Below are positions 1 to 64,000 of a DNA stretch of 64,000 bases, piece after piece (the first letter of the stretch is position 1; each line of letters starts with the position of its first letter). Origin of the DNA: an uncultured Bdellovibrionales bacterium (GTDB taxonomy: Bacteria > Patescibacteriota > Minisyncoccia > Moranbacterales > GWC2-37-73); contig CAZCMV010000003.1 of the NCBI GenBank assembly GCA_964500125.1, forward strand, positions 11,523 through 75,522, in the 5' to 3' direction. The translations under genes and the position numbers were made by a program. Under the pieces are notes generated by a model. The model saw only the letters and a program-made list of their open reading frames with translations. It had not been told where the DNA came from and did no database searches.

Positions 1-2211
1 GAAGCGGTGGAGACGGTAAAGGGGCCGCTTTTGATTATTGCCGGAGCGGGATCAGGCAAGACCAAGACGTTGACACACCGCGTCGCATATTTGATTCAAA
101 ATGCCAAAGTGAGGTCGCAAAATATCTTAGCGGTTACTTTCACCAATAAAGCTGCGCAAGAAATGCGCGAACGAATCGGCAAAATCCTTGGTGTTGTTGG
201 TGATGTTAGGGGGATGCGGGGAATGTATAATTCGAAGCTGCCACTGATCGGAACATTCCATTCGATTTGTGTGCGGATTTTGCGCAGTGAAATTGAAATG
301 CTCGGTTATGCCAAGTCATTTCACATTCTGGATGATCAAGATCAGCAAGCTTTGATGAAGCGAGTGATGAAAGAATTGGAAATTGATACAACCCAGTTTC
401 ATCCCAAAGCATTTTTAGGTGCGATCAGTAATGCTAAGAATGATTTGATTGAGGCTGAGCAATTTGCCCAAGAGGCGAACGGTTATTACGAAGAACTGGT
501 TGCGAAAACTTTTGTTAAATATCAACAAGAATTGAAAGCAAGCAATGGTTTGGATTTTGACGACATTATTTTGCTGACCGTGAAGTTGTTCAAAAAATTT
601 CCGTTGGTGCTGGAAAAATATCAGCTTATTTTTCAATTCATCATGGTTGATGAATATCAAGATACGAATAAGGCGCAATATGTGCTGGTGAATTTGTTGG
701 CGAGCAAACATCGCAATTTGTGCGTCGTGGGGGATGACTGGCAGTCGATTTACAAATTTCGCGGGGCAGATATTAAAAATATTTTGGATTTCGAAAAGGA
801 TTATCCGGAAGCAAAAGTAATTCATCTGGAACAGAATTATCGTTCATCGCAGATCATATTGGATGCGGCATATGGTGTGATCTCCAAAAACATCAATCGC
901 AAAGATAAAAAATTGTGGACAGAGAAAAAAGAAGGACACTTGATTACTTCATATGAAGCGGAGGATGAAAAAGAAGAAGCGGAATTTATTGCAAGAGAAA
1001 TAATGAATGCCAAGGGCACAAAACGCTATGCTGACTATGTTGTGCTTTATCGCACTAATGCCCAGTCACGTATGGTGGAAGAAGTTTTTTTGCGCCGCTC
1101 GATTCCGTATCGCATTATCGGGGGCATCAAATTTTATCAACGCAAAGAAATCAAAGATATGGTTGCCTATTTGCGTTTGATATTCAATAATAGCGATGTT
1201 GTTTCTTTGGAACGCATCGTCAATGAACCGAAACGCAACCTTGGAAAAGCGACGCTTGATAAATGGGTGAAGATTGCAAGAGAAATGGAAATGAATCCAA
1301 TTATAATGGGATATCGGGGAGACCTGGGAAATCAGGTTGATTCAGGATTGGGAAAAGTTAAAGTCGATGCGATTAAAAAGTTTTGTGAGTTTATTGTGAG
1401 GATGGATGAAATAAGAAACAGGATATCTTTGTCTGATTTTATTCAAAAAGTTTTTGCGGAGAGTGGCTATGAAGCGATGTTATTAAAAGAGGGAACAGAA
1501 GGAGAGGTTAGATGGGAGAATGTGAGGGAGTTAATTTCAGTTGCACAAAAATATGACAGTGAAGAAGCTAATGATGTGGAGGATAAATTAGCTGCTTTTT
1601 TGGAAGAGGTTGCGTTGGCTTCGGATGTGGATAATGTGGATCAAAATCAGGATGCAGTTCACCTTATGACCATGCACAGCGCCAAGGGCTTGGAGTTCCC
1701 AACAGTTTTTATTATCGGGCTTGAAGAAGGAATTATGCCGCACTCGCGTAGCCAGCTTTCTTATGAAGATATGGAAGAAGAGAGGCGACTCATGTATGTG
1801 GGGCTCACACGTGCCAAAGAAAAAATATATTTGTTGTTTACCAGGCAGCGAACTATTTTTGGTGCAACGCAAGTGAATCCACCGTCGAGATTTTTGGATG
1901 ATATACCGAAGGAGCTAGTGGAACGATGTGAACAAGAGATGAAATACAAGATGGAAGAAACAAGAAATAAGAAACAAGAAACAAATAAATTTCAAATTTC
2001 GAATTATAAATTTTCGAACAAATCTCAGATCTCGACTCCCAAATCTCAAGTCTCAAGCAGGGCTTCTTTCCGAGATGGAGAGAAGGTGGCGCATGGGGAG
2101 TTTGGAGAAGGAATTGTGGTTTCTTCGGATGAAGAGATTGTGACTGTGGTTTTCAAAAAAGCGGGAATAAAAAGATTAAGCAAGGAATATGCAAAATTGA
2201 AGAAAATTTAA
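1..2211 (+). CDS. pcrA: ATP-dependent DNA helicase PcrA/UvrD family. 5'-partial: the reading frame is already open at nt 1.
   Basis: Walker A 'AGAGSGKTKTLTHRVAYL' and UvrD helicase motifs throughout. C-terminal 'GEKVAHGEFGEGIVVS' Tudor-like tail typical of PcrA/UvrD. Confidence 0.85.
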   Translation, partial: EAVETVKGPLLIIAGAGSGKTKTLTHRVAYLIQNAKVRSQNILAVTFTNKAAQEMRERIGKILGVVGDVRGMRGMYNSKLPLIGTFHSICVRILRSEIEMLGYAKSFHILDDQDQQALMKRVMKELEIDTTQFHPKAFLGAISNAKNDLIEAEQFAQEANGYYEELVAKTFVKYQQELKASNGLDFDDIILLTVKLFKKFPLVLEKYQLIFQFIMVDEYQDTNKAQYVLVNLLASKHRNLCVVGDDWQSIYKFRGADIKNILDFEKDYPEAKVIHLEQNYRSSQIILDAAYGVISKNINRKDKKLWTEKKEGHLITSYEAEDEKEEAEFIAREIMNAKGTKRYADYVVLYRTNAQSRMVEEVFLRRSIPYRIIGGIKFYQRKEIKDMVAYLRLIFNNSDVVSLERIVNEPKRNLGKATLDKWVKIAREMEMNPIIMGYRGDLGNQVDSGLGKVKVDAIKKFCEFIVRMDEIRNRISLSDFIQKVFAESGYEAMLLKEGTEGEVRWENVRELISVAQKYDSEEANDVEDKLAAFLEEVALASDVDNVDQNQDAVHLMTMHSAKGLEFPTVFIIGLEEGIMPHSRSQLSYEDMEEERRLMYVGLTRAKEKIYLLFTRQRTIFGATQVNPPSRFLDDIPKELVERCEQEMKYKMEETRNKKQETNKFQISNYKFSNKSQISTPKSQVSSRASFRDGEKVAHGEFGEGIVVSSDEEIVTVVFKKAGIKRLSKEYAKLKKI

Positions 2212-2263
2212 AAAATAAGACAGATAAGACTGATAGGACATATTGTTAATGCTTTTAAATAAG

Positions 2264-2291
2264 AAAAAGTGACACCGGTGTGTCATTTTTT
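2264..2291. terminator. Bidirectional intrinsic terminator between convergent pcrA and xerC.
   Basis: A-tract, stem AGTGACAC / GTGTCATT with loop CGGT, then T-tract. Overlaps the xerC stop codon. Confidence 0.5.
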
Positions 2292-3194
2292 CTTACTGTG
2301 GAATTTTTTGTGGATATCCTTGAGTCCCTGGTTGGTAACATGAGTGTAGATTTGGGTGGTGGTGATGGATGAATGCCCAAGCATTGCTTGCACGGATCTT
2401 ATGTCGGCACCGTTGGCAAGTAGGTCTGTTGCAAAACTGTGGCGCAAAGTGTGCGGATGCACATCTTTGACGATGCCGGCTTTAGTCGCATATTTCTTGA
2501 CGATTCTTTGGATGGAGCGTGGAGTTAAATTTGCACTTCCGTCCGAATATATGACTGCATTTCTGGAAAAACGGACAAAAAGAGCGTCATCTATGTCGAT
2601 TCGTTTTTCTGAATATTTTTCCAATGCTTTTTTGGCGCTATCGGAAATAAAAACGACGCGTATTTTGTTTCCTTTGCCGCGGATACTGAATTCTTGACGG
2701 TCAAGATTGATTTGATTGCGTTTGAGAGAGGATATTTCGGAAACACGCAGACCTGAAGAAAAAAGCAGCTCCAAAATAGCTCGGTCGCGCAACGATTTTA
2801 CATCAGAACTGCTGGCACTTTCCAATAATCTTGTTACTTCTTCTGCTTGCAGAAACCCGACTTCATTGGCGGGATTTTTCCCTACATCTATTTTTTCGGC
2901 TGAAAGTGAAGCTATATCCCTTTTGGCAAGATATTTGAGAAAGTTGCGCAGAGCAATGATATGGTAGTTTTGGGTTGCTTTTTTGAGCGTTTGATTGGTT
3001 TCATCTGTAAGTCGGTTAAGATATAGACGATAACTGCGAACTAAATCAGCACTGATTTGGTCGGGCTTGTTTATTTTTGCCCAATCGAAAAAACGTTTCA
3101 GATAATGACTGTAGTTTTCAATGGTTTTAGGCGAGCGATTGAGCTCTATTTCGAGATATTCAAGATAGTCGCATAGGAGCTTTTGAAGATTCAT
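2283..3194 (-). CDS. xerC: Tyrosine site-specific recombinase XerC/XerD.
   Basis: C-terminal catalytic motif 'HPHTLRHSFATDLLANGADIRSVQAMLGHSSITTTQIYTHV' (R..HxxR..Y). C versus D cannot be distinguished. Confidence 0.8.
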   Translation of the reverse strand: MNLQKLLCDYLEYLEIELNRSPKTIENYSHYLKRFFDWAKINKPDQISADLVRSYRLYLNRLTDETNQTLKKATQNYHIIALRNFLKYLAKRDIASLSAEKIDVGKNPANEVGFLQAEEVTRLLESASSSDVKSLRDRAILELLFSSGLRVSEISSLKRNQINLDRQEFSIRGKGNKIRVVFISDSAKKALEKYSEKRIDIDDALFVRFSRNAVIYSDGSANLTPRSIQRIVKKYATKAGIVKDVHPHTLRHSFATDLLANGADIRSVQAMLGHSSITTTQIYTHVTNQGLKDIHKKFHSKKK

Positions 3195-3331
3195 GGGGTA
3201 TTTGGGAATGTTAGGAAAGTTAGAGTGTTCTGACTGATTTAATTATAACTCAAACAAATTTTAGAGTAAAAGTAACCTAACAATAATTGCTTTAAATAAA
3301 GCAAAAAATATAAAATTTGTGCATAACTCAA

Positions 3332-3359
3332 TTGACAAAAATCTCACTATGAGTATACT
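3332..3359 (+). promoter_or_regulatory. Sigma70-like promoter: TTGACA, 16-nt spacer, TATACT.
   Basis: Near-consensus hexamers in the divergent intergenic region upstream of the LysM/CHAP gene. Confidence 0.4.
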
Positions 3360-3442
3360 GGTAAGCAGTTAAAAATTAGGATTGCAGATGATGGGCCGAG
3401 AGGGGCTGTTTTATTTTCCCTATTAGCTCTAAATCTCCAGTC

Positions 3443-4663
3443 TTGGAAGGATTGCGTACTATTAGTACCAAACAACGTTTTCAAAAAATTAGGCGGCTTT
3501 TTCGTGCTGTTGATGCAAACAAGCTTCATACCAAACTTTATATATATCAACGGGCGATTGCTGATTTTATTAAAAGGCATCGCAGCGTAAAATTATTACA
3601 TCTTTTACGCCATTATAGTGCTTTTGCAGTTGTTATCTCGAGCGCTCTTTTGGTGTCTGCGACGAATGCTGCATCCGGAAGGGGTGAGCAGGGAGTTCTC
3701 AATGGATATTGGGAAAATAGCACCGATTCTTCAGTTGGAGTTAAAACGAAAGGTCAAGAAAACAGAGAAAATGATCTAGCTTTGGTTCCTTTAGCTAAAG
3801 CGCCGATGGCTGTTGATCCTCAGTATAAGGAAGAAACTATTGCTCAGATGCCAAATCAAAACCAAGGATTGTATGCTTCTGCATTAATCCCCAATCAAGC
3901 CAAAGACCCTGAAGAAGACGGTGGAGTTAAAATGTATACAGTTCAGGAAGGTGATACGATAAGCTCAATAGCTCTCAAGAACAAGATTTCTATTAACACA
4001 ATTCTTTGGGCCAATGACATTGATAATGTAGATTCTATAATGCCGGGAGATACAATATTTATCTTGCCGGTTTCAGGACTTTCGCACAAAGTGAAAAGTG
4101 GGGACACTATTGATTCTATTGCGGCAAAATATAAAGCTGATCGTGGCAGGATTATCGCCTTCAATGAACTCCCGGCGAACGGTGATTTGAAAGTTGGTGA
4201 GGACATTGTTATTCCTGACGGTCAAGGTGTAGCGCCTCAACAAACCACCGAATCTTCAAATCAGGGGACTGGTATTGAAAGAAGACAATATGCCACATCG
4301 ACTGGAGGAACGCCGGAAGTCTCCAGTGGCAAGGTACTTGGTGGTAAGGCTGGTGCCGGTCACAAATTTCCATATGGCTATTGCACATGGTATATTGCCC
4401 AAAAACGTTATGTTCCTTGGGGTGGAAATGCCGGAACCTGGCTTTATCATGCTAAATCCATGGGATATGCGACCGGAAGGAAACCGCGTCCGGGAGCGAT
4501 TATGGTTACAACGGAAAGTCGTTATTATGGCCACGTTGCTTTGGTAGAAAAAGTAAGTGGTGATACGATTACTGTTTCGGAAATGAATTATGTCGGTTGG
4601 GGTAAGAAAAGCAGGCGAACTATTTCTGCCTCAAGCAGGGTGATCAAGGGCTTTATATATTAG
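3443..4663 (+). CDS. Secreted peptidoglycan hydrolase: N-terminal signal/TM, two LysM domains, C-terminal CHAP (NlpC/P60-like) domain.
   Basis: LysM repeats ('YTVQEGDTISSIA', 'HKVKSGDTIDSIAAKY'). CHAP-like 'GYCTWYIAQ...YGHVALVEKV' with Cys/His. TTG start in the ORF track; exact start uncertain. Confidence 0.7.
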   Translation: MEGLRTISTKQRFQKIRRLFRAVDANKLHTKLYIYQRAIADFIKRHRSVKLLHLLRHYSAFAVVISSALLVSATNAASGRGEQGVLNGYWENSTDSSVGVKTKGQENRENDLALVPLAKAPMAVDPQYKEETIAQMPNQNQGLYASALIPNQAKDPEEDGGVKMYTVQEGDTISSIALKNKISINTILWANDIDNVDSIMPGDTIFILPVSGLSHKVKSGDTIDSIAAKYKADRGRIIAFNELPANGDLKVGEDIVIPDGQGVAPQQTTESSNQGTGIERRQYATSTGGTPEVSSGKVLGGKAGAGHKFPYGYCTWYIAQKRYVPWGGNAGTWLYHAKSMGYATGRKPRPGAIMVTTESRYYGHVALVEKVSGDTITVSEMNYVGWGKKSRRTISASSRVIKGFIY

Positions 4664-4751
4664 GATAAACTGCAATAAAAATGAAACACACAAGGCAACG
4701 TTTGATCGTTGTCTTGTTTTTGTTTTGGTGGTTATGTGATATAATTATTTT

Positions 4752-6800
4752 GTGCATAGCTACAAAAAAATAGTTGAAAATAAAAATCACCCATTATTTC
4801 CGTTTATGGATTTTTTCCGCAGAAATAGAAAAACAGCCATATCATTACTCGCTATTTTTATCGTGAGTTTTTTGGGTGTATTCACAACTTTCAATCACGC
4901 TGACGCTGTGTTAATCCCTACTTATTATGCCGCTAAAGTTCTCACATCGGGGGCTTCTGGTGCTGGTGAAGCTATGGGGAACATGCTAGTAGTTGGCATA
5001 AAATACATTCTTGGTGCAATTCTTACTTTTGTCGGATGGCTGTTAATAATACCGGGAGTAATGCTGGATGCTCTTTTGAAAGTAGAAAACAATGCTTTAT
5101 ATTTGGACAGCACGGCAGTGCGAGAAGTTTGGGTAATGGTGCGCGATTTTCTCAATCTTTTTTTCATTTTCACCCTTCTTTTTTCAGCTTTTGCAACCAT
5201 TTTTCAGATCGAAAAATATCATATCAAAAAAATTATCGTCAAAATAATCATTATGGCTCTTTTGGTGAATTTCAGCTTTCCCATAGCCAGGTTTTTTATT
5301 GATATTTCTAATGTGATGATGTATTGGTTGCTCAATAATATATTTGGTGGTTCAGAAGGAGCAAGCATTGCTGCAACGCTAGCGTCAAGTTCTGGCTTAA
5401 AGGACTTGCTTATTCCTGAAAGAGCTGCTGAATATCAAGTACCGTATCTTATCGCAGCAATAATATTTACTTTTATCTTCGGCATTACTTTAATGATGAT
5501 CGCGGTATTATTTTTAGTAAGACTTATTGTTCTTTCTGTTTTGGTGATGTTTTCACCGGTTGGTTTTGTGGGTTATGTTTTTCCAGACACAGCAAAATAT
5601 GCCAAACAATGGTGGGATATGCTCTTGAAATATTCTTTTTTTGCTCCAATAATGACTTTCGGATTAGCAGTCACACTTAAAATGATGCAAAGTCTTGGTG
5701 CTAATAGTAGTGCCATGAGTAGTTTCAGAAAAGCGGCGGAAGATAACAGTGCAAATGTTGGAGCTGACGCAAATTGGATAGCGGCGGCAGCTTTTTTCAT
5801 TGTTCCGATAGTGATTCTCTGGATGTTCATGGGAGTTGCGCAGAAATTCAGCATTGAATTTGCAGGTGATGTACAGAAAAGGGGACAGGATTTGGCAAAA
5901 TGGGCCGGAAAACAACCATGGAGAGGAACAAAAGCATTGGTAAATGCCACTGGTGTCCCTGGTGGCGTAAAGGCGGGAATAGCAAAGTTCCAAAAGAGCG
6001 GTACACTTTTTGGTGTTAAAGTTTCGAGATATGGCGGAACAGATGCGCGTGAGGCGCGTGAGGCCCAATGGGCGGGATTGATGACGGGTGGTTCTTCTGG
6101 TATGAGATCTGCTACAGAAAACAGGAGGCGCAAACTTATTGCGGACAAAATGGAAGAATATAAAAAATCAGGACTGGGAGCAAGTCAGATTGAGAGAGAT
6201 CTTACGTCTAATGATGAGGTTACACGAATTGCGGCCGCGATGCACATGAATGAAAAAGGCGATCTCAATAATATTGATAGAATGAAAAAGGCACTTGCTG
6301 CTGTAGGTAATGATGCTGAAGCGCGAACTAAGATTGTTGATAAAATCGAAAATGTAGGCGCTATTTTCGAGAATAAGGATCATTACAATGATGCACTGGT
6401 AAGTGCACTTGATGGGATAGATGTGTCAACTTCTGATGGAAAACAAAAGGCTGATAAGATAAGAAAAAGTTTTGAAGCGAAGATGAAGAAAGAGAATCGC
6501 ATGGATCTTATCTTGGATCATGACGTGAAGTATGGTGTGCTTGATGCAAATTCATTTGCTTATGGAAAAACTGAAAAAGAAATATATGAAGAGCGTCTGG
6601 GCTCCCTTAATGCTGAAGGTCTTGGAAAGCAGCACAAGTTGCATAGCAAAATAGGAACAAATACTAATCTTCAAAACTTTATATTAGACAATATCGCTGG
6701 CGATTATCAGCGACATCAGGAAATGCACAGACACCTGAGTATTTCAAATCAAAGAAAATACGCTGACGAAGGTTTTGATCCAGGACCTACTCCTCCATAA
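4752..6800 (+). CDS. Polytopic membrane protein, VirB6/TrbL-like (putative type IV secretion / DNA-transfer channel component), with a C-terminal hydrophilic tail.
   Basis: Signal-like N-terminus and at least 6 predicted TM helices, then a charged roughly 300-aa tail. Lies immediately upstream of three pilin-like genes. Family assignment is by architecture only. Confidence 0.35.
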   Translation: MHSYKKIVENKNHPLFPFMDFFRRNRKTAISLLAIFIVSFLGVFTTFNHADAVLIPTYYAAKVLTSGASGAGEAMGNMLVVGIKYILGAILTFVGWLLIIPGVMLDALLKVENNALYLDSTAVREVWVMVRDFLNLFFIFTLLFSAFATIFQIEKYHIKKIIVKIIIMALLVNFSFPIARFFIDISNVMMYWLLNNIFGGSEGASIAATLASSSGLKDLLIPERAAEYQVPYLIAAIIFTFIFGITLMMIAVLFLVRLIVLSVLVMFSPVGFVGYVFPDTAKYAKQWWDMLLKYSFFAPIMTFGLAVTLKMMQSLGANSSAMSSFRKAAEDNSANVGADANWIAAAAFFIVPIVILWMFMGVAQKFSIEFAGDVQKRGQDLAKWAGKQPWRGTKALVNATGVPGGVKAGIAKFQKSGTLFGVKVSRYGGTDAREAREAQWAGLMTGGSSGMRSATENRRRKLIADKMEEYKKSGLGASQIERDLTSNDEVTRIAAAMHMNEKGDLNNIDRMKKALAAVGNDAEARTKIVDKIENVGAIFENKDHYNDALVSALDGIDVSTSDGKQKADKIRKSFEAKMKKENRMDLILDHDVKYGVLDANSFAYGKTEKEIYEERLGSLNAEGLGKQHKLHSKIGTNTNLQNFILDNIAGDYQRHQEMHRHLSISNQRKYADEGFDPGPTPP

Positions 6801-6896
6801 AATAATATATCAACACCGATATTTCTCTTTGTGATGTTCAGGTTCGATGTTTTATAATCGATCAAATGAGTTATCTTTTATGTTAGTATATTCAAA

Positions 6897-8348
6897 ATGT
6901 ATAATCAAGAAAATAATCAAAAAATAACAAATCCTATATATTTTCCCATGATCACCCCTTCAGTATTTGGAAGGGCAGATTCTGCTGATGTTAGAAAAAA
7001 AAGATGGGATATTTTTAATGCTTTGCCAGAACAAGAAAAGGATAAAATCCTTGCTCCTAATGTTGCGTTTACATTGAAAAATGTGGCTGAAAAATATGAT
7101 CTTTCCGATGAAGAGGCAATGAAAATATCAAGATTGGTGCGCGAACTTTTTTTTAGAAACATCTCTAAGGAAAATATAGCGGTTGAACTGCAAAGAAGGA
7201 TCTCAAGATTGACCAATTCCGAATTAAAAGACGTGGAAAAGATTATCATATACCAAATATTAACAGCAAATACTTCTCAAATAAAAGAAGCATCTTTTAA
7301 AACAACCAATATAATCAAATTATCTTTGGAAAATGCGCTTTCTCGATATCCAAATCTTGGTGAGCAATCAATAACAGCAAATCAGTTGCGATTACGGATT
7401 ACTCCAAATCCAGTGAAACCCTCAATCAAGAATTGGATCAGTGATTATTGCGAACAAATGGGATCGGGAAAACATGAAGCATTTGATCGTGGAAATTATC
7501 TTTTTCATAGTGAGAACACAAAAATTCTGACTGCAATCGAAAGGAAGAAACTTTCACTTGTGCTTAAATCCTTGGACGAAGGCATGTTGCTTAATGTTGA
7601 TCCGGAAAAACAAGAAGTTGTGTTTGAATTAGAGGGCAGCTCTAATATTCAAATGGAAACTTCTGTTTTGCGTCAATCAATAAATCATCTTGCGAGTCGA
7701 GGTGGGCAAATGAATAGAAATGATGAGAACATAGCAAGGCGAGAAGTTGGCAGCGGACAAAAACAAGATACGAGAAAAACAGGACCCGGAACGGGTGGTA
7801 TTGGACAGGAGGGTGGTTTCATGGATGGAATGAGAACATTGAAAGAAAAAAAAGAAGTTAAAGAAACAAAAGAAATGGAAACCTCTGCGCAAACAATATT
7901 CAGACAAAGCAATTTGCGTAATTTTTCAAATCAAAATACACGTGTTACACAACAATCTGTTGACATGACTGGAGTTAATGCAATGTCGCCAAATCAAGAA
8001 ACAAAAATAAATCAGTTTTTTGGAGAAAACTCCGTGTCTGATTTTGTCGGTAAGGGAAAAACGGAAAAATTTTCGCCGAAACCACAAGTGTCTGTTCATT
8101 CCACGGCTGTTCCGTCGAACTTTGCTGATGTTATACAAAAAAAACCAAGCAATCAAACACAAGAAAAAATAATCGAAAATGCAGCAGGAGCCGCCACGCC
8201 TGCCAGGATTGTTCCAAAATCAATGTTGTCGCAAAATGCTAATGGAGGTAGTGTAAGTTTTTCTTCGCCGCAACAATTGCCCATCGAAAAAAAACAGATG
8301 CCTTCAAAAAAATCACCTTTTAGAATTGTTCCGCATGGCGATTTGTGA
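6897..8348 (+). CDS. Hypothetical protein, 483 aa; low-complexity, Q/N/K-rich C-terminal half.
   Basis: Long ORF with no recognisable motif. Sits between the VirB6-like gene and the pilin genes. Confidence 0.5.
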   Translation: MYNQENNQKITNPIYFPMITPSVFGRADSADVRKKRWDIFNALPEQEKDKILAPNVAFTLKNVAEKYDLSDEEAMKISRLVRELFFRNISKENIAVELQRRISRLTNSELKDVEKIIIYQILTANTSQIKEASFKTTNIIKLSLENALSRYPNLGEQSITANQLRLRITPNPVKPSIKNWISDYCEQMGSGKHEAFDRGNYLFHSENTKILTAIERKKLSLVLKSLDEGMLLNVDPEKQEVVFELEGSSNIQMETSVLRQSINHLASRGGQMNRNDENIARREVGSGQKQDTRKTGPGTGGIGQEGGFMDGMRTLKEKKEVKETKEMETSAQTIFRQSNLRNFSNQNTRVTQQSVDMTGVNAMSPNQETKINQFFGENSVSDFVGKGKTEKFSPKPQVSVHSTAVPSNFADVIQKKPSNQTQEKIIENAAGAATPARIVPKSMLSQNANGGSVSFSSPQQLPIEKKQMPSKKSPFRIVPHGDL

Positions 8349-8389
8349 TGAATTGTGAATTGTAAAATATGAATTATGAATTAATCAAT
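8344..8389 (+). repeat. Heptamer-period tandem repeat (tgaattg/atgaatt units) spanning the stop of the upstream gene and the start of pilin gene 1.
   Basis: tgtgatg aattgtg aattgta aaatatg aattatg aattaat. Confidence 0.6.
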
Positions 8390-8653
8390 ATAGCGTACGC
8401 AGGAGTGATTTCAAGTGCGCCAACAATTTCTCAGATAGGATTACGCATCTTGAATTTTTTGTTGTCTATTTTTTCTTTTATTGTTATAATAACAATGTTG
8501 ATATCTGGGGTTATGTATTTTTTTGCTGCAGGTAATGAAAATATGATTGAAAAAGCAAAGAAATCTTTTCAATGGGGAATTGTTGGAATGATTGTAGGGA
8601 TAACAGGATTGATAATAATAAGATTTATTTCAGGAATTTTGAATGGTAATTAA
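8369..8653 (+). CDS. Small TrbC/VirB2-like pilin, paralogue 1 (CPR-type T4SS pilin-like).
   Basis: 94 aa with two hydrophobic helices. Shares the motif 'L..WLL....GV...VISG..Y..S.GD..MI..AK......VG..VG..GL.II' with the next two genes. Confidence 0.5.
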   Translation: MNYELINIAYAGVISSAPTISQIGLRILNFLLSIFSFIVIITMLISGVMYFFAAGNENMIEKAKKSFQWGIVGMIVGITGLIIIRFISGILNGN

Positions 8654-8683
8654 AATAAAAATAAAAATGAAAGGAGGTGCGCT

Positions 8684-9034
8684 ATGAATTTAATTAAAAA
8701 TATTTCCTATTCAGTTGCTTCCGCAGCACTTATTTTGCCTGTTAGTGTTTTTGCTCAAATAAAAAACCCTGACAATACCGGGCTTCCATCAGGCTCTATT
8801 ACGGAAATTATTACGAATTTAATGAGATGGTTGTTGATGATGGTGGGAATTTTTGGTGTTATTGGTTTTGTTATTTCCGGTATTTTGTATCTTACATCTA
8901 CGGGAGATCAGACTATGATTGATCGTGCCAAGAAAGCTATGTTGTATTCAATCGTGGGCGTATTGGTTGCTTTGCTTGGTTTGGTTATTTTCGCCGCCAT
9001 GCAAAAATTACTTACTGGAGGGGGCGAATTCTGA
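8684..9034 (+). CDS. Small TrbC/VirB2-like pilin, paralogue 2.
   Basis: 116 aa with a signal peptide. Strong RBS AAAGGAGGTG upstream. Same C-terminal two-helix motif as paralogues 1 and 3. Confidence 0.55.
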   Translation: MNLIKNISYSVASAALILPVSVFAQIKNPDNTGLPSGSITEIITNLMRWLLMMVGIFGVIGFVISGILYLTSTGDQTMIDRAKKAMLYSIVGVLVALLGLVIFAAMQKLLTGGGEF

Positions 9035-9136
9035 TCAAATTTCTTGAAAAATATTTTTCACGAAAACAGGCTTCTTGGGGAGCTTGTTTTTGTTATTTTC
9101 ATGTCGTATAATTGAATCAAGAATAAAAAACAAATT

Positions 9137-9706
9137 ATGAAATTGCTTTCAAAAAATTTTTTCCTACTCTTTTTTATAGCCTTGTTTTTGTCAGTCTTAC
9201 AGGCAGAGGCGGATGATCTTCCTTACATATATAAAGATAAGGCAGAATGTACCAACAGTGGTTGCAAAAATTGCCAAGAGGTGCTAACTGCCGGATATAA
9301 GACAATACAATGTGTGAAGACACCGACAAATACAACTTCTTCTTCAAATACAACTAAACAAAGTGTTGTTTCTCCCACCTTAAGTGTAGGAGAAGCTTCT
9401 TGTGAATCTGGATTTACAATGCAAAGCGGCGTTTGCATTCCCTCAAACACCGGACTGCCAGATAAGACAGTGCAAGAGATAGCGGTTAATCTTATGAATT
9501 GGCTTTTAGGTATATTTGCTGTTTTTGGAGTAATTGCTTTTGTTATTTCCGGGATACAATATTTAGTTTCCACTGGTGATACGAAAATCATAGAAACAGC
9601 AAAGAGAAATATGGTCTATTCTGGAGTTGGGATAATTGTGGGACTCTCCGGATTGATAATAATAAAGGCCATACAAGCTATTTTTAGTGCTAATTCAGGT
9701 ATTTGA
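9137..9706 (+). CDS. TrbC/VirB2-like pilin, paralogue 3, with a Cys-rich N-terminal extension.
   Basis: 189 aa with a signal peptide. 8 Cys in the first roughly 100 aa (CTNSGCKNCQ...QCVK...CESGF..GVCIP), then the shared pilin two-helix module. Confidence 0.5.
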   Translation: MKLLSKNFFLLFFIALFLSVLQAEADDLPYIYKDKAECTNSGCKNCQEVLTAGYKTIQCVKTPTNTTSSSNTTKQSVVSPTLSVGEASCESGFTMQSGVCIPSNTGLPDKTVQEIAVNLMNWLLGIFAVFGVIAFVISGIQYLVSTGDTKIIETAKRNMVYSGVGIIVGLSGLIIIKAIQAIFSANSGI

Positions 9707-9754
9707 CATAATGTCTTTTTTTAGCTATAATGGCTTTGTGGTGGGTTTTCAGGA

Positions 9755-9780
9755 AAGTTCGCTAGAGAAGCGGACTTTTT
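9755..9780 (+). terminator. Intrinsic terminator after the pilin gene cluster.
   Basis: Stem AGUUCGC/GCGGACU (one G-U pair), 7-nt loop, T6. Confidence 0.5.
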
Positions 9781-9897
9781 TCATAGCCTTACAAAATGTG
9801 AACCTGTTAGGAATTTACGAATGTGCAAATATAAAAGCATTGAAATTAGCATGCTGGTAAATTCGTATTAAGTGTATAATTAATAGAATATAAATTT

Positions 9898-11154
9898 ATG
9901 CCAAGAAAGAAAAAACAAGAAGAAGAATCGCAAAGTCAGAGCGGAAGACTCGGCGAATTCGGCAGTGCTATTATGCAGATTGCTGAAGAAAAAGGAATTT
10001 CCAAAGACAAAGTTATTGAAACTATCGAGGCTGCTTTGGCCGCCGCCTATAAAAAGGATTATGGCAAGAGGGGCCAGAGAATTCGGGCAGAATTCAGTCC
10101 GGTTTCGGGAGATATGAAATTCTTTTTAGTGAAAGATGTTGTTGATGAAACTGTGCGCGATTTTGCCGAGCCTGAAAGCGAGGAGGAAGAAAAAAATGTA
10201 CGTGAAAGTATTGAAGAAGAAATGGCTGAAGGCGAAGAAAAATTGCCCAGATATAATGTGGAAAGAGATATGCTCCTGGAAGAAGCAAAAAAGATCAAAA
10301 AAGATGCACAAATTGGCGATGTGATTGAACTCGAGCTTGAGTCTCATAGTGATTATGGTCGTGTAGCTGCTCAAACCGCCAAACAAGTCATCATCCAGCG
10401 TATTCGTGAAGCTGAGCGTGATGCTATGTTTTCGGAATATAAAGAAAAAGAAGGAGAAGTGCTTAGCGGAACAGTACAAAGAATTGAAGGACGTAATGTT
10501 TATATTGATCTTGGTAAATCAGTCGGTGTGCTTTTACCGAACGAGCAAGTACGAGAAGAACGTTATCGCATAGGACAGCGTTTGAAAGTATATATGCACA
10601 GAGTCGAATCTGATCCTAAAGGTCCTGGTATAATATTGAGTCGTACGCATCCGGAGATGGTGCGTAAACTCTTTGAATTGGAAGTCCCGGAAATATTTGT
10701 TGGTACCGTTGTTATAAAATCAATCGCACGCGAGGCTGGCTCAAGGTCTAAAATAGCGGTAGTTTCAGAAGAAGAGGGAATTGATCCAATTGGTTCATGT
10801 GTGGGACAAAAAGGAACACGCGTACAGGCTGTCATTGATGAGCTTGGTGGAGAAAAGATTGATATCATCGAATGGAGCGAGAATATTGCCAAATTTATAG
10901 CTGCAGCTTTGAGTCCTGCCAAAGTTCTAAATGTGGAGGCAAATGAGGAGAAAAAAGAGGCTACAGTTACGGTTCCGGAAGACCAGCTTTCTTTGGCTAT
11001 TGGCAAGAAAGGACAAAATGTCCGTTTGGCAGCTAAGCTTACCGGTTGGAAGATCGATGTTCTTGGCGGAGGGTCCGTGCAAGATAATGTAGAAGTAGAA
11101 GATGAAAATGCGGAAGAACAGGGGGATGTGGAAAGCGAGGAAGTTTTAGAATAA
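9898..11154 (+). CDS. nusA: Transcription termination/antitermination factor NusA.
   Basis: S1 and KH regions with 'ILSRTHPEMVRKLFELEVPEI' and 'GSCVGQKGTRVQAV' signatures. Acidic insertion near the N-terminus and an acidic C-terminal tail. Confidence 0.85.
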   Translation: MPRKKKQEEESQSQSGRLGEFGSAIMQIAEEKGISKDKVIETIEAALAAAYKKDYGKRGQRIRAEFSPVSGDMKFFLVKDVVDETVRDFAEPESEEEEKNVRESIEEEMAEGEEKLPRYNVERDMLLEEAKKIKKDAQIGDVIELELESHSDYGRVAAQTAKQVIIQRIREAERDAMFSEYKEKEGEVLSGTVQRIEGRNVYIDLGKSVGVLLPNEQVREERYRIGQRLKVYMHRVESDPKGPGIILSRTHPEMVRKLFELEVPEIFVGTVVIKSIAREAGSRSKIAVVSEEEGIDPIGSCVGQKGTRVQAVIDELGGEKIDIIEWSENIAKFIAAALSPAKVLNVEANEEKKEATVTVPEDQLSLAIGKKGQNVRLAAKLTGWKIDVLGGGSVQDNVEVEDENAEEQGDVESEEVLE

Positions 11155-11224
11155 GAGAAAATGAATCGCGAAACAATCTTAATTTATTCCTAATTGTCAC
11201 TAACAAATACAAGAAGATAAATAT

Positions 11225-12154
11225 ATGAATAGAATAGTAGTTATTGGGCATAAAAATCCTGATACTGATTCCATTGTTTCGGCTATTGCAATGCAAGAAT
11301 ATCTTGTTAAAGCTTTAGGGAAAGAAGCTGTTGCCGTGCGTGCCGGGGAAATTAACAATGAAACTAAATTTATCCTGGAATTTGTGGGTGAAGAGAAGCC
11401 TCAATTGATTGATACTTTGAGTGGTAGAGATGTTGTTGCATTGGTTGATCATAATGAGGCAAGTCAAGTTGCTGAAAATATCGATTATGGCAAAGTGGAA
11501 TATATTTTTGATCATCATAAATTGATGGTTTCTACGGAAAAGCCGATATTTTGCAGATGCGAGCCTTTAGGAAGCACTTCTTCATTAGCAGCAAGACTAT
11601 TTGAAGAAAATGGAAGTATTCTTTCGGAAAAAATGGCCAAGCTTTTGCTTGCAGGAATTGTTTCCGATACATTAAATTTTACTTCTCCTACGACAACTAA
11701 TGAAGATAGGGTCATTGCGGATAAACTTAACGCCATTGCCAAGTTGAATATAGAATCTTTTGCGAGTGATATGTTTAAGGCAAAATCAAGTCTGGAAGGC
11801 ATAAGCGTGGCGGACATGGTGTCATTAGATTATAAGATTTTTGAGATGGGTAGTGAAAAAGTAGGAGTAGGCACCTGGGAAACCACTGATCCTGACACTG
11901 TTAATGAAAAGAGCGCTGAAATTAAGCAGCAATTGGAGGCAAAAAAGGAAGCTGATGGATTATCTATGATTTTTTTCATGGTTGTGGATATAATCAAGCA
12001 AAATTGTTTTTTGTACACCGTTAGCGAAAAGGAGCAGATGGTGGCTGAACAGGTTTTTGGTGTTGTCGCGAAAGATGCTGTTTTGGAACTTGTCGGAGTT
12101 GTATCTCGCAAGAAACAAATTGTGCCACCACTTACGGAATATTTGGTAAAGTAA
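11225..12154 (+). CDS. ppaC: Manganese-dependent inorganic pyrophosphatase (family II, DHH-DHHA2).
   Basis: 'VIGHKNPDTDSIVSAIA', 'VDHNE', 'FDHHK', 'GIVSDTLNF' motifs. Confidence 0.85.
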   Translation: MNRIVVIGHKNPDTDSIVSAIAMQEYLVKALGKEAVAVRAGEINNETKFILEFVGEEKPQLIDTLSGRDVVALVDHNEASQVAENIDYGKVEYIFDHHKLMVSTEKPIFCRCEPLGSTSSLAARLFEENGSILSEKMAKLLLAGIVSDTLNFTSPTTTNEDRVIADKLNAIAKLNIESFASDMFKAKSSLEGISVADMVSLDYKIFEMGSEKVGVGTWETTDPDTVNEKSAEIKQQLEAKKEADGLSMIFFMVVDIIKQNCFLYTVSEKEQMVAEQVFGVVAKDAVLELVGVVSRKKQIVPPLTEYLVK

Positions 12155-12242
12155 AATTGAAAATATAATTGCTTTATGCAATTTGTTTTCAAATTGGAAT
12201 GAGTCTCTATGCGCTTTGACGATTTTTTTCAAGGAAGCGCTC

Positions 12243-12256
12243 CGCCGGTTGGCGGA
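12243..12256. repeat. Variant copy of the recurrent palindrome (CCGCCGGTTGGCGG), embedded in a roughly 70-bp inverted-repeat structure (GGAATGAGT...ACTCATTCC).
   Basis: Flanking motif GAAGCGCTCCGCYGGYTGGCGG is shared with the copy at about 43186-43210. Confidence 0.5.
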
Positions 12257-12335
12257 TACTCATTCCTTTGTTTCAAACAAATTCATAAAGCATTAAGATG
12301 AGAGAAAATATAAGACGGATAATTTTTACAAAGAA

Positions 12336-13628
12336 ATGATTAAATCAGAAGTGAAAAAATTAGACAAATCGCAAGTGGAGATAGTTATCTCTGTTTCTTG
12401 GGATGAATGGCAAAAATATTTGGAAATGGCAATTGCCGATATCTCCAAGGAAATCAAGATCGAAGGTTTTCGCAACGGAAAGGCGCCAAGAAAGATGATT
12501 GAGCAGAAAGTTGGAACAGCAATGATTTTGGATGAAGCTGCCAATAAAACCGTACAAAAAACATATCCTGCGGTTTTAGTGCAGCAAAAAATAGAAGCTA
12601 TCGGACAGCCAAAGGCTCAGATTAATAAGCTTGCCGAGGGTAATGATCTGGAATACGCAGTAGTTACTTCAGTTATGCCTGAAATTAAAATAAATCCTTG
12701 GAGAGAAAAGGCTAAAAAGATAAACAAGGAATTTGCCAAACAAGAAACTGAAGTAAAAGATGAGGAAATCAAAGAAGAGCTCAAGACCTTGGCCAATAGT
12801 CGTGTGCAACTGGCTACTGTTGAACGGGAGGCTAAAGATGGCGACAGTGTAGTTATCGACTTTAAGGTTTTACAGGATGGTGTGCCAATTGAACACGGAA
12901 CTGCGCAAGATCACCCGTTGATTTTGGGAAAGAAAGTTTTCATCCCAGGATTTGAAGAGCAGGTTGTAGGGATGAAAAAAGGAGAAGAAAAAGAATTCGT
13001 ACTAAATTTCCCGGATTCCTATCATGAAAAAAGTCTAGCTGGCAGGCCGGCAACTTTTCAAGTCAAACTTAAGGAGGTCCAAGAAAGGAAAACTCCGGAA
13101 ATCACAGATGAATTTGCCAAATCTTTGGGAAAGTTTGAAAATGTAGATGCCTTAAAAAAGAATATTCGCGAAGGCGTTTTGGAGGAGAAGAAGCAGCACG
13201 CTCAAGAAGAAAGACGCGCGAAACTTTTGGAAATGCTTGCAGAATGCGCAGAGGTGGAGATCCCTGAGATTCTCATTGATGAGGAAGTGAAAAAAATGTT
13301 CGGTGAATTTGAAATGCAGCTATATGGTATGGGCATGGACATGGAAAAATATTTGGAGCATACGAAGAAAAAACGTGAAGAAATAGAGCAAGAATGGCGT
13401 CCGCAAGCGCAGAAAAGGATTGTTATTGCTTTAGCTTTGGAACAACTGGCAAAAGATGAAGAAATAAATGTGCCCAATGAACGTATAGAAGAAGAAATGA
13501 ATAAAACCATGGCTCGCTATAAGGACATCAAAGATGTTAAGAAGAATATCGATATTCAGAAAGTATATACTTATGTCAAAGGAACTTTGATGAATGAGAA
13601 AGTTTTTGAATTGCTGGAATCAGTATAA
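12336..13628 (+). CDS. tig: Trigger factor (ribosome-associated chaperone / PPIase).
   Basis: N-terminal ribosome-binding 'GFRNGKAP' signature, FKBP-like middle domain. Followed by clpP in the conserved order. Confidence 0.85.
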   Translation: MIKSEVKKLDKSQVEIVISVSWDEWQKYLEMAIADISKEIKIEGFRNGKAPRKMIEQKVGTAMILDEAANKTVQKTYPAVLVQQKIEAIGQPKAQINKLAEGNDLEYAVVTSVMPEIKINPWREKAKKINKEFAKQETEVKDEEIKEELKTLANSRVQLATVEREAKDGDSVVIDFKVLQDGVPIEHGTAQDHPLILGKKVFIPGFEEQVVGMKKGEEKEFVLNFPDSYHEKSLAGRPATFQVKLKEVQERKTPEITDEFAKSLGKFENVDALKKNIREGVLEEKKQHAQEERRAKLLEMLAECAEVEIPEILIDEEVKKMFGEFEMQLYGMGMDMEKYLEHTKKKREEIEQEWRPQAQKRIVIALALEQLAKDEEINVPNERIEEEMNKTMARYKDIKDVKKNIDIQKVYTYVKGTLMNEKVFELLESV

Positions 13629-13665
13629 ATCGAAAATCAAAATGCAAAAATCAAAATGAGTAACT
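13627..13665 (+). repeat. Heptamer-period repeat tract (aaaatca / aaatgca units) in the tig-clpP spacer.
   Basis: aaatcg aaaatca aaatgca aaaatca aaatgag. Confidence 0.5.
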
Positions 13666-13769
13666 TCGACAAATTGAAGATGGGCAATGAAAATGTAAAA
13701 TTCGGCGTTATTTTAATTTTGAATTAATATTTTGCACGTTGAGATTTGCATTTTGTATTTATTAAGATT

Positions 13770-14366
13770 ATGACTAAAACAACAAATCAATACCTGATAC
13801 CAACCGTTATTGAAAAAACAAATTATGGCGAGAGGGCATATGATATTTATTCCCGCTTACTTAAGGATCGCATCATATTTTTGGGCACGCAAATTGATGA
13901 TGGGGTAGCCAATGCGATTATTGCACAGTTGCTTTTTCTGGAACAGCAAAATCCTAAGGAAGACGTGAAATTATATATCAATTCTCCTGGTGGTGTAGTC
14001 AGCAGCGCGCTGGCGGTATATGACACCATGCAATATATTCGTCCGGATGTGCAAACAATTTGTGTTGGATTGGCGGCTTCAGGTGCAGCAATGCTTTTGG
14101 CGGCTGGCGCCAAGGGAAAACGCATGGCTTTGCCAAACAGTGAAGTGATGATCCATCAGGTTTTGGGAGGCGCACAAGGACAAGCTTCGGATGTTGATAT
14201 TCATGCCAGGCATATTCTAAAAACCAAGGATCTTCTGAATAAGTTATTAGCCAAACACACAGGGCAAAAGATCGCTAAAGTGGAAAAAGATACAGATCGT
14301 GATTATTTCATGAGCTCCGAGGAAGCATTGAAATATGGCATTGTGGACAGAATTATTGGTAAATAG
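13770..14366 (+). CDS. clpP: ATP-dependent Clp protease proteolytic subunit ClpP.
   Basis: '[16 protein letters not shown]', '[21 protein letters not shown]', '[14 protein letters not shown]' with the Ser/His/Asp triad context. Start moved to MTKTT by homology; the track ORF starts 24 nt upstream. Confidence 0.85.
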
Positions 14367-14403
14367 CTTGAATTTTTAGAAAAATTTCCCTACAAGTTAA
14401 GCA

Positions 14404-14431
14404 AAAACCTGGATTTGTGACCAGGTTTTTT
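14404..14431 (+). terminator. Intrinsic terminator after clpP.
   Basis: Stem AACCTGG/CCAGGTT, 8-nt loop, T6. Confidence 0.55.
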
Positions 14432-14501
14432 GTATTGTCAATAAATTATTCTTTTCAAGATGAACTTTTCAAATGTCTAACTAGAATAATCTAATGGGCA
14501 T

Positions 14502-14510
14502 CCCCCCCCC
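14502..14510. repeat. Homopolymeric C9 tract in AT-rich intergenic DNA.
   Basis: gggcatCCCCCCCCCtaag. Confidence 0.6.
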
Positions 14511-14718
14511 TAAGATATAGAATTAAAACATAAACCAAAACTTTTCGCAAAAAAAATGAAAACAAAACAAAAACATCTCTTGCCCCTCGTCATAGTCATC
14601 TTAGGCATAATAACCATAATCTATCTTGGCTAAGACAAAATAAAAGAAATAGTCCCTAACGATGAACCTTTAGGGAAGTTGGCGCCATAAGGGAAAGTGA
14701 ACGCAATGATTCTGTGGG

Positions 14719-16293
14719 TTATTTTTTGCTTGTTAATATTGGCAGAAGACTTTCGCCGTTCATTTCAGAAGGTTTTTTAATTTCCAATAATTCGAGTATT
14801 GTTGGGGCTATGTCATTAAGCAGGCCACCGATTTCTCCCTGTTGTTGAACTATTTCTTCTGAAGATTTTTTATAGTGATTATCGGGAGTGATAAACCAAA
14901 GAGGGACTGGATTTGTTGAATGTTCAGTATCTATTTCTCCAGTATGAATATTTTTTAATTCCTCGACATTTCCATGGTCGGCCGTTATCAAAAGACACCC
15001 TCCTTGTGATAAAACTTTGGGAATGAGTAAGGATAAATTTTTATCAAGAGTTTTTACGGCTATTTTGCAAGCTTCATAATTTCCCGTATGACCAACCATG
15101 TCAGCATTGACGTAGTTTACTATTATAACGTCATATTTCTTTGAGTCTATTGCGTCGAGCAGTTTTTCAGTGACCAATGACGCGCTCATCTCAGGTTCTT
15201 CGTCAAATTTGGAAACTGCTGGCGAAGGAATAAGAATCCTATCTTCTCCTGGCCAGGGTTCTTCTTTGCCGCCATTAAAAAAATACGTAACATGTGCATA
15301 TTTTTCCGTCTCCGAAATACGCAATTGTCTGAGTTTGTTAGCACTTAATATTTCTCCTAATCCGTTTTTTATTTCTTCTGGACCGAAGGCTACGGATACC
15401 GGCAAATCTTTTTCGTATTCAGTCATGGTCACAAACTCGATATCCAAACTTTCTTTTTTGAATTTGTCAAAAGATGGCAGCACAAATGCTTTTGTAAGTT
15501 CACGAGCCCTGTCTTCACGGAAATTGAAAAATATAACAGAATCCCCGTTTTTTATCGTTGTGATTGGTTTGTCGTTTTCAATAAATACACTTGGCTCTAT
15601 GTATTCATCAGTTATTTCTTTGGCGTAAGAATCCTGAAGGCACCGTATTGGATCCTCAAATGGAATTCCTTTTCCTTCAGTAAGCAGTCTATATGCCTTT
15701 TCTATGCGATCCCAGTTATTATTGCGATCCATAGCCCAATTGCGTCCACAAATGGTTGCTATTCTGCCTATTCCTATTATCTGCATACGTGATTGAAGGT
15801 CTTTTATAGCTTTTGTGCCAGAAGTAGGGGAGCTGTCTCTCCCATCAGTAAAAGCATGCACAAAGAGTTTTTCGATACCGTTTGTCTTAGCCATTTCCAA
15901 GAGAGCATATAAATGTTCCATATATGCATGAACACTTCCTTCACCGATTAGTCCCATGATATGCAAAGCAGAATCCTTTTCTTTTGCGTTGTTTATTGCC
16001 TTAAGCAAAGAGGGATTGCTAAAAAAAGTTTTGTCCTGCACAGAGAGTGTTATGCGTGGCAAATGCTGATATATTATTTTGCCCGAACCAATAGCCATAT
16101 GTCCAACTTCACTGTTTCCACTTTCTCCCCAAAAAAGACCTACTGAAATTCCCGAAGCCTGGAGTGTTGTCATTGGATAAAACTGCTCAAGTTTCTCTAT
16201 TGTGGGGAGTTCTGTTTCTTTCAAAACATTTCCTTGCGAATTATTGCTTAATCCCCAGCCATCAAGAACAACTAAAACAATGGGTTTATACAT
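14719..16293 (-). CDS. gpmI: 2,3-bisphosphoglycerate-independent phosphoglycerate mutase.
   Basis: 'IVLVVLDGWG' N-terminus, 'ITADHGN' metal-binding context; about 520 aa, typical of iPGM. Confidence 0.85.
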   Translation of the reverse strand: MYKPIVLVVLDGWGLSNNSQGNVLKETELPTIEKLEQFYPMTTLQASGISVGLFWGESGNSEVGHMAIGSGKIIYQHLPRITLSVQDKTFFSNPSLLKAINNAKEKDSALHIMGLIGEGSVHAYMEHLYALLEMAKTNGIEKLFVHAFTDGRDSSPTSGTKAIKDLQSRMQIIGIGRIATICGRNWAMDRNNNWDRIEKAYRLLTEGKGIPFEDPIRCLQDSYAKEITDEYIEPSVFIENDKPITTIKNGDSVIFFNFREDRARELTKAFVLPSFDKFKKESLDIEFVTMTEYEKDLPVSVAFGPEEIKNGLGEILSANKLRQLRISETEKYAHVTYFFNGGKEEPWPGEDRILIPSPAVSKFDEEPEMSASLVTEKLLDAIDSKKYDVIIVNYVNADMVGHTGNYEACKIAVKTLDKNLSLLIPKVLSQGGCLLITADHGNVEELKNIHTGEIDTEHSTNPVPLWFITPDNHYKKSSEEIVQQQGEIGGLLNDIAPTILELLEIKKPSEMNGESLLPILTSKK

Positions 16294-16557
16294 AATATTT
16301 TTTGTTTCTTATGCTTATTTCTTGCTAATTATAGCATGTATATTTTTTTGACAAAAGATGCCGCATGATATACCATGTTCGGTAGAGGTAAAATATATTT
16401 TTTGGTGTCCAGCAGATAGAAATGCTGCAAATAAAGCGATTATGAGCCATATTAGAAAAAAAAGCTACTTTCTTGTATTGAAATATATGGAAACATCCCC
16501 TAGAGGATGCTTGCTTGGTGTGGGTATTTTGGATCTGTTGAACAACAACTAAAGAAC

Positions 16558-18090
16558 ATGGAAATTGGCATAATAAATGCTTTTGGTTTGCCAATAGCAT
16601 TGGTTTTTGGGGTTTTTGGAGGATATTTGATTCGTCAGTTTATTGCCAAAAAACAACTTACTACTGCAGAGGGAAAAGTTGAAAAAATGGTCGAAGATGC
16701 TGAAAAAAAGGCTCAAGAAACCGTTATTTCGGCTAAAAACAAAGCTGTTGAAATCTTAGAGGAGGCCAAGAAAAAAGAAAAGGTTCGCGAGGATCAGATT
16801 TTGCGCTTGGAACAAAGATTAGTTAAGCGTGAAGAGACTTTGGATCAGAAAATAGATGATTTGGATCGCGGGAAAAAAATTCTGGAACAAAAAGCAGAGG
16901 AAATTCGTGCAATCCGTCGAGAGACCGAACAAGCTCGCAAAAAGGAAATGGAAAGACTGGAGAAGATTGCGGGACTTTCCAAAGAACAGGCTAAAAATAT
17001 TTTATTACAGCTTACGGAGGAAGAACATCGCGATCTGATAGCTAAGCGTATAGCAAAACTAGAAAAGGAAAGCAAAGAGGAAATTGAGAAAAAAGCTCGC
17101 AATATCATGACTGGTGTAATTCAAAAATATGCTGGTTCTCATGCGGCGGAAATAGTAACTACAACAGTAGCCATTCCTTCTGATGAGGTAAAAGGCAGGA
17201 TCATTGGGCGTGAGGGACGTAATATCAAGGCGCTGGAACGTCTGACTGGTATTGAAATAATTGTGGATGATACTCCGGAAGCAGTGGTGCTTTCTGGGTT
17301 TGATCCTGTGCGTCGTGAGATTGCACGTATATCTTTGGAAAAATTGATCAATGATGGACGCATTCATCCGACTCGCATCGAGGAGGCGGTTGAGTTTGCC
17401 AAGAAAGAAATTGAAAATAAAGTGCGTGAAGCTGGTGAGGCTGCGGCATATGATCTAGGAATTGCTGGTTTGGATCCAAAATTAATAAGTGTGTTGGGAA
17501 GATTACGTTATCGCACAAGTTTTGGTCAAAATGCTTTGCTGCATTCCTTGGAGGTGGCTCACCTTTCAGGGGCTTTGGCTGCTGAGTTAGGGGCGGATGT
17601 TAACATTGCCAAGAAAGCAGGACTTTTGCATGATATTGGTAAAGCTGTAGATCATGAGATTCAAGGGACACATGTGGAAATCGGTATCAAGATATTGGAA
17701 AAGTTTGGTATGTCCAAGGAGGTTATTAATGCTGTGAAGGCTCATCATGAGGATTATCCGTTTGAGTCGGCAGAATCTTTTATTGTCGCTGCTGCAGATG
17801 CAATTTCAGCAAGTCGTCCGGGAGCGCGTAAAGATACTTTGGAAAATTATCTTAAGCGATTGGAAGAATTGGAATCAACGGCTAACTCATTTGAGGGAGT
17901 TGATAAGACTTATGCAATTCAGGCTGGTCGTGAAATACGTGTTTTTGTGAAGCCGGAAGAGGTGGATGATTTGGGCGCATTGCGTATGGCGCGTGAAATT
18001 GCCGATAAAATAGAGCAAGAATTAAAATATCCCGGAGAAATAAAAGTAAATGTAATACGTGAAACGAGAAGTGTTGAATTTGCACGATAA
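16558..18090 (+). CDS. rny: Ribonuclease Y.
   Basis: N-terminal TM helix, coiled-coil, KH domain, HD domain 'LLHDIGKAVDHE'. Start set at MEIGII. Confidence 0.85.
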   Translation: MEIGIINAFGLPIALVFGVFGGYLIRQFIAKKQLTTAEGKVEKMVEDAEKKAQETVISAKNKAVEILEEAKKKEKVREDQILRLEQRLVKREETLDQKIDDLDRGKKILEQKAEEIRAIRRETEQARKKEMERLEKIAGLSKEQAKNILLQLTEEEHRDLIAKRIAKLEKESKEEIEKKARNIMTGVIQKYAGSHAAEIVTTTVAIPSDEVKGRIIGREGRNIKALERLTGIEIIVDDTPEAVVLSGFDPVRREIARISLEKLINDGRIHPTRIEEAVEFAKKEIENKVREAGEAAAYDLGIAGLDPKLISVLGRLRYRTSFGQNALLHSLEVAHLSGALAAELGADVNIAKKAGLLHDIGKAVDHEIQGTHVEIGIKILEKFGMSKEVINAVKAHHEDYPFESAESFIVAAADAISASRPGARKDTLENYLKRLEELESTANSFEGVDKTYAIQAGREIRVFVKPEEVDDLGALRMAREIADKIEQELKYPGEIKVNVIRETRSVEFAR

Positions 18091-18099
18091 AGTGTGCAA

Positions 18100-18255
18100 A
18101 TTCAAGCAACAAACATCAAGTAACAAATTCCAAACAATACTCAATAACCAAATTTTAATAATCAAATGAATATTAGAAAATTGTAATTTTGTAGTTTGTT
18201 TGGAATTAGAAAATTGATTATTGGAAATTCCTTGCGAAGCAAGGTGTTGTGGATA
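18100..18255 (+). repeat. Long heptamer-period low-complexity tract downstream of rny.
   Basis: caaattc aagcaac aaacatc aagtaac aaattcc aaacaat ... ttgtaat tttgtag tttgttt ggaatta. Confidence 0.5.
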
Positions 18256-18337
18256 AGGTGATTTGCTTTATTTTCGGGAAAAAACTAGAATAGATGTAGA
18301 TAAACATATACATAAAAAACTAGAAGGAGGTGGCAAC

Positions 18338-18619
18338 ATGGCAAATGTAAACAAAGATGCATTAATCGATGTAATTTCATCGAAAAACGACATCTCCAAA
18401 AAAGATGTTGAGCGTGTTATTGAGACTCTTCTCGACACGGTTACGGAAGAAATCCGCAAAGGAAACAAAGTTACCTTGACTGGTTTCGGAACATTCCGCG
18501 TTTCAGCTCGCGCAGCTCGCGAAGGAATTAATCCTCAAACCAAGGAAAAGATTCAGATTCCTGCAATGACTGTGCCAAAATTCACCGCTGGAAAAGCTCT
18601 CAAAGAAGCTGTGAAATAG
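18338..18619 (+). CDS. hup: DNA-binding protein HU.
   Basis: 'MANVNKDALIDVI...GFGTFRVSARAAREGINPQT' HU signature. RBS AAGGAGG 7 nt upstream. Confidence 0.9.
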   Translation: MANVNKDALIDVISSKNDISKKDVERVIETLLDTVTEEIRKGNKVTLTGFGTFRVSARAAREGINPQTKEKIQIPAMTVPKFTAGKALKEAVK

Positions 18620-18673
18620 TTGTGTAAATCCGCAAGGATTAAATAACGAAGACACATACAAAAAGATAGCGGC

Positions 18674-18704
18674 AAAATCCCCTGCAACGGGGATTTTGCT
18701 TTTT
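18674..18704 (+). terminator. Intrinsic terminator after hup.
   Basis: Stem AAAATCCCC/GGGGATTTT, loop TGCAAC, then T5. Confidence 0.6.
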
Positions 18705-18819
18705 ATAAACAAAAAACCATCCAAAAGGTGGTTTGTTGTCTGTTGCGGGTTGTAGATAATGTTAGAATTGTATTTTAGCAGAATACTGATTATGTCTATG
18801 TATCTGATTTAGGAACATA

Positions 18820-18862
18820 AAAACAGAAAACCCACCGAAGCGGATTTTCCGTTTGGTGGGTT
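18820..18862 (-). terminator. Intrinsic terminator (usable from both strands) downstream of the small zinc-ribbon gene.
   Basis: Stem AACCCACC/GGTGGGTT with internal loop, flanked by A-tract and T-tract. Confidence 0.45.
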
Positions 18863-19007
18863 ATTTTTTGTCTTTTTCTATATTCTTTTCCTCTACGAGC
18901 TGGCCACATTTTTCACAAGTGTACTTATCCATTGTATAGATAAATCGCACTCTGCCCCCACATTTTTTGTGGGTTCCCCATGTAGTCATAGCCATGGATC
19001 TACTCAT
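18861..19007 (-). CDS. Small zinc-ribbon protein, 48 aa (CxxC...CxxC). Not in the ORF track because it is under 60 aa.
   Basis: Translation MSRSMAMTTWGTHKKCGGRVRFIYTMDKYTCEKCGQLVEEKNIEKDKK. RBS AAGGAGG 6 nt upstream. Terminator directly downstream. Confidence 0.45.
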   Translation of the reverse strand: MSRSMAMTTWGTHKKCGGRVRFIYTMDKYTCEKCGQLVEEKNIEKDKK

Positions 19008-19215
19008 AAAATGCCTCCTTGTCTGTAATGATTTAGTCTTCGCCAGGTTAGGTATCTTAGAGGATATTAAATAATATATGATATAAAAAAATTTATCCAG
19101 CTATTTAAAAATTTAGTTCTGATCCCAGTTCCATATCAAAAAATAATTACTCGGTTAAAGCTTTTATGGAAAATATTTAGCATAAAGTCAGAAACAAGGA
19201 ATTTATTTCAACTAA

Positions 19216-19241
19216 AAGAAAAACCCACCAAAAAAGGTGGA
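19216..19241 (-). terminator. Intrinsic terminator downstream of tRNA-Pro.
   Basis: Stem CCACC/GGTGG with 6-nt loop, followed on the minus strand by a U-rich tract. Confidence 0.4.
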
Positions 19242-19254
19242 TTTTCCTGTATGT

Positions 19255-19327
19255 CGGGGCGCCGGGATTCGAACCCGGTCTAAATGTTCCCAAAACACTC
19301 GTGCTAGCCGTTGACACTACGCCCCGC
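19255..19327 (-). tRNA. tRNA-Pro (anticodon TGG).
   Basis: Cloverleaf folded by hand. Acceptor CGGGGCG/CGCCCCG (C1-G72, typical of bacterial tRNA-Pro). T-arm CCGGG-TTCGAAT-CCCGG. Anticodon loop TTTGGGA. No encoded CCA. Confidence 0.75.
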
Positions 19328-19450
19328 AAAATACCTGTCAATTTTATAATAGATGCGATTGAAAGTCAATATTTGCCTTATATAAACTGCTCAATTGAAA
19401 TTTTACACAGTTATGCTTAAATAGAGAGGTAATAATTTATAAATAAAAGC

Positions 19451-19660
19451 ATGCAAGAGCAAACTATTGGTAGTTATCGAATCACGTTTGAAGATGAGGC
19501 AAGAGCAGGGTTTGATTATTTGAATAGAATCGATAGAACGGAATCGAAAGTGTTTTTTACTTACGCCTACGAACACAGGGAAGCACCATTTCAAGATGAT
19601 AACAGACGTAGATATGTGTTGTCATATGAAAACGGGACATATATTATTGATCGAAAGTAA
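19451..19660 (+). CDS. Hypothetical small protein, 69 aa.
   Basis: ORF only; no motif or convincing RBS. Confidence 0.25.
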   Translation: MQEQTIGSYRITFEDEARAGFDYLNRIDRTESKVFFTYAYEHREAPFQDDNRRRYVLSYENGTYIIDRK

Positions 19661-19721
19661 TAGAATTATGGAACAAAGGGCGTTAGAAGTAGGTTTGGTC
19701 TTAGGAAATTGGAGGTAGGTT

Positions 19722-20378
19722 ATGAAAAGAAATATACTTAGGGTAGACAAAAAAGAAAAAATGCGAAAGGAATGTGCAAAAATTATTGTGCGTGAACTTA
19801 GAAAACTTTTTCCTGATGCAAAAATAGCTCTCAACTTTTCCAATAGCTGGGAGCTTTTGGTTGCAGTTATTTTGAGCGCGCAGTGCACGGACAAAAAAGT
19901 AAATGAAGTGACGGAGAAACTTTTCAAAAAATACAAAACATTAAATGATTACGTGCGTGCAAATATAAAGGAATTTGAAAAAGATATTTATCAAACCGGA
20001 TTTTATCGGGCCAAAGCAAAGAATATTTTAGCCTCAGCGAAGATTATAAAAAATCGCCATAAGGGCAAAATTCCGTGTTCTATGGAGGAAATGATCGAAT
20101 TGCCAGGAGTTGCCCGCAAGACGGCGAATATAGTGCTCCAGGCGGTTTGTGGGGTAGTCGTAGGCATTCCAGTGGACACGCATGTGAAAAGGTTATCAAA
20201 ACTTCTTGGTCTTACGGATAACACTGATCCAGTGAAAATCGAAAAAGATTTAATGGAACTTTTGCCCGAAAAAGAATGGGGAACAATATCGTACCGCCTT
20301 ATTGAATACGGCCGGCAATATTGCCCAGCAAAGAAACATGACCATGATAAATGTCCCTTAACTATAGCTTTGAAATAA
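19722..20378 (+). CDS. nth: Endonuclease III (DNA glycosylase/AP lyase).
   Basis: HhH-GPD 'LVAVILSAQCTD', 'ELPGVARKTANIVL'; C-terminal 4Fe-4S Cys cluster. RBS GGAGGT. Confidence 0.85.
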   Translation: MKRNILRVDKKEKMRKECAKIIVRELRKLFPDAKIALNFSNSWELLVAVILSAQCTDKKVNEVTEKLFKKYKTLNDYVRANIKEFEKDIYQTGFYRAKAKNILASAKIIKNRHKGKIPCSMEEMIELPGVARKTANIVLQAVCGVVVGIPVDTHVKRLSKLLGLTDNTDPVKIEKDLMELLPEKEWGTISYRLIEYGRQYCPAKKHDHDKCPLTIALK

Positions 20379-20432
20379 AAAAAGAGGCAGAAGGATTTTT
20401 CCTTCTGCCTTTAAATTTAACCAAAACCTTTT

Positions 20433-21728
20433 TCACTCCTCAATTTTTTTGAGAAGCTGCATAACATGGGCATTGAACCGATCCGTAAAGATTCGATCTT
20501 TGGCTTTACAGCCAATATTCACGCATGTCGGTTCGGCATAATTTCTAGTCCTTTTCCACGCCCACACTATGCCACGCGAAACCAAATCTTCAGGAGAAAC
20601 GTTGTCTCTCCATTCGCTGTGGTCGGCGCCGGGGCAACGGAAAGGCACGCCAGTTTCTCTCATCAGAATACCATTGCATAACTGGAAGCAATGAAATGTG
20701 CCGGCGTACGGCGAAGGGCCGTATTTTTCCACATATTCGCGTGCAATTATGCCACGCTTCACTGAGTGATTGATAACGGTGGCGTAATATTCCGCAAACT
20801 TCCTAAGGAACATTTTGCCAAGACTTCTGTAAATCTTTCCGCCACAACCGCTCTGCATTGAGGTCGTGGATGTTACCAGCAACCCGAAGTCTGTGAAATA
20901 TTTGAAGATTTCAGGGGACTCCTCAATTGTTTCCTCGACGATCGGGGTGTTGATGATTACGAGCCGTGCTTCTCTTCCTTTTCCAAACTCATCAACTGCG
21001 AAGTAGCGGTACAGTAACTGCAAAGCCCTAGTCTGTACGGTTTTGTAATTGCCAACGTAGTCTTCTTTCCCCGCGTATCCACCGCGCACCATTTTATTGG
21101 TGAGCTCTTCGTCAAAGGTGCGGAAGTTGAACAGAATGCGAAGTTTTTTGTAAGAGGCGAGCTTCTTAATAAATTCTTCGGATGTGTGAATTCCGATGTT
21201 CCCGAACAGCGTTTCAACTTCTTTGTCAGATCCAAACATCGGATCTTTTGCAAAGATGTTAATGATAACATCCAGTGTTGCAAGGCGATCGAGGTGTTTA
21301 AATACGTTTACATCGCGGAAGAATTCCGTGGGGCCGAGATATGTTACTGATTCGGTCCCGAGATCCCGTACTGCTTCTTCAATGAGATCAATCATTGCTT
21401 CTGGATGAATCAGGTCGCGACCCTGAAACAGGTCGTCCTTCTTTGCGTAACAACCAGGGCAATTCAACTTGCAATTGCCGTAGACTTTCTTTACGAGAAC
21501 TTCTTTTTTCTCTTCAGGCGTTGAAGCATTGTTGTATGCTTCAACAACTTCGCTCGGCAACCAACAGAACTGGAAGCTAAGCAGCTTTTTTAGTCCAGAT
21601 ACGCTTTTTGCTGTCATCATTTCGAGTGTTGGGGAGATGCCCTCAAGACTAGGGTTTATTTTTACTGTCAGTTTTCCATCAACTCCAACTACTTTTTCGA
21701 AGTCATTCAGTGGGTATACTTTAGCCAT
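20433..21728 (-). CDS. Radical SAM domain protein of unknown function, about 431 aa.
   Basis: CxxxCxxC ('CKLNCPGCY') about 95 aa from the N-terminus. Extra C-terminal Cys residues. Start set at MAKVYP with RBS AGGAGA. Confidence 0.6.
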   Translation of the reverse strand: MAKVYPLNDFEKVVGVDGKLTVKINPSLEGISPTLEMMTAKSVSGLKKLLSFQFCWLPSEVVEAYNNASTPEEKKEVLVKKVYGNCKLNCPGCYAKKDDLFQGRDLIHPEAMIDLIEEAVRDLGTESVTYLGPTEFFRDVNVFKHLDRLATLDVIINIFAKDPMFGSDKEVETLFGNIGIHTSEEFIKKLASYKKLRILFNFRTFDEELTNKMVRGGYAGKEDYVGNYKTVQTRALQLLYRYFAVDEFGKGREARLVIINTPIVEETIEESPEIFKYFTDFGLLVTSTTSMQSGCGGKIYRSLGKMFLRKFAEYYATVINHSVKRGIIAREYVEKYGPSPYAGTFHCFQLCNGILMRETGVPFRCPGADHSEWRDNVSPEDLVSRGIVWAWKRTRNYAEPTCVNIGCKAKDRIFTDRFNAHVMQLLKKIEE

Positions 21729-21956
21729 GGTATTTCTCCTTTTTGTTTGATTATGCTTCCGGCCGGAGAGCACAACCATTAAGGAGAACTATTGGTTTGT
21801 AAATGAACAATCCTTTTTCCATCTCAACACCACAGTATACAACAAATTGTCAAATAATGTGGAATAGTTGGTGTTAAATTGTTGTTAAATTGACAATTTA
21901 TAGCTTATTTGATATACTTAATATGTCGATATATTTTCCACAACTGATATAAAAAA

Positions 21957-22721
21957 ATGATCAAAAATCTTCTCTCTGAACTAAACTTTTCCGAAAAAGA
22001 ATCGCAGGTATATCTGGCGCTGCTTGAGGTTGGCAGTGCAAAAGCTCAGGAAATAGCCAAAAAAACAGACTTGAATCGCACGACCATATATGACATTTTC
22101 GAAGTCTTAATGCATAAGGGCTTGGTTAGTAAATATAAAAAAGGCGCGACAAACTATTTCAACGCCTTGGAGCCAAGACACCTTTTGACCTATCTAGAGC
22201 GAGAAAAGGAAGAACAGGCTAAAAAAGTCGAAAAACAAAAACAAAAAGTCAGCGAACTTCTGCCGCAGTTGATTTCTATGCAGAATATCTTCGGAGCAAG
22301 CAAACCGAAAGTACAGTTTTTCGAAGGTGAAAAAGGGATGCGCGAGGCGTATGAAGACACACTTTCCAGTAAAGAGATTATTTTGGCCTACGCCAATGCC
22401 GAAACGATGCACAAGGCATTGCCGAATTTTTTTCCGGAATATTATAAGCGCCGGGCTGAAAAAAGAATTTTTATCCGGGCCATCATACCAAGAAACAAGG
22501 TGTCGATCGAGCGTGTTTCTCATAATCAAGAAGAAATGCGCGATACGCGCTTTCTACCGAATGAGGAAATAACTTTTTCTCCGGAAGTGAACATATACAA
22601 CAATAAAATTTTGGTTGCCTCGTGGAAAGAAAAGATGGCAATTTTGATCGAGTCGAAAGAATTGGCTGATTTGCAAAAACTGACGTTTAATTTGCTTTGG
22701 GACACCTTGCCAAGGAATTAA
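21957..22721 (+). CDS. TrmB-family (archaeal-type sugar-regulator-like) HTH transcriptional regulator.
   Basis: N-terminal 'FSEKESQVYLALLEVGSAKAQEIAKKTDLNRTTIYDIFEVLMHKGLV' winged-helix typical of TrmB. Confidence 0.6.
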   Translation: MIKNLLSELNFSEKESQVYLALLEVGSAKAQEIAKKTDLNRTTIYDIFEVLMHKGLVSKYKKGATNYFNALEPRHLLTYLEREKEEQAKKVEKQKQKVSELLPQLISMQNIFGASKPKVQFFEGEKGMREAYEDTLSSKEIILAYANAETMHKALPNFFPEYYKRRAEKRIFIRAIIPRNKVSIERVSHNQEEMRDTRFLPNEEITFSPEVNIYNNKILVASWKEKMAILIESKELADLQKLTFNLLWDTLPRN

Positions 22722-22728
22722 GCCCCAC

Positions 22729-22751
22729 CCCTCTCCCAATGGGAGAGGGGG
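22729..22751 (+). terminator. GC-rich hairpin (CCCCTCTCCC-AAT-GGGAGAGGGG) after the trmB-like gene; weak T-tract.
   Basis: Perfect 10-bp stem. Downstream sequence is only moderately U-rich. Confidence 0.35.
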
Positions 22752-22771
22752 TAACAATAAAGTATATTTAT

Positions 22772-23257
22772 ATGAAAAAAATACTGACACTGTGTTGCGT
22801 ATACAATGACACGCACATCCTGCTGGGGGAAAAGAAATACGGCAAATTGGCAGGCTTGTGGAACGGGTTTGGTGGGAAAGTTGAGGACGGCGAGACGATC
22901 GTCGAGGCGACCGCGCGCGAACTCACTGAAGAATGCGGCATCACGCCGCTGGATATGAAAAAGCGCGGCGTCATTCTTTTCGAGTTTGATCCGGACGGTA
23001 ATCCATTTGACGGTAAGCCGCTAGTGGAAGTACACATCTATTCCGTGACGAAATTCGAAGGCGAGCCGGTCGAGACAAATGAAATGCTTCCGCAGTGGTT
23101 TACCCACGGCAAAATCCCCTACTATTCCATGTGGCCGGATGACAAATTTTGGCTACCCTTGCTCTTGGACGGTAAGAATTTTGAAGGAACCTTTCATTTT
23201 GCCGACAAAGATAATATTTCTTCATATGAACTGAAAGAAGTTGCTTTTATTAAATAA
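22772..23257 (+). CDS. NUDIX hydrolase (MutT/MTH1-like).
   Basis: Nudix box 'GGKVEDGETIVEATARELTEECGI'. Start set at MKKIL. Confidence 0.75.
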   Translation: MKKILTLCCVYNDTHILLGEKKYGKLAGLWNGFGGKVEDGETIVEATARELTEECGITPLDMKKRGVILFEFDPDGNPFDGKPLVEVHIYSVTKFEGEPVETNEMLPQWFTHGKIPYYSMWPDDKFWLPLLLDGKNFEGTFHFADKDNISSYELKEVAFIK

Positions 23258-23282
23258 AAGGGGCTATAATAAAGCGTAATTT

Positions 23283-23354
23283 GCTCTCATAGGCCAACGG
23301 ATAGACCGTGGGTTTCCGGTACCCAAAATCCAAGTTCGATTCTTGGTGAGAGCA
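23283..23354 (+). tRNA. tRNA-Arg (anticodon CCG).
   Basis: Acceptor GCTCTCA/TGAGAGC. Anticodon stem TGGGT/ACCCA with loop TTCCGGT. T-arm CCAAG-TTCGATT-CTTGG. Confidence 0.75.
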
Positions 23355-23355
23355 C

Positions 23356-24276
23356 ATGATTAAATATTATCACCAATCAAAAGAAAAAAGAGAGCTCAAG
23401 CAGCAAGATGAATTCATTGCTGATTCTTGGATTTGCGTTGAATCTCCCAAAGACGAAGAAATAGCTTCATTGGTTGAAAAATTTTCCTTGGAGGAAGGAC
23501 ATCTGCGGGATGCCTTGGACCCATATGAGGTTCCCCGTTTGGAAGTTGAGGATGGGACAGTATATATGTTTACGCGTGTTCCGGTTCAAAAAGACAGGCA
23601 GACCATAACTGTTCCCTTGTTGATAGTGCTGGGAAAGGATTTCATACTTTCGGTTTCCTGTGAAAAATTGGATTTATATGAAAGTATCATCCGTCGTAAA
23701 AGAGATATATCGTCACATTATCGCGTCAATTTCTTTTTGCATCTAATTCTTGCTGCCACGGATTCATATGGAAAACATCTGAAGAATATAGCTCGCACTG
23801 TAAGGATGGCTCTTCCTAGAATTGACCGTATCAAAAACAAGGATATTGTAAAATTTGTTGAATACGAACAAGTGCTGAATGATTTTCTTTCCGCGCTTGT
23901 GCCAACGGCCGCGTCTTTGCGCACTTTGCTCAAAGGCAGAACCATTATGCTTGAAGAACATGATGAAGATCTTACGGAAGACTTGTTTTTGGAAACGGAG
24001 CAGTTGATCGAAACCAGCAGATCGACGCAGAAGAACATCGTCAATATTCGCAATGCCTATTCAACCATCATGACCCAAGAATTGAATCGCGTGATGAAAG
24101 TGCTCACTGCTCTGACAATTATTTTCACGGTTCCAACAATGATTTCCAGTTTTTATGGCATGAATGTTCAGTTGCCCTTGGGAAATCAGCCGTGGGCATA
24201 TGCGGTTATTCTCGCGATTACTTTTGTTTTTGTTTTAGCACTTATCGGGCTTTTTATTCGTAATAAATGGTTGTAG
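23356..24276 (+). CDS. corA: Magnesium/cobalt transporter CorA.
   Basis: C-terminal 'YGMNVQLPL' GMN motif followed by two TM helices. ATG lies 1 nt after the tRNA-Arg 3' end. Confidence 0.8.
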   Translation: MIKYYHQSKEKRELKQQDEFIADSWICVESPKDEEIASLVEKFSLEEGHLRDALDPYEVPRLEVEDGTVYMFTRVPVQKDRQTITVPLLIVLGKDFILSVSCEKLDLYESIIRRKRDISSHYRVNFFLHLILAATDSYGKHLKNIARTVRMALPRIDRIKNKDIVKFVEYEQVLNDFLSALVPTAASLRTLLKGRTIMLEEHDEDLTEDLFLETEQLIETSRSTQKNIVNIRNAYSTIMTQELNRVMKVLTALTIIFTVPTMISSFYGMNVQLPLGNQPWAYAVILAITFVFVLALIGLFIRNKWL

Positions 24277-24285
24277 AAAAAAAGT

Positions 24286-25410
24286 ATGCTTTCATATATT
24301 GAAATATCAAAAGATAATTTGTTGCATAATTTCAAAGTTATCAAAAACTTTGTGCATCCCGAAACGAAGATTGCGGCTGTGATTAAGGCCAATGCCTATG
24401 GGCATGGGCAAAATGAAATCGCCAAGCTATTGGAAAATGTTGTCGACTATTTTCAAGTTGATGATTTGGAAGAATTGCGATTGCTTCGTCAAGTTACGCA
24501 AAAACCTGCCTTGGTATTGGGCTATGTTGCCAAAGATGAACTGGAAGAAGTAATTGATCTTGAGGGTACGCTTTCTATATACGATGAAGAAAGACTAAAT
24601 ATGGTTGATGATATTGCTAAGAAAAAAAATAAGCGAGTGGGTGTGCATGTGAAAATAGATGCTTATCTTGGACGCCAAGGCGTGTTGGTTGATCAAGTGG
24701 ATGCTTTTATAAATCTAATTAAGCAATGCAAAAATATTGAGGTTAAGGGACTTTATTGTCATTTCGCTAACATAGAAGATACTTCCGATTTTTCACATGC
24801 GCAAAAACAAATCGACGGTTTTTCCGAAGCTATTGGCAAGTTTCGTGCTGCTGGGTTTTCAGATTTTGAAACCCATGCGAGCGCGACATCAGGAGTGTTG
24901 GTATATGAACAGAAAAATTTGTCCAACACTTTGATACGTCCTGGAATCGGGGCATATGGCATGTGGCCGTCGGAAGAGTTGAGAGGGAGATTTGAGAAAG
25001 AAAATTTCACGTTGAAACCGGTAATGCGCTGGATTAGTCATGTGGCGCAAGTTAAAACAGTTCCGGCGGGATATTCGATTGGTTATGGTTTAACATATAT
25101 AACTTCAAAGCCTACAAAAATAGCAGTTATTCCACAGGGATATAGCGATGGATTTGATCGCGGACTTTCCAATGTCGGGGAAGTCTTAATAAGAAAGACT
25201 CGCTGCAGGGTGCTCGGTAGGGTTGCAATGAACATGTTTGTAGTGGATGTTTCTCATTTGGAAGATGTAAAACAAGAGGATGAAATTGTGCTTTTAGGTA
25301 GACAGGGAGAGGAGGAAATAACTGCAGAGGAAATTGCCGCTCACTTAGGGACAATAAATTATGAAATCACAACCCGTTTCAACCCGTTGCTCAGAAGGAT
25401 TATAGTATAA
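24286..25410 (+). CDS. alr: Alanine racemase.
   Basis: PLP-site 'AVIKANAYGHG', about 370 aa. Confidence 0.85.
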   Translation: MLSYIEISKDNLLHNFKVIKNFVHPETKIAAVIKANAYGHGQNEIAKLLENVVDYFQVDDLEELRLLRQVTQKPALVLGYVAKDELEEVIDLEGTLSIYDEERLNMVDDIAKKKNKRVGVHVKIDAYLGRQGVLVDQVDAFINLIKQCKNIEVKGLYCHFANIEDTSDFSHAQKQIDGFSEAIGKFRAAGFSDFETHASATSGVLVYEQKNLSNTLIRPGIGAYGMWPSEELRGRFEKENFTLKPVMRWISHVAQVKTVPAGYSIGYGLTYITSKPTKIAVIPQGYSDGFDRGLSNVGEVLIRKTRCRVLGRVAMNMFVVDVSHLEDVKQEDEIVLLGRQGEEEITAEEIAAHLGTINYEITTRFNPLLRRIIV

Positions 25411-25425
25411 GAATGCTTTACGTTT

Positions 25426-26139
25426 TTGCTGAATTGCTGTATAGTTTATGGATGCAGAAAGTCCCCCAAGAGGGGCACTGCATTTAAAAAAATTAGTGAT
25501 GGCGTGCGTATTGAAATGTGCGTCATTCCACAAATGATGAAAGAAAAAAAGATGCTGCATCCAAGTGATGCACTTTCACATATGAAGGATGAGGAGCTGG
25601 TTGCCGAATCATTGAAAAACCCTCAGATCTATGGATTGTTGATGGAAAGGTATGAAGATAAATTGATGCGCTATATCATGCGCATTTCGGCAAGCTCAAG
25701 AGAAGACGCGGAGGATATTCTTCAAGACGTTTTTTTGAGTGCATATCGCAACCTCAATGAATTTGATCAGGATTTGAAATTTTCATCTTGGATATATCGC
25801 ATTACCCATAACAAAGTGATCAGTCATTATCGAAAGGTTAGCGTGCGTCCCAAAACAACGACATATGAAGGTGATAATGAACTGCTAAACATTTTGGCAA
25901 GCGACCATGATGTGGAAGCTGATCTGCAGAAAAAATATGATGCCAAAGCTATTCATGATATTTTGGAAAAAATGGATGAGCGTTATCGCGAAGTGTTAGT
26001 ACTCAAATTTATCGAAGACAAAGATTACAAAGAAATTTCCGATATTTTGCAAAAGCCGATGGGAACTGTTGCTACGCTAATTAATAGGGCCAAGAAACAG
26101 TTTCGTGAACGATTATCATCTGGCAGTGTCATTAAATAA
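25426..26139 (+). CDS. ECF-type RNA polymerase sigma factor (sigma-70 regions 2 and 4). True start probably 30-50 codons downstream of the ORF start.
   Basis: Region 2 'DILQDVFLSAYRNLNEFD...SWIYRITHNKVISHYRK'. Region 4 'YREVLVLKFIEDKDYKEISDILQKPMGTVATLINRAKKQFRE'. Confidence 0.75.
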   Translation: MLNCCIVYGCRKSPKRGTAFKKISDGVRIEMCVIPQMMKEKKMLHPSDALSHMKDEELVAESLKNPQIYGLLMERYEDKLMRYIMRISASSREDAEDILQDVFLSAYRNLNEFDQDLKFSSWIYRITHNKVISHYRKVSVRPKTTTYEGDNELLNILASDHDVEADLQKKYDAKAIHDILEKMDERYREVLVLKFIEDKDYKEISDILQKPMGTVATLINRAKKQFRERLSSGSVIK

Positions 26140-26152
26140 TCCAAAAATCAGT

Positions 26153-26866
26153 ATGACCAAATTGAGCGAAAAAGTGCTCAGCACGATAGAACAAGATCAT
26201 CTTACTCCGCAACCACGTTGGAAATTCCAGGCAAAAAATTACGGCATATGGATGGCCTTTGGTCTTTCTGTGTTTTTGGGAAGTGTGGCTTTTGCGGTCA
26301 TGATGGAAAGGATAGTTAAGGGTGATTGGGATGTGTATGCGTATTTGGACAGGGGTTTCATCGGTTTTGTGTTGTTGCTTTTGCCATATGCTTGGATTGT
26401 TTCATTGGTAGCCTTTGGTATGCTTGCATACTACAATTGTCGTCACACCAAATGCGGCTATCGATATGCGCCATGTGTGGTTGTTCTGCTAAGTATCGGA
26501 ACCAGTCTCGTTGTGGGAGAAATTTTATTTATTTCAGGGACTGGAAGAAAAGTTGACCGCATCCTCGTGCGTTCAATCCCGTTTTACCAGCAGATGAAAA
26601 TGCAAGAAAGAAGGGATATTTGGATGCATCCCGAAAGAGGTTTATTAATGGGTGAAGTGATGGAAATAGGCGAAGGTGGAACTATACTTATTAGAGATGT
26701 GAAGGGAAACGTGTGGCGTATCAATAAGAGAATAGACCATGTTTCCGTACCACATCCTTCGGAGCAGCGTTCCATTCTTAAGATAATCGGTGAAAATGTT
26801 CAAGGGAGAGAATTCAATGCTTACGATATCAGGCTTTGTGATTGTGAGGAAGAATTTGATAGATAA
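26153..26866 (+). CDS. Membrane protein co-transcribed with the ECF sigma factor; possible anti-sigma factor.
   Basis: Starts 14 nt after the sigma stop. 3-4 predicted TM helices, then a roughly 110-aa soluble C-terminal domain. No recognisable anti-sigma domain motif. Confidence 0.4.
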   Translation: MTKLSEKVLSTIEQDHLTPQPRWKFQAKNYGIWMAFGLSVFLGSVAFAVMMERIVKGDWDVYAYLDRGFIGFVLLLLPYAWIVSLVAFGMLAYYNCRHTKCGYRYAPCVVVLLSIGTSLVVGEILFISGTGRKVDRILVRSIPFYQQMKMQERRDIWMHPERGLLMGEVMEIGEGGTILIRDVKGNVWRINKRIDHVSVPHPSEQRSILKIIGENVQGREFNAYDIRLCDCEEEFDR

Positions 26867-26890
26867 TGTTTTTGAACTGAAGTTGATATA

Positions 26891-26922
26891 AAAATCCTAG
26901 ACATTCAATGTCTAGGATTTTT
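26891..26922. terminator. Palindromic hairpin terminator module AATCCTAGACATT-c-AATGTCTAGGATT with A/T flanks. A second copy lies at about 52639-52670.
   Basis: 13-bp perfect arms, A4 upstream and T4 downstream. Confidence 0.55.
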
Positions 26923-26964
26923 AGTAGTAGATATCTTCCTCGGTTGTTTTATGTGCGATGCGCC

Positions 26965-27045
26965 TTTTTTATTGCTTTTTATTGATTTTTATTGTATTGT
27001 ACTTTATGAGCTTTGGACTTTATAACTTTATGAACATTTAATTTT
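26965..27045 (+). repeat. Heptamer-period tract (ttattgc/tttttat/tgatttt/tattgta units) upstream of ychF.
   Basis: ttttttattgctttttattgatttttattgtattgtactttatgagctttggactttataactttatg. Confidence 0.5.
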
Positions 27046-28107
27046 ATGTCATTGCAAATAGGAATCGTGGGGCTGCCCAATGTGGGAAAATCTACTTTGT
27101 TTAAGGCGTTGACGCGCAACCCGGTGGATATTAATAATTATCCGTTCTGTACGATTGAGCCGAATGTGGGAATCGTGAAGGTTCCGGACGAACGTCTGGC
27201 AAAATTATCGGAAATGTCACAGACGGAAAAAATCGTGCCGGCTGTGGTGGAGTTTGTCGACATTGCAGGGATTGTGAAAGGCGCATCGGTTGGTGAAGGA
27301 TTGGGCAATAAATTTTTGGCCAACATCCGCGAAGTGGATGCGATTGCGCAGGTGGTGCGTGTTTTTGACAATGACAACATTACGCATGTGCACAACAAGA
27401 TTGATCCGCTGGGTGACATTGAGGTGATCAATACGGAACTTATTTTGGCTGACATGGAAACGGTTGCTAAGACAGAAGCTCGAGTTGAGAAAGAGAAAAA
27501 AGGAAACAAGAAGGGCGCGGACAAACAATTGGAAGCGGTGCAAAAAATCAAAAAAACTTTGGAAGACGGCAAGCTTGCTAATCAAACCGAAGGACTGGAA
27601 GAATTATTGAAAGAAGAAAATAGCAAAATTATCATTCGTGAGATGTCACTGCTGACAATGAAACCGTTCCTCTTTGTTTTCAATGTGGCGGATCCGGCGC
27701 AAAAATTAAGCGACGATTTGGAAAAACTGCCGCACATCAAATTGGACATCAAGATTGAAGAAGAGCTGATCGATATGACCGAAGAGGAGGCGGCGGAAAT
27801 GGGACTCAGATCTGAAATCGGCAAACTGGTAGTGGCAGCATATGATCTTTTGGGCCTGCAAACATTTCTCACAACTGGCAAACAAGAAACGCGCGCCTGG
27901 ACAATCAAAAAAGGTGCAACTGCTCCCGAAGCCGGTGCGGCGATCCACACGGACTTTCAAGAAAAATTCATCCGCGCGGATGTAATTGCTTGGGATAAAC
28001 TTTTGGAAATCGGTTCCTGGGGCAAAGCCAAAGAACTCGGCGCAGTCAAAACCGTTGGTAAGGATTATATGATGAATGATGGAGAAGTGGTGGAGTTTAA
28101 AGTGTAA
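27046..28107 (+). CDS. ychF: Ribosome-binding ATPase YchF/Ola1 (Obg-family GTPase).
   Basis: '[19 protein letters not shown]' G1, '[10 protein letters not shown]' G3, C-terminal TGS domain. Confidence 0.85.
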
Positions 28108-28366
28108 GAAATAGGCCTTAGGCTGTTAGTCATTAGCTAGTTAGGGAATATATACACAGATAATTTGCTTTTGAACATCAATCGCCTGGTTTTTAAGAAA
28201 TAATAAATCACAAAGATGAAAGATTGGTCTGTTTGGATTATTTAAGCTATTAGCCAAAATTTCTGCTAATTTTAGGGTAATTTGTAAATATTTTCAATAT
28301 GAGTTATAATGAACTAAAGATTGATGCATTATGTAATAACAAGTAAATAATCATTTTTTAAAAACT

Positions 28367-28726
28367 ATGGAAGAGACAAACCAGGAGCAGAAAGCTGCCC
28401 CAACCGTGGATAAAGCAGATGCGGAAAAGAACAAAGCAATGGCAATCGTGGGTTACATTATCCCGATCTTGTTCTTCGTTCCATTGGTAACTGATGCAAA
28501 AAACAGTGTGTTTGCAAGATTTCATGCCAACCAGCAACTAAATCTTTTGTTGGCTTGTATTGCGGTTAATGTTGTTGGAACATTAATTCCTTTCCTGGGC
28601 TGGTTTATCATCCTTCCTATTGGTACGATTATCCTGATTGTTTTGGCAATTATGGGAATCATTAACGGTGCTAAGGGAGAAATGAAAAAACTTCCGATTA
28701 TTGGTGGTTTTGAGTTGATCAAATAG
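28367..28726 (+). CDS. Small membrane protein, DUF4870-like.
   Basis: 119 aa, two TM helices; 'AIVGYIIPILFFVPLV...FHANQ' resembles DUF4870 family proteins. Confidence 0.45.
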   Translation: MEETNQEQKAAPTVDKADAEKNKAMAIVGYIIPILFFVPLVTDAKNSVFARFHANQQLNLLLACIAVNVVGTLIPFLGWFIILPIGTIILIVLAIMGIINGAKGEMKKLPIIGGFELIK

Positions 28727-28743
28727 ATTACAGGCTTTTGTAG

Positions 28744-28772
28744 CGGGTGACCTTTGCGGTCACCCGTTTTTT
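28744..28772 (+). terminator. Intrinsic terminator after the DUF4870-like gene.
   Basis: Stem CGGGTGACC/GGTCACCCG, loop TTTGC, T6. Confidence 0.6.
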
Positions 28773-28789
28773 ATTTTATTATGTATACA

Positions 28790-28925
28790 TAAGAAAAAAT
28801 TTCGAATTTCTAATTTTGAATTTCGAATCAGTTTTGAATTGTCAATGTTTGAATGTTTCAAAATTCAACCAGTAGGATTTTATTCAAAATTTGAAATTCA
28901 TAATTTAAAATTCTATAAACTATTT
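28790..28925 (+). repeat. Heptamer-period tract (ttcgaat/tttgaat/ttcaaaa units) filling the pyk upstream region.
   Basis: ttcgaat ttctaat tttgaat ttcgaat ... tgaatgt ttcaaaa ttcaacc ... caaaatt tgaaatt cataatt taaaatt. Confidence 0.55.
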
Positions 28926-30356
28926 ATGGATAAGCGAACAAAAATTGTTGCCACATTGGGGCTTGTGTCTGATACCAAAGAAGTGCTCAAAAAAATGATT
29001 GATGCTGGGATGAATGTGGGCAGACTCAATTTTTCCCACGGTTCATATGAATGGCATGGCAACATCATCAAAGTTTTGCGTGAACTTTCTGAAGAGAGTG
29101 GTCAATCAATCGGAATCTTGGCTGATCTTCAAGGACCACGCATTAGAACAGTAGTTGAGAAAGAGATAGAGATAGAGAAAGGGGAAATGGTGCAGGTTGG
29201 CGATATATCTGTTTTGGAAAATCACAAATCACAAATCTCAAATCTCAAATCTTTCCTGCTTGATGTTCCGAATATTGTAGATGATATTGAAGTGGGGCAT
29301 GAAATCTTAATTGAGGATGGGATTATTAAAGTTGTTGTGAAGGAAAAGAGTGAAGGAATGCTTCTTTGCGAGGTTGTTGATGGGGGAACGGTGAAAAATC
29401 ACAAAGGCGTAAATATTCCTGATGCCACTTTGCACATTGATCCGGTTACGGAAAAAGATGAAAAAGATTTGGAGTTTGTACTAAAAGCAGAGGTTGATTT
29501 TGTGGCACTTTCTTTTGTTAGTGATGGTAAGGACATTGAAAATCTTCGTGACCGCATGAAGAAAATTTTGGGCAGAGAGGATAATCTACCCCAAATAATT
29601 GCCAAAATAGAACGCAAAGAAGCGATCAAGAATTTGGATGATATTATTGAACATACTGATGCGGTTATGGTAGCACGTGGTGACCTGGGAATCGAAATGG
29701 ATGGCACGAAAGTGGCAGTACTCCAAAAAGAGATAATTAAAAAATGTTTGAGCAATATGAAGCCAGTGATTGTGGCTACTCAGATGCTAAATTCTATGAT
29801 TGAAAATCCTCGCCCAACTCGCGCCGAGGTAAGTGACGTGACCAATGCCGTCATTGATCATGCTGATGCCGTGATGCTTTCAGGAGAATCTGCAAATGGT
29901 AAATACCCAGTGGAAAGTGTTGAAGCTATGGCTAATATCATTCGTAACACTGAAGAGTCTCCTTTTGATGATCTGATAAAACCACTTTCCTTGGAATGCA
30001 AATCAGACTTTGCTTGTTTGGTCAAAGGCGCCTACGAGCTTGCAAAAAACAGTACTGCTTCGGCGATTATGCTTGCCAGTGTGAGTGGCTATACTGCTCG
30101 CCTTGTGTCTCATTTTCGTCCGGAACAGCAAATGTTGGTAGTAACCAACAATATTCTTACATACAGACAGTTATCTTTAGTATGGGGAATAAAGCCTTTT
30201 ATGACCGAGGAGAAAAATTTGCTTTCTGCGATTGATTTTCTTGTCCAGGCAAGTAAAAGAGATGGACTCTTGAAAGATGGACAAAATACTGTTATTATAC
30301 TCGGCAGTGTTCCGGGAGGCGAAAGAATGCAGCTGGTGGGGGTAAAAAGCGTTTAG
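28926..30356 (+). CDS. pyk: Pyruvate kinase.
   Basis: 'MDKRTKIVATLG', 'RLNFSHGS', 'MVARGDLGIE' signatures. Start set at MDKRTK. Confidence 0.85.
   Translation: MDKRTKIVATLGLVSDTKEVLKKMIDAGMNVGRLNFSHGSYEWHGNIIKVLRELSEESGQSIGILADLQGPRIRTVVEKEIEIEKGEMVQVGDISVLENHKSQISNLKSFLLDVPNIVDDIEVGHEILIEDGIIKVVVKEKSEGMLLCEVVDGGTVKNHKGVNIPDATLHIDPVTEKDEKDLEFVLKAEVDFVALSFVSDGKDIENLRDRMKKILGREDNLPQIIAKIERKEAIKNLDDIIEHTDAVMVARGDLGIEMDGTKVAVLQKEIIKKCLSNMKPVIVATQMLNSMIENPRPTRAEVSDVTNAVIDHADAVMLSGESANGKYPVESVEAMANIIRNTEESPFDDLIKPLSLECKSDFACLVKGAYELAKNSTASAIMLASVSGYTARLVSHFRPEQQMLVVTNNILTYRQLSLVWGIKPFMTEEKNLLSAIDFLVQASKRDGLLKDGQNTVIILGSVPGGERMQLVGVKSV
29219..29253 (+). repeat. Five tandem 7-bp units (aaatcac x2, aaatctc x2, aaatctt) in frame inside pyk, encoding ...NHKSQISNLKS...
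   Basis: ggaaaatcacaaatcacaaatctcaaatctcaaatcttt. Confidence 0.7.
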
Positions 30357-30357
30357 T

Positions 30358-30438
30358 ATTTTGTATTCAGTATTCAGTATCCAGTATTATTATAGTATGG
30401 AATCCATATACATCATACTATATACTAGATACTGTTTT
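30358..30438 (+). repeat. Heptamer-period tract (ttcagta / atactat units) between pyk and tRNA-Ser.
   Basis: ttttgta ttcagta ttcagta tccagta ttattat agtatgg aatccat atacatc atactat atactag atactgt. Confidence 0.5.
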
Positions 30439-30525
30439 GGAGGAGTCGCATAGCGGTTTAGTGCACCACCTTGGAAAGGTGGCATATCCGAAAGGGTATC
30501 GGAGGTTCGAATCCTCTCTCCTCCG
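30439..30525 (+). tRNA. tRNA-Ser (anticodon GGA), class II with long variable arm.
   Basis: Acceptor GGAGGAG/CTCCTCC. Anticodon stem CCACC/GGTGG, loop TTGGAAA. Variable arm ATATCC-GAAA-GGGTAT. T-arm GGAGG-TTCGAAT-CCTCT. Confidence 0.75.
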
Positions 30526-30821
30526 CTTTAAGTTTGGTGCATAAAGTGTGCAAAAAATGCGGACATTTTTTCAAAGAAGACGAGGATGTCTGTAATTCTT
30601 GGGAAAAGAAAGGAAACCAATAACTAAAATTCTCAATAAAAAACAATAGAAATAATAAAAAAGATGAGTTTGTTAAATTTACTTATCAGAAGCGGAACAA
30701 TGAGGTTTCGCTTAAATTTTACCTTAAATATTGCTATATTGCGGAAAATGCTTCATGATGGGGATGGTTGAAATTTTCTTGTTTCAAATGAGTATTAAAG
30801 GGCAATAGCAACACGGAAATA

Positions 30822-32660
30822 ATGCGTTCAGATGTCGAAGAAATAAAATCAAGGCTTAATATTGTCGATGTTGTCGGCGAATATGTCAGATTAACTAAGG
30901 CAGGGGCAAATTGGAAAGGCCTCTGTCCTTTTCATCATGAAAAAAACCCTTCTTTTATGGTACACGAGGAAAAGCAAATTTATCATTGTTTTGGTTGTCA
31001 AAAAGGCGGTGATATCCTTTCCTTTATCATGGAAATAGAGGGTTTGGAGTTCCGTGAAGCGCTTAAAATATTGGCAGAACGGGCTGGTGTGCAGCTTAGT
31101 AATCAAGCGCCTCAGCAAAAAACAGATGACAAGAAAAAGATTCTAGAAATAATTGAATTGGCAACCAAATTCTATGAAGTTCAACTCTGGAAAGGTGTTG
31201 GCAAAGAAAATGTGATGGGTTATTTGCGTGAGCGTGGCTTAATCGAAGATACCATTCGCAATTTTCGTTTGGGTTTTGCGCCACAGGGCTGGCGTAATGT
31301 GCTTAATTTTCTGACTGAAAGAGGATATAAGGTGGAAGATATTGAAAGAGCAGGACTGATAATCAGGAAAAATCCTAAATCCGAAATCCTAAATCCTAAA
31401 CAAATTCAAAATTCAAAATTCAAAATTCAAAATTCTTTTTATGATCGTTTTCGTAATCGCATTATGTTTCCCATTTGTGATGGTATGGGCAAGGTGATTG
31501 GATATAGCGCACGTGTGGCGCCGGGAGATGATGAATCACAAGCCAAATATATCAATACTCCGGAAACGAGTGTTTATCACAAAAGCGAGGTGCTGTATGG
31601 CTTACATCTTGCCAAGCAAGCAATTAAACAAAAGAATGCTGTATTGTTGGTGGAAGGTAATATGGATGTGATCGCTTCACATCAAGCAGGTCTTAGCAAT
31701 ACGGTTGCTGTTTCGGGTACCGCGCTTACATCAAAACAGATAGATATTCTCAAAAGATATGCTAAAAACATCCAGATGCTTTTCGATATGGACAGTGCAG
31801 GAAATCAAGCGCTCAATCGTAGTGCTGATTTGGCCTTTAATAAGGATGTAGAAGTGTCTGTGGTGCGACTGGGGGAAGGAAAAGATGCAGCTGATGTGGT
31901 ACAAAAAGATGCTTCCAAACTTGTTTCGGCTGTTGAGGCAGCAATGCCGGCGATGGAATATTTTTTTCAAGCGGCTGTCTCAGAATATGATTTGCGTGAT
32001 CCACAACAAAAAAAGCAGTTTGTCCAGGATTTGGGGCAGCATGTGGCAAATATGGAAAACCAAATCGAAAAAATGCATTGGATTAAAAAAATAGCTCATG
32101 AAATAGATTCAGCGGAAGAAACAGTGTTGGAAGCGGTGTCTTCTCTTAAAGAACACAATCCCTATCGGCATGAAGAAACAAATGATGTCGTAGTTGAAGA
32201 TAATTCATTTGCTGAGCGTAGCGATTTAGTTAAAGAAAAATTAATAGGACTCATGCTTAGTGATAAGGACGCGTGGCAATGGTGCGCTGAAGAATATATT
32301 ACGGATCCGTATGTTAAAGAAGACAAATTTTTGCAAACACTTTTCAAAGAAGGTGCAAAACATGGATATGCGCTCGAACAGATGTTATTTTCGCTTGAAG
32401 ACGAGAAACTGCGGGGCAGGTTTGCTAAGCTGGCTTTCGATAGCAAATACCGTTTTGAAAGTGCAGATGCAATGGAAAATAGCAGCGAAGAAATAAAAGA
32501 ACAAATAAAGCAATATATGGCACAATTTGTCAAAGAATTGCAAAAACAGAAATTGCGTAGTATCATAAGAGATATCAAAAAAGCCGAACAGTCGGGTGAT
32601 AGAAACCTGCTCGGTGAGCTAATGAGTGAGTTTACAAAACTTTCTCAAGAATTAACTTAG
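30822..32660 (+). CDS. dnaG: DNA primase DnaG.
   Basis: Zinc ribbon 'CPFHHEKNPSFMV...YHCFGCQKGGD'. TOPRIM 'LLVEGNMDVIASHQAG', 'DMDSAGNQA'. Confidence 0.85.
   Translation: MRSDVEEIKSRLNIVDVVGEYVRLTKAGANWKGLCPFHHEKNPSFMVHEEKQIYHCFGCQKGGDILSFIMEIEGLEFREALKILAERAGVQLSNQAPQQKTDDKKKILEIIELATKFYEVQLWKGVGKENVMGYLRERGLIEDTIRNFRLGFAPQGWRNVLNFLTERGYKVEDIERAGLIIRKNPKSEILNPKQIQNSKFKIQNSFYDRFRNRIMFPICDGMGKVIGYSARVAPGDDESQAKYINTPETSVYHKSEVLYGLHLAKQAIKQKNAVLLVEGNMDVIASHQAGLSNTVAVSGTALTSKQIDILKRYAKNIQMLFDMDSAGNQALNRSADLAFNKDVEVSVVRLGEGKDAADVVQKDASKLVSAVEAAMPAMEYFFQAAVSEYDLRDPQQKKQFVQDLGQHVANMENQIEKMHWIKKIAHEIDSAEETVLEAVSSLKEHNPYRHEETNDVVVEDNSFAERSDLVKEKLIGLMLSDKDAWQWCAEEYITDPYVKEDKFLQTLFKEGAKHGYALEQMLFSLEDEKLRGRFAKLAFDSKYRFESADAMENSSEEIKEQIKQYMAQFVKELQKQKLRSIIRDIKKAEQSGDRNLLGELMSEFTKLSQELT
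31369..31428 (+). repeat. Tandem 7-bp units (aaatcct x4 then aaattca x4) in frame inside dnaG, encoding NPKSEILNPKQIQNSKFKIQNS.
   Basis: aaaaatcctaaatccgaaatcctaaatcctaaacaaattcaaaattcaaaattcaaaattc. Confidence 0.7.
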
Positions 32661-32708
32661 GCTAAAAACTGGGAATGTCCCGGTTTTTGGCTGTTATATG
32701 CTTCAATT

Positions 32709-34160
32709 ATGAAAAAAGTGACAAAAAAGAAGGTCGCTAACAAACCGGCTACTAAGAAAGTCGCGCCGAAAAATAAGATGCAACCGAAAAAAATTGCTAA
32801 AGGTTTACGTGTTGCAAAGGCTGCTCCAAAGAAACAGATCAAAAAAAACACTAAGCTTTTAAAAAGCAAATCTAATTCTACTGCAAAATCTAAAAATCAA
32901 AACAAGAAGGTTTTTGCCAAAAAAACCAATGTTTCAAAAGTTTCAAAAATAAAAGCAAAAAAAACAGTTGTTCCAGTTAAAAATGTTCCCAAAAAAGAAA
33001 AAATGACAATCAAGAATATCAAAAAACATAAAGAAGAACATAAAGAAGAAGTTGAAGTTATTGGTACAGCCGAACTCGTTGCAGGTATTATTGAACGTGG
33101 CAAGCAGCGTGGTTTTGTTACTGAAGATGAAATAATTCATCTGATACCTGACATTGAAGAGGAAGTTACTGAGCTGGAAAATCTTTATGAAAAGTTGGAA
33201 ACTGCGGGTATTAAGATTGTGCAGTCCGACGAGATGCTTAAGATTGATACGGATAAGGAAGTGGAGGCATATGAAAAAAGCAAAAAAGATAAAAATGTAG
33301 ATGCATTTCTGGCAGATGGTATTGAAGATGGAAGCGCAGATTTGGTGCAGATGTATTTGCGTGAAATCGGACGTGTGTCTTTGCTAAGTGCTGATGAAGA
33401 AGTGCGTCTGGCTAAATCTAGTGAAAAGGGAGATTTGATTGCCAAACAGAAACTTACGGAGGCAAATTTGCGTTTAGTAGTTAGTATCGCCAAGAAATAT
33501 GTCGGTCGTTCACATAATCTGTCATTACTTGATCTGATTCAAGAGGGAAATATAGGTCTTTTTCGAGCAGTGGAAAAATTCGATTATCGTAAAGGATTTA
33601 AATTTTCAACTTATGCTACTTGGTGGATTCGTCAAGCAATCACGCGCGCCCTGGCTGATCAATCCAGAACGATTCGTATTCCGGTGCACATGGTTGAAAC
33701 GATAAATAAATATACGCAAGTGATGCGTCGTTTGGTGCAGGAACTCGGACGTGAACCTTTGCCGGAAGAAGTCGCCGCTGAGATGAATATGGAAGTGGAA
33801 AAAATTCGTCACATCCAAAAAATTTCTCAAGAGACCGTTTCTTTGGAAACCTCAGTGGGTGACAGTGATGATGACAGTGTTTTGGGCGATTTCATTGAAG
33901 ACACAGAGACGGTCATGCCTCATCAGGTGGCTTCTCGCAAGCTTCTTAAAAGCCATGTGGGACAAGTGCTTAGTGAACTCTCTCCGCGCGAACAGAAGAT
34001 TCTTAAGATTCGTTTTGGACTTGAGGACGGAGTGACTCACACATTGGAAGAAGTCGGCAAAGAATTCGGTGTTACGCGCGAGCGTATCCGTCAGATCGAA
34101 GCTAAAGCTTTAGACAAGATACGACAGCATCAGATGGTTAACAAATTGAAACATTACTAG
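32709..34160 (+). CDS. rpoD: Primary RNA polymerase sigma factor (sigma-70, RpoD), with a Lys-rich N-terminal extension.
   Basis: '[40 protein letters not shown]' (regions 2.x) and region 4 HTH. dnaG-rpoD is the conserved operon order. Confidence 0.9.
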
Positions 34161-34198
34161 CTTTTTCATAATGCTTATAACGCTCAATATAAATAAAT

Positions 34199-34220
34199 GC
34201 GCCTGAAAGGGCGCTTTTTG
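34199..34220 (+). terminator. Intrinsic terminator after rpoD.
   Basis: GCGCC-TGAAAG-GGCGC followed by TTTTTG. Confidence 0.55.
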
Positions 34221-34273
34221 TTTATGAAAATTGAAAATAAAAAACAAGATATGTGTTCGATTTTTCAACAAAC

Positions 34274-34303
34274 AAAAATTACGTAATTAATTACGTAATT
34301 TTT
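34274..34303. promoter_or_regulatory. Perfect 30-bp palindrome AAAAATTACGTAATTAATTACGTAATTTTT containing two TTACGTAA half-sites.
   Basis: Exact reverse-complement symmetry, located between convergent rpoD and the HEAT-like membrane-protein gene. Confidence 0.5.
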
Positions 34304-34326
34304 GTTAAGCTCAATTGGCCGTAAAT

Positions 34327-34734
34327 TCAGTCTCGCCAGGTAAAAGCTGAAATATTTCTTTCACTCTCAAGCAGCTTGATAGCTTTTCGAAGTTCGTACT
34401 GGCTGATCCCTTCATTCCAAGGTTCGTGCTCAGGAAGGGGTTTTCCGTTGTCATACTTTTGGAGAAAAGGCAAAGCTTTTTTATCTCCAATTTGTCCCAG
34501 TGCCCAAATAGCGCCATTCTTGCCGGCTGTTTTCGATTCGTCAGCAATTTGACTCATGAGAGCATCAACACATTCGCCACCATAGAAAATTTGAGCTATC
34601 TCGCAGCGAGTTTTCACATCCCTTCCGATTTGGATCGAAACGATAATGAACATAAAAATAATGATTAAAAACGCAACCCCTAGGGAATAGATGATGAAGT
34701 TTTTGTCTATTTTTTTGAAAATTTCCATATGCAT
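34327..34734 (-). CDS. Small membrane-anchored protein with a HEAT/PBS-lyase-like repeat.
   Basis: N-terminal TM helix; 'GAIWALGQIGDKKALPFLQKY' HEAT-like repeat. Last gene of a 3-gene operon. Confidence 0.4.
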   Translation of the reverse strand: MHMEIFKKIDKNFIIYSLGVAFLIIIFMFIIVSIQIGRDVKTRCEIAQIFYGGECVDALMSQIADESKTAGKNGAIWALGQIGDKKALPFLQKYDNGKPLPEHEPWNEGISQYELRKAIKLLESERNISAFTWRD

Positions 34735-34738
34735 TAGT

Positions 34739-34939
34739 TTAATAAATAAAAATATCTTCAATTTTTTTCTCAAAAACATTGGCAATTCGAAAGGCTAGCT
34801 CCAAGGAGGGAAAATATTTGTTCTTTTCAATAGCAATAATGGTCTGGCGAGTGACGCCGATCTTGGTTGCCAATTCTTCCTGGGTAATATTATGCATGGC
34901 CCGGAAAACTTTTATATTATTCGTCATCTGTTTCTCCAT
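34739..34939 (-). CDS. XRE-family (Cro/CI-type) HTH transcriptional regulator.
   Basis: '[39 protein letters not shown]' canonical HTH_XRE. Confidence 0.8.
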
Positions 34940-35324
34940 ATTTTTTACTCAGATATTTATATGAAATCGAATATAGGGCCAGATTAAAAAGAACGATATA
35001 GCTGAAAGTAACTCCCAAAAGTTCAATATTTGGTTGGGTAGGAATTGCCTTGCGTCCGATCATTATGAAAAACAAAGATAGAAAAGCCAGAACAGCAGTA
35101 GTGATCGTATATGTAAGCCGGGATGCTTTTCCACTGATGCTTTGGATTCTTTCGTCAACCAATATTATTTTGGTGGTTTTTTTCATTAGGATGATAAAAA
35201 CTGTGCCGATTAAAATTGCGGCCAAAGCCAAAATAAGGTCATTATTGACAATTGCGATTGCTACTGTGGCTGAGATGAAAGCAGCAATAAGTGCATTTAT
35301 TTTTTTAAACCGGCTGTAGTTCAT
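34917..35324 (-). CDS. Small multi-TM membrane protein (DUF2178-like), partner of the XRE regulator.
   Basis: 135 aa, 4 predicted TM helices. Overlaps the XRE start by 23 nt. HTH plus DUF2178 pairing is a recurrent arrangement in Firmicutes. Confidence 0.45.
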
Positions 35325-35464
35325 ATTTTTATAAATGTTAAGTTTATATTACTAATTGTAATGTATACTTTACATATTGTCAATACTTCTGCCCACCGAG
35401 ACAATGAAAAACAAGGTCATTGCGACCTTGTTTTTTGCATATTTCGAAATATATTAACCCTACT

Positions 35465-36196
35465 TTACTGAATTGTCCAACCTCCATCGACCACGATAAC
35501 TTGTCCGGTAATGTAGCTGGATTTTTCAGATGCTAAGAAAACGACCGCATTGGCAATGTCTTCAGGTTCTCCCATCCGCTTAAGTGGAACTCCGGCCACC
35601 GTTTGCTTTTCAGCCTCTTCGTTTGATTGGGCGCCGGGTGTTCTGATCGCTCCGGGAGCAACGGAGTTGACAGTGATCTTTTTCGGGGCAAGTTCCAATG
35701 CTAAAGCTCTTATCATTCCATTGACTCCGCCCTTGGAGGCACAGTAATGAACTAATCCGGAAAATCCCTGGATCGAGGCGATTGATGAAACGTTGATGAT
35801 TCTTCCTCCCTCCGGCATTGTTTTGATCGCTTCTTTGGTGCAAAAGAAGACTCCTTTCATATTGACATCCATGACCTTATCCCAATCTGATTCCTGCATT
35901 TGTTCGAAAGGAGTGAATGGATATATCCCAGCATTGTTGACCAGGACATTGACTCGTCCGAATTCTTTCGCAGTCTGCGCAAAAAGATCGGCAACTTCTT
36001 CGGATTTTGAAATATCGCATTTGATTGCGATTGATTTTGCTCCAAGCTGGGCTATTTCTTCAGTAACCTGCTTGGCGTTTTCAACATTAAGGTCGGCCAC
36101 TACAACGTTATAGCCGATTTTGGCCATTTCTAGAGCTATGCCCCTTCCAATACCTACTCCGGCTCCTGTGACGATAGCCGTTTTTCTGTTTTGCAT
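35465..36196 (-). CDS. Short-chain dehydrogenase/reductase (FabG-like 3-oxoacyl-ACP reductase family).
   Basis: 'TGAGVGIGRGIALEMA' Rossmann motif, 'NAG', catalytic 'YCASKGGVNGMIRALALE'. Confidence 0.75.
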   Translation of the reverse strand: MQNRKTAIVTGAGVGIGRGIALEMAKIGYNVVVADLNVENAKQVTEEIAQLGAKSIAIKCDISKSEEVADLFAQTAKEFGRVNVLVNNAGIYPFTPFEQMQESDWDKVMDVNMKGVFFCTKEAIKTMPEGGRIINVSSIASIQGFSGLVHYCASKGGVNGMIRALALELAPKKITVNSVAPGAIRTPGAQSNEEAEKQTVAGVPLKRMGEPEDIANAVVFLASEKSSYITGQVIVVDGGWTIQ

Positions 36197-36343
36197 TTTT
36201 TTGTTTTTTACTTGTTATGAAATAAAAAGACGGGAAGTACCCATCTTTTCTCATCTTCTTCAATTATAGCACAAATTTTCACCAAAGTCTAGACTGTGTA
36301 CTTAAAGGTAGCAGAAGGGAACATGGATAACACTTCAAAGTCT

Positions 36344-37984
36344 CTACTTTTTCAATTCCAGGACTATTTTGAATCTTGGAATCTGCAAGACATCAAAACC
36401 TATGAGTGTTATTTGCTTATTCTCGTTTAAATTTTTGTTCAAAATATCAAGAGGGATGCCATTATAGACCGAAACTTCTTCAATCCGGAAGTTTTCCAGT
36501 CGTTTTGTTAGTTCTTCTTTTGAAACCCAATTTCCCATTGTCTGATTCGTTGCGCTAGTCCACTTTTTTACTTTAGGAATTAAATCGATCGCATCAAGAA
36601 CTTTTGTTTCTTTAGGATAAATAATTTCATAAATGTTTGAGTTCAAATTTTTATAATCAGGAGTTGATAAATATGCGCGCAGTGAATTAATCCCGCTATC
36701 TTTAACCAATTCAAAGTCTTTTTCCGCAATCTCTGAGGTTTTGATAATTCCTCTATCATGGATATTTTTTTCTGGACTTCCCCAAAGTTTTGTTTGTTTT
36801 TCATTGGAAAGAGCCCCGAATTCTTCCAGGGAAGCAAGTCCGCTAGATGTTCCATCCAAGGTGGCATCTTTTTCAAAAGGATAATAACTGAAAGCCCCTT
36901 CTTGGGGGATATAGAACTTTTCAAATTTAACATTAATATATTTTTCAACCAGCTTTTTTGCATTTTGTTTATTCTCATCGGAAGCATTTTTCCATAAGTA
37001 TCTGGTGAGTGTTCGCAGTCCTTTGGGAGTCTCAAGCCCCCATTCATGCCATTCATCCAGGTCATCTTTGCCTTCTGGAGTTGCTTTTTCTAATTCTGTA
37101 AGCACTGACTGAAATAATTCATCCCTGTATCTTAGCGGAAATTCTTCATAAATATCATTTCCTTCGCTATCAACAAATGTTTTTAATATTGGCGCGGTAT
37201 TGCTGACATCCATCTTTACTAATTTTCCATCTTTTGATTTTGGCCCCCAAAGCCCTGTTTCCGGGTCTTGATAATTATAAGCCCACTCTAGCAGTGCGTG
37301 CTTCCATTCAGGGGAAAAATTATAAAGATTATGTTTCTGGACCATGCTCACTTCATCTTCATTATGATGTTCATAATCTCTGGCCAGACTTATCAAATCC
37401 CGAACATTATGAAAAGAAGTTTGAGGAAATTTCAAGGCTAACCATCCGACAGTGGACCAATCTTCCAGAATAGGAATAAGTTTTTCCGTAGTATTAAAAT
37501 TATCCAAGAAATATAAAGGATATTTTAGTTTCAAAGGTTGTCCAGTCTCCTTTGCCAAAGCATCAAGATGCAGCAAAACATTTTCAGTTGTTTTATAGTA
37601 AGTGTTTAAGGGATAAGAATCATCTATGAACGCTCCGGTCTTTGGATTCTGCAGGCTAAGATAAAAATCAAACTCTTCCTCTTTTGTTTTGAATTCAGGC
37701 ATTTTAACGAGACCTTCTCGGGTTTTCATCTGATAATGCAACTCATTAAGCTTTTTTATTGCGGTATAATAATGCCCTTTATCCAACCAGTAAGATATAC
37801 CCAGCATTTTGAATTCAAATTCTGCCATGTAATAATTTTCCTCCTGAAGTTCTTTGTTTAAGCGGAACATTTCTTTTACTTGTGATTTTGTATGCAACAC
37901 TACGAGGGTTAATAAGAGGGAAGTAATGACAAACAGCATCAAGGCAATCAGAGTTTTTTTATGTTTGATATTTTCTATTTTCAT
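36344..37984 (-). CDS. Hypothetical membrane-anchored protein, 546 aa (N-terminal TM, large extracytoplasmic domain).
   Basis: Long ORF with Trp/Tyr-rich extracytoplasmic region; no recognised motif. Confidence 0.5.
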   Translation of the reverse strand: MKIENIKHKKTLIALMLFVITSLLLTLVVLHTKSQVKEMFRLNKELQEENYYMAEFEFKMLGISYWLDKGHYYTAIKKLNELHYQMKTREGLVKMPEFKTKEEEFDFYLSLQNPKTGAFIDDSYPLNTYYKTTENVLLHLDALAKETGQPLKLKYPLYFLDNFNTTEKLIPILEDWSTVGWLALKFPQTSFHNVRDLISLARDYEHHNEDEVSMVQKHNLYNFSPEWKHALLEWAYNYQDPETGLWGPKSKDGKLVKMDVSNTAPILKTFVDSEGNDIYEEFPLRYRDELFQSVLTELEKATPEGKDDLDEWHEWGLETPKGLRTLTRYLWKNASDENKQNAKKLVEKYINVKFEKFYIPQEGAFSYYPFEKDATLDGTSSGLASLEEFGALSNEKQTKLWGSPEKNIHDRGIIKTSEIAEKDFELVKDSGINSLRAYLSTPDYKNLNSNIYEIIYPKETKVLDAIDLIPKVKKWTSATNQTMGNWVSKEELTKRLENFRIEEVSVYNGIPLDILNKNLNENKQITLIGFDVLQIPRFKIVLELKK

Positions 37985-38183
37985 AGATATATTTTTATAG
38001 ATTTAAATCATCTATTTGTTCTGCAATTATATCATTACACCTTTAAAATAGAAAAACTCAAATTTCGCTTGAGCGTCCGAAATAAAGACTAATTAAAAAC
38101 ATTTCATATAGCCCCATTTTTGGAATTGCTATCTTTGATTTTTAAAAAAGCAAAAACCACTCAAAAAGAGTGATTTCATATAT

Positions 38184-38258
38184 TGGCTCCGCGACCAGGA
38201 CTCGAACCTGGAACCAATTGGTTAACAGCCAACTGCTCTACCATTGAGCTATCGCGGA
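38184..38258 (-). tRNA. tRNA-Asn (anticodon GTT), CCA encoded.
   Basis: Acceptor TCCGCGA/TCGCGGA. D-arm GCTC-AATGGTA-GAGC. Anticodon loop CTGTTAA. T-arm CCAGG-TTCGAGT-CCTGG. 3' GCCA. Confidence 0.8.
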
Positions 38259-38500
38259 ATATGTTTTTTAATAAATTCTCTCCCTCTATAGCTTTTAAGC
38301 TGTTTTTCTCTTGCTAATGCCTCTGATCTTGAATTTACTTTTTCACTATAAATCAGCTCCCACTTTCCATCAAATCTTGAAGTATAACTGTGAGGAAAAC
38401 CTTTGCTATTATGTAGAGCTAGTCTTATTGTCAAATCTTCACATTGACCAATGTAAATCTTATTATGTTTATCATTATAAATGGCATATATATGATACAT
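38249..38500 (-). CDS. GIY-YIG nuclease-domain protein, about 83 aa. Its last 3 codons overlap the tRNA-Asn 5' end.
   Basis: 'MYHIYAIYNDKHNKIYIGQCEDLTIRLALHN' GIY...YIG motif with conserved Arg/Glu downstream. Start set at MYHIY; the track ORF extends 35 codons upstream through the palindrome. Confidence 0.55.
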   Translation of the reverse strand: MYHIYAIYNDKHNKIYIGQCEDLTIRLALHNSKGFPHSYTSRFDGKWELIYSEKVNSRSEALAREKQLKSYRGREFIKKHIPR

Positions 38501-38527
38501 GCCACCATAATAGCAGAACTGCTCTAC

Positions 38528-38543
38528 CTCCGCCAGCTGGCGG
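38528..38543. repeat. 16-bp perfect palindrome TCCGCCAGCTGGCGGA (copy 1; identical copy at about 43547-43562).
   Basis: Exact self-complementarity. Confidence 0.7.
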
Positions 38544-38558
38544 AGAGCTATCGCGGAA
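38544..38558 (-). repeat. 15-bp direct repeat of the tRNA-Asn 5' end (GAGCTATCGCGGAAT). Partner copy at 38246-38260 within the tRNA.
   Basis: Exact 15/15 match, same orientation, about 298 bp apart, bracketing the GIY-YIG gene. Confidence 0.7.
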
Positions 38559-38764
38559 TGTATTTTGTTGTAAAAAATTGCCCTTTCAAGCAACAAAAAC
38601 AGCATATCAAATATTTACATCTTTGGCAAGGGTGGACGAAGAAAAAAATCCTTTTAACATCAACTCCTTACCTCTTTCATGCTATACAGGCACTATGAAA
38701 ACAGAAGTAGAGATTTTGTCCCTATTTTACATTCATTAAGTTGAGGGTCGTTCTAAACCTGATT

Positions 38765-38791
38765 TAGGTTCGAGTCCTACTCGCGGAGCCA
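38765..38791 (+). pseudogene. Pseudo-tRNA: 3' fragment (T-arm, acceptor, CCA) homologous to tRNA-Asn, inverted relative to the intact gene; no 5' half.
   Basis: TAGGTTCGAGTCCTACTCGCGGAGCCA versus tRNA-Asn CAGGTTCGAGTCCTGGTCGCGGAGCCA (24/27). Confidence 0.55.
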
Positions 38792-38797
38792 AATTGC

Positions 38798-38822
38798 AAA
38801 AGAGCCAAATTAAGGCTCTTTT
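38798..38822 (+). terminator. Hairpin terminator (AGAGCC-AAATTAA-GGCTCT, T4) immediately 3' of the pseudo-tRNA fragment.
   Basis: Looks like the original terminator of the lost tRNA copy. Confidence 0.4.
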
Positions 38823-38886
38823 GTGATATTTCGTGGGTTCTAACATACTATGTTCAAACCTGCCAAATAATATTACCCAAAACATA

Positions 38887-39031
38887 AATGTTAAATAAGG
38901 AATAGCTGGCATGATAAATAACGGTTTTTATTATGATAAATAATTGAAAATACTATATCCCATAAAAACGCTTGACTTAGCTATTAATAGGCATATAATG
39001 TTAAATAATGAATATTGTAAATGTTAAATAA
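38887..39031 (+). promoter_or_regulatory. Three direct repeats of (A)TAAATGTTAAATAA at about 38887, 38997 and 39020, the last two overlapping the -10 and leader of the Fic gene promoter.
   Basis: 12/12-nt identical cores. Repeats 2 and 3 are spaced 23 bp apart. Confidence 0.5.
38972..38999 (+). promoter_or_regulatory. Near-consensus sigma70 promoter: TTGACT, 16-nt spacer, TATAAT, 38 nt upstream of the Fic ATG.
   Basis: Both hexamers at most 1 mismatch from consensus. Confidence 0.55.
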
Positions 39032-39036
39032 GTTAT

Positions 39037-40200
39037 ATGTCTATAAAAATTTATGACCCCAAATACGGAAGCAAACTTACTGGTGTAATTTTTGAATTAG
39101 AAAAACTTCGAGTTAAAAAGCTGGGTGGGCCTGTTTCTCCTCATGTTTTTTTTCAAATAAAAGATATTTTTCAGATGCTGGAAAGCTTGGGCTCTGCAAG
39201 AATAGAGGGTAATAATACTACATTAGCGGAATATGTTGAGAAGGTTATTGAAAACAGATCAAAGAAAATTGTTGCCGATGAAAAATTTAAGGAGATTGAA
39301 AATATAGACAAAGCAATTGGTTTCATTGAGAAAAATGTAAATAAGCTAACCAAGTTTGACAGAGCTCTTATTTCTGAGATACATAAAATTCTTGTAGAAG
39401 GACTGACACCTCCTCCTACAGGGGAGGGTTCTTGTTATCCTGGAATGTTGCGATCGATAAATGTAACTATACAAAAATCAAGTCATATTCCTCCGGAAGC
39501 AATAAAAGTTCCAGAGTTATTTGATGAGCTTATGGATTTTGTTAATCAGCCGCTTGATACGCAGTACCATTTGTTGGCTATAGCATTATCTCATCATAAA
39601 ATGGCATGGATACATCCTTTTGATAATGGAAATGGTAGGCTTGTAAGAATGTTTACTTATGCATTTCTTATAAAACAAGGATTTCAGGTAAAAAGTGGAA
39701 GAATATTAAATCCAACCGCAATTTTTTGCATGGATCGAAATAGATACTACGAAATGCTTTCGTTGGCTGATTCCGAAGAAGAAGATAATGTCTTGGAATG
39801 GTGCTCGTATGTTCTCGAGGGGTTGCGTTCCGAAATAGAAAAAATAGATAATCTTCTCGATTTGCAATATATAATTGATGTTATTTTATTGCCTATGCTT
39901 TCATATTCTTTAGAGCGTGAGCACATAACGAAGCGTGAGTATCAGATACTTACTGCTATCGTTAAAAATAGTGAAATGACTATTAAATCTGCAGATCTTG
40001 AAAAAATCCTTGGTGAAGAATCACCCGTGCAGCGTTCTCGGATATTAAAAAAATTAAAGGATAGAGCAATGCTTATATCGCTTAAAGAGAACGGCAGAAT
40101 TTATACCATAGGTTTTGCAAATAACTACTTACTTCGTGGCATAATCCATGTTTTGCGGGAAAATGGATTTATTCCAGGATCATTGGATAGTAAAAATTAG
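39037..40200 (+). CDS. Fic/Doc-family protein (putative AMPylase/toxin-like) with a C-terminal winged-helix-like region.
   Basis: Canonical Fic motif 'HPFDNGNGRLVRM'. 387 aa. Confidence 0.8.
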   Translation: MSIKIYDPKYGSKLTGVIFELEKLRVKKLGGPVSPHVFFQIKDIFQMLESLGSARIEGNNTTLAEYVEKVIENRSKKIVADEKFKEIENIDKAIGFIEKNVNKLTKFDRALISEIHKILVEGLTPPPTGEGSCYPGMLRSINVTIQKSSHIPPEAIKVPELFDELMDFVNQPLDTQYHLLAIALSHHKMAWIHPFDNGNGRLVRMFTYAFLIKQGFQVKSGRILNPTAIFCMDRNRYYEMLSLADSEEEDNVLEWCSYVLEGLRSEIEKIDNLLDLQYIIDVILLPMLSYSLEREHITKREYQILTAIVKNSEMTIKSADLEKILGEESPVQRSRILKKLKDRAMLISLKENGRIYTIGFANNYLLRGIIHVLRENGFIPGSLDSKN

Positions 40201-40255
40201 TTTTGTTGTATTAATGTTCTGAGTTCTTTTATTTATAATTCTTAAGGAGGTAAAT

Positions 40256-40546
40256 ATGGGAACAAAAGGGCATAGGAATGGAGGTAAAATAGGCGGTAGG
40301 CATACTACAGTTTCGGAACATGCCACAAAAGTCGTCGATTTTGCTGAAAAACTTCCGGAGGTGACCCGAATAAGTATCGGGCGTCTGACGGCGGGAATCA
40401 AAAACGCACCGCATTGCATCAAACTGGTAGAAAGATCAGGAGGATTATTGGTTAAAGTTCGTGGTAGCAATACTATTCAAGAGTTCACAATATATTCGAA
40501 TGATGTGAGGAGAACCATTAATGCAATCAAAGAAAATTTTAGTTAA
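40256..40546 (+). CDS. Hypothetical small protein, 96 aa, Gly/Lys/Arg-rich N-terminus.
   Basis: Strong RBS AAGGAGG with 5-nt spacing. A -10 TATAAT about 20 nt upstream. No recognised domain. Confidence 0.55.
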   Translation: MGTKGHRNGGKIGGRHTTVSEHATKVVDFAEKLPEVTRISIGRLTAGIKNAPHCIKLVERSGGLLVKVRGSNTIQEFTIYSNDVRRTINAIKENFS

Positions 40547-40654
40547 AAGTAGAGCACCATTTATTTAAAGTCGTGTGATAAAAGATCATGCGACTTTTTT
40601 GTAATTAAAATAAACACCGCATTTCTTGTTTGAAATGCGGTGTGCGTTTTAGAA

Positions 40655-41212
40655 TTAAAGCTTGCGCCCATTCTTTTCAGCGGTTATTGTCTTCAAATCA
40701 AGATCATCCAACAGAATGAGGCGATGTGCCTTTTCCCGGAGTTCTTTTGACAAAGTTCCTCTTGTGGAAACCACTGTAGTCTTGATGTCGTAGTTATTCG
40801 CCTCGTCAATTAAGTAGGCGAAATCGGAATCGCCGGAAATAAGGATTATTTCCTTGCAATCTCTTCTCCAAATACAACGGCAGATATCCACGGCAATTTC
40901 AACATCGAAATTAGCCTTGTTTTTGTCGCCGTTTTTGGTGCAAATAGTTTTACAATCTTTTGTGATTACTTTAAAACCAATAATTTGCAGGAAATCGTGA
41001 AACTTTTTCAATTTTTGCACTGCTTCAGCATCGCCATTTCTTTTTTCCGTGTAAATGTTTTTTGTGGCTATTTCCGATCCTAGGGTTATGGTGCCGATCA
41101 GTTTTTCAAAGTCAATACGCGTTCCAGAGTTCATGTTGCGGGATTTTTTGATTTGTTCGAGGCCACTATTGATATTTGCCAACTCGATAAAAACTGCTAC
41201 GTTGCTGTTCAT
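40655..41212 (-). CDS. NYN-domain (LabA/DUF88-like) putative ribonuclease.
   Basis: 'VAVFIELANI', 'FDVEIAVD', 'LISGDSDF' acidic NYN/PIN-like motifs. Start set at MNSNVAVF with RBS AGGAGA; the track ORF has 55 extra upstream codons. Confidence 0.6.
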   Translation of the reverse strand: MNSNVAVFIELANINSGLEQIKKSRNMNSGTRIDFEKLIGTITLGSEIATKNIYTEKRNGDAEAVQKLKKFHDFLQIIGFKVITKDCKTICTKNGDKNKANFDVEIAVDICRCIWRRDCKEIILISGDSDFAYLIDEANNYDIKTTVVSTRGTLSKELREKAHRLILLDDLDLKTITAEKNGRKL

Positions 41213-41632
41213 GCAATTTCTCCTTCTGGTGCTGAGACTTTTGGGATAAATACAAAAGGTGCAACAATATCGTGCTACTGAATAATTGCTACAACACCAC
41301 CTCCTTTCAAAGAACATCATTTTAATGTAAATGTTTAATTCAAATATGTCAATATTTCGTGGGCGTAAATATTTCAAACAAATATGTTATAATCAAATAA
41401 CATGTTTGTTAATTTTAAAAATAGAAAATGAATCCTAAGGCAGGCGCTAGTAATGGGAATTTTGCTGTTTAGTGTGGTCGTTGATAAATTTTTGAAATAT
41501 CAAAATGGCCGATAAGAATACGAAAAATGAATGTATGCAAGTAAGAAAGAAAACTTCAATCGGATGGTTCAGGTGTGGCTTGTTCTGGTTTGTGCTGTAA
41601 ATTGGCGCTTTGTAGAATACCAAGTAAATTAA

Positions 41633-43084
41633 ATGGACAAGAAAAAAAATGAAAAAAATAAAATAAAATTCTCAAAATTGTTCCATGTCCATCTTACGCT
41701 TACGGGAACAATTTTTGCTATGTACATAATTTTTTCCTTGGTTTGGTCGCCGGAATTCTTGCTTGCCGATATAAGGAACAAATTCCAAGCGTTGGCTGAC
41801 GAAATAGTTAATATTTCTGCACATGTAGTCGGTCCACCTCAAAAACCTATAGTTTCAGCTAATGCAGTTTGTAACAACGGCAATCTATATGTCAATTTGG
41901 ATTGGGCGGATGATGACGGTTCGGAAAGTTTTGATGTTGAAAGGGATGGAAGCATTTTGGTGGCGGGCATAAATTCTTCCGAGTATAAGGATAGTAATTT
42001 AACAGTGGGAAACATTCATTCCTATGTGGTAACAGCAAGGGGATCAATGGGGCCTGGTTTTGCCGTTTCTGATCCTGTGACAGTGACGACTCCGGCGGAA
42101 TGTAAAGTGGTGTTGCCTCCACCAAGCGTGACAATTACTGGTATAAATAAAGGCAGTGTTAATGGAGTTATGCAAATGATTGCAACTACTTCTCAAACCC
42201 CCGTCATTTACGGCACTACTAATGTAGCGAATGCTTTGGTGGATATAGTTATCAGCGGAAATGTTAATTTTGTTTCGCAAGAGATCGCCAGCAGTAACGG
42301 TTATTGGCAATGGCAGCCGCCAACGAATTTGCCATACGGTGATTATAATATTTTTGTCACTGTGAATGATCCTAATGATTCTGATAGGACAGTAACCGCG
42401 CAATATGCCTTGCGTGTGTCCAAAGAAAAAGAAGAAGAAAAAAACAGCGGCAATAAAAAAGGGGAAAAACCAAAAAGTGTCAGTTCGGAATTAATAAATG
42501 ATCCGCAACAAGAAAGTGAAAATAAGCAAAATGTTAACCAGGAGGAACCAGAAATTCCGCTGACATATAGCCTGTTTTTGGGCAGTGTGGAAGTTTTGCA
42601 AGGAAGGAATCTGAGCGCTTCAATTGTTATTGAAAATGTGGCTGAAAAATTTTTGGGACGTGAAGCAATTGTTAGATATTCAATCTTTGATAGCAAGGGT
42701 AAATTAATCAGTGAAGATTTTACCAGTACTGTTTTGGAAAAAGGCAAAAGAGTTGATAAATATTTGCCTATTTCCAAATCAATGCTTGCAGGTGGATATA
42801 ATTTGAACAGCGAAATAATTTTCAGTGACTATGATGTTAGTCGAAATGCCAGCTTCATGGTGCTTGCTTTACCGGCGGTAAAACTCGGTGGGGGATTTGT
42901 GATTAATTATCAGGATCTGCTGAGTGAAATTGGCACAGTTTCCTTGTGGTTTTTGGTTGTATTGTTTATTTGGCTGGGCATTCTTTCGCGTGAATATTGG
43001 CTTTCCATGAATGCGCTAGATCATATTACAGAAAAAAGTTTGACCAATTTGGGTATGGTGCCGATGCGAAAGAAAAAGCGATAG
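41633..43084 (+). CDS. Cell-surface protein, 483 aa (N-terminal signal/anchor, beta-rich ectodomain, C-terminal TM anchor).
   Basis: Hydrophobic N- and C-terminal segments. Lys/Glu-rich linker 'KEKEEEKNSGNKKGEKPK'. Confidence 0.5.
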   Translation: MDKKKNEKNKIKFSKLFHVHLTLTGTIFAMYIIFSLVWSPEFLLADIRNKFQALADEIVNISAHVVGPPQKPIVSANAVCNNGNLYVNLDWADDDGSESFDVERDGSILVAGINSSEYKDSNLTVGNIHSYVVTARGSMGPGFAVSDPVTVTTPAECKVVLPPPSVTITGINKGSVNGVMQMIATTSQTPVIYGTTNVANALVDIVISGNVNFVSQEIASSNGYWQWQPPTNLPYGDYNIFVTVNDPNDSDRTVTAQYALRVSKEKEEEKNSGNKKGEKPKSVSSELINDPQQESENKQNVNQEEPEIPLTYSLFLGSVEVLQGRNLSASIVIENVAEKFLGREAIVRYSIFDSKGKLISEDFTSTVLEKGKRVDKYLPISKSMLAGGYNLNSEIIFSDYDVSRNASFMVLALPAVKLGGGFVINYQDLLSEIGTVSLWFLVVLFIWLGILSREYWLSMNALDHITEKSLTNLGMVPMRKKKR

Positions 43085-43185
43085 CGTGATATAATTAAAA
43101 TAGTTTTTACAAAGATTATTTTTCAAACTCATGCGATTTACAATCAAGTCGCAATGAGCCGCTATACGCCATGACAAATTTATGC

Positions 43186-43210
43186 AATGAAGCGCTCCGC
43201 TGGCTGGCGG
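43186..43210. repeat. Second copy of the GAAGCGCTCCGCYGGYTGGCGG element (variant palindrome CCGCTGGCTGGCGG). Compare the copy at about 12233-12256.
   Basis: 21/23-nt match between the two copies. Confidence 0.5.
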
Positions 43211-43229
43211 GTAATTATTTTGTAATTTA

Positions 43230-43538
43230 GTGTGTTGTATGGAAAAATATTTTTATCTCGTCAATGCCATCACTATCGCCGCATTATTATTGGCGATTGC
43301 TTATACTGCTGGTATTGTATGGCGCACAGAAAACGAGCTGGACGTGTCGTATAAATTTTTTCTGGCAGGAGTTGTATTTTTATTGATAGCGGAAGTAGCG
43401 GATCTCTACTATGCAATTGATAGGCAAATGATTATTGCGTTGCTTATAAAAATCCTGAAAGCCTTGTTTGCTGTTTGCTTTTTAGTTGGCACGCTTTTCA
43501 TGCGTGACATTATGCGCAAACTTGATGGAGAGAAATGA
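43230..43538 (+). CDS. Small 3-TM membrane protein, about 100 aa.
   Basis: ORF with three hydrophobic helices. Confidence 0.35.
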   Translation: MCCMEKYFYLVNAITIAALLLAIAYTAGIVWRTENELDVSYKFFLAGVVFLLIAEVADLYYAIDRQMIIALLIKILKALFAVCFLVGTLFMRDIMRKLDGEK

Positions 43539-43546
43539 GGTGTAAA

Positions 43547-43562
43547 TCCGCCAGCTGGCGGA
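43547..43562. repeat. 16-bp palindrome TCCGCCAGCTGGCGGA (copy 2), 9 nt after the preceding stop codon.
   Basis: Identical to the copy at about 38528-38543. Confidence 0.7.
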
Positions 43563-43601
43563 CAAAATATAAAATACAACAAAGGAAATACAAAAGGCTT
43601 T

Positions 43602-44318
43602 ATGGCTAAGTATCATTTGAAAAATATATTTGCAGCAATTTCAATCGTCGCATGTGTGTTTGCGGCCTCTTTTGCTCAAGCTGATATGAGCAGCTCCAGT
43701 TATTCCATCAGCGCTGACGCAATCAACATCGGGGGAGGCAGACAAGTTTCTGAAGAATATGTGGAGCAAAATATGTTGGGCGAAGTCGGTACTGGCGGTT
43801 TGCGCAGTTCGACGTATATCATGGATGCCGGTTTCTTGGCGATGGTTGGCAATGAGGAGATACTTACTTTTGAGATGACCAAAAACACAGCAGATCTGGG
43901 CACATTGGTCAGTAACTTGGTCAAAGCGGATACGGCAACTTTTCGTGCTGCTACCACAGCCAAAAGCGGTTATGCAATTTCCGTATATGGCAATTCGCTT
44001 TCTTCAGTTTCACACACTATTGAGCCGCTTTCCAGCGCCTCCAGTTCTTCCACAGGCAATGAACAATTCGGTTTTAATTTGAGGCAAAACAACAATCCCA
44101 CAATAGGAAGTGATCCCAGTGGGGGAAATGGGCAGGCAGCAATGGGATATTCAACTACGGATGCATATAAATTCACTTCTGGCGATATCATTGCCGAGTC
44201 CTCTAATCAGTCAACATATACTAATTACACTGCATCCTTCATTGGCAATATCAGTAATATCAGTGATGCAGGAGAATATGCTACAAGTCTTACGATCGCG
44301 GTAACTGGCAGGTTCTAA
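43602..44318 (+). CDS. Secreted beta-rich surface protein, paralogue A (WxL-domain-like C-terminus ending ...GEYATSLTIAVTGRF).
   Basis: Signal peptide. Ser/Thr/Gly/Asn-rich. C-terminal motif shared with the next gene. Confidence 0.5.
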   Translation: MAKYHLKNIFAAISIVACVFAASFAQADMSSSSYSISADAINIGGGRQVSEEYVEQNMLGEVGTGGLRSSTYIMDAGFLAMVGNEEILTFEMTKNTADLGTLVSNLVKADTATFRAATTAKSGYAISVYGNSLSSVSHTIEPLSSASSSSTGNEQFGFNLRQNNNPTIGSDPSGGNGQAAMGYSTTDAYKFTSGDIIAESSNQSTYTNYTASFIGNISNISDAGEYATSLTIAVTGRF

Positions 44319-44414
44319 AAATGGATAAGTAGCCATAGGGGATTTGACAAAAGTATGTTATTATACACATGGAAGGAAAGATGCTTTTGAAAAGTAAAAT
44401 AAAAATATAAACAT

Positions 44415-45497
44415 ATGCAAAAAAATGAATTTAAAGTGAAATATGTTTTGCTAGTTTGTAGAGATTTGTTAACACTTTTGTTGTTAGTTTGTATTATTGT
44501 GCCAGCTTTTAATGTCAAGGCAGCATCAATGCCTGCTCGTGATTACATGAATCGAAACACTGCTAATCTCACAACTGGCGTAACGCATGAAATAATTTTT
44601 ACTCCAGCAACAATGACCTCAGGAAGCTTGATATTGATATTTCCTGATGCTGATGATGGATTATGGTGTCGCACCGCAGGTTCTTTAGCTACCGCAACAA
44701 CTTCGCTTCATGATTCTGCAACAGCTCTTCCTGGGACACTTTCGGCAAGCTGTACGCAAGGTTCTGGAGCCTCAAATTATGACACTATAACCATAACGGG
44801 CATGGGAAGTATAACCGGTGGTTCAACATATGGAGTTAGAATTTCCGGAAATACTGGAGCACTGGGAACAACAAGTTCAGCAACAACTTCAATTGTTACA
44901 GTTAAGACAAACAATGGTAGCGATGTTGACTCCAGAAATATCGCTCTTGTTACTGTGGCTAATGATCAGATAAGCATCACTGGAAAAGTTGATCCGACTT
45001 TTACTTTTGGTATAACTGACACTCAAATCGGTTTTGGTACTATCACTTCTGCCGCTTTGCGTCACGCCACAGCTGATGAAGTCGGCGCCGCTTCCGCTCC
45101 GGAAAATGGTGCGCCAACCACAATTTCAGCTTCAACAAATGCGCAGTCGGGCCTTGTTATTGAGGTGAGAGATCAGAATGCAGCAGCCGGAAGCGGTATG
45201 TATAATTCCAGCCCGGAAACTACTTTGACTTCTCGCGCCAGTACAGCGGTTTCCGCAGGTACAATTGGTTTTGGTGTATATGGAAAAAATGCTTCCAATA
45301 TAACTTTAGATGAAGGTTTTGATCATGATTCCGATTCTGATTTGGCAATCAGCACTTCTTTTCAGACGATAGCTTCCGCTGCTGCGCCAGTATCTTCAGC
45401 ATCTTTTGACTTGGCTGCGGTATCGGCTGTGGCTGCTTCCACGGCGCCTGGTGATTATGCCGATACTTTGACGCTGGTGGCAACTGGAAGATTCTGA
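44415..45497 (+). CDS. Secreted beta-rich surface protein, paralogue B (ends ...GDYADTLTLVATGRF).
   Basis: Signal peptide. Thr/Ser/Ala/Gly-rich. Same C-terminal G-[DE]-Y-A-x-[ST]-L-T-[IL]-x-[AV]-T-G-R-F motif as paralogue A. Confidence 0.5.
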   Translation: MQKNEFKVKYVLLVCRDLLTLLLLVCIIVPAFNVKAASMPARDYMNRNTANLTTGVTHEIIFTPATMTSGSLILIFPDADDGLWCRTAGSLATATTSLHDSATALPGTLSASCTQGSGASNYDTITITGMGSITGGSTYGVRISGNTGALGTTSSATTSIVTVKTNNGSDVDSRNIALVTVANDQISITGKVDPTFTFGITDTQIGFGTITSAALRHATADEVGAASAPENGAPTTISASTNAQSGLVIEVRDQNAAAGSGMYNSSPETTLTSRASTAVSAGTIGFGVYGKNASNITLDEGFDHDSDSDLAISTSFQTIASAAAPVSSASFDLAAVSAVAASTAPGDYADTLTLVATGRF

Positions 45498-45528
45498 ATA
45501 ATTGAAATGGGGGTATAAAATAGTTTAT

Positions 45529-46518
45529 ATGAAAAATTATTTCGCATTTACCGCTAGTATCATTATTTTTGCCAGCATTCTTCTTGGCGTGCGCGATGCG
45601 CACGCTCTTACTGTTTCTCCGCCGGTCAAAGAATTAGCCGGCGATCCTGGTTCGGTCGTGCAGTATGTTGTTAAGCTTTATAACGAAACCAGGGATGCAG
45701 TGACTGTGAAAGCAACAGCAACTAATTTCACTGCCAAGGAAAATGGCGCGGGCGAGCCTCAGTTTGCAGATTTAGGAACCGAAAGAGAAGCGACGCATGA
45801 CCTTGCCTCTTGGATGTCTGTGCCCGAGGGTTTGATTACAATTAATCCGCTTGATTGGCAAACTGTCATCATTAATATTAATATCCCTAAGGACGCTGAA
45901 CCGGGCGGGCACTATGCAGCCGCATTTTTTACGCCGAATAAAATCGAAAACACCGGTAAAGATGGCGTAAGTGTGGATTATAAAACAGGATCCCTGGCAT
46001 TGCTTACTGTTACGGGTGAAGCCAGGCAAGGTGGCAATGTCAAAAGTTTTACTCTTAGAGGCGACAAATCTTTTTATGAATATGTCCCAGTAAACATGGA
46101 ACTGCGCGTGGAAAACACAGGCAACGTGCATTTTAAACCGGGTGGCATGGTGGAAATTAAAAATATTTTCAACAAAAAAGCTGGCGAAATTGCCGTAACG
46201 GATTCTGATTCCGGTGGCAATGTCTTGCCGAATAGTACTCGCAGATATGATTTGACCTGGGAAAAACAAGAAGACAAAAATGGTCCGCAAGATTTTTGGT
46301 CTAAAGTGCAATATGAATTCAAACATTTTCGCTGTGGACGCTATGTCGCTACTGCTTCTGTGGACTTGCCACAGGGTCAAGCTGCTCCACATACTCTTTC
46401 TTTTTGGATTATTCCGTGGCAACTGTTGTTGGTAGTTATTATAGGTCTTACTTTATTGATTCTCTTATTTAGAACGTATAATCGCTGGATAATCAAGAAG
46501 GCAAAAAATGGTTGCTAA
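45529..46518 (+). CDS. Surface protein with signal peptide and C-terminal TM anchor plus short basic tail (DUF916/DUF3324-like, CscA-like architecture).
   Basis: 'ALTVSPPVKELAGDPGS' after the signal. C-terminal 'FWIIPWQLLLVVIIGLTLLILLFRTYNRW'. Start set at MKNYF; the track ORF starts at TTG 27 nt upstream. Confidence 0.45.
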   Translation: MKNYFAFTASIIIFASILLGVRDAHALTVSPPVKELAGDPGSVVQYVVKLYNETRDAVTVKATATNFTAKENGAGEPQFADLGTEREATHDLASWMSVPEGLITINPLDWQTVIININIPKDAEPGGHYAAAFFTPNKIENTGKDGVSVDYKTGSLALLTVTGEARQGGNVKSFTLRGDKSFYEYVPVNMELRVENTGNVHFKPGGMVEIKNIFNKKAGEIAVTDSDSGGNVLPNSTRRYDLTWEKQEDKNGPQDFWSKVQYEFKHFRCGRYVATASVDLPQGQAAPHTLSFWIIPWQLLLVVIIGLTLLILLFRTYNRWIIKKAKNGC

Positions 46519-46582
46519 AGTTTTTAAGTTGCAAAATCCAAAAAACATATAAATTTCTTGTCAATATTATTTCGTTCCCTAA

Positions 46583-46606
46583 AGCTCCCATCCAGGGGAG
46601 CTTTTC
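46583..46606 (+). terminator. Intrinsic terminator after the anchored surface-protein gene.
   Basis: AGCTCCC-ATCCAG-GGGAGCT then TTTT. Confidence 0.5.
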
Positions 46607-46612
46607 AATTAA

Positions 46613-46641
46613 TTGACTTTAGGCAAAAAAACTGCTATAAT
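46613..46641 (+). promoter_or_regulatory. Consensus sigma70 promoter: TTGACT, 17-nt spacer, TATAAT.
   Basis: Perfect -10, 5/6 -35, optimal spacing. Confidence 0.6.
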
Positions 46642-46664
46642 AGATGTATATAGAAGTGGAGGAA

Positions 46665-46686
46665 AACGGGTGAAAGCCCGTTTTTT
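46665..46686 (+). promoter_or_regulatory. Leader hairpin plus U-tract (AACGGG-TGAAAG-CCCGTT-TTTTTT) in the 5' UTR of the 957-aa gene. Paralogous copy upstream of the gene at 60159.
   Basis: Terminator-like structure roughly 20 nt downstream of the promoter and roughly 25 nt before the ATG. Confidence 0.5.
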
Positions 46687-46712
46687 ATCTATTTCAGGTC
46701 AAAAATTTAGGC

Positions 46713-49586
46713 ATGCGCATCAAAATTCATACAAAAACAAAATCCGTAACTAGGGGGCTACGAGTAGGAGAGCTACTCTTTTTTGTGGCCATTTTTTCAT
46801 CTTTATTCCTGGGAACTTCTTCGGCAAAAGCTGCTTTCAATGAAAGCATCAACTATCAAGGCAAGTTGACTGATGGAAATGCAATTCCTGTATCTGACGG
46901 GGCATACGACATTGTTTTTAAGCTTTATGATGCGGCTGCGGGTGGCTCAACAGTCTGGAATGAATCTTTGACTAGTTCCAATCTTTGGACTGAGACGGTG
47001 AGTACGACAATAACGCGCAACGCTGCAGGTTGTGGAGGCAGTGGCTTCACTAGTATCGTTTATGCTACGGGAACTAACGAGGCATCTATTGCTATTGGAC
47101 AGACGATTTGGAACACTACTTTGAAAGAATCAGCAGTGGTTACAGACATAACAACTGGCACTAATACGCTTTGTGTTTCTAATCCCTATTCTTCTTGGGC
47201 TAATTCGGATGATCTTACTAATCGGGTGTATATTAAAAGCGGACTTTTTTCGGTGATGTTGGGAAAGTATGAAAGTCTTTCTTCTGTGGACTTCAATCAA
47301 ACTCTTTATCTTGGTGTGTTAGTCGGAAACGATTCGGAAATGGTGCCTCGCAAGATGATTGGAGCCGTTCCGGCTGCTTTTACGGCCAAAACACTTAATA
47401 ATAACGGAAGCGCTGCGATTGCTACAAATGATGGCGCCACTTTGAATATCGGTAATACCACGGGAGCTGTTACAATGAATTCAGGCGGCGTTTCTGCATG
47501 GACAAATACGGCTGGAAATTTGACCATTTCTACAGCAACTTCCGGAATATTAACCTTAAATTCGGCAGGATCGCTTGATTTGACTGGCGCTTCAGCTTCC
47601 AGTTTTGCCACTACGGCAGGCAATATTACTTTGCAATCAGCCGGCTCAAGTACTGTTGGTACCGTGCAAATTGGTGCTGGGGGAGTTGGTTCTATTACGC
47701 CTGATTTTTTTGGTTTAGACGTGAAATCAGACACCGGTGATCCCGCTGGTGGTTTCGAAGGTGCTATGTATTATAATACTTTCGATAATAAGTTTAGATG
47801 TTATCAAAACGCTGGTTGGACCGATTGCATCAGCGCTGGCGGAAGCACTACATTGCAAAATTCCTATGATCAGACAAATGGGAACACAATTGTTTCTACT
47901 TCAGGAAAAAACATAGCGCTTACGCTTGAAGAAGTTGACACGCCAACCTCATTTGCGATTGAAAATCAAGACACTTCTGGAATCAATGCAGAATATATAA
48001 ATAATTCAATCACTTCGGGAACATTGGCAAATGCGCTTACAATTGACAATACAGGTGCTGGTACTATTACTAATGCGATTAATATTTTAGAAACAGCTGG
48101 AACAATAACGACGGGGATTAATATTGGTAATAATGTAGGAACGGGAATTTCCATCGGGACTGGCGCGACCACAGGTATTTTTGTTGGTTCAGGTGGTGTT
48201 ACGATTGCTGCCGGTGCATTGAATGTCAATTCTGATGAAATTATTTCAGATGGTTCTACGCTTACTATAAATGCCGGAGGAATAGTCGATATTCAAGATA
48301 TTCTAAATGCAGATTCAATCACTTCTGATGCGGGTGTCTCCATTGCTTCTGGTGGAAGTTATACAGGCGCTGGTGCAGTAACACTTTCTTCAGCTTCTGC
48401 TTCGGCACTTACGATTGATTCGGGAACAACAGGAAATCTCGATATAGGCACCGGGGCAAATGCTAAAATAATTACGCTTGGAAATTCCACTGGTGCTACC
48501 GTGGTCAATATAAATTCCGGCACTGGCGGCATTAGCTTTCAGGCAGCAGGAACCGGAACAACAGATACTATCCAAATTGGTGAAGGGGGAAGTGGTTCTT
48601 CAACGCCTGATATTTTAGCACTTGATGTGAAATCTGATTCTGGAGATCCGGTAGGTTTTGAAGGAGCGATGTACTATAACAACAATATTAATAAGTTTCG
48701 ATGTTACCAAGATACAGCATGGACGGACTGTATCGGTGCAGGGGGCGGTAGTGGTGGTGATAATATAAGTATTAATGGAACTTCCATAACTGATGCTGAT
48801 TTTGACAATGTTACCCCGGCTTCTCCCATGGGAGGAGTAAATATGAAATGGCAAAGAGATTCTTCTACGCCTAATAATGTAAGCGCTTATTTTGATTTTG
48901 CAGATTATGATGGAGCTTTTAAGAAAAAGCCGACCTATGCATCTGATTTTATTTCCGGAACAGCAGTAGCTTATAATCTGCCATTTGTTGGGGCGGGTAT
49001 TTCTTCCGGAACAGTAACTGCTCCTTTGGCAGCGGCTATTGATAGTGATCACCCTGGTATTATGCGCTTACGTTCAAATACAACTGCCAATGGAGGGTAT
49101 CGCTATCAAGCTTATGCGGACTCAATTCGTTTTAAGGGCGGAGAAATATTTAATGCAGTTTTATATCATGAAAATATTGATACGACGATCGTAAGAATGG
49201 GATTTAATGACAATACAACTTACGCTGATGCGGTTGATGGTTGTTATTTTGAAGTTCCAACAACCGGAGTTGTAATTGGAAAATGTTCCAATGATTCAAC
49301 GAGAACGTCAACAACAGGAAGTTATACGATTTCAACTGGTACGTGGTATTCATATAGGGTCACTTTGAACTCTGATGCCACATTGGCGACGTTTGAAATT
49401 TTTGATAGTAACGGAAATTCTCTTTGGACAAGCAATAATACCGTTTCGTCCAATATACCGACTGCAGCTGGCAGAGAAACAACTGCGGGCATAATCGCTA
49501 CCGAGTCCTCAACTACGGCAACGTATATGGTTGATTTGGATTATATGAGTTTCAGTTTAGGAACCGCAAGCCCATTGGCGCGTTAG
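46713..49586 (+). CDS. Large secreted Gly/Thr/Ser-rich surface protein, 957 aa, with internal repeats.
   Basis: Signal peptide. Repeated about 40-aa module 'LDVKSD(T/S)GDP..GFEGAMYYN...NKFRCYQ...WTDCI' twice (about aa 330-375 and 640-680). C-terminal roughly 250-aa beta-rich domain. Confidence 0.6.
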   Translation: MRIKIHTKTKSVTRGLRVGELLFFVAIFSSLFLGTSSAKAAFNESINYQGKLTDGNAIPVSDGAYDIVFKLYDAAAGGSTVWNESLTSSNLWTETVSTTITRNAAGCGGSGFTSIVYATGTNEASIAIGQTIWNTTLKESAVVTDITTGTNTLCVSNPYSSWANSDDLTNRVYIKSGLFSVMLGKYESLSSVDFNQTLYLGVLVGNDSEMVPRKMIGAVPAAFTAKTLNNNGSAAIATNDGATLNIGNTTGAVTMNSGGVSAWTNTAGNLTISTATSGILTLNSAGSLDLTGASASSFATTAGNITLQSAGSSTVGTVQIGAGGVGSITPDFFGLDVKSDTGDPAGGFEGAMYYNTFDNKFRCYQNAGWTDCISAGGSTTLQNSYDQTNGNTIVSTSGKNIALTLEEVDTPTSFAIENQDTSGINAEYINNSITSGTLANALTIDNTGAGTITNAINILETAGTITTGINIGNNVGTGISIGTGATTGIFVGSGGVTIAAGALNVNSDEIISDGSTLTINAGGIVDIQDILNADSITSDAGVSIASGGSYTGAGAVTLSSASASALTIDSGTTGNLDIGTGANAKIITLGNSTGATVVNINSGTGGISFQAAGTGTTDTIQIGEGGSGSSTPDILALDVKSDSGDPVGFEGAMYYNNNINKFRCYQDTAWTDCIGAGGGSGGDNISINGTSITDADFDNVTPASPMGGVNMKWQRDSSTPNNVSAYFDFADYDGAFKKKPTYASDFISGTAVAYNLPFVGAGISSGTVTAPLAAAIDSDHPGIMRLRSNTTANGGYRYQAYADSIRFKGGEIFNAVLYHENIDTTIVRMGFNDNTTYADAVDGCYFEVPTTGVVIGKCSNDSTRTSTTGSYTISTGTWYSYRVTLNSDATLATFEIFDSNGNSLWTSNNTVSSNIPTAAGRETTAGIIATESSTTATYMVDLDYMSFSLGTASPLAR

Positions 49587-49631
49587 ATTTATGAAAAATA
49601 TTATCGAAAAGTGCAAAATAACTAGAAAAAT

Positions 49632-50405
49632 ATGAAAAAAAAAGATTTTTTTAAAAAATTTTTTGTCAAATTGATTTTTATTGCAAGCATTCCTTTTTCG
49701 GCAAATGCTTTTGATGGCATATCTTTTGAAAAAAATATTCTAAAAGCTTCCGGTTCTTGCGACTCAAATATTGTGTTGCAACTTTTTGCCGATGAATCTT
49801 TGGAAAAGTCAATCTATTCCGCCGGAGTGGTCTGCAAGGACGAAAAATATTATTTTTCTGACGATCTTTCCAAGTGGAATGTTCCGGAAGGAGAATATGC
49901 CATAGTTATTGATGGGGAAAAAACAAATGTACAAAGCATTGAAATAAAATATGAAAAACAGTTATTATCCAATGCAACGGTCAATCAAACGAATAAGCAG
50001 GAGGAGAAGAAAAATAAGCAGTCGGAAGTGAAGCAGAAAGAAAAATCGGCTGACGTGAAATTTCTTGAAGCGTTTGCTTCTTTTCAACAGTCGATTTTGG
50101 ATATGCACTCATGGCTTTCGAAGACAGAATATCCATCTTGGATAAAGGAGGGAATTGACTTTACCCTGAATGGCATTGATGAATTAGTTGTTAAAATAAG
50201 TGAGACGTTGTTTTCGGCGGATAGCTCGCAAAATGAGACAAGCGACATTGAACAGGAGACGAACGATACAGAACAGGAAACAGGGGACGTGGGACAAGAG
50301 ATGGAAAATGTGCAACAGGAAAAAGGCGATACAGGACAAAATGTGGGCAACATGGGACAAAATGCGGACGAAACGCAGCAAGCAGATAATGAACAGATTC
50401 AATAA
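49632..50405 (+). CDS. Secreted protein with acidic Gln/Glu-rich C-terminal repeats.
   Basis: Signal peptide. 'ETSDIEQETNDTEQETGDVGQEMENVQQEKGDTGQNVGNMGQNADETQQ'. Confidence 0.5.
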   Translation: MKKKDFFKKFFVKLIFIASIPFSANAFDGISFEKNILKASGSCDSNIVLQLFADESLEKSIYSAGVVCKDEKYYFSDDLSKWNVPEGEYAIVIDGEKTNVQSIEIKYEKQLLSNATVNQTNKQEEKKNKQSEVKQKEKSADVKFLEAFASFQQSILDMHSWLSKTEYPSWIKEGIDFTLNGIDELVVKISETLFSADSSQNETSDIEQETNDTEQETGDVGQEMENVQQEKGDTGQNVGNMGQNADETQQADNEQIQ

Positions 50406-50433
50406 ATAATTAACTAAAGCAAACAAGCAAAAA

Positions 50434-50458
50434 CTGCCAGATGCGCGGCAGTTTTTTT
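50434..50458 (+). terminator. Intrinsic terminator.
   Basis: CTGCC-AGATGCGC-GGCAG then T7. Confidence 0.55.
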
Positions 50459-50509
50459 GTTTTGCTTTTTGTTGTATAATTGATTTGTAAAATAAAATTA
50501 CAAAAACAT

Positions 50510-51361
50510 ATGAGTTTCTGGGAAAAATTAAAAGAACAAAATGAAAAAAAGAAGGAGATCTTAATTGATTTGCCAGAGCATGGCACGAAAGACGAAATAA
50601 CAAAGAAGAATAAATCGGCAAAAAAAACAGTTTTGAATGTGGCAATGATTGTCGTTATGCTTGGTTCACTTGCAGCTGCGGGTTATTTTTATTACCAATA
50701 TCGCAACATGAAGTTGGCGAAAAATACGCCAGCGCAAGAACAGAGTGAGGTTAGTCAGTTGGTAGCAAAAATTTCTCAATTTATGGAATTGCCGCAAGAA
50801 GAAACACCCGTTTTGGCAACAGTTTCAGACAAAAGCAAGCTGAATAGTCAACCTTTTTTCACTAAAGCGGAAAATGGTGATAAAATTTTGGTCTACAATA
50901 ATGCGGGACAGGCTATTCTTTATCGTCCTTCAACAGGCAAGATTATTAATGTGTCACAAGCAACTTTGGAAAGTCAAAATGAGCAAGCACAGCAGCAAGC
51001 CGTTGCGTCTCAGGAGGAGCCAGTCAATGGGCAATCTGCGGAAGCCAAAGTCGCAGGTGAGGAAACCGATGCACGTTCTGGGAATGTCGTCGCTCTATAT
51101 AATGGTACCAATAAAAAAGGCGTTACTTATGCTTTTGAGAAATACTTGACCAAAGAAATAGCTGACATTACGGTGGGTATTAAAGAATCAGCAGTAAAAC
51201 AGGATTATGCTAAAACGGTAGTGATTGATCTAAAAGGCGATAATGGGTATGTGGCAAAGTCTATTGCGGATAAAATTTCTGCCGAAGTTGGTTCTCTTCC
51301 GCAAGGCGAGACCTCTCCTGATGCTGATATTTTGATTATTTTGGGCAGTGATAGATTGTAG
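50510..51361 (+). CDS. Membrane-anchored LytR_C (LytR/CpsA/Psr C-terminal) domain protein.
   Basis: N-terminal TM; C-terminal 'NVVALYNGTNKKGVTYAFEKYL...VVIDLKGDNGYVAKSIADKI' resembles the LytR_C domain. Start set at MSFWEK; a -10 TATAAT lies about 30 nt upstream. Confidence 0.5.
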   Translation: MSFWEKLKEQNEKKKEILIDLPEHGTKDEITKKNKSAKKTVLNVAMIVVMLGSLAAAGYFYYQYRNMKLAKNTPAQEQSEVSQLVAKISQFMELPQEETPVLATVSDKSKLNSQPFFTKAENGDKILVYNNAGQAILYRPSTGKIINVSQATLESQNEQAQQQAVASQEEPVNGQSAEAKVAGEETDARSGNVVALYNGTNKKGVTYAFEKYLTKEIADITVGIKESAVKQDYAKTVVIDLKGDNGYVAKSIADKISAEVGSLPQGETSPDADILIILGSDRL

Positions 51362-51462
51362 CTGATTGTGGCAAGGTTTGTATCTAGCGGACCGTTCGTG
51401 TCAAGCGGACAGTCCGCTTTGCAATATAGCTTTCTTTTAGGCGTACTAAGTTAGTAGAGCTT

Positions 51463-52617
51463 ATGCAAAAAACTATAAACACCTTTCTTGCGTTTTTCAT
51501 AATTGCAGCCGCCTCTTTGGAGGTGGGTCTTTTTACTGTGCGGCAGGTACGTGACTTGAAATTTCCTGGTCCTGTTATGCCAACAATGTTAAAAAAAAGT
51601 CATAAAATTCCGGAAAAATTTGGCAAAGTAGAGCGTCCAAAGCCGGCTGCAGTTTCTATGGCTCGTTTTAAAAAACAGGGATGTGTGGCGGACGGGCTGC
51701 TTTCGGAATATAATCCGGACACTGAGAAATATATAGAAATGGTAAATCGTTCAAATTGCTATTATTTGCATCGGGCGGTTGAAACATGGCTCACTCCACC
51801 GGATTTTCAGACCATTGACTATGTGATGAATAATATTACCAAAAAGGATGTGGTTTACGGCATGTTTATTGCGGAAGCGCTCAAGACCAATGCTGACTAT
51901 TTTAATGAATACACAAAGGAATATTTTAACTTCAGAACAATGTGTCGCGAGGGCAGCAAGAATGTTTGGGGTGAACATTCCTGCAAGCCGACTTTCGGCA
52001 GTGCGGCTTATCGCGAATATCTTGAATATATTACGCACAAGGCAATTGATTTGGGCGTGCAGAGCTTTATGTTCGGGCAGATATATATGCAAGAGGGTGG
52101 AGACAATGATTATGCCAAAAAAATCATCAAGGACATGCGCGACTATGCCAAAAAGAAAGGGGTTGATATTGTGATTGGCGCGCAAACCGGAGCAATAACC
52201 GATCAAGAATACCTTTCACTTTTTGATTATATCGAAGGGGGAGTGGGACTTTATCCGGATGGCACGGTGGAAGAAGGAGCATGCCTTTCTTGGCGCGGTG
52301 GCTGTTGGGCATTGCTCTGGCACGATAATTACGCTTCCAAGGCAGATCATGTATTGTTGCATTTGGATTGGACTGGTATCAAAAGCGATGACCTGGATGT
52401 TTTTGCGCGTATGGATCAGCAAAAACGCGCCGAGACTTTGCGAAACTTATATAACAAATTTACTTCTCAAAATATGGGCTTTTTGATGCCACTGTTTGGC
52501 GTGCTCGACAAAGAAAACGGCGGTTGTTATGGTCCCAAGAAGCGTTTCTATTCTGCTGATAAGGCGTACGGTTGCAAGGATGAAGATGTGATCAACAAAA
52601 TACTCATTGGAAAATAA
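51463..52617 (+). CDS. Hypothetical secreted/anchored protein, 384 aa, Cys-containing; slightly GC-richer than its neighbours.
   Basis: N-terminal hydrophobic segment; no recognised motif. Confidence 0.45.
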   Translation: MQKTINTFLAFFIIAAASLEVGLFTVRQVRDLKFPGPVMPTMLKKSHKIPEKFGKVERPKPAAVSMARFKKQGCVADGLLSEYNPDTEKYIEMVNRSNCYYLHRAVETWLTPPDFQTIDYVMNNITKKDVVYGMFIAEALKTNADYFNEYTKEYFNFRTMCREGSKNVWGEHSCKPTFGSAAYREYLEYITHKAIDLGVQSFMFGQIYMQEGGDNDYAKKIIKDMRDYAKKKGVDIVIGAQTGAITDQEYLSLFDYIEGGVGLYPDGTVEEGACLSWRGGCWALLWHDNYASKADHVLLHLDWTGIKSDDLDVFARMDQQKRAETLRNLYNKFTSQNMGFLMPLFGVLDKENGGCYGPKKRFYSADKAYGCKDEDVINKILIGK

Positions 52618-52638
52618 TTTGAGCTTCTATTCAATTCA

Positions 52639-52670
52639 AAAAATTCTAGACATTGAATGTCTAGGATTTT
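52639..52670. terminator. Second copy (opposite orientation) of the AATCCTAGACATT...AATGTCTAGGATT hairpin terminator module.
   Basis: About 28/30 identical to the reverse complement of the copy at about 26891-26922. Confidence 0.55.
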
Positions 52671-52714
52671 AAAACTATTGCTATTTGTTATTTTACGTGT
52701 TATGCTTATCCATT

Positions 52715-53974
52715 ATGCATGATAATGACATTCAATTTGACGTGGTGGTGATTGGCGGCGGTCCAGCGGGGATGATGGCTGCTGTTTGCGCTGCCAAAAA
52801 AGGTGCGCGAGTCGCCTTGATTGAGAAAAATGATCGTCTGGGTATTAAGCTTCTGATGACGGGTAATGGGCGATGCAACTTCACACAAAATGAAAAGGAT
52901 ATCAATGAATTGGTTAAAAAATATGGCAAAAATGGCAGATTCTTGTATTCAGCATTGTCTACGTTTGGTCCCAAGAACACGATTGATTTTATGGAAAGAG
53001 CCGGCGTCAAAACGAAAGTTGAAAAAGATGGCCGCGTTTTTCCAGTCAGTGACCAAGGCAAAGATGTGCTTGGCGCGTTGGAAAAAATACTTAAGGAAAA
53101 TAACGTTACTTTTTTTCTCAAGTCCACTATTGAGGAAATCGAAGCTGAAAATGGCAAGATCCGTAAAATTATTTTGAATAAAAAAAGAGAAGTGACGGCG
53201 CATAGCTATATTTTTGCCATGGGTGGCAAATCATATCCGAGCACTGGCAGTGCAGGGCAGGGCTATGAATGGGCCAAAAAGCTGGGGCACACCATTGTCG
53301 AGCCGCAGCCTCTTTTGGTTCCAATTGAAACAAAAGAAAAATGGGTGGCTGAACTAGCTGGAATAACCGCACATAGTTGCGCCATCAGTATTTGGCAAGG
53401 TGGCAAGAAGCAAACAACTTCAGAAGGGGACATGCTTTTCACGCACCTGGGTGTGAGTGGTCCACTGGTACTTAATTTAAGTCGCAGCATAAGACCTATT
53501 TTAGCAAGCGGCGAAGTAAAGCTGAAAATAGATCTCAAGCCCTATTTATCATTTGAGCAGTTGGATGAAATCGTGCGCAAAGATTTTGAAAAAAATGCAT
53601 CCAAAAAATTAGCCAATTGTCTTGCTGATTTATTTTCTCCAAAATTACTTGAATTTTTGCTGAATTATAGTGGTGTTGATTTGGAAAAGCATGCCGCCAA
53701 AATAAGCAAGCAGGAAAGACATAAGCTCATAGAATTGTTTAAAGGCTTGGAACTTACGGTTGAAAAAATGTTCGGTTTTGAGCGCGCCATGGTTACAGGT
53801 GGAGGCATAAGCACGAAAGAAATTGATTCTAAAACCATGAATTCTAAAGTTATCCAAAATCTTTTTTTTGCCGGGGAAATCATCGATGTTGATGGTCCGA
53901 CCGGTGGCTATAATTTGCAATTGTGTTGGACAACAGGGCATTTAGCAGGTTCAAGCACAGCCAAACAACAATAA
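52715..53974 (+). CDS. FAD-dependent oxidoreductase of the HI0933/BaiN (aminoacetone-oxidase-like) family.
   Basis: 'DVVVIGGGPAGMMAAVCAAKKGARVALIEKN...GNGRCNFTQ'. Start set at MHDNDI. Confidence 0.75.
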   Translation: MHDNDIQFDVVVIGGGPAGMMAAVCAAKKGARVALIEKNDRLGIKLLMTGNGRCNFTQNEKDINELVKKYGKNGRFLYSALSTFGPKNTIDFMERAGVKTKVEKDGRVFPVSDQGKDVLGALEKILKENNVTFFLKSTIEEIEAENGKIRKIILNKKREVTAHSYIFAMGGKSYPSTGSAGQGYEWAKKLGHTIVEPQPLLVPIETKEKWVAELAGITAHSCAISIWQGGKKQTTSEGDMLFTHLGVSGPLVLNLSRSIRPILASGEVKLKIDLKPYLSFEQLDEIVRKDFEKNASKKLANCLADLFSPKLLEFLLNYSGVDLEKHAAKISKQERHKLIELFKGLELTVEKMFGFERAMVTGGGISTKEIDSKTMNSKVIQNLFFAGEIIDVDGPTGGYNLQLCWTTGHLAGSSTAKQQ

Positions 53975-53990
53975 CCAAAATGCTAAATTG

Positions 53991-54140
53991 AAGATACAAG
54001 AAACAAGATACGAAATACAAACAAAACTCAATATTCAAATTTAAAATATTCAAATCGCCCTGGTTTGGTTTTTTGTTTTTTGGAATTTGTAATTTGTTTG
54101 TATCTTGGTTCTCGTATCTTGTCCCTTGTGCCCCGTATCT
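53991..54140. repeat. Two blocks of heptamer-period repeats in inverted orientation (gatacaa/gaaacaa/gatacga... versus ...gtatctt/ggttctc/gtatctt) flanking an AT-rich core. Potential long imperfect hairpin.
   Basis: The left block is approximately the reverse complement of the right block; both are 7-bp periodic. Confidence 0.5.
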
Positions 54141-54441
54141 TTTAAGAGTTCCCGCGATTTGCTATAAAAAACAGTGCAAATTGTAATAAATTTACACAAA
54201 ATATTTCTGCAAAAAGCCTTATACTTATTCAGATAAAAACAATACTGATTGTGCTTTTGCTGTTTACGATTGTGGGAGGCTATTTATATCGTTCTTATCA
54301 CGACTTGTCTAAGATGATAAATTCAAGTAGCAATTTGCAACAAACAACAGTCAACTTACAACCGATAATCCGCAACAAGCAGTAAATAATTTACAACAAT
54401 CAACGGGTGATTCACGAATACAAAGTCCGATTGAAAATGCA

Positions 54442-54915
54442 GTGGGAAGAGTAACTAAAAAACCGTTTGGAATATATATTACATCCAAAACTTCACCAGT
54501 GCAGCCGGAAAGATTCCAAGGTTATCACACCGGCACTGATTTTGAAACTACGATTGATGAACAAAACATTGATGTGCCCATAAAAGCTATGTACAATGGC
54601 AAGCTTTTGGAGGCGCGACATGCCAGCGGTTATGGCGGCGTGGCAATTCAGGTATGTACATTGAATAATGAGCCAGTTACGGTGACGTATGGGCACCTTG
54701 AGCTTTCTAGTATGGTTGCAAAAGTTGGTGATGAATTAAAAGCGGGTGAATTTCTGGCAAATCTCGGTACGGGATATTCAACTGAAACTGATGGTGAGCG
54801 AAAGCATTTGCATCTAGGAATTCATAAAGGCCCCGCCATCAACATTCGTGGCTATGTTTCATCCAAAGGTCAACTTTCTGCTTGGCTGGATGCTTGCACA
54901 TTAGTTTGCAAATAA
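54442..54915 (+). CDS. M23 (LytM-type) metallopeptidase domain protein. GTG start, no signal peptide as called; probably the C-terminal part of a frameshifted longer gene.
   Basis: 'GYHTGTDF' (HxxxD) and 'HLHLGIH' (HxH) M23 motifs. Confidence 0.65.
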   Translation: MGRVTKKPFGIYITSKTSPVQPERFQGYHTGTDFETTIDEQNIDVPIKAMYNGKLLEARHASGYGGVAIQVCTLNNEPVTVTYGHLELSSMVAKVGDELKAGEFLANLGTGYSTETDGERKHLHLGIHKGPAINIRGYVSSKGQLSAWLDACTLVCK

Positions 54916-54968
54916 AAGAGGGAGTAAGACTCCCTCTCTATCTTTATCTCAATTCTCTATCTAATCCT

Positions 54969-57900
54969 CTATCTCTCGTCATTTTTGACGAACGTTTTAA
55001 ACAAGATCGGAATAATAAAGAGGGTAAAGAATGAAGAAATGGTGAGGCCGAAGATTATGGCACTGCCCAAGGCAGTCCACATCTCATTGGAAAGTGTGAT
55101 CGGGATGATGCCGGCGATAGTGCAGATAGAAGTGATGAAAATCGCTTCCAGTCGAGATTTTCCTGCGTCGACAATGGAATCATCAAATCCAATGCCACTC
55201 TCGATATTTAAATTTATTTTATCAATAAGGATAATAGCGTTTTTCACCACGATACCAAACAAAGCCAATATGCCGATGAGTCCGGGAAAACTCAAGGATA
55301 CGCCAAACGTCGCCATACCGATAAACACGCCAATTAGAGCGAGCGGCAAAGTTACCAATACAATTATTGATTTTTTGAAAGAGTTAAATTGAATGATCAA
55401 AGTTGAAATGATCAAAACTGCGGCGACGGCCATGGCGCGGACAATGGATAGAACAGATTCTTGATTCTGCTCGTTTTCGCCGCCATAAGTTATTTCATAT
55501 CCCTGGGGAAGCTGGTATTCTTCGGCAACTTTTTTCTGAAATTGAGTAAGGACATCATTTGGTCTGGTTTTGCCTTCAACTCCAGCGCTGAGAATGGCTA
55601 CGCGCTTTTGATCAATGTGGCTGATTGTTTCTATGGATGGTTCTAGTTTTATCGTTGCGACATCTTTGATAAATACGGGGTTTCCTTGCAAGTTGGTGAG
55701 TTGGATGTTTTGAACAGCTTCAAGATTAGGCAGTTTGTTCTTGTCGAAACGAGCTGTCACGTCATATTCCTTGTTGTTTTTGATAATTGTGGAAACATCA
55801 ACGCCGGAAATTGCCATACGGATAGAAGAACCAACATATGTTGCGTTAAGACCGTATAATTCCATTTTCACGGGATCAAGTGTAAAAGTATATTGGGCCG
55901 GAGCTTCTTTAAGGGAGGAATCTATATTTACAACACCGTCGATTGTGGTCAGCTTCTTTTCCAAGTCTTTTGTTATGTTGTCTAAAACTTGCAAATCATC
56001 ACCGCTAATTTGCGCCTCAAAAGCACTGCCTGATGGCGGACCGCCCTGTTGTGATTCTACGGTAATATTTGCTCCCTCAATGCCGGATAGCGTTTCTCGG
56101 ATGTCTTTTTCCAACTCATAGGAAGTTTTATCACGACTTTCCTTATCAACTAGGGTTATTGTTATTGCGGCCAAGTGAGTTGAGCCGGAAGAACCACTTT
56201 TACCAACGATCGTGGAAAAGTTCTTAATTTGAGGGAATGTCAGCAGTTTTTCTTCAACTTGTTTTGCAATATTGTCTGTCTTGGCAAGATTTAGACCGAT
56301 AGGGGCTTCTAAATCTACGTAGATAGTTCCTTGGTCGGATACTGGAAAAAATTCGGAAGGAACTACGCCGGTTATGGGCAGGATTATTGCTCCGATGAAT
56401 AAAACAAGAGTGGTTAATAAAGTAGTCCAACGCCTTTTTTTGGTGGATAGAACTGCCTTTAAATATTTTTCATATATGGGAACAATTTTGTCAAAATGAA
56501 TAATTCCGTGTATTAGTTTGCTGGAAAAAGATGAATCTTCAGCGCTACCCTGCAAGGCTAATTTTTTCTTGATAAGTTCATCATCTTTCCATTCTTTTTT
56601 GGCTAAAGCTTCATTGGCGAGTAATTTTCTTTTACCTTTGGTGCGATACCACCAAAAAAGCCAAGCTGCCATAGTCAAAGAAATTGCGGTTAACGCGCTG
56701 CCAAGAGTAGATTTGCTGGCAAAACCTGCTATCGCTAGGCCTAAAAGAATAACTATATTGGTGCGAAAGATATTACGTGTGAAGCGGATGCGTTCCAGTA
56801 CGGCGGCAAGTGGATGATTGACTACCAGAGCAATAAGTAGGGAGGTTATAAGTGTTACCGAAACAGTTATCGGAATTGAGCGTATATATGAACCAATAAT
56901 TCCGCTTGAAAAAAGAAGTGGTAAAAACGCCCAAGTGGTCGCCAAGGTAGTCGAGGTGAGAACGACTTTGAAATCGTTAAGCACGAGCAAAACCGCTTCT
57001 TCTGGCGTAAATTTTCCCGTACGCATGTATTGTTTGGTTGCGCTTACTACCACAATTGCATCATCAACAAGCAAACCCAAAGAAAGCAGCAAAGAAAACA
57101 AAGAGAGAAAATTCAAGGTTATGCCCGTAAGAAGCATTATTCCGAATGTTGCGAAAAATACCAAAGGTATGGCTAGACCAGCTACAATCGCCTCCTTGAA
57201 ACCTACAATAAGAAACAAGATAGTCATCACTAACGCCAAGGTCAGAATAAAATCATGAGATAGTTGGTCGAAATCATCGCGGATGAATTCGGACATGTCA
57301 GTGGTTGTATCATGGGAAATTCCTTCGGGAAATGTTTTAACCATTGTCTCAATGGTCTTTTTGCATTCATCGGTGGTTTCTATTATAGATCCACCGGTTT
57401 TTTTAATGATGCTTATGGTGACTGCTTCTTGCGGTTTGTTGCCATTAATTGAAAGACGCGAATACACATTTCTTTCGATCGCTGTTTCTTTAACTGAGGC
57501 AACATCCTTCAATTGAACTATTGCCATGCCATTGTGTTTGATGGGGATTTCGCCTAATGATTGTTCGTCAAAAAAGCGCGCGTCTGTGCGTACGGGATAA
57601 TTAAAAGAGGTTCCTTCGAAATTTCCGCCAGCTATTGCAACGTTGGTTGCACTTATAGCTGAGTTTGCTTGACTTGCAGTAATGCCATAGAGGGAAAGTT
57701 TTTGTGGGTCATAGGCAACCTCAAATTCTTTTTCGTCTCCTCCCGATATGTTTACCTCGCGGACTCCGGAAATTTTTTCCAACTCATCTTGTAATTTCTC
57801 TGCATAAGTTCGCAGAGTAAGACCGTCATATGGTCCAGAAAGAGAAAAAGTAAAAATCGGACTGTCATCAAATGAAATTTCGTTTACAAAAGGGTCGTTT

Positions 57901-58331
57901 GCATCAGCAGGCAAGTCCTTTATTGTTGAAACCTTGTCGCGTAGGTTGCGCAAAGCTTCATCTTGATCTTCGCTGCTATCAAATTCCACCGCAATTGAAG
58001 AGATTGAGTTGAAAGAGTCGGAAGTGATTTTTTTTACTCCCTTGATGCTGGAAATTTCAGTTTCAATTTTTTTGGTTACCAACTCTTCAATATCGGAAGG
58101 TGATGTTCCAGGGAAAGATGTTACTACCATTGCATAAGGTATTTTCACCTCCGGATTGGATTCACGGGGAAGGCTTATGAAGGAATATGTTCCCCAAGCA
58201 CTAAGCAGAATAATCAAAAGAATAACTACGCGAAAATTGGTTACGAAAAAATTAAGCCATGTTTTGCGAAGTTCCGGTTTGAATTCAAGTTTTTCCAGAT
58301 ATCTGGAATCTGAAGATTGTTGTTTTTTCAT
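54969..58331 (-). CDS. RND-family efflux transporter permease (AcrB/HAE-like, 12-TM), 1120 aa.
   Basis: Two large extracytoplasmic loops and two 6-TM bundles. Length and hydropathy typical of the RND superfamily. Confidence 0.75.
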   Translation of the reverse strand: MKKQQSSDSRYLEKLEFKPELRKTWLNFFVTNFRVVILLIILLSAWGTYSFISLPRESNPEVKIPYAMVVTSFPGTSPSDIEELVTKKIETEISSIKGVKKITSDSFNSISSIAVEFDSSEDQDEALRNLRDKVSTIKDLPADANDPFVNEISFDDSPIFTFSLSGPYDGLTLRTYAEKLQDELEKISGVREVNISGGDEKEFEVAYDPQKLSLYGITASQANSAISATNVAIAGGNFEGTSFNYPVRTDARFFDEQSLGEIPIKHNGMAIVQLKDVASVKETAIERNVYSRLSINGNKPQEAVTISIIKKTGGSIIETTDECKKTIETMVKTFPEGISHDTTTDMSEFIRDDFDQLSHDFILTLALVMTILFLIVGFKEAIVAGLAIPLVFFATFGIMLLTGITLNFLSLFSLLLSLGLLVDDAIVVVSATKQYMRTGKFTPEEAVLLVLNDFKVVLTSTTLATTWAFLPLLFSSGIIGSYIRSIPITVSVTLITSLLIALVVNHPLAAVLERIRFTRNIFRTNIVILLGLAIAGFASKSTLGSALTAISLTMAAWLFWWYRTKGKRKLLANEALAKKEWKDDELIKKKLALQGSAEDSSFSSKLIHGIIHFDKIVPIYEKYLKAVLSTKKRRWTTLLTTLVLFIGAIILPITGVVPSEFFPVSDQGTIYVDLEAPIGLNLAKTDNIAKQVEEKLLTFPQIKNFSTIVGKSGSSGSTHLAAITITLVDKESRDKTSYELEKDIRETLSGIEGANITVESQQGGPPSGSAFEAQISGDDLQVLDNITKDLEKKLTTIDGVVNIDSSLKEAPAQYTFTLDPVKMELYGLNATYVGSSIRMAISGVDVSTIIKNNKEYDVTARFDKNKLPNLEAVQNIQLTNLQGNPVFIKDVATIKLEPSIETISHIDQKRVAILSAGVEGKTRPNDVLTQFQKKVAEEYQLPQGYEITYGGENEQNQESVLSIVRAMAVAAVLIISTLIIQFNSFKKSIIVLVTLPLALIGVFIGMATFGVSLSFPGLIGILALFGIVVKNAIILIDKINLNIESGIGFDDSIVDAGKSRLEAIFITSICTIAGIIPITLSNEMWTALGSAIIFGLTISSFFTLFIIPILFKTFVKNDER

Positions 58332-58338
58332 ATGATAG

Positions 58339-59427
58339 TTAGTCCTGAATTTTTACTTTGCTGCCATCTTTGAGAAGCTTGCTTCCTTCGATTGCTATTT
58401 GTGCATCTTCTTTTAAATCAGCTTTTATTTCGGCGTTTTCTCCAAAAATTCGGACAATTTCGAAACCTACTTTTTTAGCCGTGTTGTTTTCAATTACAAA
58501 AATATAATTTTCATTTTGAGCTATATTCATTGCTGAAAGAGGCAATAAGATATTTTGCTCATCGATAACACTGTCGGTTTGCCGTATCTTCACGGAAAGA
58601 ATTGCCCCTGGTTTTAGGGAGAGGGTCTGATCTGGTTGTGCGTCTATTTGAAATCTTTTTGTTATGTTGTCCGCTTGCGGCGATATGTTTGTTATGGTGG
58701 CTTCGCTTGTTGAGCCGTCGGATGAAACGACAGAAATCTTGCCCCCTATTTTTAGAAAGGGTACTCTTTCTTGCTCCACAAAAAAGCTGAGTTTAACTTT
58801 ATTAGTTTTGCTGATAACGGCAATTGTTTGTCCAGCAGTAACAGAATCTCCCACGGATACATTTTTAGAAACAACTGAGCCACTAATTGGCGAAGTTATG
58901 TTATGAGAATCCAGGGCGCTTTTTAAGGATATGTTTGCATTTTCCAATTGAAGCTTGGCAAGATCTTTTGCTGTTCTAGTGGTGGGTGTGCTATCCTCAT
59001 TTTTGTTTTTTTTAGCCAATCTTAAATTTTCTTCTGCTTGCTGGATCGCTATTTCCAACTGTTGAATTTGAATGCTTTTGAGATTGTTTTCACCCGTTCC
59101 CAGATTGAAGCCAGTATCGTCAATTTTTGCCAAAAAACTGCCAGCGGCAACGTTTTTGCCGAGATCGAAATTGAGCGCCGTGATTGTACCTGAAGTTTTT
59201 GCGGTGATCGTGGCCTCTTGATCCGCGTTTACTGTGGCTGGATATTCGTTGATGTTGATAATACTTTTACTTTCAGAAACATTTTGCGTGCTTACGGATA
59301 TGGATTTTTCGGGAGCAGGAGTGGTTTCGCCGGTTGATTTTTCGACGGAACTTCTGAAAATTATTAATCCTGTGAATAAAACGATAGGTAATATTATAAA
59401 AAATATGTTTTTCTTCATGATTTGCAT
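58339..59427 (-). CDS. Efflux periplasmic adaptor / membrane fusion protein (HlyD/AcrA-like).
   Basis: N-terminal TM, coiled-coil 'LEIAIQQAEENLRLAKKNK', beta-barrel/lipoyl-like regions. 8 nt upstream of the RND gene. Confidence 0.7.
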   Translation of the reverse strand: MQIMKKNIFFIILPIVLFTGLIIFRSSVEKSTGETTPAPEKSISVSTQNVSESKSIININEYPATVNADQEATITAKTSGTITALNFDLGKNVAAGSFLAKIDDTGFNLGTGENNLKSIQIQQLEIAIQQAEENLRLAKKNKNEDSTPTTRTAKDLAKLQLENANISLKSALDSHNITSPISGSVVSKNVSVGDSVTAGQTIAVISKTNKVKLSFFVEQERVPFLKIGGKISVVSSDGSTSEATITNISPQADNITKRFQIDAQPDQTLSLKPGAILSVKIRQTDSVIDEQNILLPLSAMNIAQNENYIFVIENNTAKKVGFEIVRIFGENAEIKADLKEDAQIAIEGSKLLKDGSKVKIQD

Positions 59428-59438
59428 GGCTTTGCTTG

Positions 59439-59897
59439 TTATTTATTATGACTTAACTCCAATCTTTTCTCTTCTTTGGCGATTACTTGCTGTAATCTAT
59501 CCATAAAGGCAAAATGGGCGGCAAGTTCCTTTTTAGAAAAATATTTTTCCAGGTACATATTTGCTTTTTCGATATATTTTTCGGCTTCCGAAAGTTTTTT
59601 CTTGCCTTTTGATGTTAGCGATAAAATTACTTTTCGTTTGTCGGATTTAATATCGGCGTGTTTCCTGGTGACGAGACCTTGTTTTTCCAAGAAGTCCAAT
59701 CGCTGGCTTATATTCGACCTGGTACCACCTATGATTTCCAATATTTTGGTAGGCGTTTTGCATTCGGGGCATTTTTTGAGGACAAACATTATTTTAATGC
59801 TTGCCGCAGTCATGCCAAATAAGCTAAAAATGTGCTTGTTGCCGATGTTCTCCAGACGCATGGCAGTATGGATAATTGTTTCCGAAATAGTTTTCAT
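59439..59897 (-). CDS. MarR-family transcriptional regulator.
   Basis: wHTH 'RSNISQRLDFLEKQGLVTRKHADIKSDKRKVILSLTSKG'. First gene of the marR-MFP-RND operon. Confidence 0.75.
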   Translation of the reverse strand: MKTISETIIHTAMRLENIGNKHIFSLFGMTAASIKIMFVLKKCPECKTPTKILEIIGGTRSNISQRLDFLEKQGLVTRKHADIKSDKRKVILSLTSKGKKKLSEAEKYIEKANMYLEKYFSKKELAAHFAFMDRLQQVIAKEEKRLELSHNK

Positions 59898-60050
59898 AAA
59901 TTAAAAAGATATTCTCGTTACTAATTAATCCATGAATAGTTTACCCATTAACAAAATAATTGTCAAGAGTTTTTAATATTAATTATGAATAAATCCAGAA
60001 CCTTGATTTTCATGTGTCACATTTATAACGTGGTTTTGTTAATGGAGGAC

Positions 60051-60079
60051 TTGCTTTTTGTCTTTAAATGGTGTATAAT
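60051..60079 (+). promoter_or_regulatory. Promoter-like element TTGCTT, 17-nt spacer, TATAAT. Paralogous to the promoter at about 46613.
   Basis: Downstream leader agatatagaaatgtgag... matches the leader of the 957-aa gene. Confidence 0.4.
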
Positions 60080-60109
60080 AGATATAGAAATGTGAGAAAC
60101 AAGCGAAAA

Positions 60110-60132
60110 AACGGGTGAAATGCCCGTTTTTT
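60110..60132 (+). promoter_or_regulatory. Leader hairpin plus U-tract AACGGG-TGAAATG-CCCGTT-TTTT. Second copy of the element at about 46665.
   Basis: Near-identical stem to the other copy; loop differs by 1 nt. Confidence 0.5.
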
Positions 60133-60158
60133 CTTTATTTTTTACAAAAAACAAAAAA

Positions 60159-60770
60159 ATGACTAAAAAAAGCAAAAAAAACATATATTTGGGACTTGAT
60201 TTGGGTAATGTTAGTCCGTCTCGTGCCCGTATACTGGGACTTATTATCGCTATTATATTTTTAGAGACTTATTTGGTCGTCTATCAAAATATTCAACGCG
60301 AAGAAGTTGTTATGGTGCCTACGATTCAGAAAGTATCCCCTAAAAAAAGTACGGTTTTGGAAAAAGAGATCAAAGAGATGGTTAAGGGATATCCGATTGA
60401 AGAAATGACACCCTATATTGCATCATATGATCGTGAGGTGGCTGCATTTTTGGTGGGTATTGCTAAAAAGGAAAGCAATTGGGGAAAAAGAAAACCTGTG
60501 CTTGCCGGCGAGGATTGTTACAACTATTGGGGATTTCGCATGAAGTCCGAGCGCATGGGCAGTGGAGGTCATACTTGTTTCGATAACCCCAAGGAAGCGG
60601 TTGATGCTGTGGCCAGTCGTATTGATCAAATGGTTAAAGAAGAAAATCTTGATACTCCTAAAAAAATGGCGGTGTGGAAATGCGGATATAATTGTACTCA
60701 TCCCACAGCCAGTGTGAAAAAATGGGAACAAGATGTTGAATATTATTATGATCAGCTTGCTGATAAATAA
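60159..60770 (+). CDS. Secreted/anchored protein with a lytic-transglycosylase-like 'ES' motif (putative cell-wall hydrolase).
   Basis: N-terminal TM; 'AAFLVGIAKKESNWGKRK' resembles the SLT catalytic Glu-Ser region; 4 Cys. Start set at MTKKSKK; the track ORF begins inside the leader hairpin. Confidence 0.4.
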   Translation: MTKKSKKNIYLGLDLGNVSPSRARILGLIIAIIFLETYLVVYQNIQREEVVMVPTIQKVSPKKSTVLEKEIKEMVKGYPIEEMTPYIASYDREVAAFLVGIAKKESNWGKRKPVLAGEDCYNYWGFRMKSERMGSGGHTCFDNPKEAVDAVASRIDQMVKEENLDTPKKMAVWKCGYNCTHPTASVKKWEQDVEYYYDQLADK

Positions 60771-60976
60771 TTTATGAATTTTTTTAGGAAGGCTATTGGT
60801 ATCACGATAGCCTTTTTTCGTTTTTCAAATCATGCTAAAATAACTTAGTAACAAATTAAGTAAGTTTCTGTTTATAATCTATTTGAGTATCTCGAAGCAT
60901 GTTATTTGTATATTTGTACAGATTCGTATTTCGTAGGGCAGGCGTTTATATTTTTACAGAAACCTAGATAACTTTC

Positions 60977-61348
60977 ATGAAAGACATCCAAGGAGTGTTC
61001 GATCGGATCCGAGAGATCAGAAAGGAACAAAAAGAACTCAAAGAAATGTATAAAGACGCTTTGGTGCAGGCGGACAAATATGAGGAAATAACCGAGCAAA
61101 TCAAAGAATTGCGCGAACAGAAAAAGCAAATTGAGGCGCGCATCCAGGCGGAGATGGGTAAGGCCTATGAAAAACTCGAAGATTTGAAACATGAGATGGA
61201 ATCAGAAAAGGAAATGATGAATGACATTGCTATTTCTACACTTATGAAAGGCGAAACGGTGGTGGTAACCGATGAATATCAAAATTCATACGATCCGCAA
61301 TATTCGGTTAAGTTCAAGAAAGCGGATTATGGAAAGACAGCAGAGTAA
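60977..61348 (+). CDS. Hypothetical coiled-coil protein, 123 aa.
   Basis: Highly charged E/K-rich heptad-like sequence. Confidence 0.45.
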   Translation: MKDIQGVFDRIREIRKEQKELKEMYKDALVQADKYEEITEQIKELREQKKQIEARIQAEMGKAYEKLEDLKHEMESEKEMMNDIAISTLMKGETVVVTDEYQNSYDPQYSVKFKKADYGKTAE

Positions 61349-61366
61349 CTTTTAGGCGTTAGCTTC

Positions 61367-61383
61367 TTCGCCAGCTGGCGGAA
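61367..61383. repeat. Palindrome-family copy CTTCGCCAGCTGGCGGAAG (core CGCCAGCTGGCG), 19 nt after the preceding stop.
   Basis: 12-bp perfect core shared with the copies at about 38528 and 43547. Confidence 0.6.
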
Positions 61384-61505
61384 GATTGTAGCTTTTAGGA
61401 AATACAAAAAGGCTCGCGGGAAATCGCGAGTTTTTGATACATATTTTACTGGTTATGTGTCTTGTCTAAAAGTGAAAAATAGATGATAATTAGGCGAACT
61501 TTCAT

Positions 61506-62465
61506 ATGGAAACTAATTTTTGGAAAAAATTGAAGAGGCCTTTTATTGCTTCGGCGCCGATGGCTGAGATTACAGACGTGGCTTTTCGCCAGATGCTTGT
61601 TAAATATGGCAAACCGGATGTTATTTATGCGGAATTTGTTTCGGCGGACGGGCTCAATAGTGAAGGGAGAGACGCTTTGATCGGCAGGCTGAAATTTGAA
61701 GAAAATGAACACCCCATTGTAGCGCAGTTTTTTGGCGCGAATCCCGAGAATATGCGAGAGTGTGCTAAATTAGCTGTGGAGCTTGGTTTTGACGGCGTGG
61801 AAGTGAATATGGGTTGTCCAGATAGGGCTGTAATTAAGCAAGGTGCAGGCAGCGCGCTCATAAAAAACCCTACGCTAGCGCGCGAGCTGATCAGGGCTGC
61901 CAAAGAAGGTGTGGCCGGCAAAATCCCGGTTTCGGTCAAAACGCGTATCGGTTATTCAACAAATGAAATTGAAACATGGATCCCGCAAATTCTGGCGGAA
62001 AAACCAGATGCACTCATCATTCATGGGCGCACGCGCAAGCAAGCATTTGCCGGCAGCGCTGATTGGGAAGTGATTGGTAAAGTTGCCAAGCTTGCTAAAG
62101 AAGCGGGCGTCACAGTGATTGGCAATGGTGACGTGAAGACAAAACAAGAAGCTTTGCAAAAAGCCAATAAATATGGGGTGGATGGTGTGATGATAGGACG
62201 CGCGTTTTTTGGTAATCCATGGCTGTGCGGCGAAAAAAACATGGAAGAAATATCTATCAAAGAGAGATTGGCAGCACTTGTTGAATATCTTAAATTAAAT
62301 TTAAAATATTTTCCTGGTGCTAAATTTCACGACACTAAAAAACATATTGCCATGTATGTACGCGGTTTTGACGGGGCGAGGGAATTGCGGATGAAGTTGA
62401 TGGATGCAGATAGTCTCGAAGATGTTGAAAAGAGGATTTGCGAATATTTATTAGTGAAGATATAA
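61506..62465 (+). CDS. dusB: tRNA-dihydrouridine synthase (Dus family).
   Basis: 'FIASAPMAEITDVAFRQM', 'GVEVNMGCP', 'HGRTRKQ' FMN/TIM-barrel Dus motifs. Confidence 0.8.
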   Translation: METNFWKKLKRPFIASAPMAEITDVAFRQMLVKYGKPDVIYAEFVSADGLNSEGRDALIGRLKFEENEHPIVAQFFGANPENMRECAKLAVELGFDGVEVNMGCPDRAVIKQGAGSALIKNPTLARELIRAAKEGVAGKIPVSVKTRIGYSTNEIETWIPQILAEKPDALIIHGRTRKQAFAGSADWEVIGKVAKLAKEAGVTVIGNGDVKTKQEALQKANKYGVDGVMIGRAFFGNPWLCGEKNMEEISIKERLAALVEYLKLNLKYFPGAKFHDTKKHIAMYVRGFDGARELRMKLMDADSLEDVEKRICEYLLVKI

Positions 62466-62472
62466 TTTTTTT

Positions 62473-63459
62473 ATGGATAAGAAAAATACTTTGAGAATTT
62501 CTTTTTGGTTGTTTTTTTTGCCGGTATTTGTAGCCGGTACTTTTTTGTTGAAGCAAAAATACGTTGAAAATTATGTTTGGATACCAACAGGAGATATTTT
62601 GGTTGTTGATTCTAAATCGAACGCAAAAAAGGAAAACGGATCTGAAATTTATCCTTTTCGAACTATAAATGCAGCTTTGGAAGCTGTGGCTAATAAAAGG
62701 GATTTTCACAAAATTGTCATAAAGGAAGGATTGTATGCGGAAACTTTGCAATTGAACGGAGATATTTCTCTGATAGGTTTAGGTGAGGTAAAAATAGTAA
62801 ATGATGATATTTTGAAAAATACTATAGAGATAATATCCGGAAGACCTTTTTTGTATAATTTAGAAATTTCAGGAGGGAAGGATGCGATTTTCTTGCGTAA
62901 AGATGCTGGGGCAAATATCAATCATTGTGAAATGATGCGGGCTAATCATTATGGAATTTCGAATGAATCACAAGATGCAACATCGGATGAAAAGGGTATT
63001 AACGTCTATCATTCGAAGATTGCTTTTAATGGTTCACAGGGAATGTATTTGCGCAAGGCAAAAATTTTTGTGGCCAATTGTCTTGTTGAGAAAAATGATG
63101 AAGAAGGAATTGATTTACACACAGGTGTTCTTGGTGTGATTAGAGATAATGAAATAATCGATAATGGTGAAGGTGGAATTGAAACTGAAATTGGAGATAA
63201 CGATTTGATTATTGAAAACAATAAGATTATGCGCAATAAAGCAAGTGGTATAAATTTGCAATCTTCAATTGAAAACGCTCGTGTTTTAATAACAGGCAAT
63301 GAAATAAAAGAAAACGCGAATTTCGGTATTCGTTGCTCCTATCACAGTGATGTTATTCGACCCTACTTTGCCAAATATATGACAATTGTGCCGGATAATG
63401 ATATTTCAAATAATGGCGAGGGATCAATGCCTGGAACTTGTACAAACAAGGATAAGTAA
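62473..63459 (+). CDS. Membrane-anchored parallel beta-helix repeat protein (pectin-lyase-fold-like).
   Basis: N-terminal TM; repeated 'NNGEGGIETEIGDNDLIIENNKIMRNKASGINL' PbH1-type units. Confidence 0.5.
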   Translation: MDKKNTLRISFWLFFLPVFVAGTFLLKQKYVENYVWIPTGDILVVDSKSNAKKENGSEIYPFRTINAALEAVANKRDFHKIVIKEGLYAETLQLNGDISLIGLGEVKIVNDDILKNTIEIISGRPFLYNLEISGGKDAIFLRKDAGANINHCEMMRANHYGISNESQDATSDEKGINVYHSKIAFNGSQGMYLRKAKIFVANCLVEKNDEEGIDLHTGVLGVIRDNEIIDNGEGGIETEIGDNDLIIENNKIMRNKASGINLQSSIENARVLITGNEIKENANFGIRCSYHSDVIRPYFAKYMTIVPDNDISNNGEGSMPGTCTNKDK

Positions 63460-63465
63460 AAAAGG

Positions 63466-63493
63466 TTGATTGTTTTCATATATGGGATATAAT
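63466..63493 (+). promoter_or_regulatory. Sigma70-like promoter: TTGATT, 16-nt spacer, TATAAT.
   Basis: Followed by RBS AGAGGAGG and the ATG at 63534. Confidence 0.45.
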
Positions 63494-63533
63494 CACTTTT
63501 GAGTAGTAAAATACCAATAAGAGGAGGATAGGG

Positions 63534-63716
63534 ATGGATATCTTTAAAGTTGTTACCGTGTTGGCGATGGTTGGTTCTTCTGTTATTGTGATTGCAAATT
63601 ATTTGGCGAGTTTTGATGTCAAACACACGTTCTTTGGCGAATTTGCAGGAAAAATGATGATGACCGGAGTCGGTATTGTTTCTTTTTGTTCGTTTTTTAT
63701 GGCGCTAGATATATAG
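63534..63716 (+). CDS. Small two-TM membrane protein, 60 aa.
   Basis: Strong RBS GAGGAGG with 7-nt spacing; hydrophobic. Confidence 0.45.
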   Translation: MDIFKVVTVLAMVGSSVIVIANYLASFDVKHTFFGEFAGKMMMTGVGIVSFCSFFMALDI

Positions 63717-63782
63717 CAGCCGGTTATTTAAAAGGGTTACACAAATTGTTTGCGTAACCCTTTTTTCATTTCCACGTATTTT

Positions 63783-63977
63783 TCACGCGGCTTTTTCTTG
63801 TTTATTTTGCACGAGAGACTCCAAGCGATCCAACCAAGATTTATTACCGTTACTTTTTTCCAACATGTCAATTAATTCTTTGATTGAATCGAGATATGAT
63901 TCAATATTTTGTTTGCTGGAAAAAAATAGATAATTGCGAAAAACTTTTTCAGGTAGGTTGCAAATATAATCAAGCAA
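63783..63977 (-). CDS. Hypothetical protein; may extend beyond the window end.
   Basis: ORF only. Confidence 0.2.
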   Translation of the reverse strand: MLDYICNLPEKVFRNYLFFSSKQNIESYLDSIKELIDMLEKSNGNKSWLDRLESLVQNKQEKAA

Positions 63978-64000
63978 TGATCGTTCGCTTCCTAATGGGA

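What the first reader, a model, noticed from the sequence alone, without database searches (positions are those of the whole stretch)
4752..9706. T4SS-like cluster: VirB6/TrbL-like membrane protein, a 483-aa unknown, and three tandem TrbC/VirB2-like pilin paralogues
Three adjacent small genes (94, 116 and 189 aa) share a clear two-helix pilin-like module. Its consensus is L..WLL...GV...VISG..Y..S.GD..MI..AK......VG..VG..GL.II. They sit directly behind a 682-aa polytopic membrane protein whose architecture, a signal followed by more than 6 TM helices and a hydrophilic tail, matches VirB6/TrbL. In reduced-genome episymbiotic bacteria such pilin/VirB6 sets are thought to mediate DNA uptake or host-cell contact. 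No VirB4/VirD4 ATPase is in the window, so the ATPases must be elsewhere or the set is a minimal pilus module. The low-complexity 483-aa protein in the middle is unassigned and could be a new component.
Basis: partly seen in the sequence, partly recalled or inferred. Interest (0 to 1): 0.6.

Follow-up and report, generated by a model that had tools for sequence, protein, structure and literature searches.

The report
Pilin half of a Patescibacteria T4SS
This is one half of the chromosomal type IV secretion system already described in ultra-small Patescibacteria: a VirB6-like channel protein, three pilin genes and a tightly linked protein of unknown fold, with the motor ATPase lying just outside the window.

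Summary
Five co-directional genes lie at 4752-9706, and all three small ones pass Pfam's T4SS_pilin (PF18895) cutoff.

The "missing" ATPase exists. A contig that overlaps the window's first 2,378 bp at 100% identity carries two more pilin genes, PrgI/VirB3, a TrsD-like protein and a CD1110-family VirB4. That VirB4 ends 4.7 kb left of the window start.

The organism is a Moranbacteria-type patescibacterium. This monoderm-derived, pilin-bearing T4SS has already been published (Wang 2023; Quinonero-Coronel 2025), so the cluster is a new member of a known kind.

The fresh element is the 483-aa protein:
- Its family has at least 845 clusters at 50% identity and no Pfam, NCBIfam or solved-structure match.
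- It has a folded 245-residue N-terminal half and a basic, disordered tail.
- It lies within two genes downstream of virB6 in 47 of 47 testable loci.
- In other lineages it sits between virB6 and prgI-trsD-virB4.

It is probably an undescribed lineage-specific T4SS component. No T4CP or relaxase was found in the roughly 75 kb examined.

The parts
4752..6800 (+). Extended VirB6-like polytopic membrane protein (682-aa ORF; probable true start at M19 = 4806, giving 664 aa). The membrane core is residues ~71-387 (nt 4962-5912). The C-terminal all-helical solenoid (ARM/HEAT-like) is residues ~440-680 (nt 6069-6791).
6897..8348 (+). 'Family X': a 483-aa soluble protein with no TM segment and no known domain. 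Residues ~10-245 are folded (nt 6924-7631). The most conserved core is at residues ~140-245 (KNWIxDY...GxGKH...DRGNYLFHSEN). Residues 250-483 form a basic (pI 9.9) disordered tail ending in a conserved SFSSPQxLPxEK motif.
8369..8653 (+). VirB2-like pilin paralogue 1 (94 aa). It has a very short leader ending AYA|G.
   Evidence: PF18895 26.9 bits against a cutoff of 26.6. Two TM helices. Orthologues in L002, L004, L006, L007 and L008 keep the A-x-A|G[VA]I[ST][SD]A motif.
8684..9034 (+). VirB2-like pilin paralogue 2 (116 aa), the candidate major pilin. It has a Sec-type signal (…VFA|QIK), the only canonical Shine-Dalgarno sequence in the cluster, its own promoter-like site and a hairpin terminator downstream.
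   Evidence: PF18895 36.9 bits. AAAGGAGG upstream of the ATG. Among the three pilins, its length is the most constant across relatives (116-122 aa), at 58-75% identity. Expression signals.
9137..9706 (+). VirB2-like pilin paralogue 3 (189 aa). A signal peptide is followed by an ~80-residue extension with six Cys and a Ser/Thr-rich stretch (nt 9212-9451), then the pilin core (nt 9452-9703).
   Evidence: PF18895 32.6 bits at residues 110-179. Cys at 38, 43, 46, 59, 89 and 100. Orthologues (226-392 aa) have extensions of variable length but keep the C-x2-G-[FY]-x4-5-G-V-C-[IFM]-P…TGL motif just before the core.
9060..9093 (+). 15-bp hairpin plus T-run between pilin-116 and pilin-189 (intrinsic-terminator-like, possibly an attenuator).
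   Evidence: The same position carries a hairpin in L006 (19079-19112) and in L002 (14293-14324, with a different sequence).
8462..8490 (+). TG-extended -10 promoter-like site inside the pilin-94 gene, upstream of pilin-116.
   Evidence: TTGTCT-17-TATAAT with TG. Equivalent sites occur in L006 (18421-18449) and L002 (13673-13701). This is a consensus match only.
4690..4717 (+). 11-bp hairpin plus T-run separating the LysM/CHAP gene from the VirB6-like gene. It is the likely left boundary of the transcription unit.
   Evidence: An equivalent hairpin occurs in L006 at 14763-14786.
3443..4663 (+). LysM(x2)-CHAP peptidoglycan hydrolase. It is a possible VirB1-like helper, but the link to the T4SS is not established.
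   Evidence: PF01476 and PF05257. It lies within three genes upstream of virB6 in 15 of 19 pilin-type loci but in only 1 of 7 contiguous-operon loci. A terminator-like hairpin separates it from virB6.

Best explanation
The cluster is the distal half of a chromosomal, monoderm-type (MPF-FATA-derived) type IV secretion system of a Moranbacteria-like patescibacterium.

The proximal half lies 4.7-9.2 kb left of the window start on the same chromosome. It encodes two more pilin-domain proteins, PrgI/VirB3, a TrsD-like VirB4 N-terminal fragment, a CD1110-family VirB4 ATPase and a 319-aa unknown. Six other genes separate the two halves: ComM, a G5/DPBB protein, KsgA, UvrD, XerC and LysM/CHAP.

Inferred mechanism, by analogy with the R388 structure:
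- The three VirB2-like pilins are inserted into the membrane as helical hairpins.
- The VirB6-like protein forms the membrane platform where pilins are extracted and polymerised. The VirB3/VirB4 motor drives this.
- Pilin-116 is the likely major subunit, because it has its own promoter-like site, a strong ribosome-binding site and a terminator.
- Pilin-189, with its Cys-rich N-terminal extension, is a likely minor, surface-decorating or adhesive subunit.
- Family X (483 aa) is an obligatory partner of VirB6 in this lineage. It is most likely a cytoplasmic adaptor or a translocated substrate.

The machine most likely mediates contact or exchange with a host cell rather than conjugation. The homologous system is essential for epibiotic growth in Southlakia, and no relaxase or coupling protein lies nearby.

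Shown here: gene identities, fold, synteny and the presence of VirB4. Inferred: pilus formation, the roles of individual pilins, the role of X, and the biological function.
For: - Pilins: PF18895 above the cutoff for all three, and paralogy E-values of 6e-13 to 5e-30.
- Same-genome VirB4 block: L163 overlaps window 1-2378 at 100% identity. It carries PF18895 x2, PF12666 PrgI, a TraC-like/TrsD protein and VirB4. The VirB4 scores 372.9 bits against the NF045971 cutoff of 325.
- Conserved arrangement in L002, L006, L007 and L008.
- X lies between virB6 and either pilins or prgI-trsD-virB4 in 73 non-redundant metagenome loci.
- Literature: Patescibacteria T4SS, VirB2 arrays and VirB6 (PMC12102498). 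Essentiality, and ARM-repeat VirB6-like proteins, in Southlakia (PMC10633639). Review (PMC12857230).
- Expression signals.
Against: - This copy of the VirB6-like protein has no significant Pfam or NCBIfam hit, and the family profile finds no VirB6 among PDB sequences. Foldseek's E-value is only 0.038.
- No T4CP/VirD4, VirB11, VirB8-like protein or relaxase was found in the window plus L163, about 75 kb.
- No pilus has ever been seen for this system. Promoter and terminator calls are only consensus matches.
- Function is extrapolated from a different class (Saccharimonadia), which lacks family X.
- The membrane topology of the C-terminal domain is unresolved.
Confidence: 0.8

Rival explanations
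1. It is a DNA-uptake (ComB-like) T4SS. The pilus and VirB6 channel would import environmental or host DNA as a nucleotide or gene source for an organism that cannot make nucleotides.
For: A ComM-type (Mg-chelatase-like) gene follows the VirB4 block directly in the window's own genome and in L002, L006, L007 and L008. No relaxase or T4CP is nearby, which fits import rather than export. VirB4 also gives weak hits to archaeal Ced DNA-import ATPases.
Against: The ComM adjacency sits in a run of housekeeping genes (KsgA, UvrD) and is absent from the contiguous-operon lineages. In Southlakia, competence depends on ComEC and type IV pili, and loss of ComEC is not lethal whereas loss of the T4SS is (PMC12857230). 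The Ced hits are far below cutoff (51 bits against 700).
Confidence: 0.1
2. It is a remnant or active part of an integrated conjugative element that transfers DNA between cells.
For: VirB4 is of the CD1110 conjugative family. A tyrosine recombinase gene (2283-3194, minus strand) lies two genes upstream. The pilins give weak hits to a Mycoplasma ICE pilin-like family.
Against: - The same gene order, embedded among UvrD, NusA, trigger factor and ClpP, is kept in relatives whose UvrD is 66-84% identical.
- Base composition is not distinctive: GC is 0.35-0.40 against 0.34-0.43 for the window.
- No relaxase or T4CP is present.
- The recombinase is a conserved XerC-like gene in all relatives.
- The published survey finds relaxases in only 103 Patescibacteria genomes.
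Confidence: 0.05
3. The VirB2-like proteins do not build an extended pilus. They would form only a short membrane-proximal conduit, or act as membrane proteins unrelated to filament formation, with the paralogues providing variation for different hosts.
For: Monoderm T4SSs normally lack pili. No pilus has been imaged. The PF18895 scores are modest, one being only 0.3 bits above the cutoff. Arrays of divergent paralogues are also read as antigenic or host-range variation.
Against: The two-helix hairpin with the conserved G-rich second helix is the pilin architecture. The signal peptides, the VirB6 platform fold and the signs of separate high expression for one paralogue all fit a polymerising major subunit.
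Confidence: 0.2

Closest known systems
Patescibacteria chromosomal T4SS (Southlakia epibionticum SEML1_0006-0019; survey of Quinonero-Coronel et al. 2025)
   Same: Both have an MPF-FATA-like VirB4, PrgI/VirB3 and a TrsD-like protein. Both have extended VirB6-like proteins with a C-terminal ARM-like helical domain and arrays of divergent PF18895 pilins. Neither has a relaxase or T4CP nearby. Both are chromosomal with housekeeping neighbours, including KsgA.
   Different: - Here the locus is split in two by six other genes.
- There are 3 + 2 pilin genes rather than a single array of six.
- There is one VirB6-like gene rather than two.
- No NTF2/VirB8-like gene or lysozyme gene was recognised next to VirB4.
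- Family X is present, and I saw no counterpart for it in the parts of the Southlakia gene tables that I read.
TrwI/VirB6 of the R388 conjugative T4SS (PDB 7O3V, 8RT9, 8RTD) and Pfam TrbL/VirB6 (PF04610)
   Different: Sequence identity is only 13-14%, and this copy has no significant HMM hit. It carries an extra C-terminal solenoid of about 240 residues. It comes from a monoderm, which has no VirB5, VirB7, VirB9 or VirB10 partners.
Gram-positive conjugative T4SSs (pCF10 Prg, CTn2 CD1110 family, Mycoplasma ICE)
   Same: The VirB4 family (NF045971, above cutoff), PrgI, TrsD and a VirB6-like membrane protein are shared. The pilins give weak hits to the Mycoplasma ICE pilin-like family NF045849.
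   Different: Those systems are mobile, carry a relaxase and T4CP, use adhesins, and generally lack VirB2-type pilin arrays.

Membership tests
T4SS_pilin (Pfam PF18895; VirB2-like pilins) | HMM score at or above the curated gathering cutoff (26.6 bits) | tested here: met
   26.9, 36.9 and 32.6 bits for the 94-, 116- and 189-aa proteins. The first is marginal.
T4SS_pilin (Pfam PF18895; VirB2-like pilins) | Small protein whose core is a hairpin of two hydrophobic helices, preceded by a leader or signal peptide | tested here: met
   Each protein has two hydrophobic segments. The 116- and 189-aa proteins have Sec-like signals. The 94-aa protein has only an 11-residue leader ending AYA|G, so its processing is unclear.
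T4SS_pilin (Pfam PF18895; VirB2-like pilins) | Encoded with a VirB4-containing T4SS locus | tested here: met
   VirB4 is on the same chromosome, eight genes upstream of virB6.
T4SS_pilin (Pfam PF18895; VirB2-like pilins) | Polymerises into a pilus | not testable with these tools
   No multimer prediction or imaging was available.
TrbC/VirB2 (Pfam PF04956) | HMM hit | tested here: not met
   None of the three proteins hit it at E <= 1. Some Southlakia pilins hit both PF18895 and PF04956.
VirB6/TrbL (Pfam PF04610) | HMM score at or above the gathering cutoff (25.9 bits) | tested here: not met
   The window protein has no hit at E <= 1. The L006 orthologue scores 16.3 bits. However, 23 of 50 homologues match at E <= 0.01, the best at 1.3e-07, and many carry precomputed PF04610/PF19590 hits.
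VirB6/TrbL (Pfam PF04610) | VirB6 membrane-core fold | tested here: met
VirB6/TrbL (Pfam PF04610) | Polytopic membrane protein (5 or more TM helices) encoded in a T4SS locus | tested here: met
   About seven hydrophobic segments. Linked to virB4, prgI and pilins in the window's own genome and in relatives.
Patescibacteria / MPF-FATA-type T4SS | VirB4 signature ATPase of the monoderm conjugative type | tested here: met
   L163 4347-6167 scores 372.9 bits on NF045971 (cutoff 325). It is contiguous with the window.
Patescibacteria / MPF-FATA-type T4SS | PrgI/VirB3-like and TrsD-like partners next to VirB4 | tested here: met
   PrgI: PF12666 on L163 (precomputed) and 37 bits against a cutoff of 27 on the L006 orthologue. 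TrsD: PF26593 TraC-like and NF041427 at 28 bits, far below its cutoff of 200. The TrsD part therefore rests on a weak match.
Patescibacteria / MPF-FATA-type T4SS | Coupling protein (VirD4/TcpA) and relaxase, as required for conjugation | tested here: not met
   Neither occurs among the scanned ORFs of the window or in L163. The rest of the genome could not be searched.
Integrative conjugative element | Mobile island with variable presence, flanking repeats and distinct composition | tested here: not met
   The locus keeps the same housekeeping neighbours across species, and its GC content is not distinctive. Flanking repeats were not specifically searched.

The most novel reading that the evidence does not exclude
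Family X (483 aa here) would be a previously undescribed, obligatory component of the T4SS of Moranbacteria/Paceibacteria-type Patescibacteria. It would have a new fold and a basic disordered tail. The tail's conserved C-terminal motif would dock onto the ARM-like C-terminal solenoid of the extended VirB6. X would act either as the substrate-recruiting adaptor that stands in for the missing coupling protein, or as the system's principal translocated substrate.
Probability: 0.35. Interest if true: 0.6.

Novelty: new member of a known kind. Interest (0 to 1): 0.4.

Why it matters
The T4SS is one of the few machines shown to be essential for the epibiotic life of Patescibacteria, and neither what it transports nor how it works without a coupling protein is known.

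This locus adds a clean Moranbacteria example with a split architecture. It offers a plausible major and minor pilin assignment that metatranscriptomics or cryo-ET could test.

It also flags a large, unannotated protein family that is wedged between virB6 and the VirB3/VirB4 genes or the pilin array. That family is a concrete candidate for a missing adaptor or substrate. Defining it would improve annotation of thousands of CPR genomes.

Tried and rejected
- **Direct HMMs on the 682-aa protein.** Pfam and NCBIfam scans gave only noise (DAGK, SARAF).
- **Family profile against PDB sequences.** No VirB6 was found, only helical-repeat noise on the tail.
- **Getting the flank through XerC.** An exact-sequence look-up of the XerC-like protein found nothing on record. 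The look-up of P0001 returned only a 5.3-kb contig.
- **X as a winged-helix DNA binder.** The helix-helix-helix-hairpin order at residues 177-241 and weak integrase- and repressor-like hits suggested this. All hits are sub-threshold and the core is not basic (pI 6.1), so I did not adopt it.
- **Split X gene.** I considered whether the ~131-144-aa ORF between virB6 and X in ten lineages is a detached N-terminal domain of X. It is not: it has no similarity to the X N-terminus and is a distinct conserved small protein.
- **LysM/CHAP as the VirB1 of the system.** This is not established. The association is specific to the lineage with this gene order (15 of 19 loci against 1 of 7) and a terminator-like hairpin intervenes.
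- **Membrane topology of the VirB6 C-terminal domain.** The positive-inside rule (a K/R-rich segment at residues 369-440) suggests it is cytoplasmic, but helix counting is ambiguous. I left this open.


Full report
**1. Observation**

The three small proteins (94, 116 and 189 aa) share a C-terminal module of about 75-84 residues.
- Pairwise BLASTP gives 32-54% identity, with E from 6e-13 to 5e-30.
- Each module has two hydrophobic helices.

The 682-aa protein has a basic N-terminus and about seven hydrophobic segments between residues 26 and 368. A hydrophilic tail of about 310 residues follows.

Two corrections are needed.
- The public gene call for the 682-aa ORF is 664 aa, which fits a start at M19 (window 4806; my inference).
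- The 483-aa protein is "low-complexity" only in its C-terminal half.

**2. Identity of the parts**

*Pilins.* All three small proteins pass the curated cutoff of Pfam PF18895 (T4SS_pilin): 26.9, 36.9 and 32.6 bits against 26.6. None hits PF04956 (TrbC). All give sub-threshold hits to the Mycoplasma ICE pilin-like family NF045849.

*VirB6-like protein.* The 682-aa protein has no significant Pfam or NCBIfam hit of its own. Three lines of evidence still place it with VirB6.
- It has 336 scored homologues. The named ones are Candidatus Moranbacteria or Patescibacteria, and many carry precomputed PF04610 (TrbL/VirB6) or PF19590 (TrbL_3) hits.
- When 50 family members were scanned individually, 23 matched PF04610, the best at E 1.3e-07.

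Residues ~440-680 form a very confident all-helical solenoid whose weak matches are ARM/HEAT and designed repeat proteins. The protein is therefore an "extended VirB6", a class noted in the 2025 review (PMC12857230). The VirB6-like proteins of Southlakia epibionticum likewise carry ARM-repeat C-terminal domains (PMC10633639 supplement).

**3. The ATPase question**

No ATPase or relaxase is in the window. Relatives then showed where to look.
- In a relative whose VirB6-like protein is 59% identical (L002), the same gene order runs UvrD, XerC, LysM/CHAP, VirB6-like, X, three pilins, NusA, DHH, trigger factor, ClpP.
- In L002 this run is preceded, about 9.5 kb upstream of virB6, by a DUF87/P-loop_TraG protein.
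- Loci centred on UvrD from species-representative genomes showed the full upstream block in L006, which was then annotated. L007 and L008 share parts of it by BLAST.
- In L006 that block runs: pilin, a protein with two pilin domains, PrgI (PF12666), a TrsD-like protein, a CD1110-family VirB4 and a ~312-aa unknown. ComM, KsgA and UvrD follow.

I then searched with the L006 VirB4. One hit, P0298, is 90% identical, comes from the same sources, and has the same longest-contig length (88,066 bp) as the window's own proteins. Its Logan contig, L163, overlaps window 1-2378 at 100% identity over 2,378 bp. So L163 extends the window's own chromosome 10.9 kb to the left.

In order, L163 carries:
- a solute-binding protein;
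- a 141-aa pilin;
- a 325-aa pilin-domain protein;
- PrgI (171 aa);
- a TraC-like/TrsD protein (228 aa);
- VirB4 (606 aa);
- a 319-aa unknown;
- ComM, a G5/DPBB protein, KsgA and UvrD.

The VirB4 scores 372.9 bits on NF045971 against a cutoff of 325. It ends 4.7 kb left of window position 1, about 9.5 kb upstream of virB6.

The cluster is therefore not an ATPase-less pilus module. It is the distal half of a split T4SS locus. No T4CP, VirB11, VirB8-like protein or relaxase was seen in the roughly 75 kb available.

**4. The 483-aa protein (family X)**

- *No match to any known family.* It has no TM segment. It has no Pfam or NCBIfam hit, either alone or across 91 diverse members, where no family was hit more than once. 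Its profile finds no significant PDB sequence.
- *Family size and conservation.* An exhaustive profile search of 1.84 billion representative proteins finds 845 members, 631 of them at E <= 1e-30. The most conserved stretch is residues ~140-245, with N179, W180, N207 and R216 invariant across 91 sequences. A C-terminal SFSSPQxLPxEK motif is also conserved. The tail is basic, with pI 9.9.

The gene neighbourhood is the strongest evidence. The scan returned 77 metagenome loci centred on X, of which 73 are non-redundant.

| Position relative to X | Loci that could be judged | Result |
|---|---|---|
| Upstream | 47 | virB6-like immediately upstream in 37; one small ORF between in the other 10 |
| Downstream | 52 | pilin array in 26 (5 more after one ORF); prgI-trsD-virB4-p312 in 16; other genes in 5 |

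The same virB6-X adjacency holds in all 8 independent loci from the window and its relatives. X therefore sits inside the T4SS operon in lineages where the locus is contiguous.

The parts of the Southlakia gene tables that I read show no counterpart. The passages of the 2025 survey that I read, and targeted term searches of it, do not mention such a family.

Its function is unknown. I consider a cytoplasmic adaptor or a translocated substrate most likely, because the tail is basic and disordered with a conserved terminus and the partner VirB6 has a peptide-binding-type solenoid. This is inference only.

**5. Expression architecture** (consensus scans only)

- A hairpin plus T-run at 4690-4717 separates the LysM/CHAP gene from virB6.
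- Pilin-116 has the only canonical Shine-Dalgarno sequence in the cluster.
- A TG-extended promoter-like site lies inside pilin-94, at 8462-8490.
- A 15-bp hairpin terminator at 9060-9093 follows pilin-116.
- The promoter-like site and the post-pilin hairpin recur at the same places in L006 and L002, and the L002 hairpin has a different sequence.

These signals suggest that pilin-116 is the separately and highly expressed major subunit.

Pilin-189 carries an N-terminal extension with six Cys. In orthologues the extension varies in length, but a C…GVC-[IFM]-P…TGL motif before the core is kept. This suggests a minor, surface-decorating subunit.

No RNA genes lie in the cluster.

**6. Comparison with what is known**

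This is the Patescibacteria T4SS described by Wang et al. 2023 and surveyed by Quinonero-Coronel et al. 2025.
- In Southlakia the system is essential and includes a six-gene pilin array.
- The survey describes VirB4 related to MPF-FATA, with TrsD, PrgI and VirB6, and 441 VirB2 arrays of 2-11 genes.
- Relaxases are rare and T4CPs are usually distant. KsgA is common nearby.

The present locus fits on every tested point. It differs in four details: the split by six other genes, the 3 + 2 distribution of pilin genes, a single VirB6, and the presence of family X.

An ICE origin is unlikely, because gene order is conserved among housekeeping genes across species and composition is unremarkable. A DNA-uptake role cannot be excluded, since ComM is adjacent. 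The Southlakia genetics summarised do not favour it.

**7. Verdict**

The cluster is a new member of a known kind. The main added value is family X, a large unannotated family that is invariably linked to the T4SS. The second is the location of the VirB4 block just off the window.

Noticed in passing
L163 7187-8722 (window's own genome, left of the window); also L002 1573-3099 and L006 6470-8002: A ComM-type (Mg-chelatase-like) gene directly follows the VirB4-p319 block in this lineage. ComM acts in natural transformation elsewhere, so the adjacency could hint at a DNA-related role. It could equally be plain housekeeping synteny.
   Followed up: partly
L163 2115-3092; L006 1349-2341: A 325-330-aa protein next to PrgI carries PF18895 pilin domains behind a Cys-rich N-terminal extension. 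The L006 copy shows two tandem domains. This is an unusual fused double pilin.
   Followed up: partly
L100 9055-9462, L122 9435-9842, L153 9003-9398 and seven other loci: In ten lineages a conserved ~131-144-aa soluble protein (motif AGLTEKxIEYFAKxAP…MDxD…NQxRIKxVIQYIxDN) is inserted between virB6 and family X. It is absent from this window and is unrelated to the X N-terminus.
   Followed up: partly
L141 14450-18536; L120 14176-17968: In contiguous-operon lineages, VirB4 is followed by conserved proteins of ~130-190 aa, ~220 aa and ~880 aa without significant Pfam hits, and then by pilin-like genes. These are further unannotated candidate T4SS parts.
   Followed up: partly
window 54969-59427 (minus strand): A full-length AcrB-type RND transporter (1120 aa, 627 bits) lies next to a HlyD-type membrane-fusion protein. 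This is a notable pairing for a presumed monoderm with a reduced genome.
   Followed up: no
window 41633-49586: A run of probable surface proteins: a Big_13 Ig-like protein, a weak sub-cutoff match to the WxL-interacting peptidoglycan-binding domain, and a 957-aa protein with an SO2946-like C-terminal domain. Several neighbouring ORFs have no Pfam hit.
   Followed up: no
window 36000-41400: This is the lowest-GC stretch of the window (0.34-0.36), with reversed GC skew. It holds a 546-aa orphan ORF, tRNA-Asn (38184-38258), a Fic-domain protein (39037-40200) and a NYN-domain protein (40655-41377). It may be an acquired islet.
   Followed up: no
L006, L009, L017, L020 and other loci: Several MAG records that are clearly Moranbacteria-like by synteny and protein identity are titled 'uncultured Bdellovibrionales bacterium' in the public record. 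This looks like a taxonomic mislabel.
   Followed up: no
window 9703-9731: A perfect 12/12 sigma-70 consensus promoter (TTGACA-17-TATAAT) starts in the last codons of pilin-189 and lies upstream of nusA. L006 has the same site at 19774-19802.
   Followed up: partly

Follow-up and report, generated by a model that had tools for sequence, protein, structure and literature searches.

We have analysed a 64-kb stretch of DNA (hereafter the window) from a bacterium that the relatives of its DnaG place in Candidatus Moranbacteria (CPR/Patescibacteria), in which tandem arrays of heptamers occur in spacers and within the reading frames of conserved genes. The arrays represent a kind of repeat known from cyanobacteria and other bacteria, and here they have the look of slippage DNA that is tolerated, not of a genetic switch. 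Three features go beyond the descriptions that we found: arrays that lie in frame in essential genes, where their position is conserved and their unit turns over; the replacement of whole arrays between closely related genomes; and their presence in a CPR genome, which is minimal. The window offers a dense set of them from an ultra-small CPR genome, and the arrays in its essential genes keep their position, not their sequence.

Period-7 Signal in the Window

The window (~39% GC) was searched with a lag-match scan (21-nt windows, self-match of at least 75%, tracts also having a shorter period excluded), for which second-order Markov shuffles of the window served as the null. The scan recovered 13 period-7 tracts (465 nt) against a shuffle expectation of 0.15, a ~90-fold enrichment of period 7, and each lag from 4 to 22, multiples of 7 aside, yielded 0–3 tracts. 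Tandem Repeats Finder returned 15 period-7 rows with 2.1–5.1 copies per array; the ten main arrays have 3.9–5.1 copies and a match of 75–100%. When shuffles were made tract by tract, ten tracts showed a lag-7 match of 0.44–0.76 (p ≤ 0.0025). The autocorrelation of pooled intergenic DNA also has its maximum at lag 7 (0.329 vs. ~0.30 at adjacent lags), and that of coding DNA shows period 3 alone. A preliminary description of this DNA had named a shuffled background and a genome-wide intergenic autocorrelation as yardsticks, and within the window the signal stands out in both. Array density is ~1.2 per kb in spacers vs. 0.09 per kb in coding DNA. At least ten distinct heptamer units are present, and the units of adjacent arrays differ in 1–2 bases, as is expected for slippage plus mutation.

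Period 7 is significant in six of the seven intergenic tracts listed in the preliminary description (lag-7 match 0.44–0.67, p ≤ 0.0025), among them 8344–8389 (0.67, p = 0.0005), 13627–13665 (0.62, p = 0.0025) and 30358–30438 (0.55, p = 0.0005). The seventh, 26965–27045 (0.45, p = 0.25), consists of the decamer TTTTTATTGA in 2.9 copies and a period 8/24 repeat according to Tandem Repeats Finder; the quoted unit ttattgc belongs to this decamer tract, whereas tgaattg, aaaatca, ttcgaat and ttcagta were given correctly. The word "pervasive" is overstated, as about 6 of the 48 spacers of at least 40 nt carry the signal, a number that suffices for the lag-7 peak in pooled intergenic DNA. Arrays of equal strength, which the description had missed, lie in the ORFs of four genes. 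DNA curvature or phasing had been offered as one explanation; lags 10 and 11 are not enriched (1 and 0 tracts), the intergenic autocorrelation has no peak at 10–11, and the window thus lacks the ~10–11 bp periodicity of helical phasing. An insertion in the N-terminal domain of NusA, considered as a further heptamer array, proved to be an acidic stretch.

The arrays are listed below by coordinates in the window, strand and description.

1946..2060, + strand: in-frame compound array of (AAGAAAC)n, (AAATTTC)n and (AAATCTC)n in the uvrD/pcrA ORF 7..2211
8346..8383, + strand: unidirectional (TGAATTN)x5, from the stop of ORF 6897..8348 to ATG 8369 of a T4SS-pilin-like gene
13627..13760, unstranded: inverted heptamer arrays from the tig stop to clpP; left arm AAATCRA-type and A-rich, right arm T-rich
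18100..18255, unstranded: degenerate inverted arrays, CAANNNN then TTGNNNN, from the RNase Y stop to the HU gene (HU by Pfam)
28796..28925, unstranded: (AATTTCG)x4.4 at 28798–28828, then period 8/14 repeats, together an imperfect hairpin
29214..29257, + strand: in-frame (AAATCWC)x5 in pyruvate kinase, coding for ENHKSQISNLKS in a loop of the B (lid) domain
30354..30434, unstranded: inverted (AGTATTC)x5 then (ATATACT)x4, filling the spacer from the pyruvate kinase stop codon to tRNA-Ser(GGA)
31367..31441, + strand: in-frame (AAATCCT)x4 with one G substitution, then perfect (AAATTCA)x5, in dnaG
37955..37982, - strand: weak short tract where ORF 36344..37984 (-) has its 5' end; unit of GAAAATA type when read on the minus strand
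53990..54140, unstranded: inverted (AAGAWAC)n followed by (GTATCTT)n, downstream of ORF 52685..53974 and folding as a long hairpin
54326..54416, + strand: (NCAACNN)n array coding for the Q/N-rich linker of an M23 peptidase

The tract at 37955..37982 was recovered by the lag-7 scan at the 0.75 threshold only.

Spacer Arrays and Their Hairpins

The arrays fall into two classes. Class I comprises intergenic inverted arrays that make long imperfect AT-rich hairpins, and class II comprises unidirectional, unstructured arrays. Every in-ORF array and the array at the pilin start belong to class II and fold more weakly than shuffles. Five spacer arrays form class I and fold better than dinucleotide shuffles (z from -2.0 to -4.45), in the following regions.

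13620-13765, fold z -2.0
18091-18262, fold z -3.24
28776-28930, fold z -3.39
30345-30440, fold z -4.44
53975-54165, fold z -4.45

The pilin-start array covers both the upstream TGA (8346–8348) and the pilin ATG (8369), as the preliminary description had it. Tandem Repeats Finder assigns period 7 and 5.1 copies to 8348–8383 (lag-7 match 0.67, p = 0.0005), no hairpin was found in the array (fold z +0.73 vs. shuffles), and the gene starting at 8369 matches Pfam PF18895. Among the inverted arrays, the lag-7 match is 0.48 at 13627–13760 (p = 0.0005; Tandem Repeats Finder row 13627–13656), 0.44 at 18100–18255 (p = 0.0005), 0.55 at 30354..30434 and 0.59 at 53990–54140 (p = 0.0005; rows 53991–54020 and 54064–54097). 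The RNA of the last array folds with -44.4 kcal/mol at the z of -4.45 given above.

The flagged tract upstream of pyruvate kinase had been given as 28790–28925, over which the lag-7 match is 0.50 (p = 0.0005). We place its boundaries at 28796–28925; clean heptamers are confined to 28798–28828, the remainder having period 8/14. The tract lies between an intrinsic terminator (28742–28768) and the pyruvate kinase ATG (28926). A putative promoter is made up of TTGAAA (28891–28896), a 17-nt spacer and TATAAA (28914–28919), 6 nt 5' of this ATG, and thereby falls in the right arm of the hairpin. An SD-like motif precedes 12 of the 57 genes of the window, so that transcription may be largely leaderless. 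Given the terminator on its 5' side, the promoter-like site at its 3' end and the seemingly leaderless state of most genes, the greater part of the tract is probably not transcribed.

When the surroundings of the arrays were scanned for promoter and terminator consensus sequences, the counts came close to those of shuffles, with nothing special at the arrays; the sole canonical terminator in the scanned array regions is the one 5' of the flagged tract (28742–28768). A fixed order of hairpin arms with the A-rich arm first, as terminators would show, was found in only three of the five hairpin arrays. None of the array-bearing spacers is repeated elsewhere within the window, and an Rfam search of the window returned four tRNAs only, the tracts matching no known RNA family.

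Arrays Inside Genes

In uvrD/pcrA the array (lag-7 match 0.62, p = 0.0005; Tandem Repeats Finder rows 1955–1984 and 1987–2013) encodes the linker between the UvrD/PcrA helicase core and a C-terminal Tudor domain. By Pfam, UvrD_C reaches aa 613 and the Tudor domain covers aa 691–733, both in one frame, and the strand is unstructured (fold z +0.27). The pyruvate kinase array (lag-7 match 0.76, p = 0.0005 over 29214–29257; 96% match at 29219–29252 by Tandem Repeats Finder) forms an insertion when the enzyme is compared with the solved structure 2e28. The dnaG array (lag-7 match 0.74, p = 0.0005) corresponds to a loop in the N-terminal domain of the DnaG catalytic core and is a gap relative to the solved structure 2au3; the Pfam profile DNAG_N, with 128 positions, is stretched over 149 aa here. 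Its two Tandem Repeats Finder rows, 31370–31400 and 31402–31435, include the only perfect array of the window, the latter row having a 100% match.

For all three genes, Pfam domains run on in the same frame on both sides of the array. No rotation of the in-ORF units gives a stop trinucleotide and, in dnaG, AAATCCG stands for AAATCCT exactly where an in-frame TAA would arise. The in-ORF arrays are thus translated, and selection has purged them. Such arrays can pad conserved proteins with low-complexity inserts.

The fourth gene encodes an M23 peptidase. Its homologues (210–250 aa) consist of a transmembrane segment, a Q/N-rich linker with a 7-aa periodicity and the M23 domain, and the window array (lag-7 match 0.49, p = 0.0005 at 54326–54416) codes for the linker. 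In a DNA alignment with the closest homologue, the intact L108, the window allele is net 7 nt shorter within the (ACAACNN)n array, with an 11-nt gap and a 4-nt insert. As a result, the transmembrane N-terminus is read in another frame (that of 54203) than the M23 domain (ORF 54442..54915); accordingly, aa 1–46 of the homologue P0012 align to one window frame and aa 30–225 to the other. In addition to the frameshift, the start ATG of L108 is ATA in the window, which points to decay of the gene, and the gene indeed looks like decay rather than a reversible switch. Two contigs from other sequencing runs (L104 and L105) carry the same frameshifted state. Heptamer arrays can thus yield frameshifted genes.

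Variation Among Populations and Relatives

Logan contigs from three other sequencing runs, which are consensus assemblies and were found by exact-protein look-ups, cover 26.9–34.3 kb and 51.4–57.9 kb of the window. They are 99.9–100% identical to it, with three SNPs elsewhere, and every covered array is identical. The perfect (AAATTCA)5 array of dnaG behaves in a particular way: in both Logan runs that cover dnaG, contig ends fall inside it, the left contigs stopping at 31433 and 31431 and the right contigs beginning at 31408 and 31411. No 31-mer is repeated in a uniform allele of five copies, and the breaks suggest length heterogeneity in dnaG. In practical terms, the arrays break short-read assemblies, and dnaG is never whole in the Logan contigs. 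Copy-number variants were not directly observed in the assemblies compared. All ten proteins tested are singleton 90% clusters, with no close strains in a collection of 15 billion proteins, and a JGI metagenome scan for pyruvate kinase gave a best identity of 64%.

The same lag-match counts were taken for related and unrelated DNA.

Window: 13 period-7 tracts in 64 kb
Moranbacteria-like metagenome loci: 11 in 31 kb
Moranbacteria genomes: 24 in 279 kb
Other phyla: 18 in 694 kb

Lag 7 tops all other lags in the Moranbacteria sets, and in the other phyla lags 12 and 21 lie slightly above it. Arrays, inverted pairs included, also occur in unrelated GC-rich loci. Since other phyla and unrelated loci have them as well, the arrays are therefore general in bacteria and unusually dense in Moranbacteria. 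Their density in the window is ~8x that of unrelated loci, which makes "unusual for a compact genome" a fair description of a phenomenon that is itself known. In 22 kb of the closest relative, L001 (~77% nucleotide identity), the scan recovered no period-7 tract at the same threshold. L001 also lacks the 81-nt inverted array between pyruvate kinase and tRNA-Ser; the coding sequence and the tRNA are 4 nt apart there.

Within the genes, the position of the arrays is shared more widely than their sequence. Eight of nine Moranbacteria-type pyruvate kinases (53–86% protein identity) carry an insert of 8–28 aa at the same B-domain loop and one is without it. The insert DNA has period 7 (p ≤ 0.01), with the units AAATCWC, CAATTTT, CAATTTC, AAATTTK and AAATCCK. 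Taken together, the pyruvate kinase and DnaG loops carry period-7 DNA with differing units in relatives with 45–86% protein identity. In the DnaG loop, period-7 DNA is found in about 8 of 17 relatives, GC-rich palindromes in L004, L009, L019 and L005, and a short loop only in L008, L012, L013 and L018. Among L009, L010, L013 and L014, which are 85–89% identical to each other, three states of this loop are represented. Spacers behave similarly: an (AAAGTAG)n array of 37 nt is present in L009, L010 and L019 with one substitution, and its site is occupied by an (AATTTTT)n array in L013 and by unrelated sequence in L014.

Indels among relatives were compared by anchoring on the flanks, six related 20-kb loci being too little syntenic for multiple alignment. 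In this comparison, arrays common to genomes that are 80–89% identical keep their length. Shared arrays are thus constant in length and other relatives have a different insert or none, which indicates that whole arrays are gained, lost and replaced.

Origin of the Arrays

We lean, with reservations, toward the view that the arrays are slippage-born heptanucleotide microsatellites of the STRR/LSSR type that are tolerated in spacers and in protein loops or linkers. Replication slippage favoring a 7-nt register would duplicate a local heptamer, and mutated units would be re-amplified into compound arrays with locus-specific units. Template switching may then turn some arrays into inverted pairs (quasi-palindromes), giving long AT-rich hairpins. 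The arrays would persist where harm is slight, in untranscribed or spacer DNA and in surface loops or linkers of proteins, and within proteins only stop-free, frame-preserving versions would survive. A short and imperfect array would be stable, with turnover mainly by gain, loss and replacement of whole arrays. In this scheme the arrays would not act as switches, and occasional unit-size indels would destroy genes such as that of the M23 peptidase. Some hairpin arrays may secondarily serve as terminator or processing hairpins, which the evidence does not require.

The period-7 specificity, the compound arrays and the net 7-nt frameshift inside one array fit the slippage bias that had been among the options of the preliminary description, and the M23 difference together with the contig breaks at the sole perfect array points to slippage. 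Several observations speak against it. Stepwise slippage by 7 nt in essential ORFs would cause lethal frameshifts, so that the in-ORF arrays require events of several units or of blocks, for which simple slippage is a poor explanation. The alternation of one array, another array, a GC-rich palindrome or nothing at a single site looks like block insertion or replacement. The position of the pyruvate kinase array is kept over deep divergence, and selection could act there on the nucleic acid or on the peptide. L001 is almost free of arrays in 22 kb, so that a polymerase bias, if there is one, differs among members of the clade. Finally, slippage leaves the 7-nt register itself without explanation.

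An alternative that we consider possible but unlikely regards the arrays as functional cis-elements. The inverted arrays would act as RNA hairpins (AT-rich intrinsic terminators, 3'-end stabilizers or sites for RNase III or RNase Y) or as UP-like promoter DNA, and the unidirectional arrays as platforms for a single-strand-binding protein with a ~7-nt footprint, e.g., a cold-shock protein. The significant folding of the five spacer arrays is in line with such a role, as are the three regions 30345–30440, 53975–54165 and 13620–13765, which begin at a stop codon and finish in a T-run, and the good promoter-like site in the right arm of 28796–28925. Orthologous spacers of relatives 5' and 3' of pyruvate kinase hold other hairpins. 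Heptamer repeats of Nostoc affect reporter expression, as their deletion altered it by a mechanism that is not known (bioRxiv 10.1101/2022.06.06.494920), and CspB binds one heptamer per protein according to a passage of PMC4679880 that cites this finding. However, the arrays have no unit or motif in common, and a single sequence-specific binding factor is unlikely when every tract has its own unit. The in-ORF arrays are less structured than shuffles, the scans for promoter- and terminator-like sites do not single the arrays out, and 28796–28925 is probably largely untranscribed. L001, moreover, does without both the block between pyruvate kinase and tRNA-Ser and period-7 tracts in 22 kb.

The exchange of whole arrays could also reflect block insertion, in which a small mobile or templated process deposits pre-formed units, for instance by insertion and excision of a small element with a 7-bp target duplication or by ectopic conversion, and selection leaves them at permissive sites. 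We hold this to be rather doubtful. It would account for one DnaG loop being empty or holding either a heptamer array or a GC-rich palindrome in genomes that are 80–89% identical, for a spacer with either of two arrays or neither among the same relatives, and for the 81-nt inverted array missing in L001. Small GC-rich hairpins are nested in arrays (pyruvate kinase of L027; dnaG of L003 and L005; L108), five Moranbacteria loci have a palindromic mini-element of ~45 nt in common, and units are shared between loci (AAATTTCGAATT in uvrD and upstream of pyruvate kinase; AAATCTC in uvrD and pyruvate kinase). Small mobile repeats associated with heptameric repeats were reportedly described in Nostoc by Elhai and colleagues in 2008. 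On the other hand, bacterial cut-and-paste elements rarely leave footprints, and the arrays are without an associated transposase-like gene or terminal repeat. A target-site-duplication signature was sought at the nested GC-rich hairpins, where the flanking duplications turned out to be inconsistent. Each array has its own unit, so that there is no multi-copy family, and chance among A-rich, stop-free heptamers could give the sharing of units between loci.

In a stronger form of the same idea, Moranbacteria would possess an active process that builds or inserts heptamer arrays block-wise, with a register of 7 nt, and that acts repeatedly on the same permissive sites; it would thereby produce the array, palindrome and empty alleles of one DnaG loop among genomes that are 80–89% identical. 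This process would supply in-frame loops and linkers with a 7-aa periodicity to pyruvate kinase, DnaG, UvrD and the M23 peptidase, and perfect arrays such as (AAATTCA)5 would be length-polymorphic in natural populations. We regard this as speculative and unlikely to hold. If true, Moranbacteria could reveal the enzyme behind the long-unexplained excess of bacterial 7-nt repeats, because CPR genomes carry a minimal set of replication and repair genes.

Contingency (phase-variation) loci, with frequent gain and loss of units switching genes such as the pilin or the M23 peptidase, had been suggested as well and appear quite improbable. A change of units could geometrically switch a gene at two places, the pilin start and the M23 linker: the pilin start lies within an array in which loss of one ATGAATT unit puts TAA in frame, and the reading frame of the M23 gene is off by a single unit. 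One state was seen at both. The contigs of two Logan runs that break inside the sole perfect array are again suggestive of length heterogeneity. Yet the arrays covered by Logan contigs are identical despite SNPs elsewhere, shared arrays are length-invariant in relatives that are 80–89% identical, and most arrays are short, with just 4–5 imperfect copies. The M23 allele is OFF in all assemblies and the ATG of its homologue is ATA here. Other arrays lie in dnaG, pyk and uvrD, and in essential housekeeping genes (dnaG, pyk) a one-unit change would be lethal. The collection of 15 billion proteins held no close strain to show ON/OFF alternation.

Chance low-complexity sequence or an assembly artefact, for which an AT-rich genome (~39% GC) and the one claimed tract that is not of period 7 might speak, is effectively refuted by the 13 tracts vs. 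0.15 in shuffles, the same sequence of the covered arrays in independent assemblies and the reading frames kept through the arrays.

Whatever their origin, the arrays extend the heptamer phenomenon to a lineage with a minimal toolkit for DNA replication and repair, and the candidate causes are narrowed. Neither a function nor a reason for the 7-nt register has been established for bacterial heptanucleotide repeats. Assembly breaks, frameshifted genes and padded proteins can mislead the annotation of CPR genomes.

Comparison With Known Systems

Rickettsia palindromic elements (RPE) are a conserved multi-copy family of 100–150 nt that is inserted in frame into genes. Like RPE, the window arrays are short stretches of non-coding-type DNA that essential proteins accommodate in frame within their surface loops, and they have hairpin potential in intergenic DNA; unlike RPE, they are unique per site and internally periodic. 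Of the features of MITE, REP and RPE families, the inverted hairpin symmetry is found in the five spacer arrays, and dispersed conserved copies are absent. The GC-rich palindromic mini-element that recurs in relatives is separate from the heptamer arrays. With the simple-sequence contingency loci of Haemophilus and Neisseria (PMC12721329; PMC8262952) the arrays share a unit that is not a multiple of three, located at a start codon or inside an ORF, but they show no length polymorphism in the assemblies compared, are short and imperfect, and include sites in essential genes.

The closest resemblance is to long heptanucleotide repeats. Passages in PMC4679880 and PMC4692102 that cite Mrazek 2007 describe heptanucleotides as the most abundant class of long simple sequence repeats (SSRs) in most prokaryotic genomes, with the contact of ~7 nt with the polymerase during slippage as proposed cause. 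The window has the tandem 7-nt units, the period-7 excess, the intergenic bias and the many units of this class. Within what these passages cover, long SSRs share with it the favored period, the mostly intergenic location, the diversity of units, the patchy phylogeny and the proposal of slippage, and they differ from it in the reduced CPR genome, the 4–5 copies and the in-frame housekeeping arrays at clade-shared positions. Our literature search returned no paper linking heptamer repeats with CPR/Patescibacteria.

In Nostoc and Xanthomonas, heptamers are strongly over-represented in intergenic DNA, inverted pairs included, and close species have heptamer arrays of other length and of other sequence at a shared site (PMC4692102). 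Further examples are the STRRs of Calothrix and Nostoc and the TAACTGA repeats of Beggiatoaceae (PMC4692102; PMC4679880). The marine Beggiatoaceae repeats resemble the window arrays in their location near start codons and in occasional ORF copies that code for peptides with a 7-aa periodicity, as far as PMC4679880 describes them; they have one fixed unit, whereas each tract of the window has its own. TAACTGA is absent among the window arrays. Cyanobacterial STRRs and the Nostoc/Xanthomonas repeats (GGGGAYT, GGGAATC, TTCAAAA) are intergenic and near start or stop codons as in the window. Inverted stem-loop pairs and different arrays at the same site in close species are likewise common to these repeats and to the window and its relatives. 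In contrast to them, the window has no dominant unit family and no G-quadruplex potential, and its arrays are AT-rich. Heptanucleotide repeats have been known in bacteria since 1990, the year in which Mazel and colleagues reportedly described the classical STRR units CCCCAGT, TTGGTCA and CAACAGT. The window has no array built of any of these units, which bears on membership in the cyanobacterial subfamilies and not in the general kind. When rotated, the (TTCAAAA)n repeat of Nostoc equals the AAATTCA unit of the window dnaG, and the dnaG array of the relative L010 contains two copies of TTGGTCA, which we take to be the STRR2 unit.

GC-Rich Elements in Related Loci

Loops that hold heptamer arrays elsewhere are occupied in other lineages by GC-rich hairpin inserts, likewise in frame (L-numbers denote the compared loci from relatives):

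dnaG of L004, L009 and L019, some 540 nt downstream of the start codon: in-frame GC-rich hairpin insert
dnaG of L005 and L003: in-frame GC-rich hairpin insert
pyruvate kinase (PK) gene of L027: in-frame GC-rich hairpin insert

Examples of these loop sequences are CCCTCTCCTTATCAAGGAGAGGG, which encodes SDLTPSPSPYQGEGG, and TCCGCCGGCTGGCGGAC. The inserts in the dnaG and PK loops of relatives resemble the RPE-type in-frame insertions of Rickettsia.

Five different Moranbacteria loci, of which the third listed here is the DNA of the closest M23 peptidase homologue, share a palindromic, GC-rich mini-element about 45 nt long (CCCGCCTCGACTCGC...GCGAGGCGGG):

L005 2440-2500: mini-element copy
L025 10860-10920: mini-element copy
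L108 340-400: mini-element copy
L024 1150-1200: mini-element copy
L002 9480-9530: mini-element copy, apparently within an ORF

It appears to be a dispersed, REP/MITE-like element, and some copies adjoin heptamer arrays or sit within them; the window contains no copy.

Region around PK, tRNA-Ser and dnaG

In L001, the closest relative, the spacer orthologous to that upstream of pyk in the window (L001 140-235) contains, in place of heptamers, a tandem repeat whose period is about 21 nt (units ACTCGAATG / ACTCGAATGGAC). Between tRNA-Ser and dnaG the same locus (1803-9874) has about 8 kb extra compared to the window (30527-30690), which may represent a tRNA-adjacent island or an indel.

Start-Codon Context

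An SD-like motif precedes only 12 of the 57 window ORFs. At many ORFs a TATAAT-like box stops 6-12 nt short of the start codon (e.g., 28891-28928, 9870-9900, 4725-4754 and 62445-62475). Taken together, the two features suggest that leaderless or very short-leader mRNAs are widespread.

Other Window Features

54203-54915: split M23 peptidase gene, with transmembrane N-terminus and catalytic domain in different frames
8369-9706: three T4SS-pilin (PF18895) domain genes in a row (94, 116 and 189 aa)
9898-11154: nusA
34272-34305: perfect palindrome, about 34 nt long (AAAAATTACGTAATT|AATTACGTAATTTTT), 3' of rpoD, with convergent genes either side

The linker array of the M23 peptidase gene has a net 7-nt deficit, and the start codon, ATG in the homologue, is ATA in the window. 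The gene is probably decaying or else yields a truncated 157-aa product devoid of a membrane anchor.

The pilin genes are preceded by two large ORFs (4752-6800 and 6897-8348), neither with a Pfam match. In NusA, the N-terminal domain covers 156 aa where the Pfam profile has 119 positions; the excess comes from an acidic, E-rich insertion that proved not to be a heptamer array.

The palindrome downstream of rpoD encloses a tandem pair detected by Tandem Repeats Finder (34277-34300), and both Logan contigs, assembled from other sequencing runs, end within it at position 34300.

Follow-up and report, generated by a model that had tools for sequence, protein, structure and literature searches.

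The loop of the small B (lid) domain of pyruvate kinase (Pyk) is a hypervariable hotspot for heptamer arrays, and the 35-nt tract found there in the window (the whole 64,000-nt stretch of DNA analyzed, from a Moranbacteria genome of the candidate phyla radiation, CPR) belongs to a class of period-7 arrays whose excess over other periods is lineage-wide. These arrays are probably heptanucleotide microsatellites that are made and homogenized by slippage, and filtered by the reading frame, by stop codons and by the tolerance of the receiving loop. The gene, the variable site and the tract within it are as follows.

28926 to 30356, + strand: pyruvate kinase (pyk) coding sequence, 476 aa plus stop, delimited with Pfam and orthologue N-termini.
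29205 to 29261, + strand: hypervariable indel hotspot of Moranbacteria Pyk, codons ~94-112, delimited with the AlphaFold model, the alignment of 120 orthologues and the length histogram.
29219 to 29253, + strand: heptamer array of pyk (AAATCAC x2, AAATCTC x2, AAATCTT), 35 nt in five 7-nt units.

The listed pyk open reading frame starts from a TTG at 28839 and is over-extended upstream; translation most probably begins at ATG 28926, since the resulting N-terminus, MDKRTKIVATLG, agrees with those of orthologues. The product matches the PK barrel (PF00224, E=8.7e-112) and PK_C (PF02887, E=4.6e-22) profiles from Pfam and aligns to the Geobacillus 2E28 structure over residues 1-467 (E=4.4e-98), that is, it has the barrel, the C-terminal alpha/beta domain and the full-length similarity to solved structures that mark a pyruvate kinase. 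In the frame of ATG 28926, the tract encodes residues 98-109 (ENHKSQISNLKS) and the first base of F110 (codons gaa aat cac aaa tca caa atc tca aat ctc aaa tct ttc, from E98 to F110), giving the peptide E98 N H K S Q I S N L K S F110. Both the in-frame heptamer tract within pyk and the peptide NHKSQISNLKS that the first-pass annotation had read from the sequence are thus confirmed. Tandem Repeats Finder (TRF) calls the tract at 29219-29252 (period 7, 4.9 copies, 96% matches, score 54), and its block pattern AABBC is the expected product of unit-wise duplication. The tract is single and intragenic, with direct tandem repeats that are not palindromic. Since 35 nt is not divisible by 3, the repeat tract and the “insertion” in pyk cannot coincide.

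Searching the window for AAATCNCAAATCNC with at most one mismatch yielded 7 matches (1.32 expected), a count reached by none of 100 shuffles. A scan of periods 4-15 found arrays only at period 7 (n=3) and period 10 (n=1), and none in shuffled sequences, so that the tract consists of head-to-tail 7-nt units beyond chance, as heptanucleotide simple sequence repeats (SSRs) do. An AT-rich genome (39% G+C) and the high A content of the tract could favor a chance low-complexity reading; the shuffles never reproduced the tract, however, and only period 7 was enriched. The tract is also identical base for base in an independent assembly (L081, from SRR16951081) and is therefore no assembly artefact, and like arrays occupy the pyk site in dozens of independent metagenome assemblies. 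We consider chance and assembly or sequencing artefacts ruled out for practical purposes.

In the AlphaFold model, the hotspot comprises a short helix (94-99), a low-confidence loop and a B-domain strand (109-112). Residues 101-110 have a mean pLDDT of 65, with 101-103 below 50, the lowest among the loops of the B domain. Residues 98-109 align to residues 97-108 of E. coli PykF, whose B domain spans about residues 71-170. In the model, the segment forms a loop linking strands of this small beta domain; the PykF alignment and the loop of lowest confidence agree with the first-pass annotation, which had expected the repeat in a B-domain loop. Its description of the segment as an insertion relative to canonical pyruvate kinases is weakened. 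With HMMER, the stretch aligns without gaps to E. coli PykF (one 3-residue gap lies earlier in the B domain) but with a 7-residue gap to Geobacillus 2E28; loop length differs among solved pyruvate kinases and is exceeded here by only 3-7 residues. The same segment in non-repetitive DNA had been named as the observation that would speak against an insertion, and E. coli does have a non-repetitive segment of equal length, but its sequence is not similar.

To describe the site in relatives, we searched genome contigs with the whole Pyk, which gave matches mainly in unrelated phyla and just three close loci, and metagenome contigs with the B-domain alignment as a query, which gave a better yield of related pyk loci than whole Pyk. 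Across an alignment of 120 Pyk orthologues, the length of the site spreads over ~25 residues, and the loop of the window exceeds that of the shortest Moranbacteria orthologues by 6-7 residues and falls 11 residues short of the most common long form. Loop lengths fall mainly into two series with 7-residue (21-nt) steps (51/58 and 55/62/69/76), although other differences occur too. The loops of these orthologues are often three-frame read-outs of heptamers, as checked on DNA: NFQFPISNFQ derives from AATTTCC, KSEILNPK from AAATCCK, NFKFEILNFK from AATTTKA and QTTDNKQLTT from ACAACNN. In most relatives the site is occupied by heptamer arrays of other units, the AAATCTC array is found there, decayed or perfect, in several distant lineages, and many orthologues have no array at all. 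The four closest relatives carry four different units, whereas distant lineages carry identical ones, and three identical units recur in two deep clades. Unit changes can be concerted (AGTTTCC x3 in L105, AATTTTC x4 in L114), and one 90% cluster contains both AATTTCC and AATTTKA arrays. The conserved K-S-F codons on the right flank (aaa tct ttc) supply AAATCTT. The tract is in frame in pyk, as the first-pass annotation had it, but it is no recent arrival in a previously array-free gene, for the site bears arrays of other units in most relatives. Population polymorphism in multiples of 21 nt, which it had also anticipated, was not seen: there were no length variants in a cluster of 23 sequences at ≥90% identity (15/23 inspected), and the tract is identical, with no length difference, in two assemblies of the source organism. 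Neither did we find heptamer indels between near-identical genomes, in pairs at 99.5-100% identity, a comparison that carries little information.

The first-pass annotation had also linked the tract to similar repeats in spacers, and tandem heptamers of ~30-35 nt are indeed present in the adjoining spacers as well as in other genes of the window, as listed below.

28797 to 28828, + strand: AATTTCG-type spacer array upstream of pyk, left arm of an inverted pair.
28882 to 28913, + strand: inverted heptamer array before the pyk start codon, right arm of that pair.
30354 to 30390, + strand: GTATTCA-type array starting at the pyk stop codon, left arm of an inverted pair.
30408 to 30437, + strand: ATACTAG-type array, inverted partner of 30354-30390, ending 2 nt before tRNA-Ser (30439-30526).
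31370 to 31400, + strand: in-frame dnaG array (AAATCCT/AAATCCG), first half of the insert NPKSEILNPKQIQNSKFKIQNS.
31402 to 31435, + strand: perfect in-frame dnaG array (AAATTCA x4.9), second half of that insert.
1955 to 2054, + strand: three abutting in-frame arrays in pcrA/uvrD (AAGAAAC, AAATTTC and AAATCTC-like).
53991 to 54120, + strand: AAGATAC-type spacer array and its inverted copy (53991-54039 and 54072-54120).
13627 to 13760, + strand: AAATCAA-type spacer array from the trigger factor stop codon, with a weaker inverted partner (13739-13760).
8348 to 8391, + strand: ATGAATT-type spacer array, starting at the stop codon of the ORF at 6897-8348.

The spacer arrays of the window often form inverted pairs, some of which fold stably after stop codons and before start codons. 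The pair upstream of pyk is 84-88% complementary (fold z = -3.75), the downstream pair folds with z = -2.93 and the pair at 53991-54120 with z = -5.22, while the fold of the trigger factor spacer array is not significant (z = -1.44). No Rfam family matched the spacer hairpins. Within genes, the insert in dnaG is shorter or absent in the dnaG of L003, L082 and L084, and the pcrA arrays sit in the linker between the helicase core (Pfam UvrD_C ends at 613) and the C-terminal tudor domain (691-733).

We then scanned periods 4-12 in 77 related loci (891 kb) and found 92 arrays at period 7, against at most 6 at any other period; TRF calls amount to 22.4 per 100 kb in these loci and 5.8 per 100 kb in unrelated bacteria. 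The 92 arrays comprise 46 distinct units, their lengths peak at 30-34 nt and 76% of them are in coding sequence. Perfect coding arrays mostly have 4 units plus 2-6 nt (27/36), with two at ~7 units, and spacer arrays range from 19 to 39 nt, rarely exceeding 5 units despite the absence of a frame constraint there. The consensus unit is free of stop codons in all three frames in 62/70 coding arrays, versus 9/20 and 8/20 (two strands) in spacers. AAATCCT arrays, in the dnaG of the window and in related loci, carry a T-to-G variant unit exactly where TAA would fall in frame. Inverted partners within 200 nt accompany 0/70 coding arrays and 5/20 spacer arrays. Array-bearing genes (pyk, dnaG, pcrA, murE and a femAB-like gene) encode unrelated proteins, with the arrays at variable loops or linkers. 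Small GC-rich palindromes are nested within heptamer arrays in L093, L117, L136 and L163. When arrays were compared with empty sites, insert sizes were 21, 27, 30 and 33 nt, and several empty sites had no copy of any unit; for the array at L001:4991, a lone AACAAG seed is present in orthologue L158, which has no array, and the L123 sequence is shorter by exactly 21 nt.

Replication slippage is the most economical mechanism for the pyk tract. We infer it as the generating process, together with neutrality of the encoded loop: slippage favoring 7-nt units in Parcubacteria/Moranbacteria would create short arrays and re-homogenize them genome-wide, and the pyk tract would be a microsatellite translated within a tolerant surface loop of the B domain, with no need for a function of its own. 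A local seed is at hand in the K-S-F codons flanking the site. Because the unit length of 7 nt is not divisible by 3, all three frames are read along an array and gaining or losing one unit shifts the frame; selection in essential genes therefore passes only frame-compatible arrays and changes. Three filters would then act: units without a stop codon in any frame would pass, as would frame-preserving changes in length (typically 3 units, i.e. 21 nt or 7 residues), at sites where added hydrophilic residues are harmless. The expected outcome would be arrays of ~4-5 units whose length is frozen within populations, with turnover between lineages at a few permissive hotspots. The slippage-driven insertion proposed in the first-pass annotation accordingly keeps its economy and the 21-nt steps between species but lacks length variants within populations, and given this lack of polymorphism slippage was never directly observed here.

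Several observations count against slippage. A single step of +3 units from ~1.4 units is mechanistically awkward, and intermediates would be lethal frameshifts. Insert sizes other than 21 nt, the rarity of spacer arrays above 5 units and the units of the pyk site, which differ among the four closest relatives and match in distant lineages, also speak against it, as do two further patterns. AATTTCC arrays are codon-identical in 8 lineages (280/280 codon pairs), while their flanks have 52.6% codon identity at conserved residues, and composite arrays recur in different genes. A pure “+21 nt from a local seed” model was rejected: it fits the comparison of L001:4991 with L123 and the pyk length classes, but fails for the inserts of 27, 30 and 33 nt.

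The codon-identical arrays and the recurring composites hint at copying between sites. Pre-formed modules of ~30-66 nt, stop-free in the frame read, could have been copied from one permissive site to another, whether by ectopic template switching, by gene conversion among arrays or by a mobile-element mechanism. Slippage would then be secondary and the window tract one such module or its remodeled remnant; we consider this possible, if somewhat unlikely. The composite of (AATTTCC)x4 and the tail CAATTTCCAATGAYCAAATTTCAAATGAY is found in the pyk loop, in the murE loop (L089:4460, L151:6134), in the femAB-like gene (L095:2162) and in a spacer (L102). A profile of the tail by itself, made solely from pyk copies, detects the murE tail of L089 at E = 5.8e-4, with further weak matches that all adjoin arrays, but such E-values are optimistic for low-complexity A-rich sequence. 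The dnaG insert of the window and the pyk site of L113 agree at 91% along 45 nt (query nt 4-48), across the junction of array 1, AAAC and array 2 (an AAATCCT-AAATTCA composite), and the array junction of the window pcrA matches the femAB-like site in L131. Copying would also accommodate arrays that remain perfect in DNA despite saturated synonymous divergence, close relatives that differ at one site while distant lineages agree, empty sites without any unit, and spacer arrays arranged as inverted doublets in the manner of REPINs. On the other hand, units are common to arrays within one genome in 4/81 pairs, no more than between genomes (3.8%; permutation p = 0.375), which leaves within-genome homogenization, with ectopic conversion as its main driver, unsupported. 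The diversity of the arrays, the lack of common termini and of target-site duplications among them, and the lack of a transposase or reverse transcriptase among the 10 window ORFs scanned with Pfam also weigh against copying, and a limited unit vocabulary can come from the stop-free constraint and AT-rich composition. The window pyk tract itself resembles only arrays at the orthologous site and a degenerate AAATCTC run in pcrA. A more specific proposal, which we put forward with considerable reserve, is that Parcubacteria/Moranbacteria may carry undescribed coding-compatible miniature repeat modules (30-66 nt, stop-free) of ~4 heptamers with or without a tail, copied among loops of essential proteins (pyk, dnaG, murE, femAB-like, pcrA) and present as inverted doublets in spacers. 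The pyk tract would then be a cassette at an insertion hotspot and not a locally grown microsatellite.

A selected function could also explain why AATTTCC arrays are conserved exactly in DNA between deeply diverged lineages and why three identical units recur at the pyk site of two deep clades. The array or its peptide would be kept for tuning of lid movement, for an interaction, or because it forms a motif in mRNA or DNA, such as a binding site for protein or RNA or a structural element. The stable hairpins that spacer arrays form just after stop codons and before start codons would fit such a role, and a role in translational regulation has been proposed for the TAACTGA heptamers of Beggiatoaceae (PMC4679880). 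We find this improbable: many orthologues are array-free, close relatives have unrelated units and lengths, the units are highly diverse, the encoded loop is predicted to be disordered, arrays occur in unrelated proteins at variable loops and linkers, and the Rfam search was negative. Two other roles were set aside, namely a DNA uptake signal, because the units are far too diverse, and phase variation, because length is constant (in the 23-member cluster and the two assemblies) and the genes are essential.

Over-representation of heptamers in bacteria is already known. Heptanucleotide repeats are given as the most abundant long SSR class in most bacterial genomes, with polymerase slippage as their proposed cause (Mrazek, 2007, as cited in PMC4679880 and PMC4692102), and inverted heptamer pairs in spacers are reported for Xanthomonas and Nostoc (PMC4692102). 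This long SSR class (Mrazek, Guo and Shah, 2007) includes the cyanobacterial STRR, GGGAATC of Xanthomonas and TAACTGA of Beggiatoaceae. Our arrays are alike in their tandem 7-nt units, the dominance of period 7, a patchy distribution among lineages and inverted pairs in spacers. Published arrays, however, are mainly intergenic, often longer (dozens of units) and of one or few units per genome, whereas about three quarters of those described here are coding, with lengths peaking at ~4.4 units, very diverse units and recurrent hotspots in essential housekeeping genes. In the non-CPR loci that we sampled, long arrays fall mostly outside ORFs, in line with the published cases. A search of the literature for heptamer repeats in CPR, Patescibacteria or Moranbacteria found nothing.

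Heptamers within or beside genes are known from neuO of E. coli K1, where the repeat is (AAGACTC)n, the frame is retained only when units come in multiples of three, and three units encode a peptide repeat of 7 residues, and from the 7-bp repeats upstream of hmw1A in Haemophilus influenzae. Those arrays are long and hypervariable and switch accessory surface genes within a population, whereas the arrays here are short, invariant within populations and in essential genes; the pyk tract has neither the polymorphic copy number nor the accessory, surface or virulence gene or promoter of a phase-variable locus. Rickettsia palindromic elements (RPEs), reportedly described by Ogata and colleagues in 2000, are said to be selfish DNA residing in frame within protein-coding genes. 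Our arrays resemble them as repetitive DNA that persists in essential ORFs at tolerant exposed places and, for two composites, in having related copies at non-homologous sites (AATTTCC in pyk, murE and the femAB-like gene and AAATCCT-AAATTCA in dnaG and pyk). The pyk tract itself matches only the orthologous site and the degenerate AAATCTC run in pcrA, and units are not shared in excess within genomes. RPEs, however, are palindromic, 100-150 bp long and of one family, while these arrays are tandem, 30-66 nt long and of many units, and the pyk tract, at 35 nt, lacks the palindromic structure of that size. The spacer arrays, as inverted doublets folding right after stop codons, recall REPINs (REP doublets forming hairpins), but there is no common consensus and most copies are intragenic and single, as is the pyk tract, which is no extragenic inverted doublet. 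No RAYT (REP-associated tyrosine transposase) was seen in the Pfam scan of ten ORFs in the 64-kb window. Cyanobacterial small dispersed repeats (SDRs) are reportedly nested in other repeats, a description said to go back to Elhai and colleagues in 2008, and the GC-rich palindromes nested in heptamer arrays of related loci are similar. Cyanobacterial repeats are cited as SDR in PMC3116915.

If this picture holds, these small-genome uncultured bacteria tolerate a steady supply of 7-nt arrays inside essential enzymes, and the arrays would make up a natural map of insertion-tolerant places in pyruvate kinase, primase, MurE and PcrA. Through their stop-free units and frame-keeping lengths, they would illustrate the filtering that the reading frame and stop codons impose on mutation, and they bear on the old question of why 7-nt units dominate among bacterial tandem repeats. 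They also carry a warning for the annotation, alignment and phylogeny of CPR proteins, as residue-by-residue homology does not hold for such loops and identical loop peptides can arise in parallel. Should the arrays be copied between genes, they would represent a new kind of miniature mobile DNA.

We confirmed the five tandem heptamers that the first-pass annotation had described inside pyk (coding sequence 28926-30356): positions 29219-29253 of the window read aaatcac aaatcac aaatctc aaatctc aaatctt, Tandem Repeats Finder returned a period of 7 with 4.9 copies and 96% matches, and the tract is base for base identical in L081, a related locus from an independent assembly (SRR16951081; L numbers denote loci from other assemblies). 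The two-unit pattern AAATCNCAAATCNC with at most 1 mismatch occurs 7 times in the window (1.32 expected), a count reached in 0 of 100 shuffles, and a scan of the window for periods 4-15 yielded arrays only at period 7 (n=3) and period 10 (n=1), with none in shuffles. The gene around the tract encodes a pyruvate kinase (PF00224, E=8.7e-112; PF02887, E=4.6e-22) whose named closest homologues are labelled Candidatus Moranbacteria, in the Parcubacteria/Patescibacteria group. Translation from ATG 28926 gives MDKRTKIVATLG, the N-terminus of the orthologues, and from this start the tract codes in frame, as had been proposed, for E98-N-H-K-S-Q-I-S-N-L-K-S109. The ORF finder's start, TTG 28839, lies 87 nt upstream and is probably a start-codon mis-call; a 503-aa version of the protein (P0150; NCBI and Logan) has 27 additional N-terminal residues, and this extension (28839-28925) overlaps an inverted spacer array.

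An AlphaFold model using 60 orthologues (mean pLDDT 84) shows residues 100-108 as a loop between strand 88-93 plus helix 94-99 and strand 109-112. This loop is the least confident part of the B (lid) domain, with pLDDT below 50 at residues 101-103, and the tract is thus predicted to sit in a disordered B-domain loop; model and alignments agree with the expected location. The accompanying description of the segment as an insertion relative to canonical pyruvate kinases holds in part: HMMER left a 7-residue gap at the stretch against Geobacillus 2E28 and none against E. coli PykF (one 3-residue gap falls earlier in the B domain), so that, compared with the canonical enzymes, the stretch hardly counts as an insertion.

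The flanks (...SD[VI] and FLLDV...) are conserved among 120 Pyk orthologues, and the intervening stretch varies by about 25 residues. Many versions of this stretch are heptamers read in three frames, which we confirmed on the DNA of related loci.

Heptamer arrays at the pyk site of related loci
L001 and many others: AATTTCC x4
L003 (Pyk 86% identical to that of the window): AATTTTC/AACTACC
L082 (84% identical): AAATCCG/T/A
L084 (75% identical): ACAACNN

The window Pyk has one array and the long forms (487-488 aa) have two abutting ones. The distance between the GPRIR and LIEDG motifs falls into main classes of 51/52, 55-58, 69 and 76 residues; at 58, the window protein is 6-7 residues above the shortest class and 11 below the commonest long class. 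The window unit AAATCTC reappears at this site in L116, L119 and L124, whose B domains are only 58-63% identical, and as a decayed copy in L099. When orthologues were ordered by a simple neighbour-joining tree, array types were scattered and array-free orthologues interspersed. The Pyk B-domain loop is a recurrent hotspot for heptamer arrays.

Other genes of the window carry such arrays as well.

In-frame heptamer arrays in other genes of the window
1955-2054: pcrA/uvrD, three consecutive arrays in the linker that joins the helicase core to the C-terminal tudor domain
31370-31400: dnaG array 1, AAATCCT/G x4.4
31402-31435: dnaG array 2, abutting array 1, perfect AAATTCA x4.9

Together, the dnaG arrays (31370-31435) contribute NPKSEILNPKQIQNSKFKIQNS to a loop in the catalytic core of the primase, at a site that is variable across 120 orthologues; L003, L082 and L084 have a shorter insert there or none (the window insert is 10-16 residues longer). 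A femAB-like gene of L131 shares the AAGAAAC-AAATTTC junction with the window pcrA. Further orthologous hotspots lie in the femAB-like gene after the YFYIPRGP motif, in a small LGDVP-motif protein (flank gtgatgtaccaa) and in a murE loop, each with a different array of about 4.4 units per lineage (L001, L003, L082, L087, L089, L093, L095, L096, L114, L121, L123, L131, L142 and L151). Identity between L095/L098 and L096/L097 is about 99% near the pyk site and only about 82% at the femAB-like gene 7 kb upstream, which bears an AATTTCC composite in the former pair and AAAGTCG x4.7 in the latter, suggesting recombination or very fast divergence. Small GC-rich palindromes (such as TCCGCCAGCTGGCGGA, CCGCCTTTGGCGG and CCTGCCTCGCCGGCAGG) also lie in frame within or beside heptamer arrays (L093 ~4890-4906, L117 ~9890-9990, L136, L163 ~1190-1240 and the DnaG protein P0273), encode peptides such as PSASWRT and PPAGGQ, and look like a second kind of mini-insert in the same permissive loops.

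Across 77 non-redundant related loci (891 kb, all centred on pyk and thus not a random genome sample), we counted 92 arrays of period 7; no other period from 4 to 12 gave more than 6. With a detection threshold of about 19 nt, the commonest lengths are 30-34 nt (52 of 92; mode 31), and only four arrays are longer than 35 nt. Of the 92, 70 map to putative coding sequence, which accounts for about 87% of the DNA (gene calls are longest-ORF approximations), and 20 to spacers. Four units plus 2-6 nt make up 27 of the 36 perfect coding arrays, two imperfect coding arrays have about seven units, and spacer arrays spread over 19-39 nt. Sense-strand composition is A 0.48, T 0.28, C 0.19 and G 0.05. 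For 62 of the 70 coding arrays the consensus unit has no stop in any of the three frames, compared with 9/20 and 8/20 on the two strands in spacers. AAATCCT arrays have a G precisely at the would-be in-frame TAA, resulting in KSEILNPK in the window dnaG and in pyk of L082, L112 and L113. Where unrelated bacteria in the sample have heptamer arrays (Chitinophagaceae, Ignavibacteriales), these are longer and lie for the most part outside ORFs; the Ignavibacteriales MAG L078 (12172-12284 and 13538-13613) and the Chitinophagaceae locus L046 have long intergenic CAATGAC/AATGACC arrays of up to about 12 units, a unit that corresponds, after reverse complementation and rotation, to the cyanobacterial STRR unit TTGGTCA. 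AATGAYC is also present within the pyk "tail" of Moranbacteria.

Spacer arrays of the same kind as the pyk tract occur in the window, as the first-pass annotation had stated, and in related loci. They frequently begin at a stop codon and are arranged as inverted pairs with good predicted folds (z = -2.9, -3.75 and -5.2); the long hairpins so formed lie immediately downstream of a stop codon or upstream of a start codon.

Inverted pairs of spacer arrays in the window
13627-13760: pair with a weaker partner, fold not significant (z = -1.44)
28797-28913: pair upstream of the pyk start
30354-30437: pair after the pyk stop, ending 2 nt before tRNA-Ser
53991-54120: pair

In the related loci, an inverted partner (at least 75% complementarity, within 200 nt) accompanies 5 of the 20 spacer arrays and none of the 70 coding arrays. 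A 483-aa ORF without Pfam match (6897-8345) has a heptamer array directly at its stop codon.

Two papers (PMC4679880 and PMC4692102, citing Mrazek et al. 2007) describe heptanucleotide repeats as the most frequent class of long simple-sequence repeat for the majority of bacterial genomes, put inverted arrangements on record and propose slippage as the cause, favoured by the length of DNA that the polymerase holds. Under this explanation, slippage would generate the arrays, and selection by frame, stop codons and structural tolerance would filter them, which fits the data. The slippage origin put forward for the tract is favoured by concerted unit changes (AGTTTCC x3 in L105, AATTTTC x4 in L114, AATTTCC versus AATTTKA inside one 90% cluster), by the AABBC block pattern of the window units, by a local seed (the conserved K-S-F codons aaa tct ttc give AAATCTT) and by 7-residue steps in Pyk loop length; it leaves composites shared between genes and identical arrays across divergence unexplained. 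The difference between coding and spacer length spectra fits it too, as does one clear +21 nt case (L001:4991 versus L123 and L158), the array-free orthologue having a single-unit seed. The suggested population length polymorphism was not borne out: a 23-member cluster (15 inspected) keeps one length at the pyk site, and genome pairs at 99.5-100% identity showed no heptamer indels. Because a 7-nt unit is not a whole number of codons, gaining or losing one in pyk or dnaG would shift the frame lethally, hence the constant length within populations.

The patterns that slippage leaves unexplained keep alive a model in which arrays are copied between sites as cassettes. The AATTTCC arrays of 8 lineages, picked for having the peptide and so subject to ascertainment bias, are identical at 280/280 codon pairs, with only 52.6% codon identity at conserved residues of the flanks (62-82% nucleotide identity); despite that bias, synonymous drift should have disrupted the repeats. 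The four nearest relatives have four different pyk units, and distant lineages have units in common. (AATTTCC)x4 with a tail of some 30 nt is common to pyk, murE, the femAB-like gene and a spacer, and a profile from pyk-copy tails alone retrieved the L089 murE tail with E = 5.8e-4, an optimistic value on A-rich, low-complexity DNA. The window dnaG insert matches the L113 pyk hotspot at 91% over 45 nt, spanning the junction of two arrays. Several empty sites lack any unit, insert sizes of 27, 30 and 33 nt occur, and spacer arrays too end at about 5 units. In several of our comparisons, flank identity is no more than 72-85%. However, units are shared within one genome no more often than chance and are very diverse (46 distinct among the 92 arrays), we saw neither defined termini nor target duplications, and the 10 window ORFs scanned against Pfam included no candidate enzyme.

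This kind of heptamer repeat is already known, and our literature search found no publication on it in the candidate phyla radiation (CPR), Patescibacteria or Moranbacteria; the form described here, short, mostly intragenic arrays of near-constant length in essential CPR genes, with composites shared between genes, appears to be undescribed. With slippage plus selection as the preferred explanation, the most likely reading is that the pyk tract belongs to a population of short heptanucleotide microsatellites that runs through the lineage and has been filtered by reading frame, stop codons and structural tolerance.
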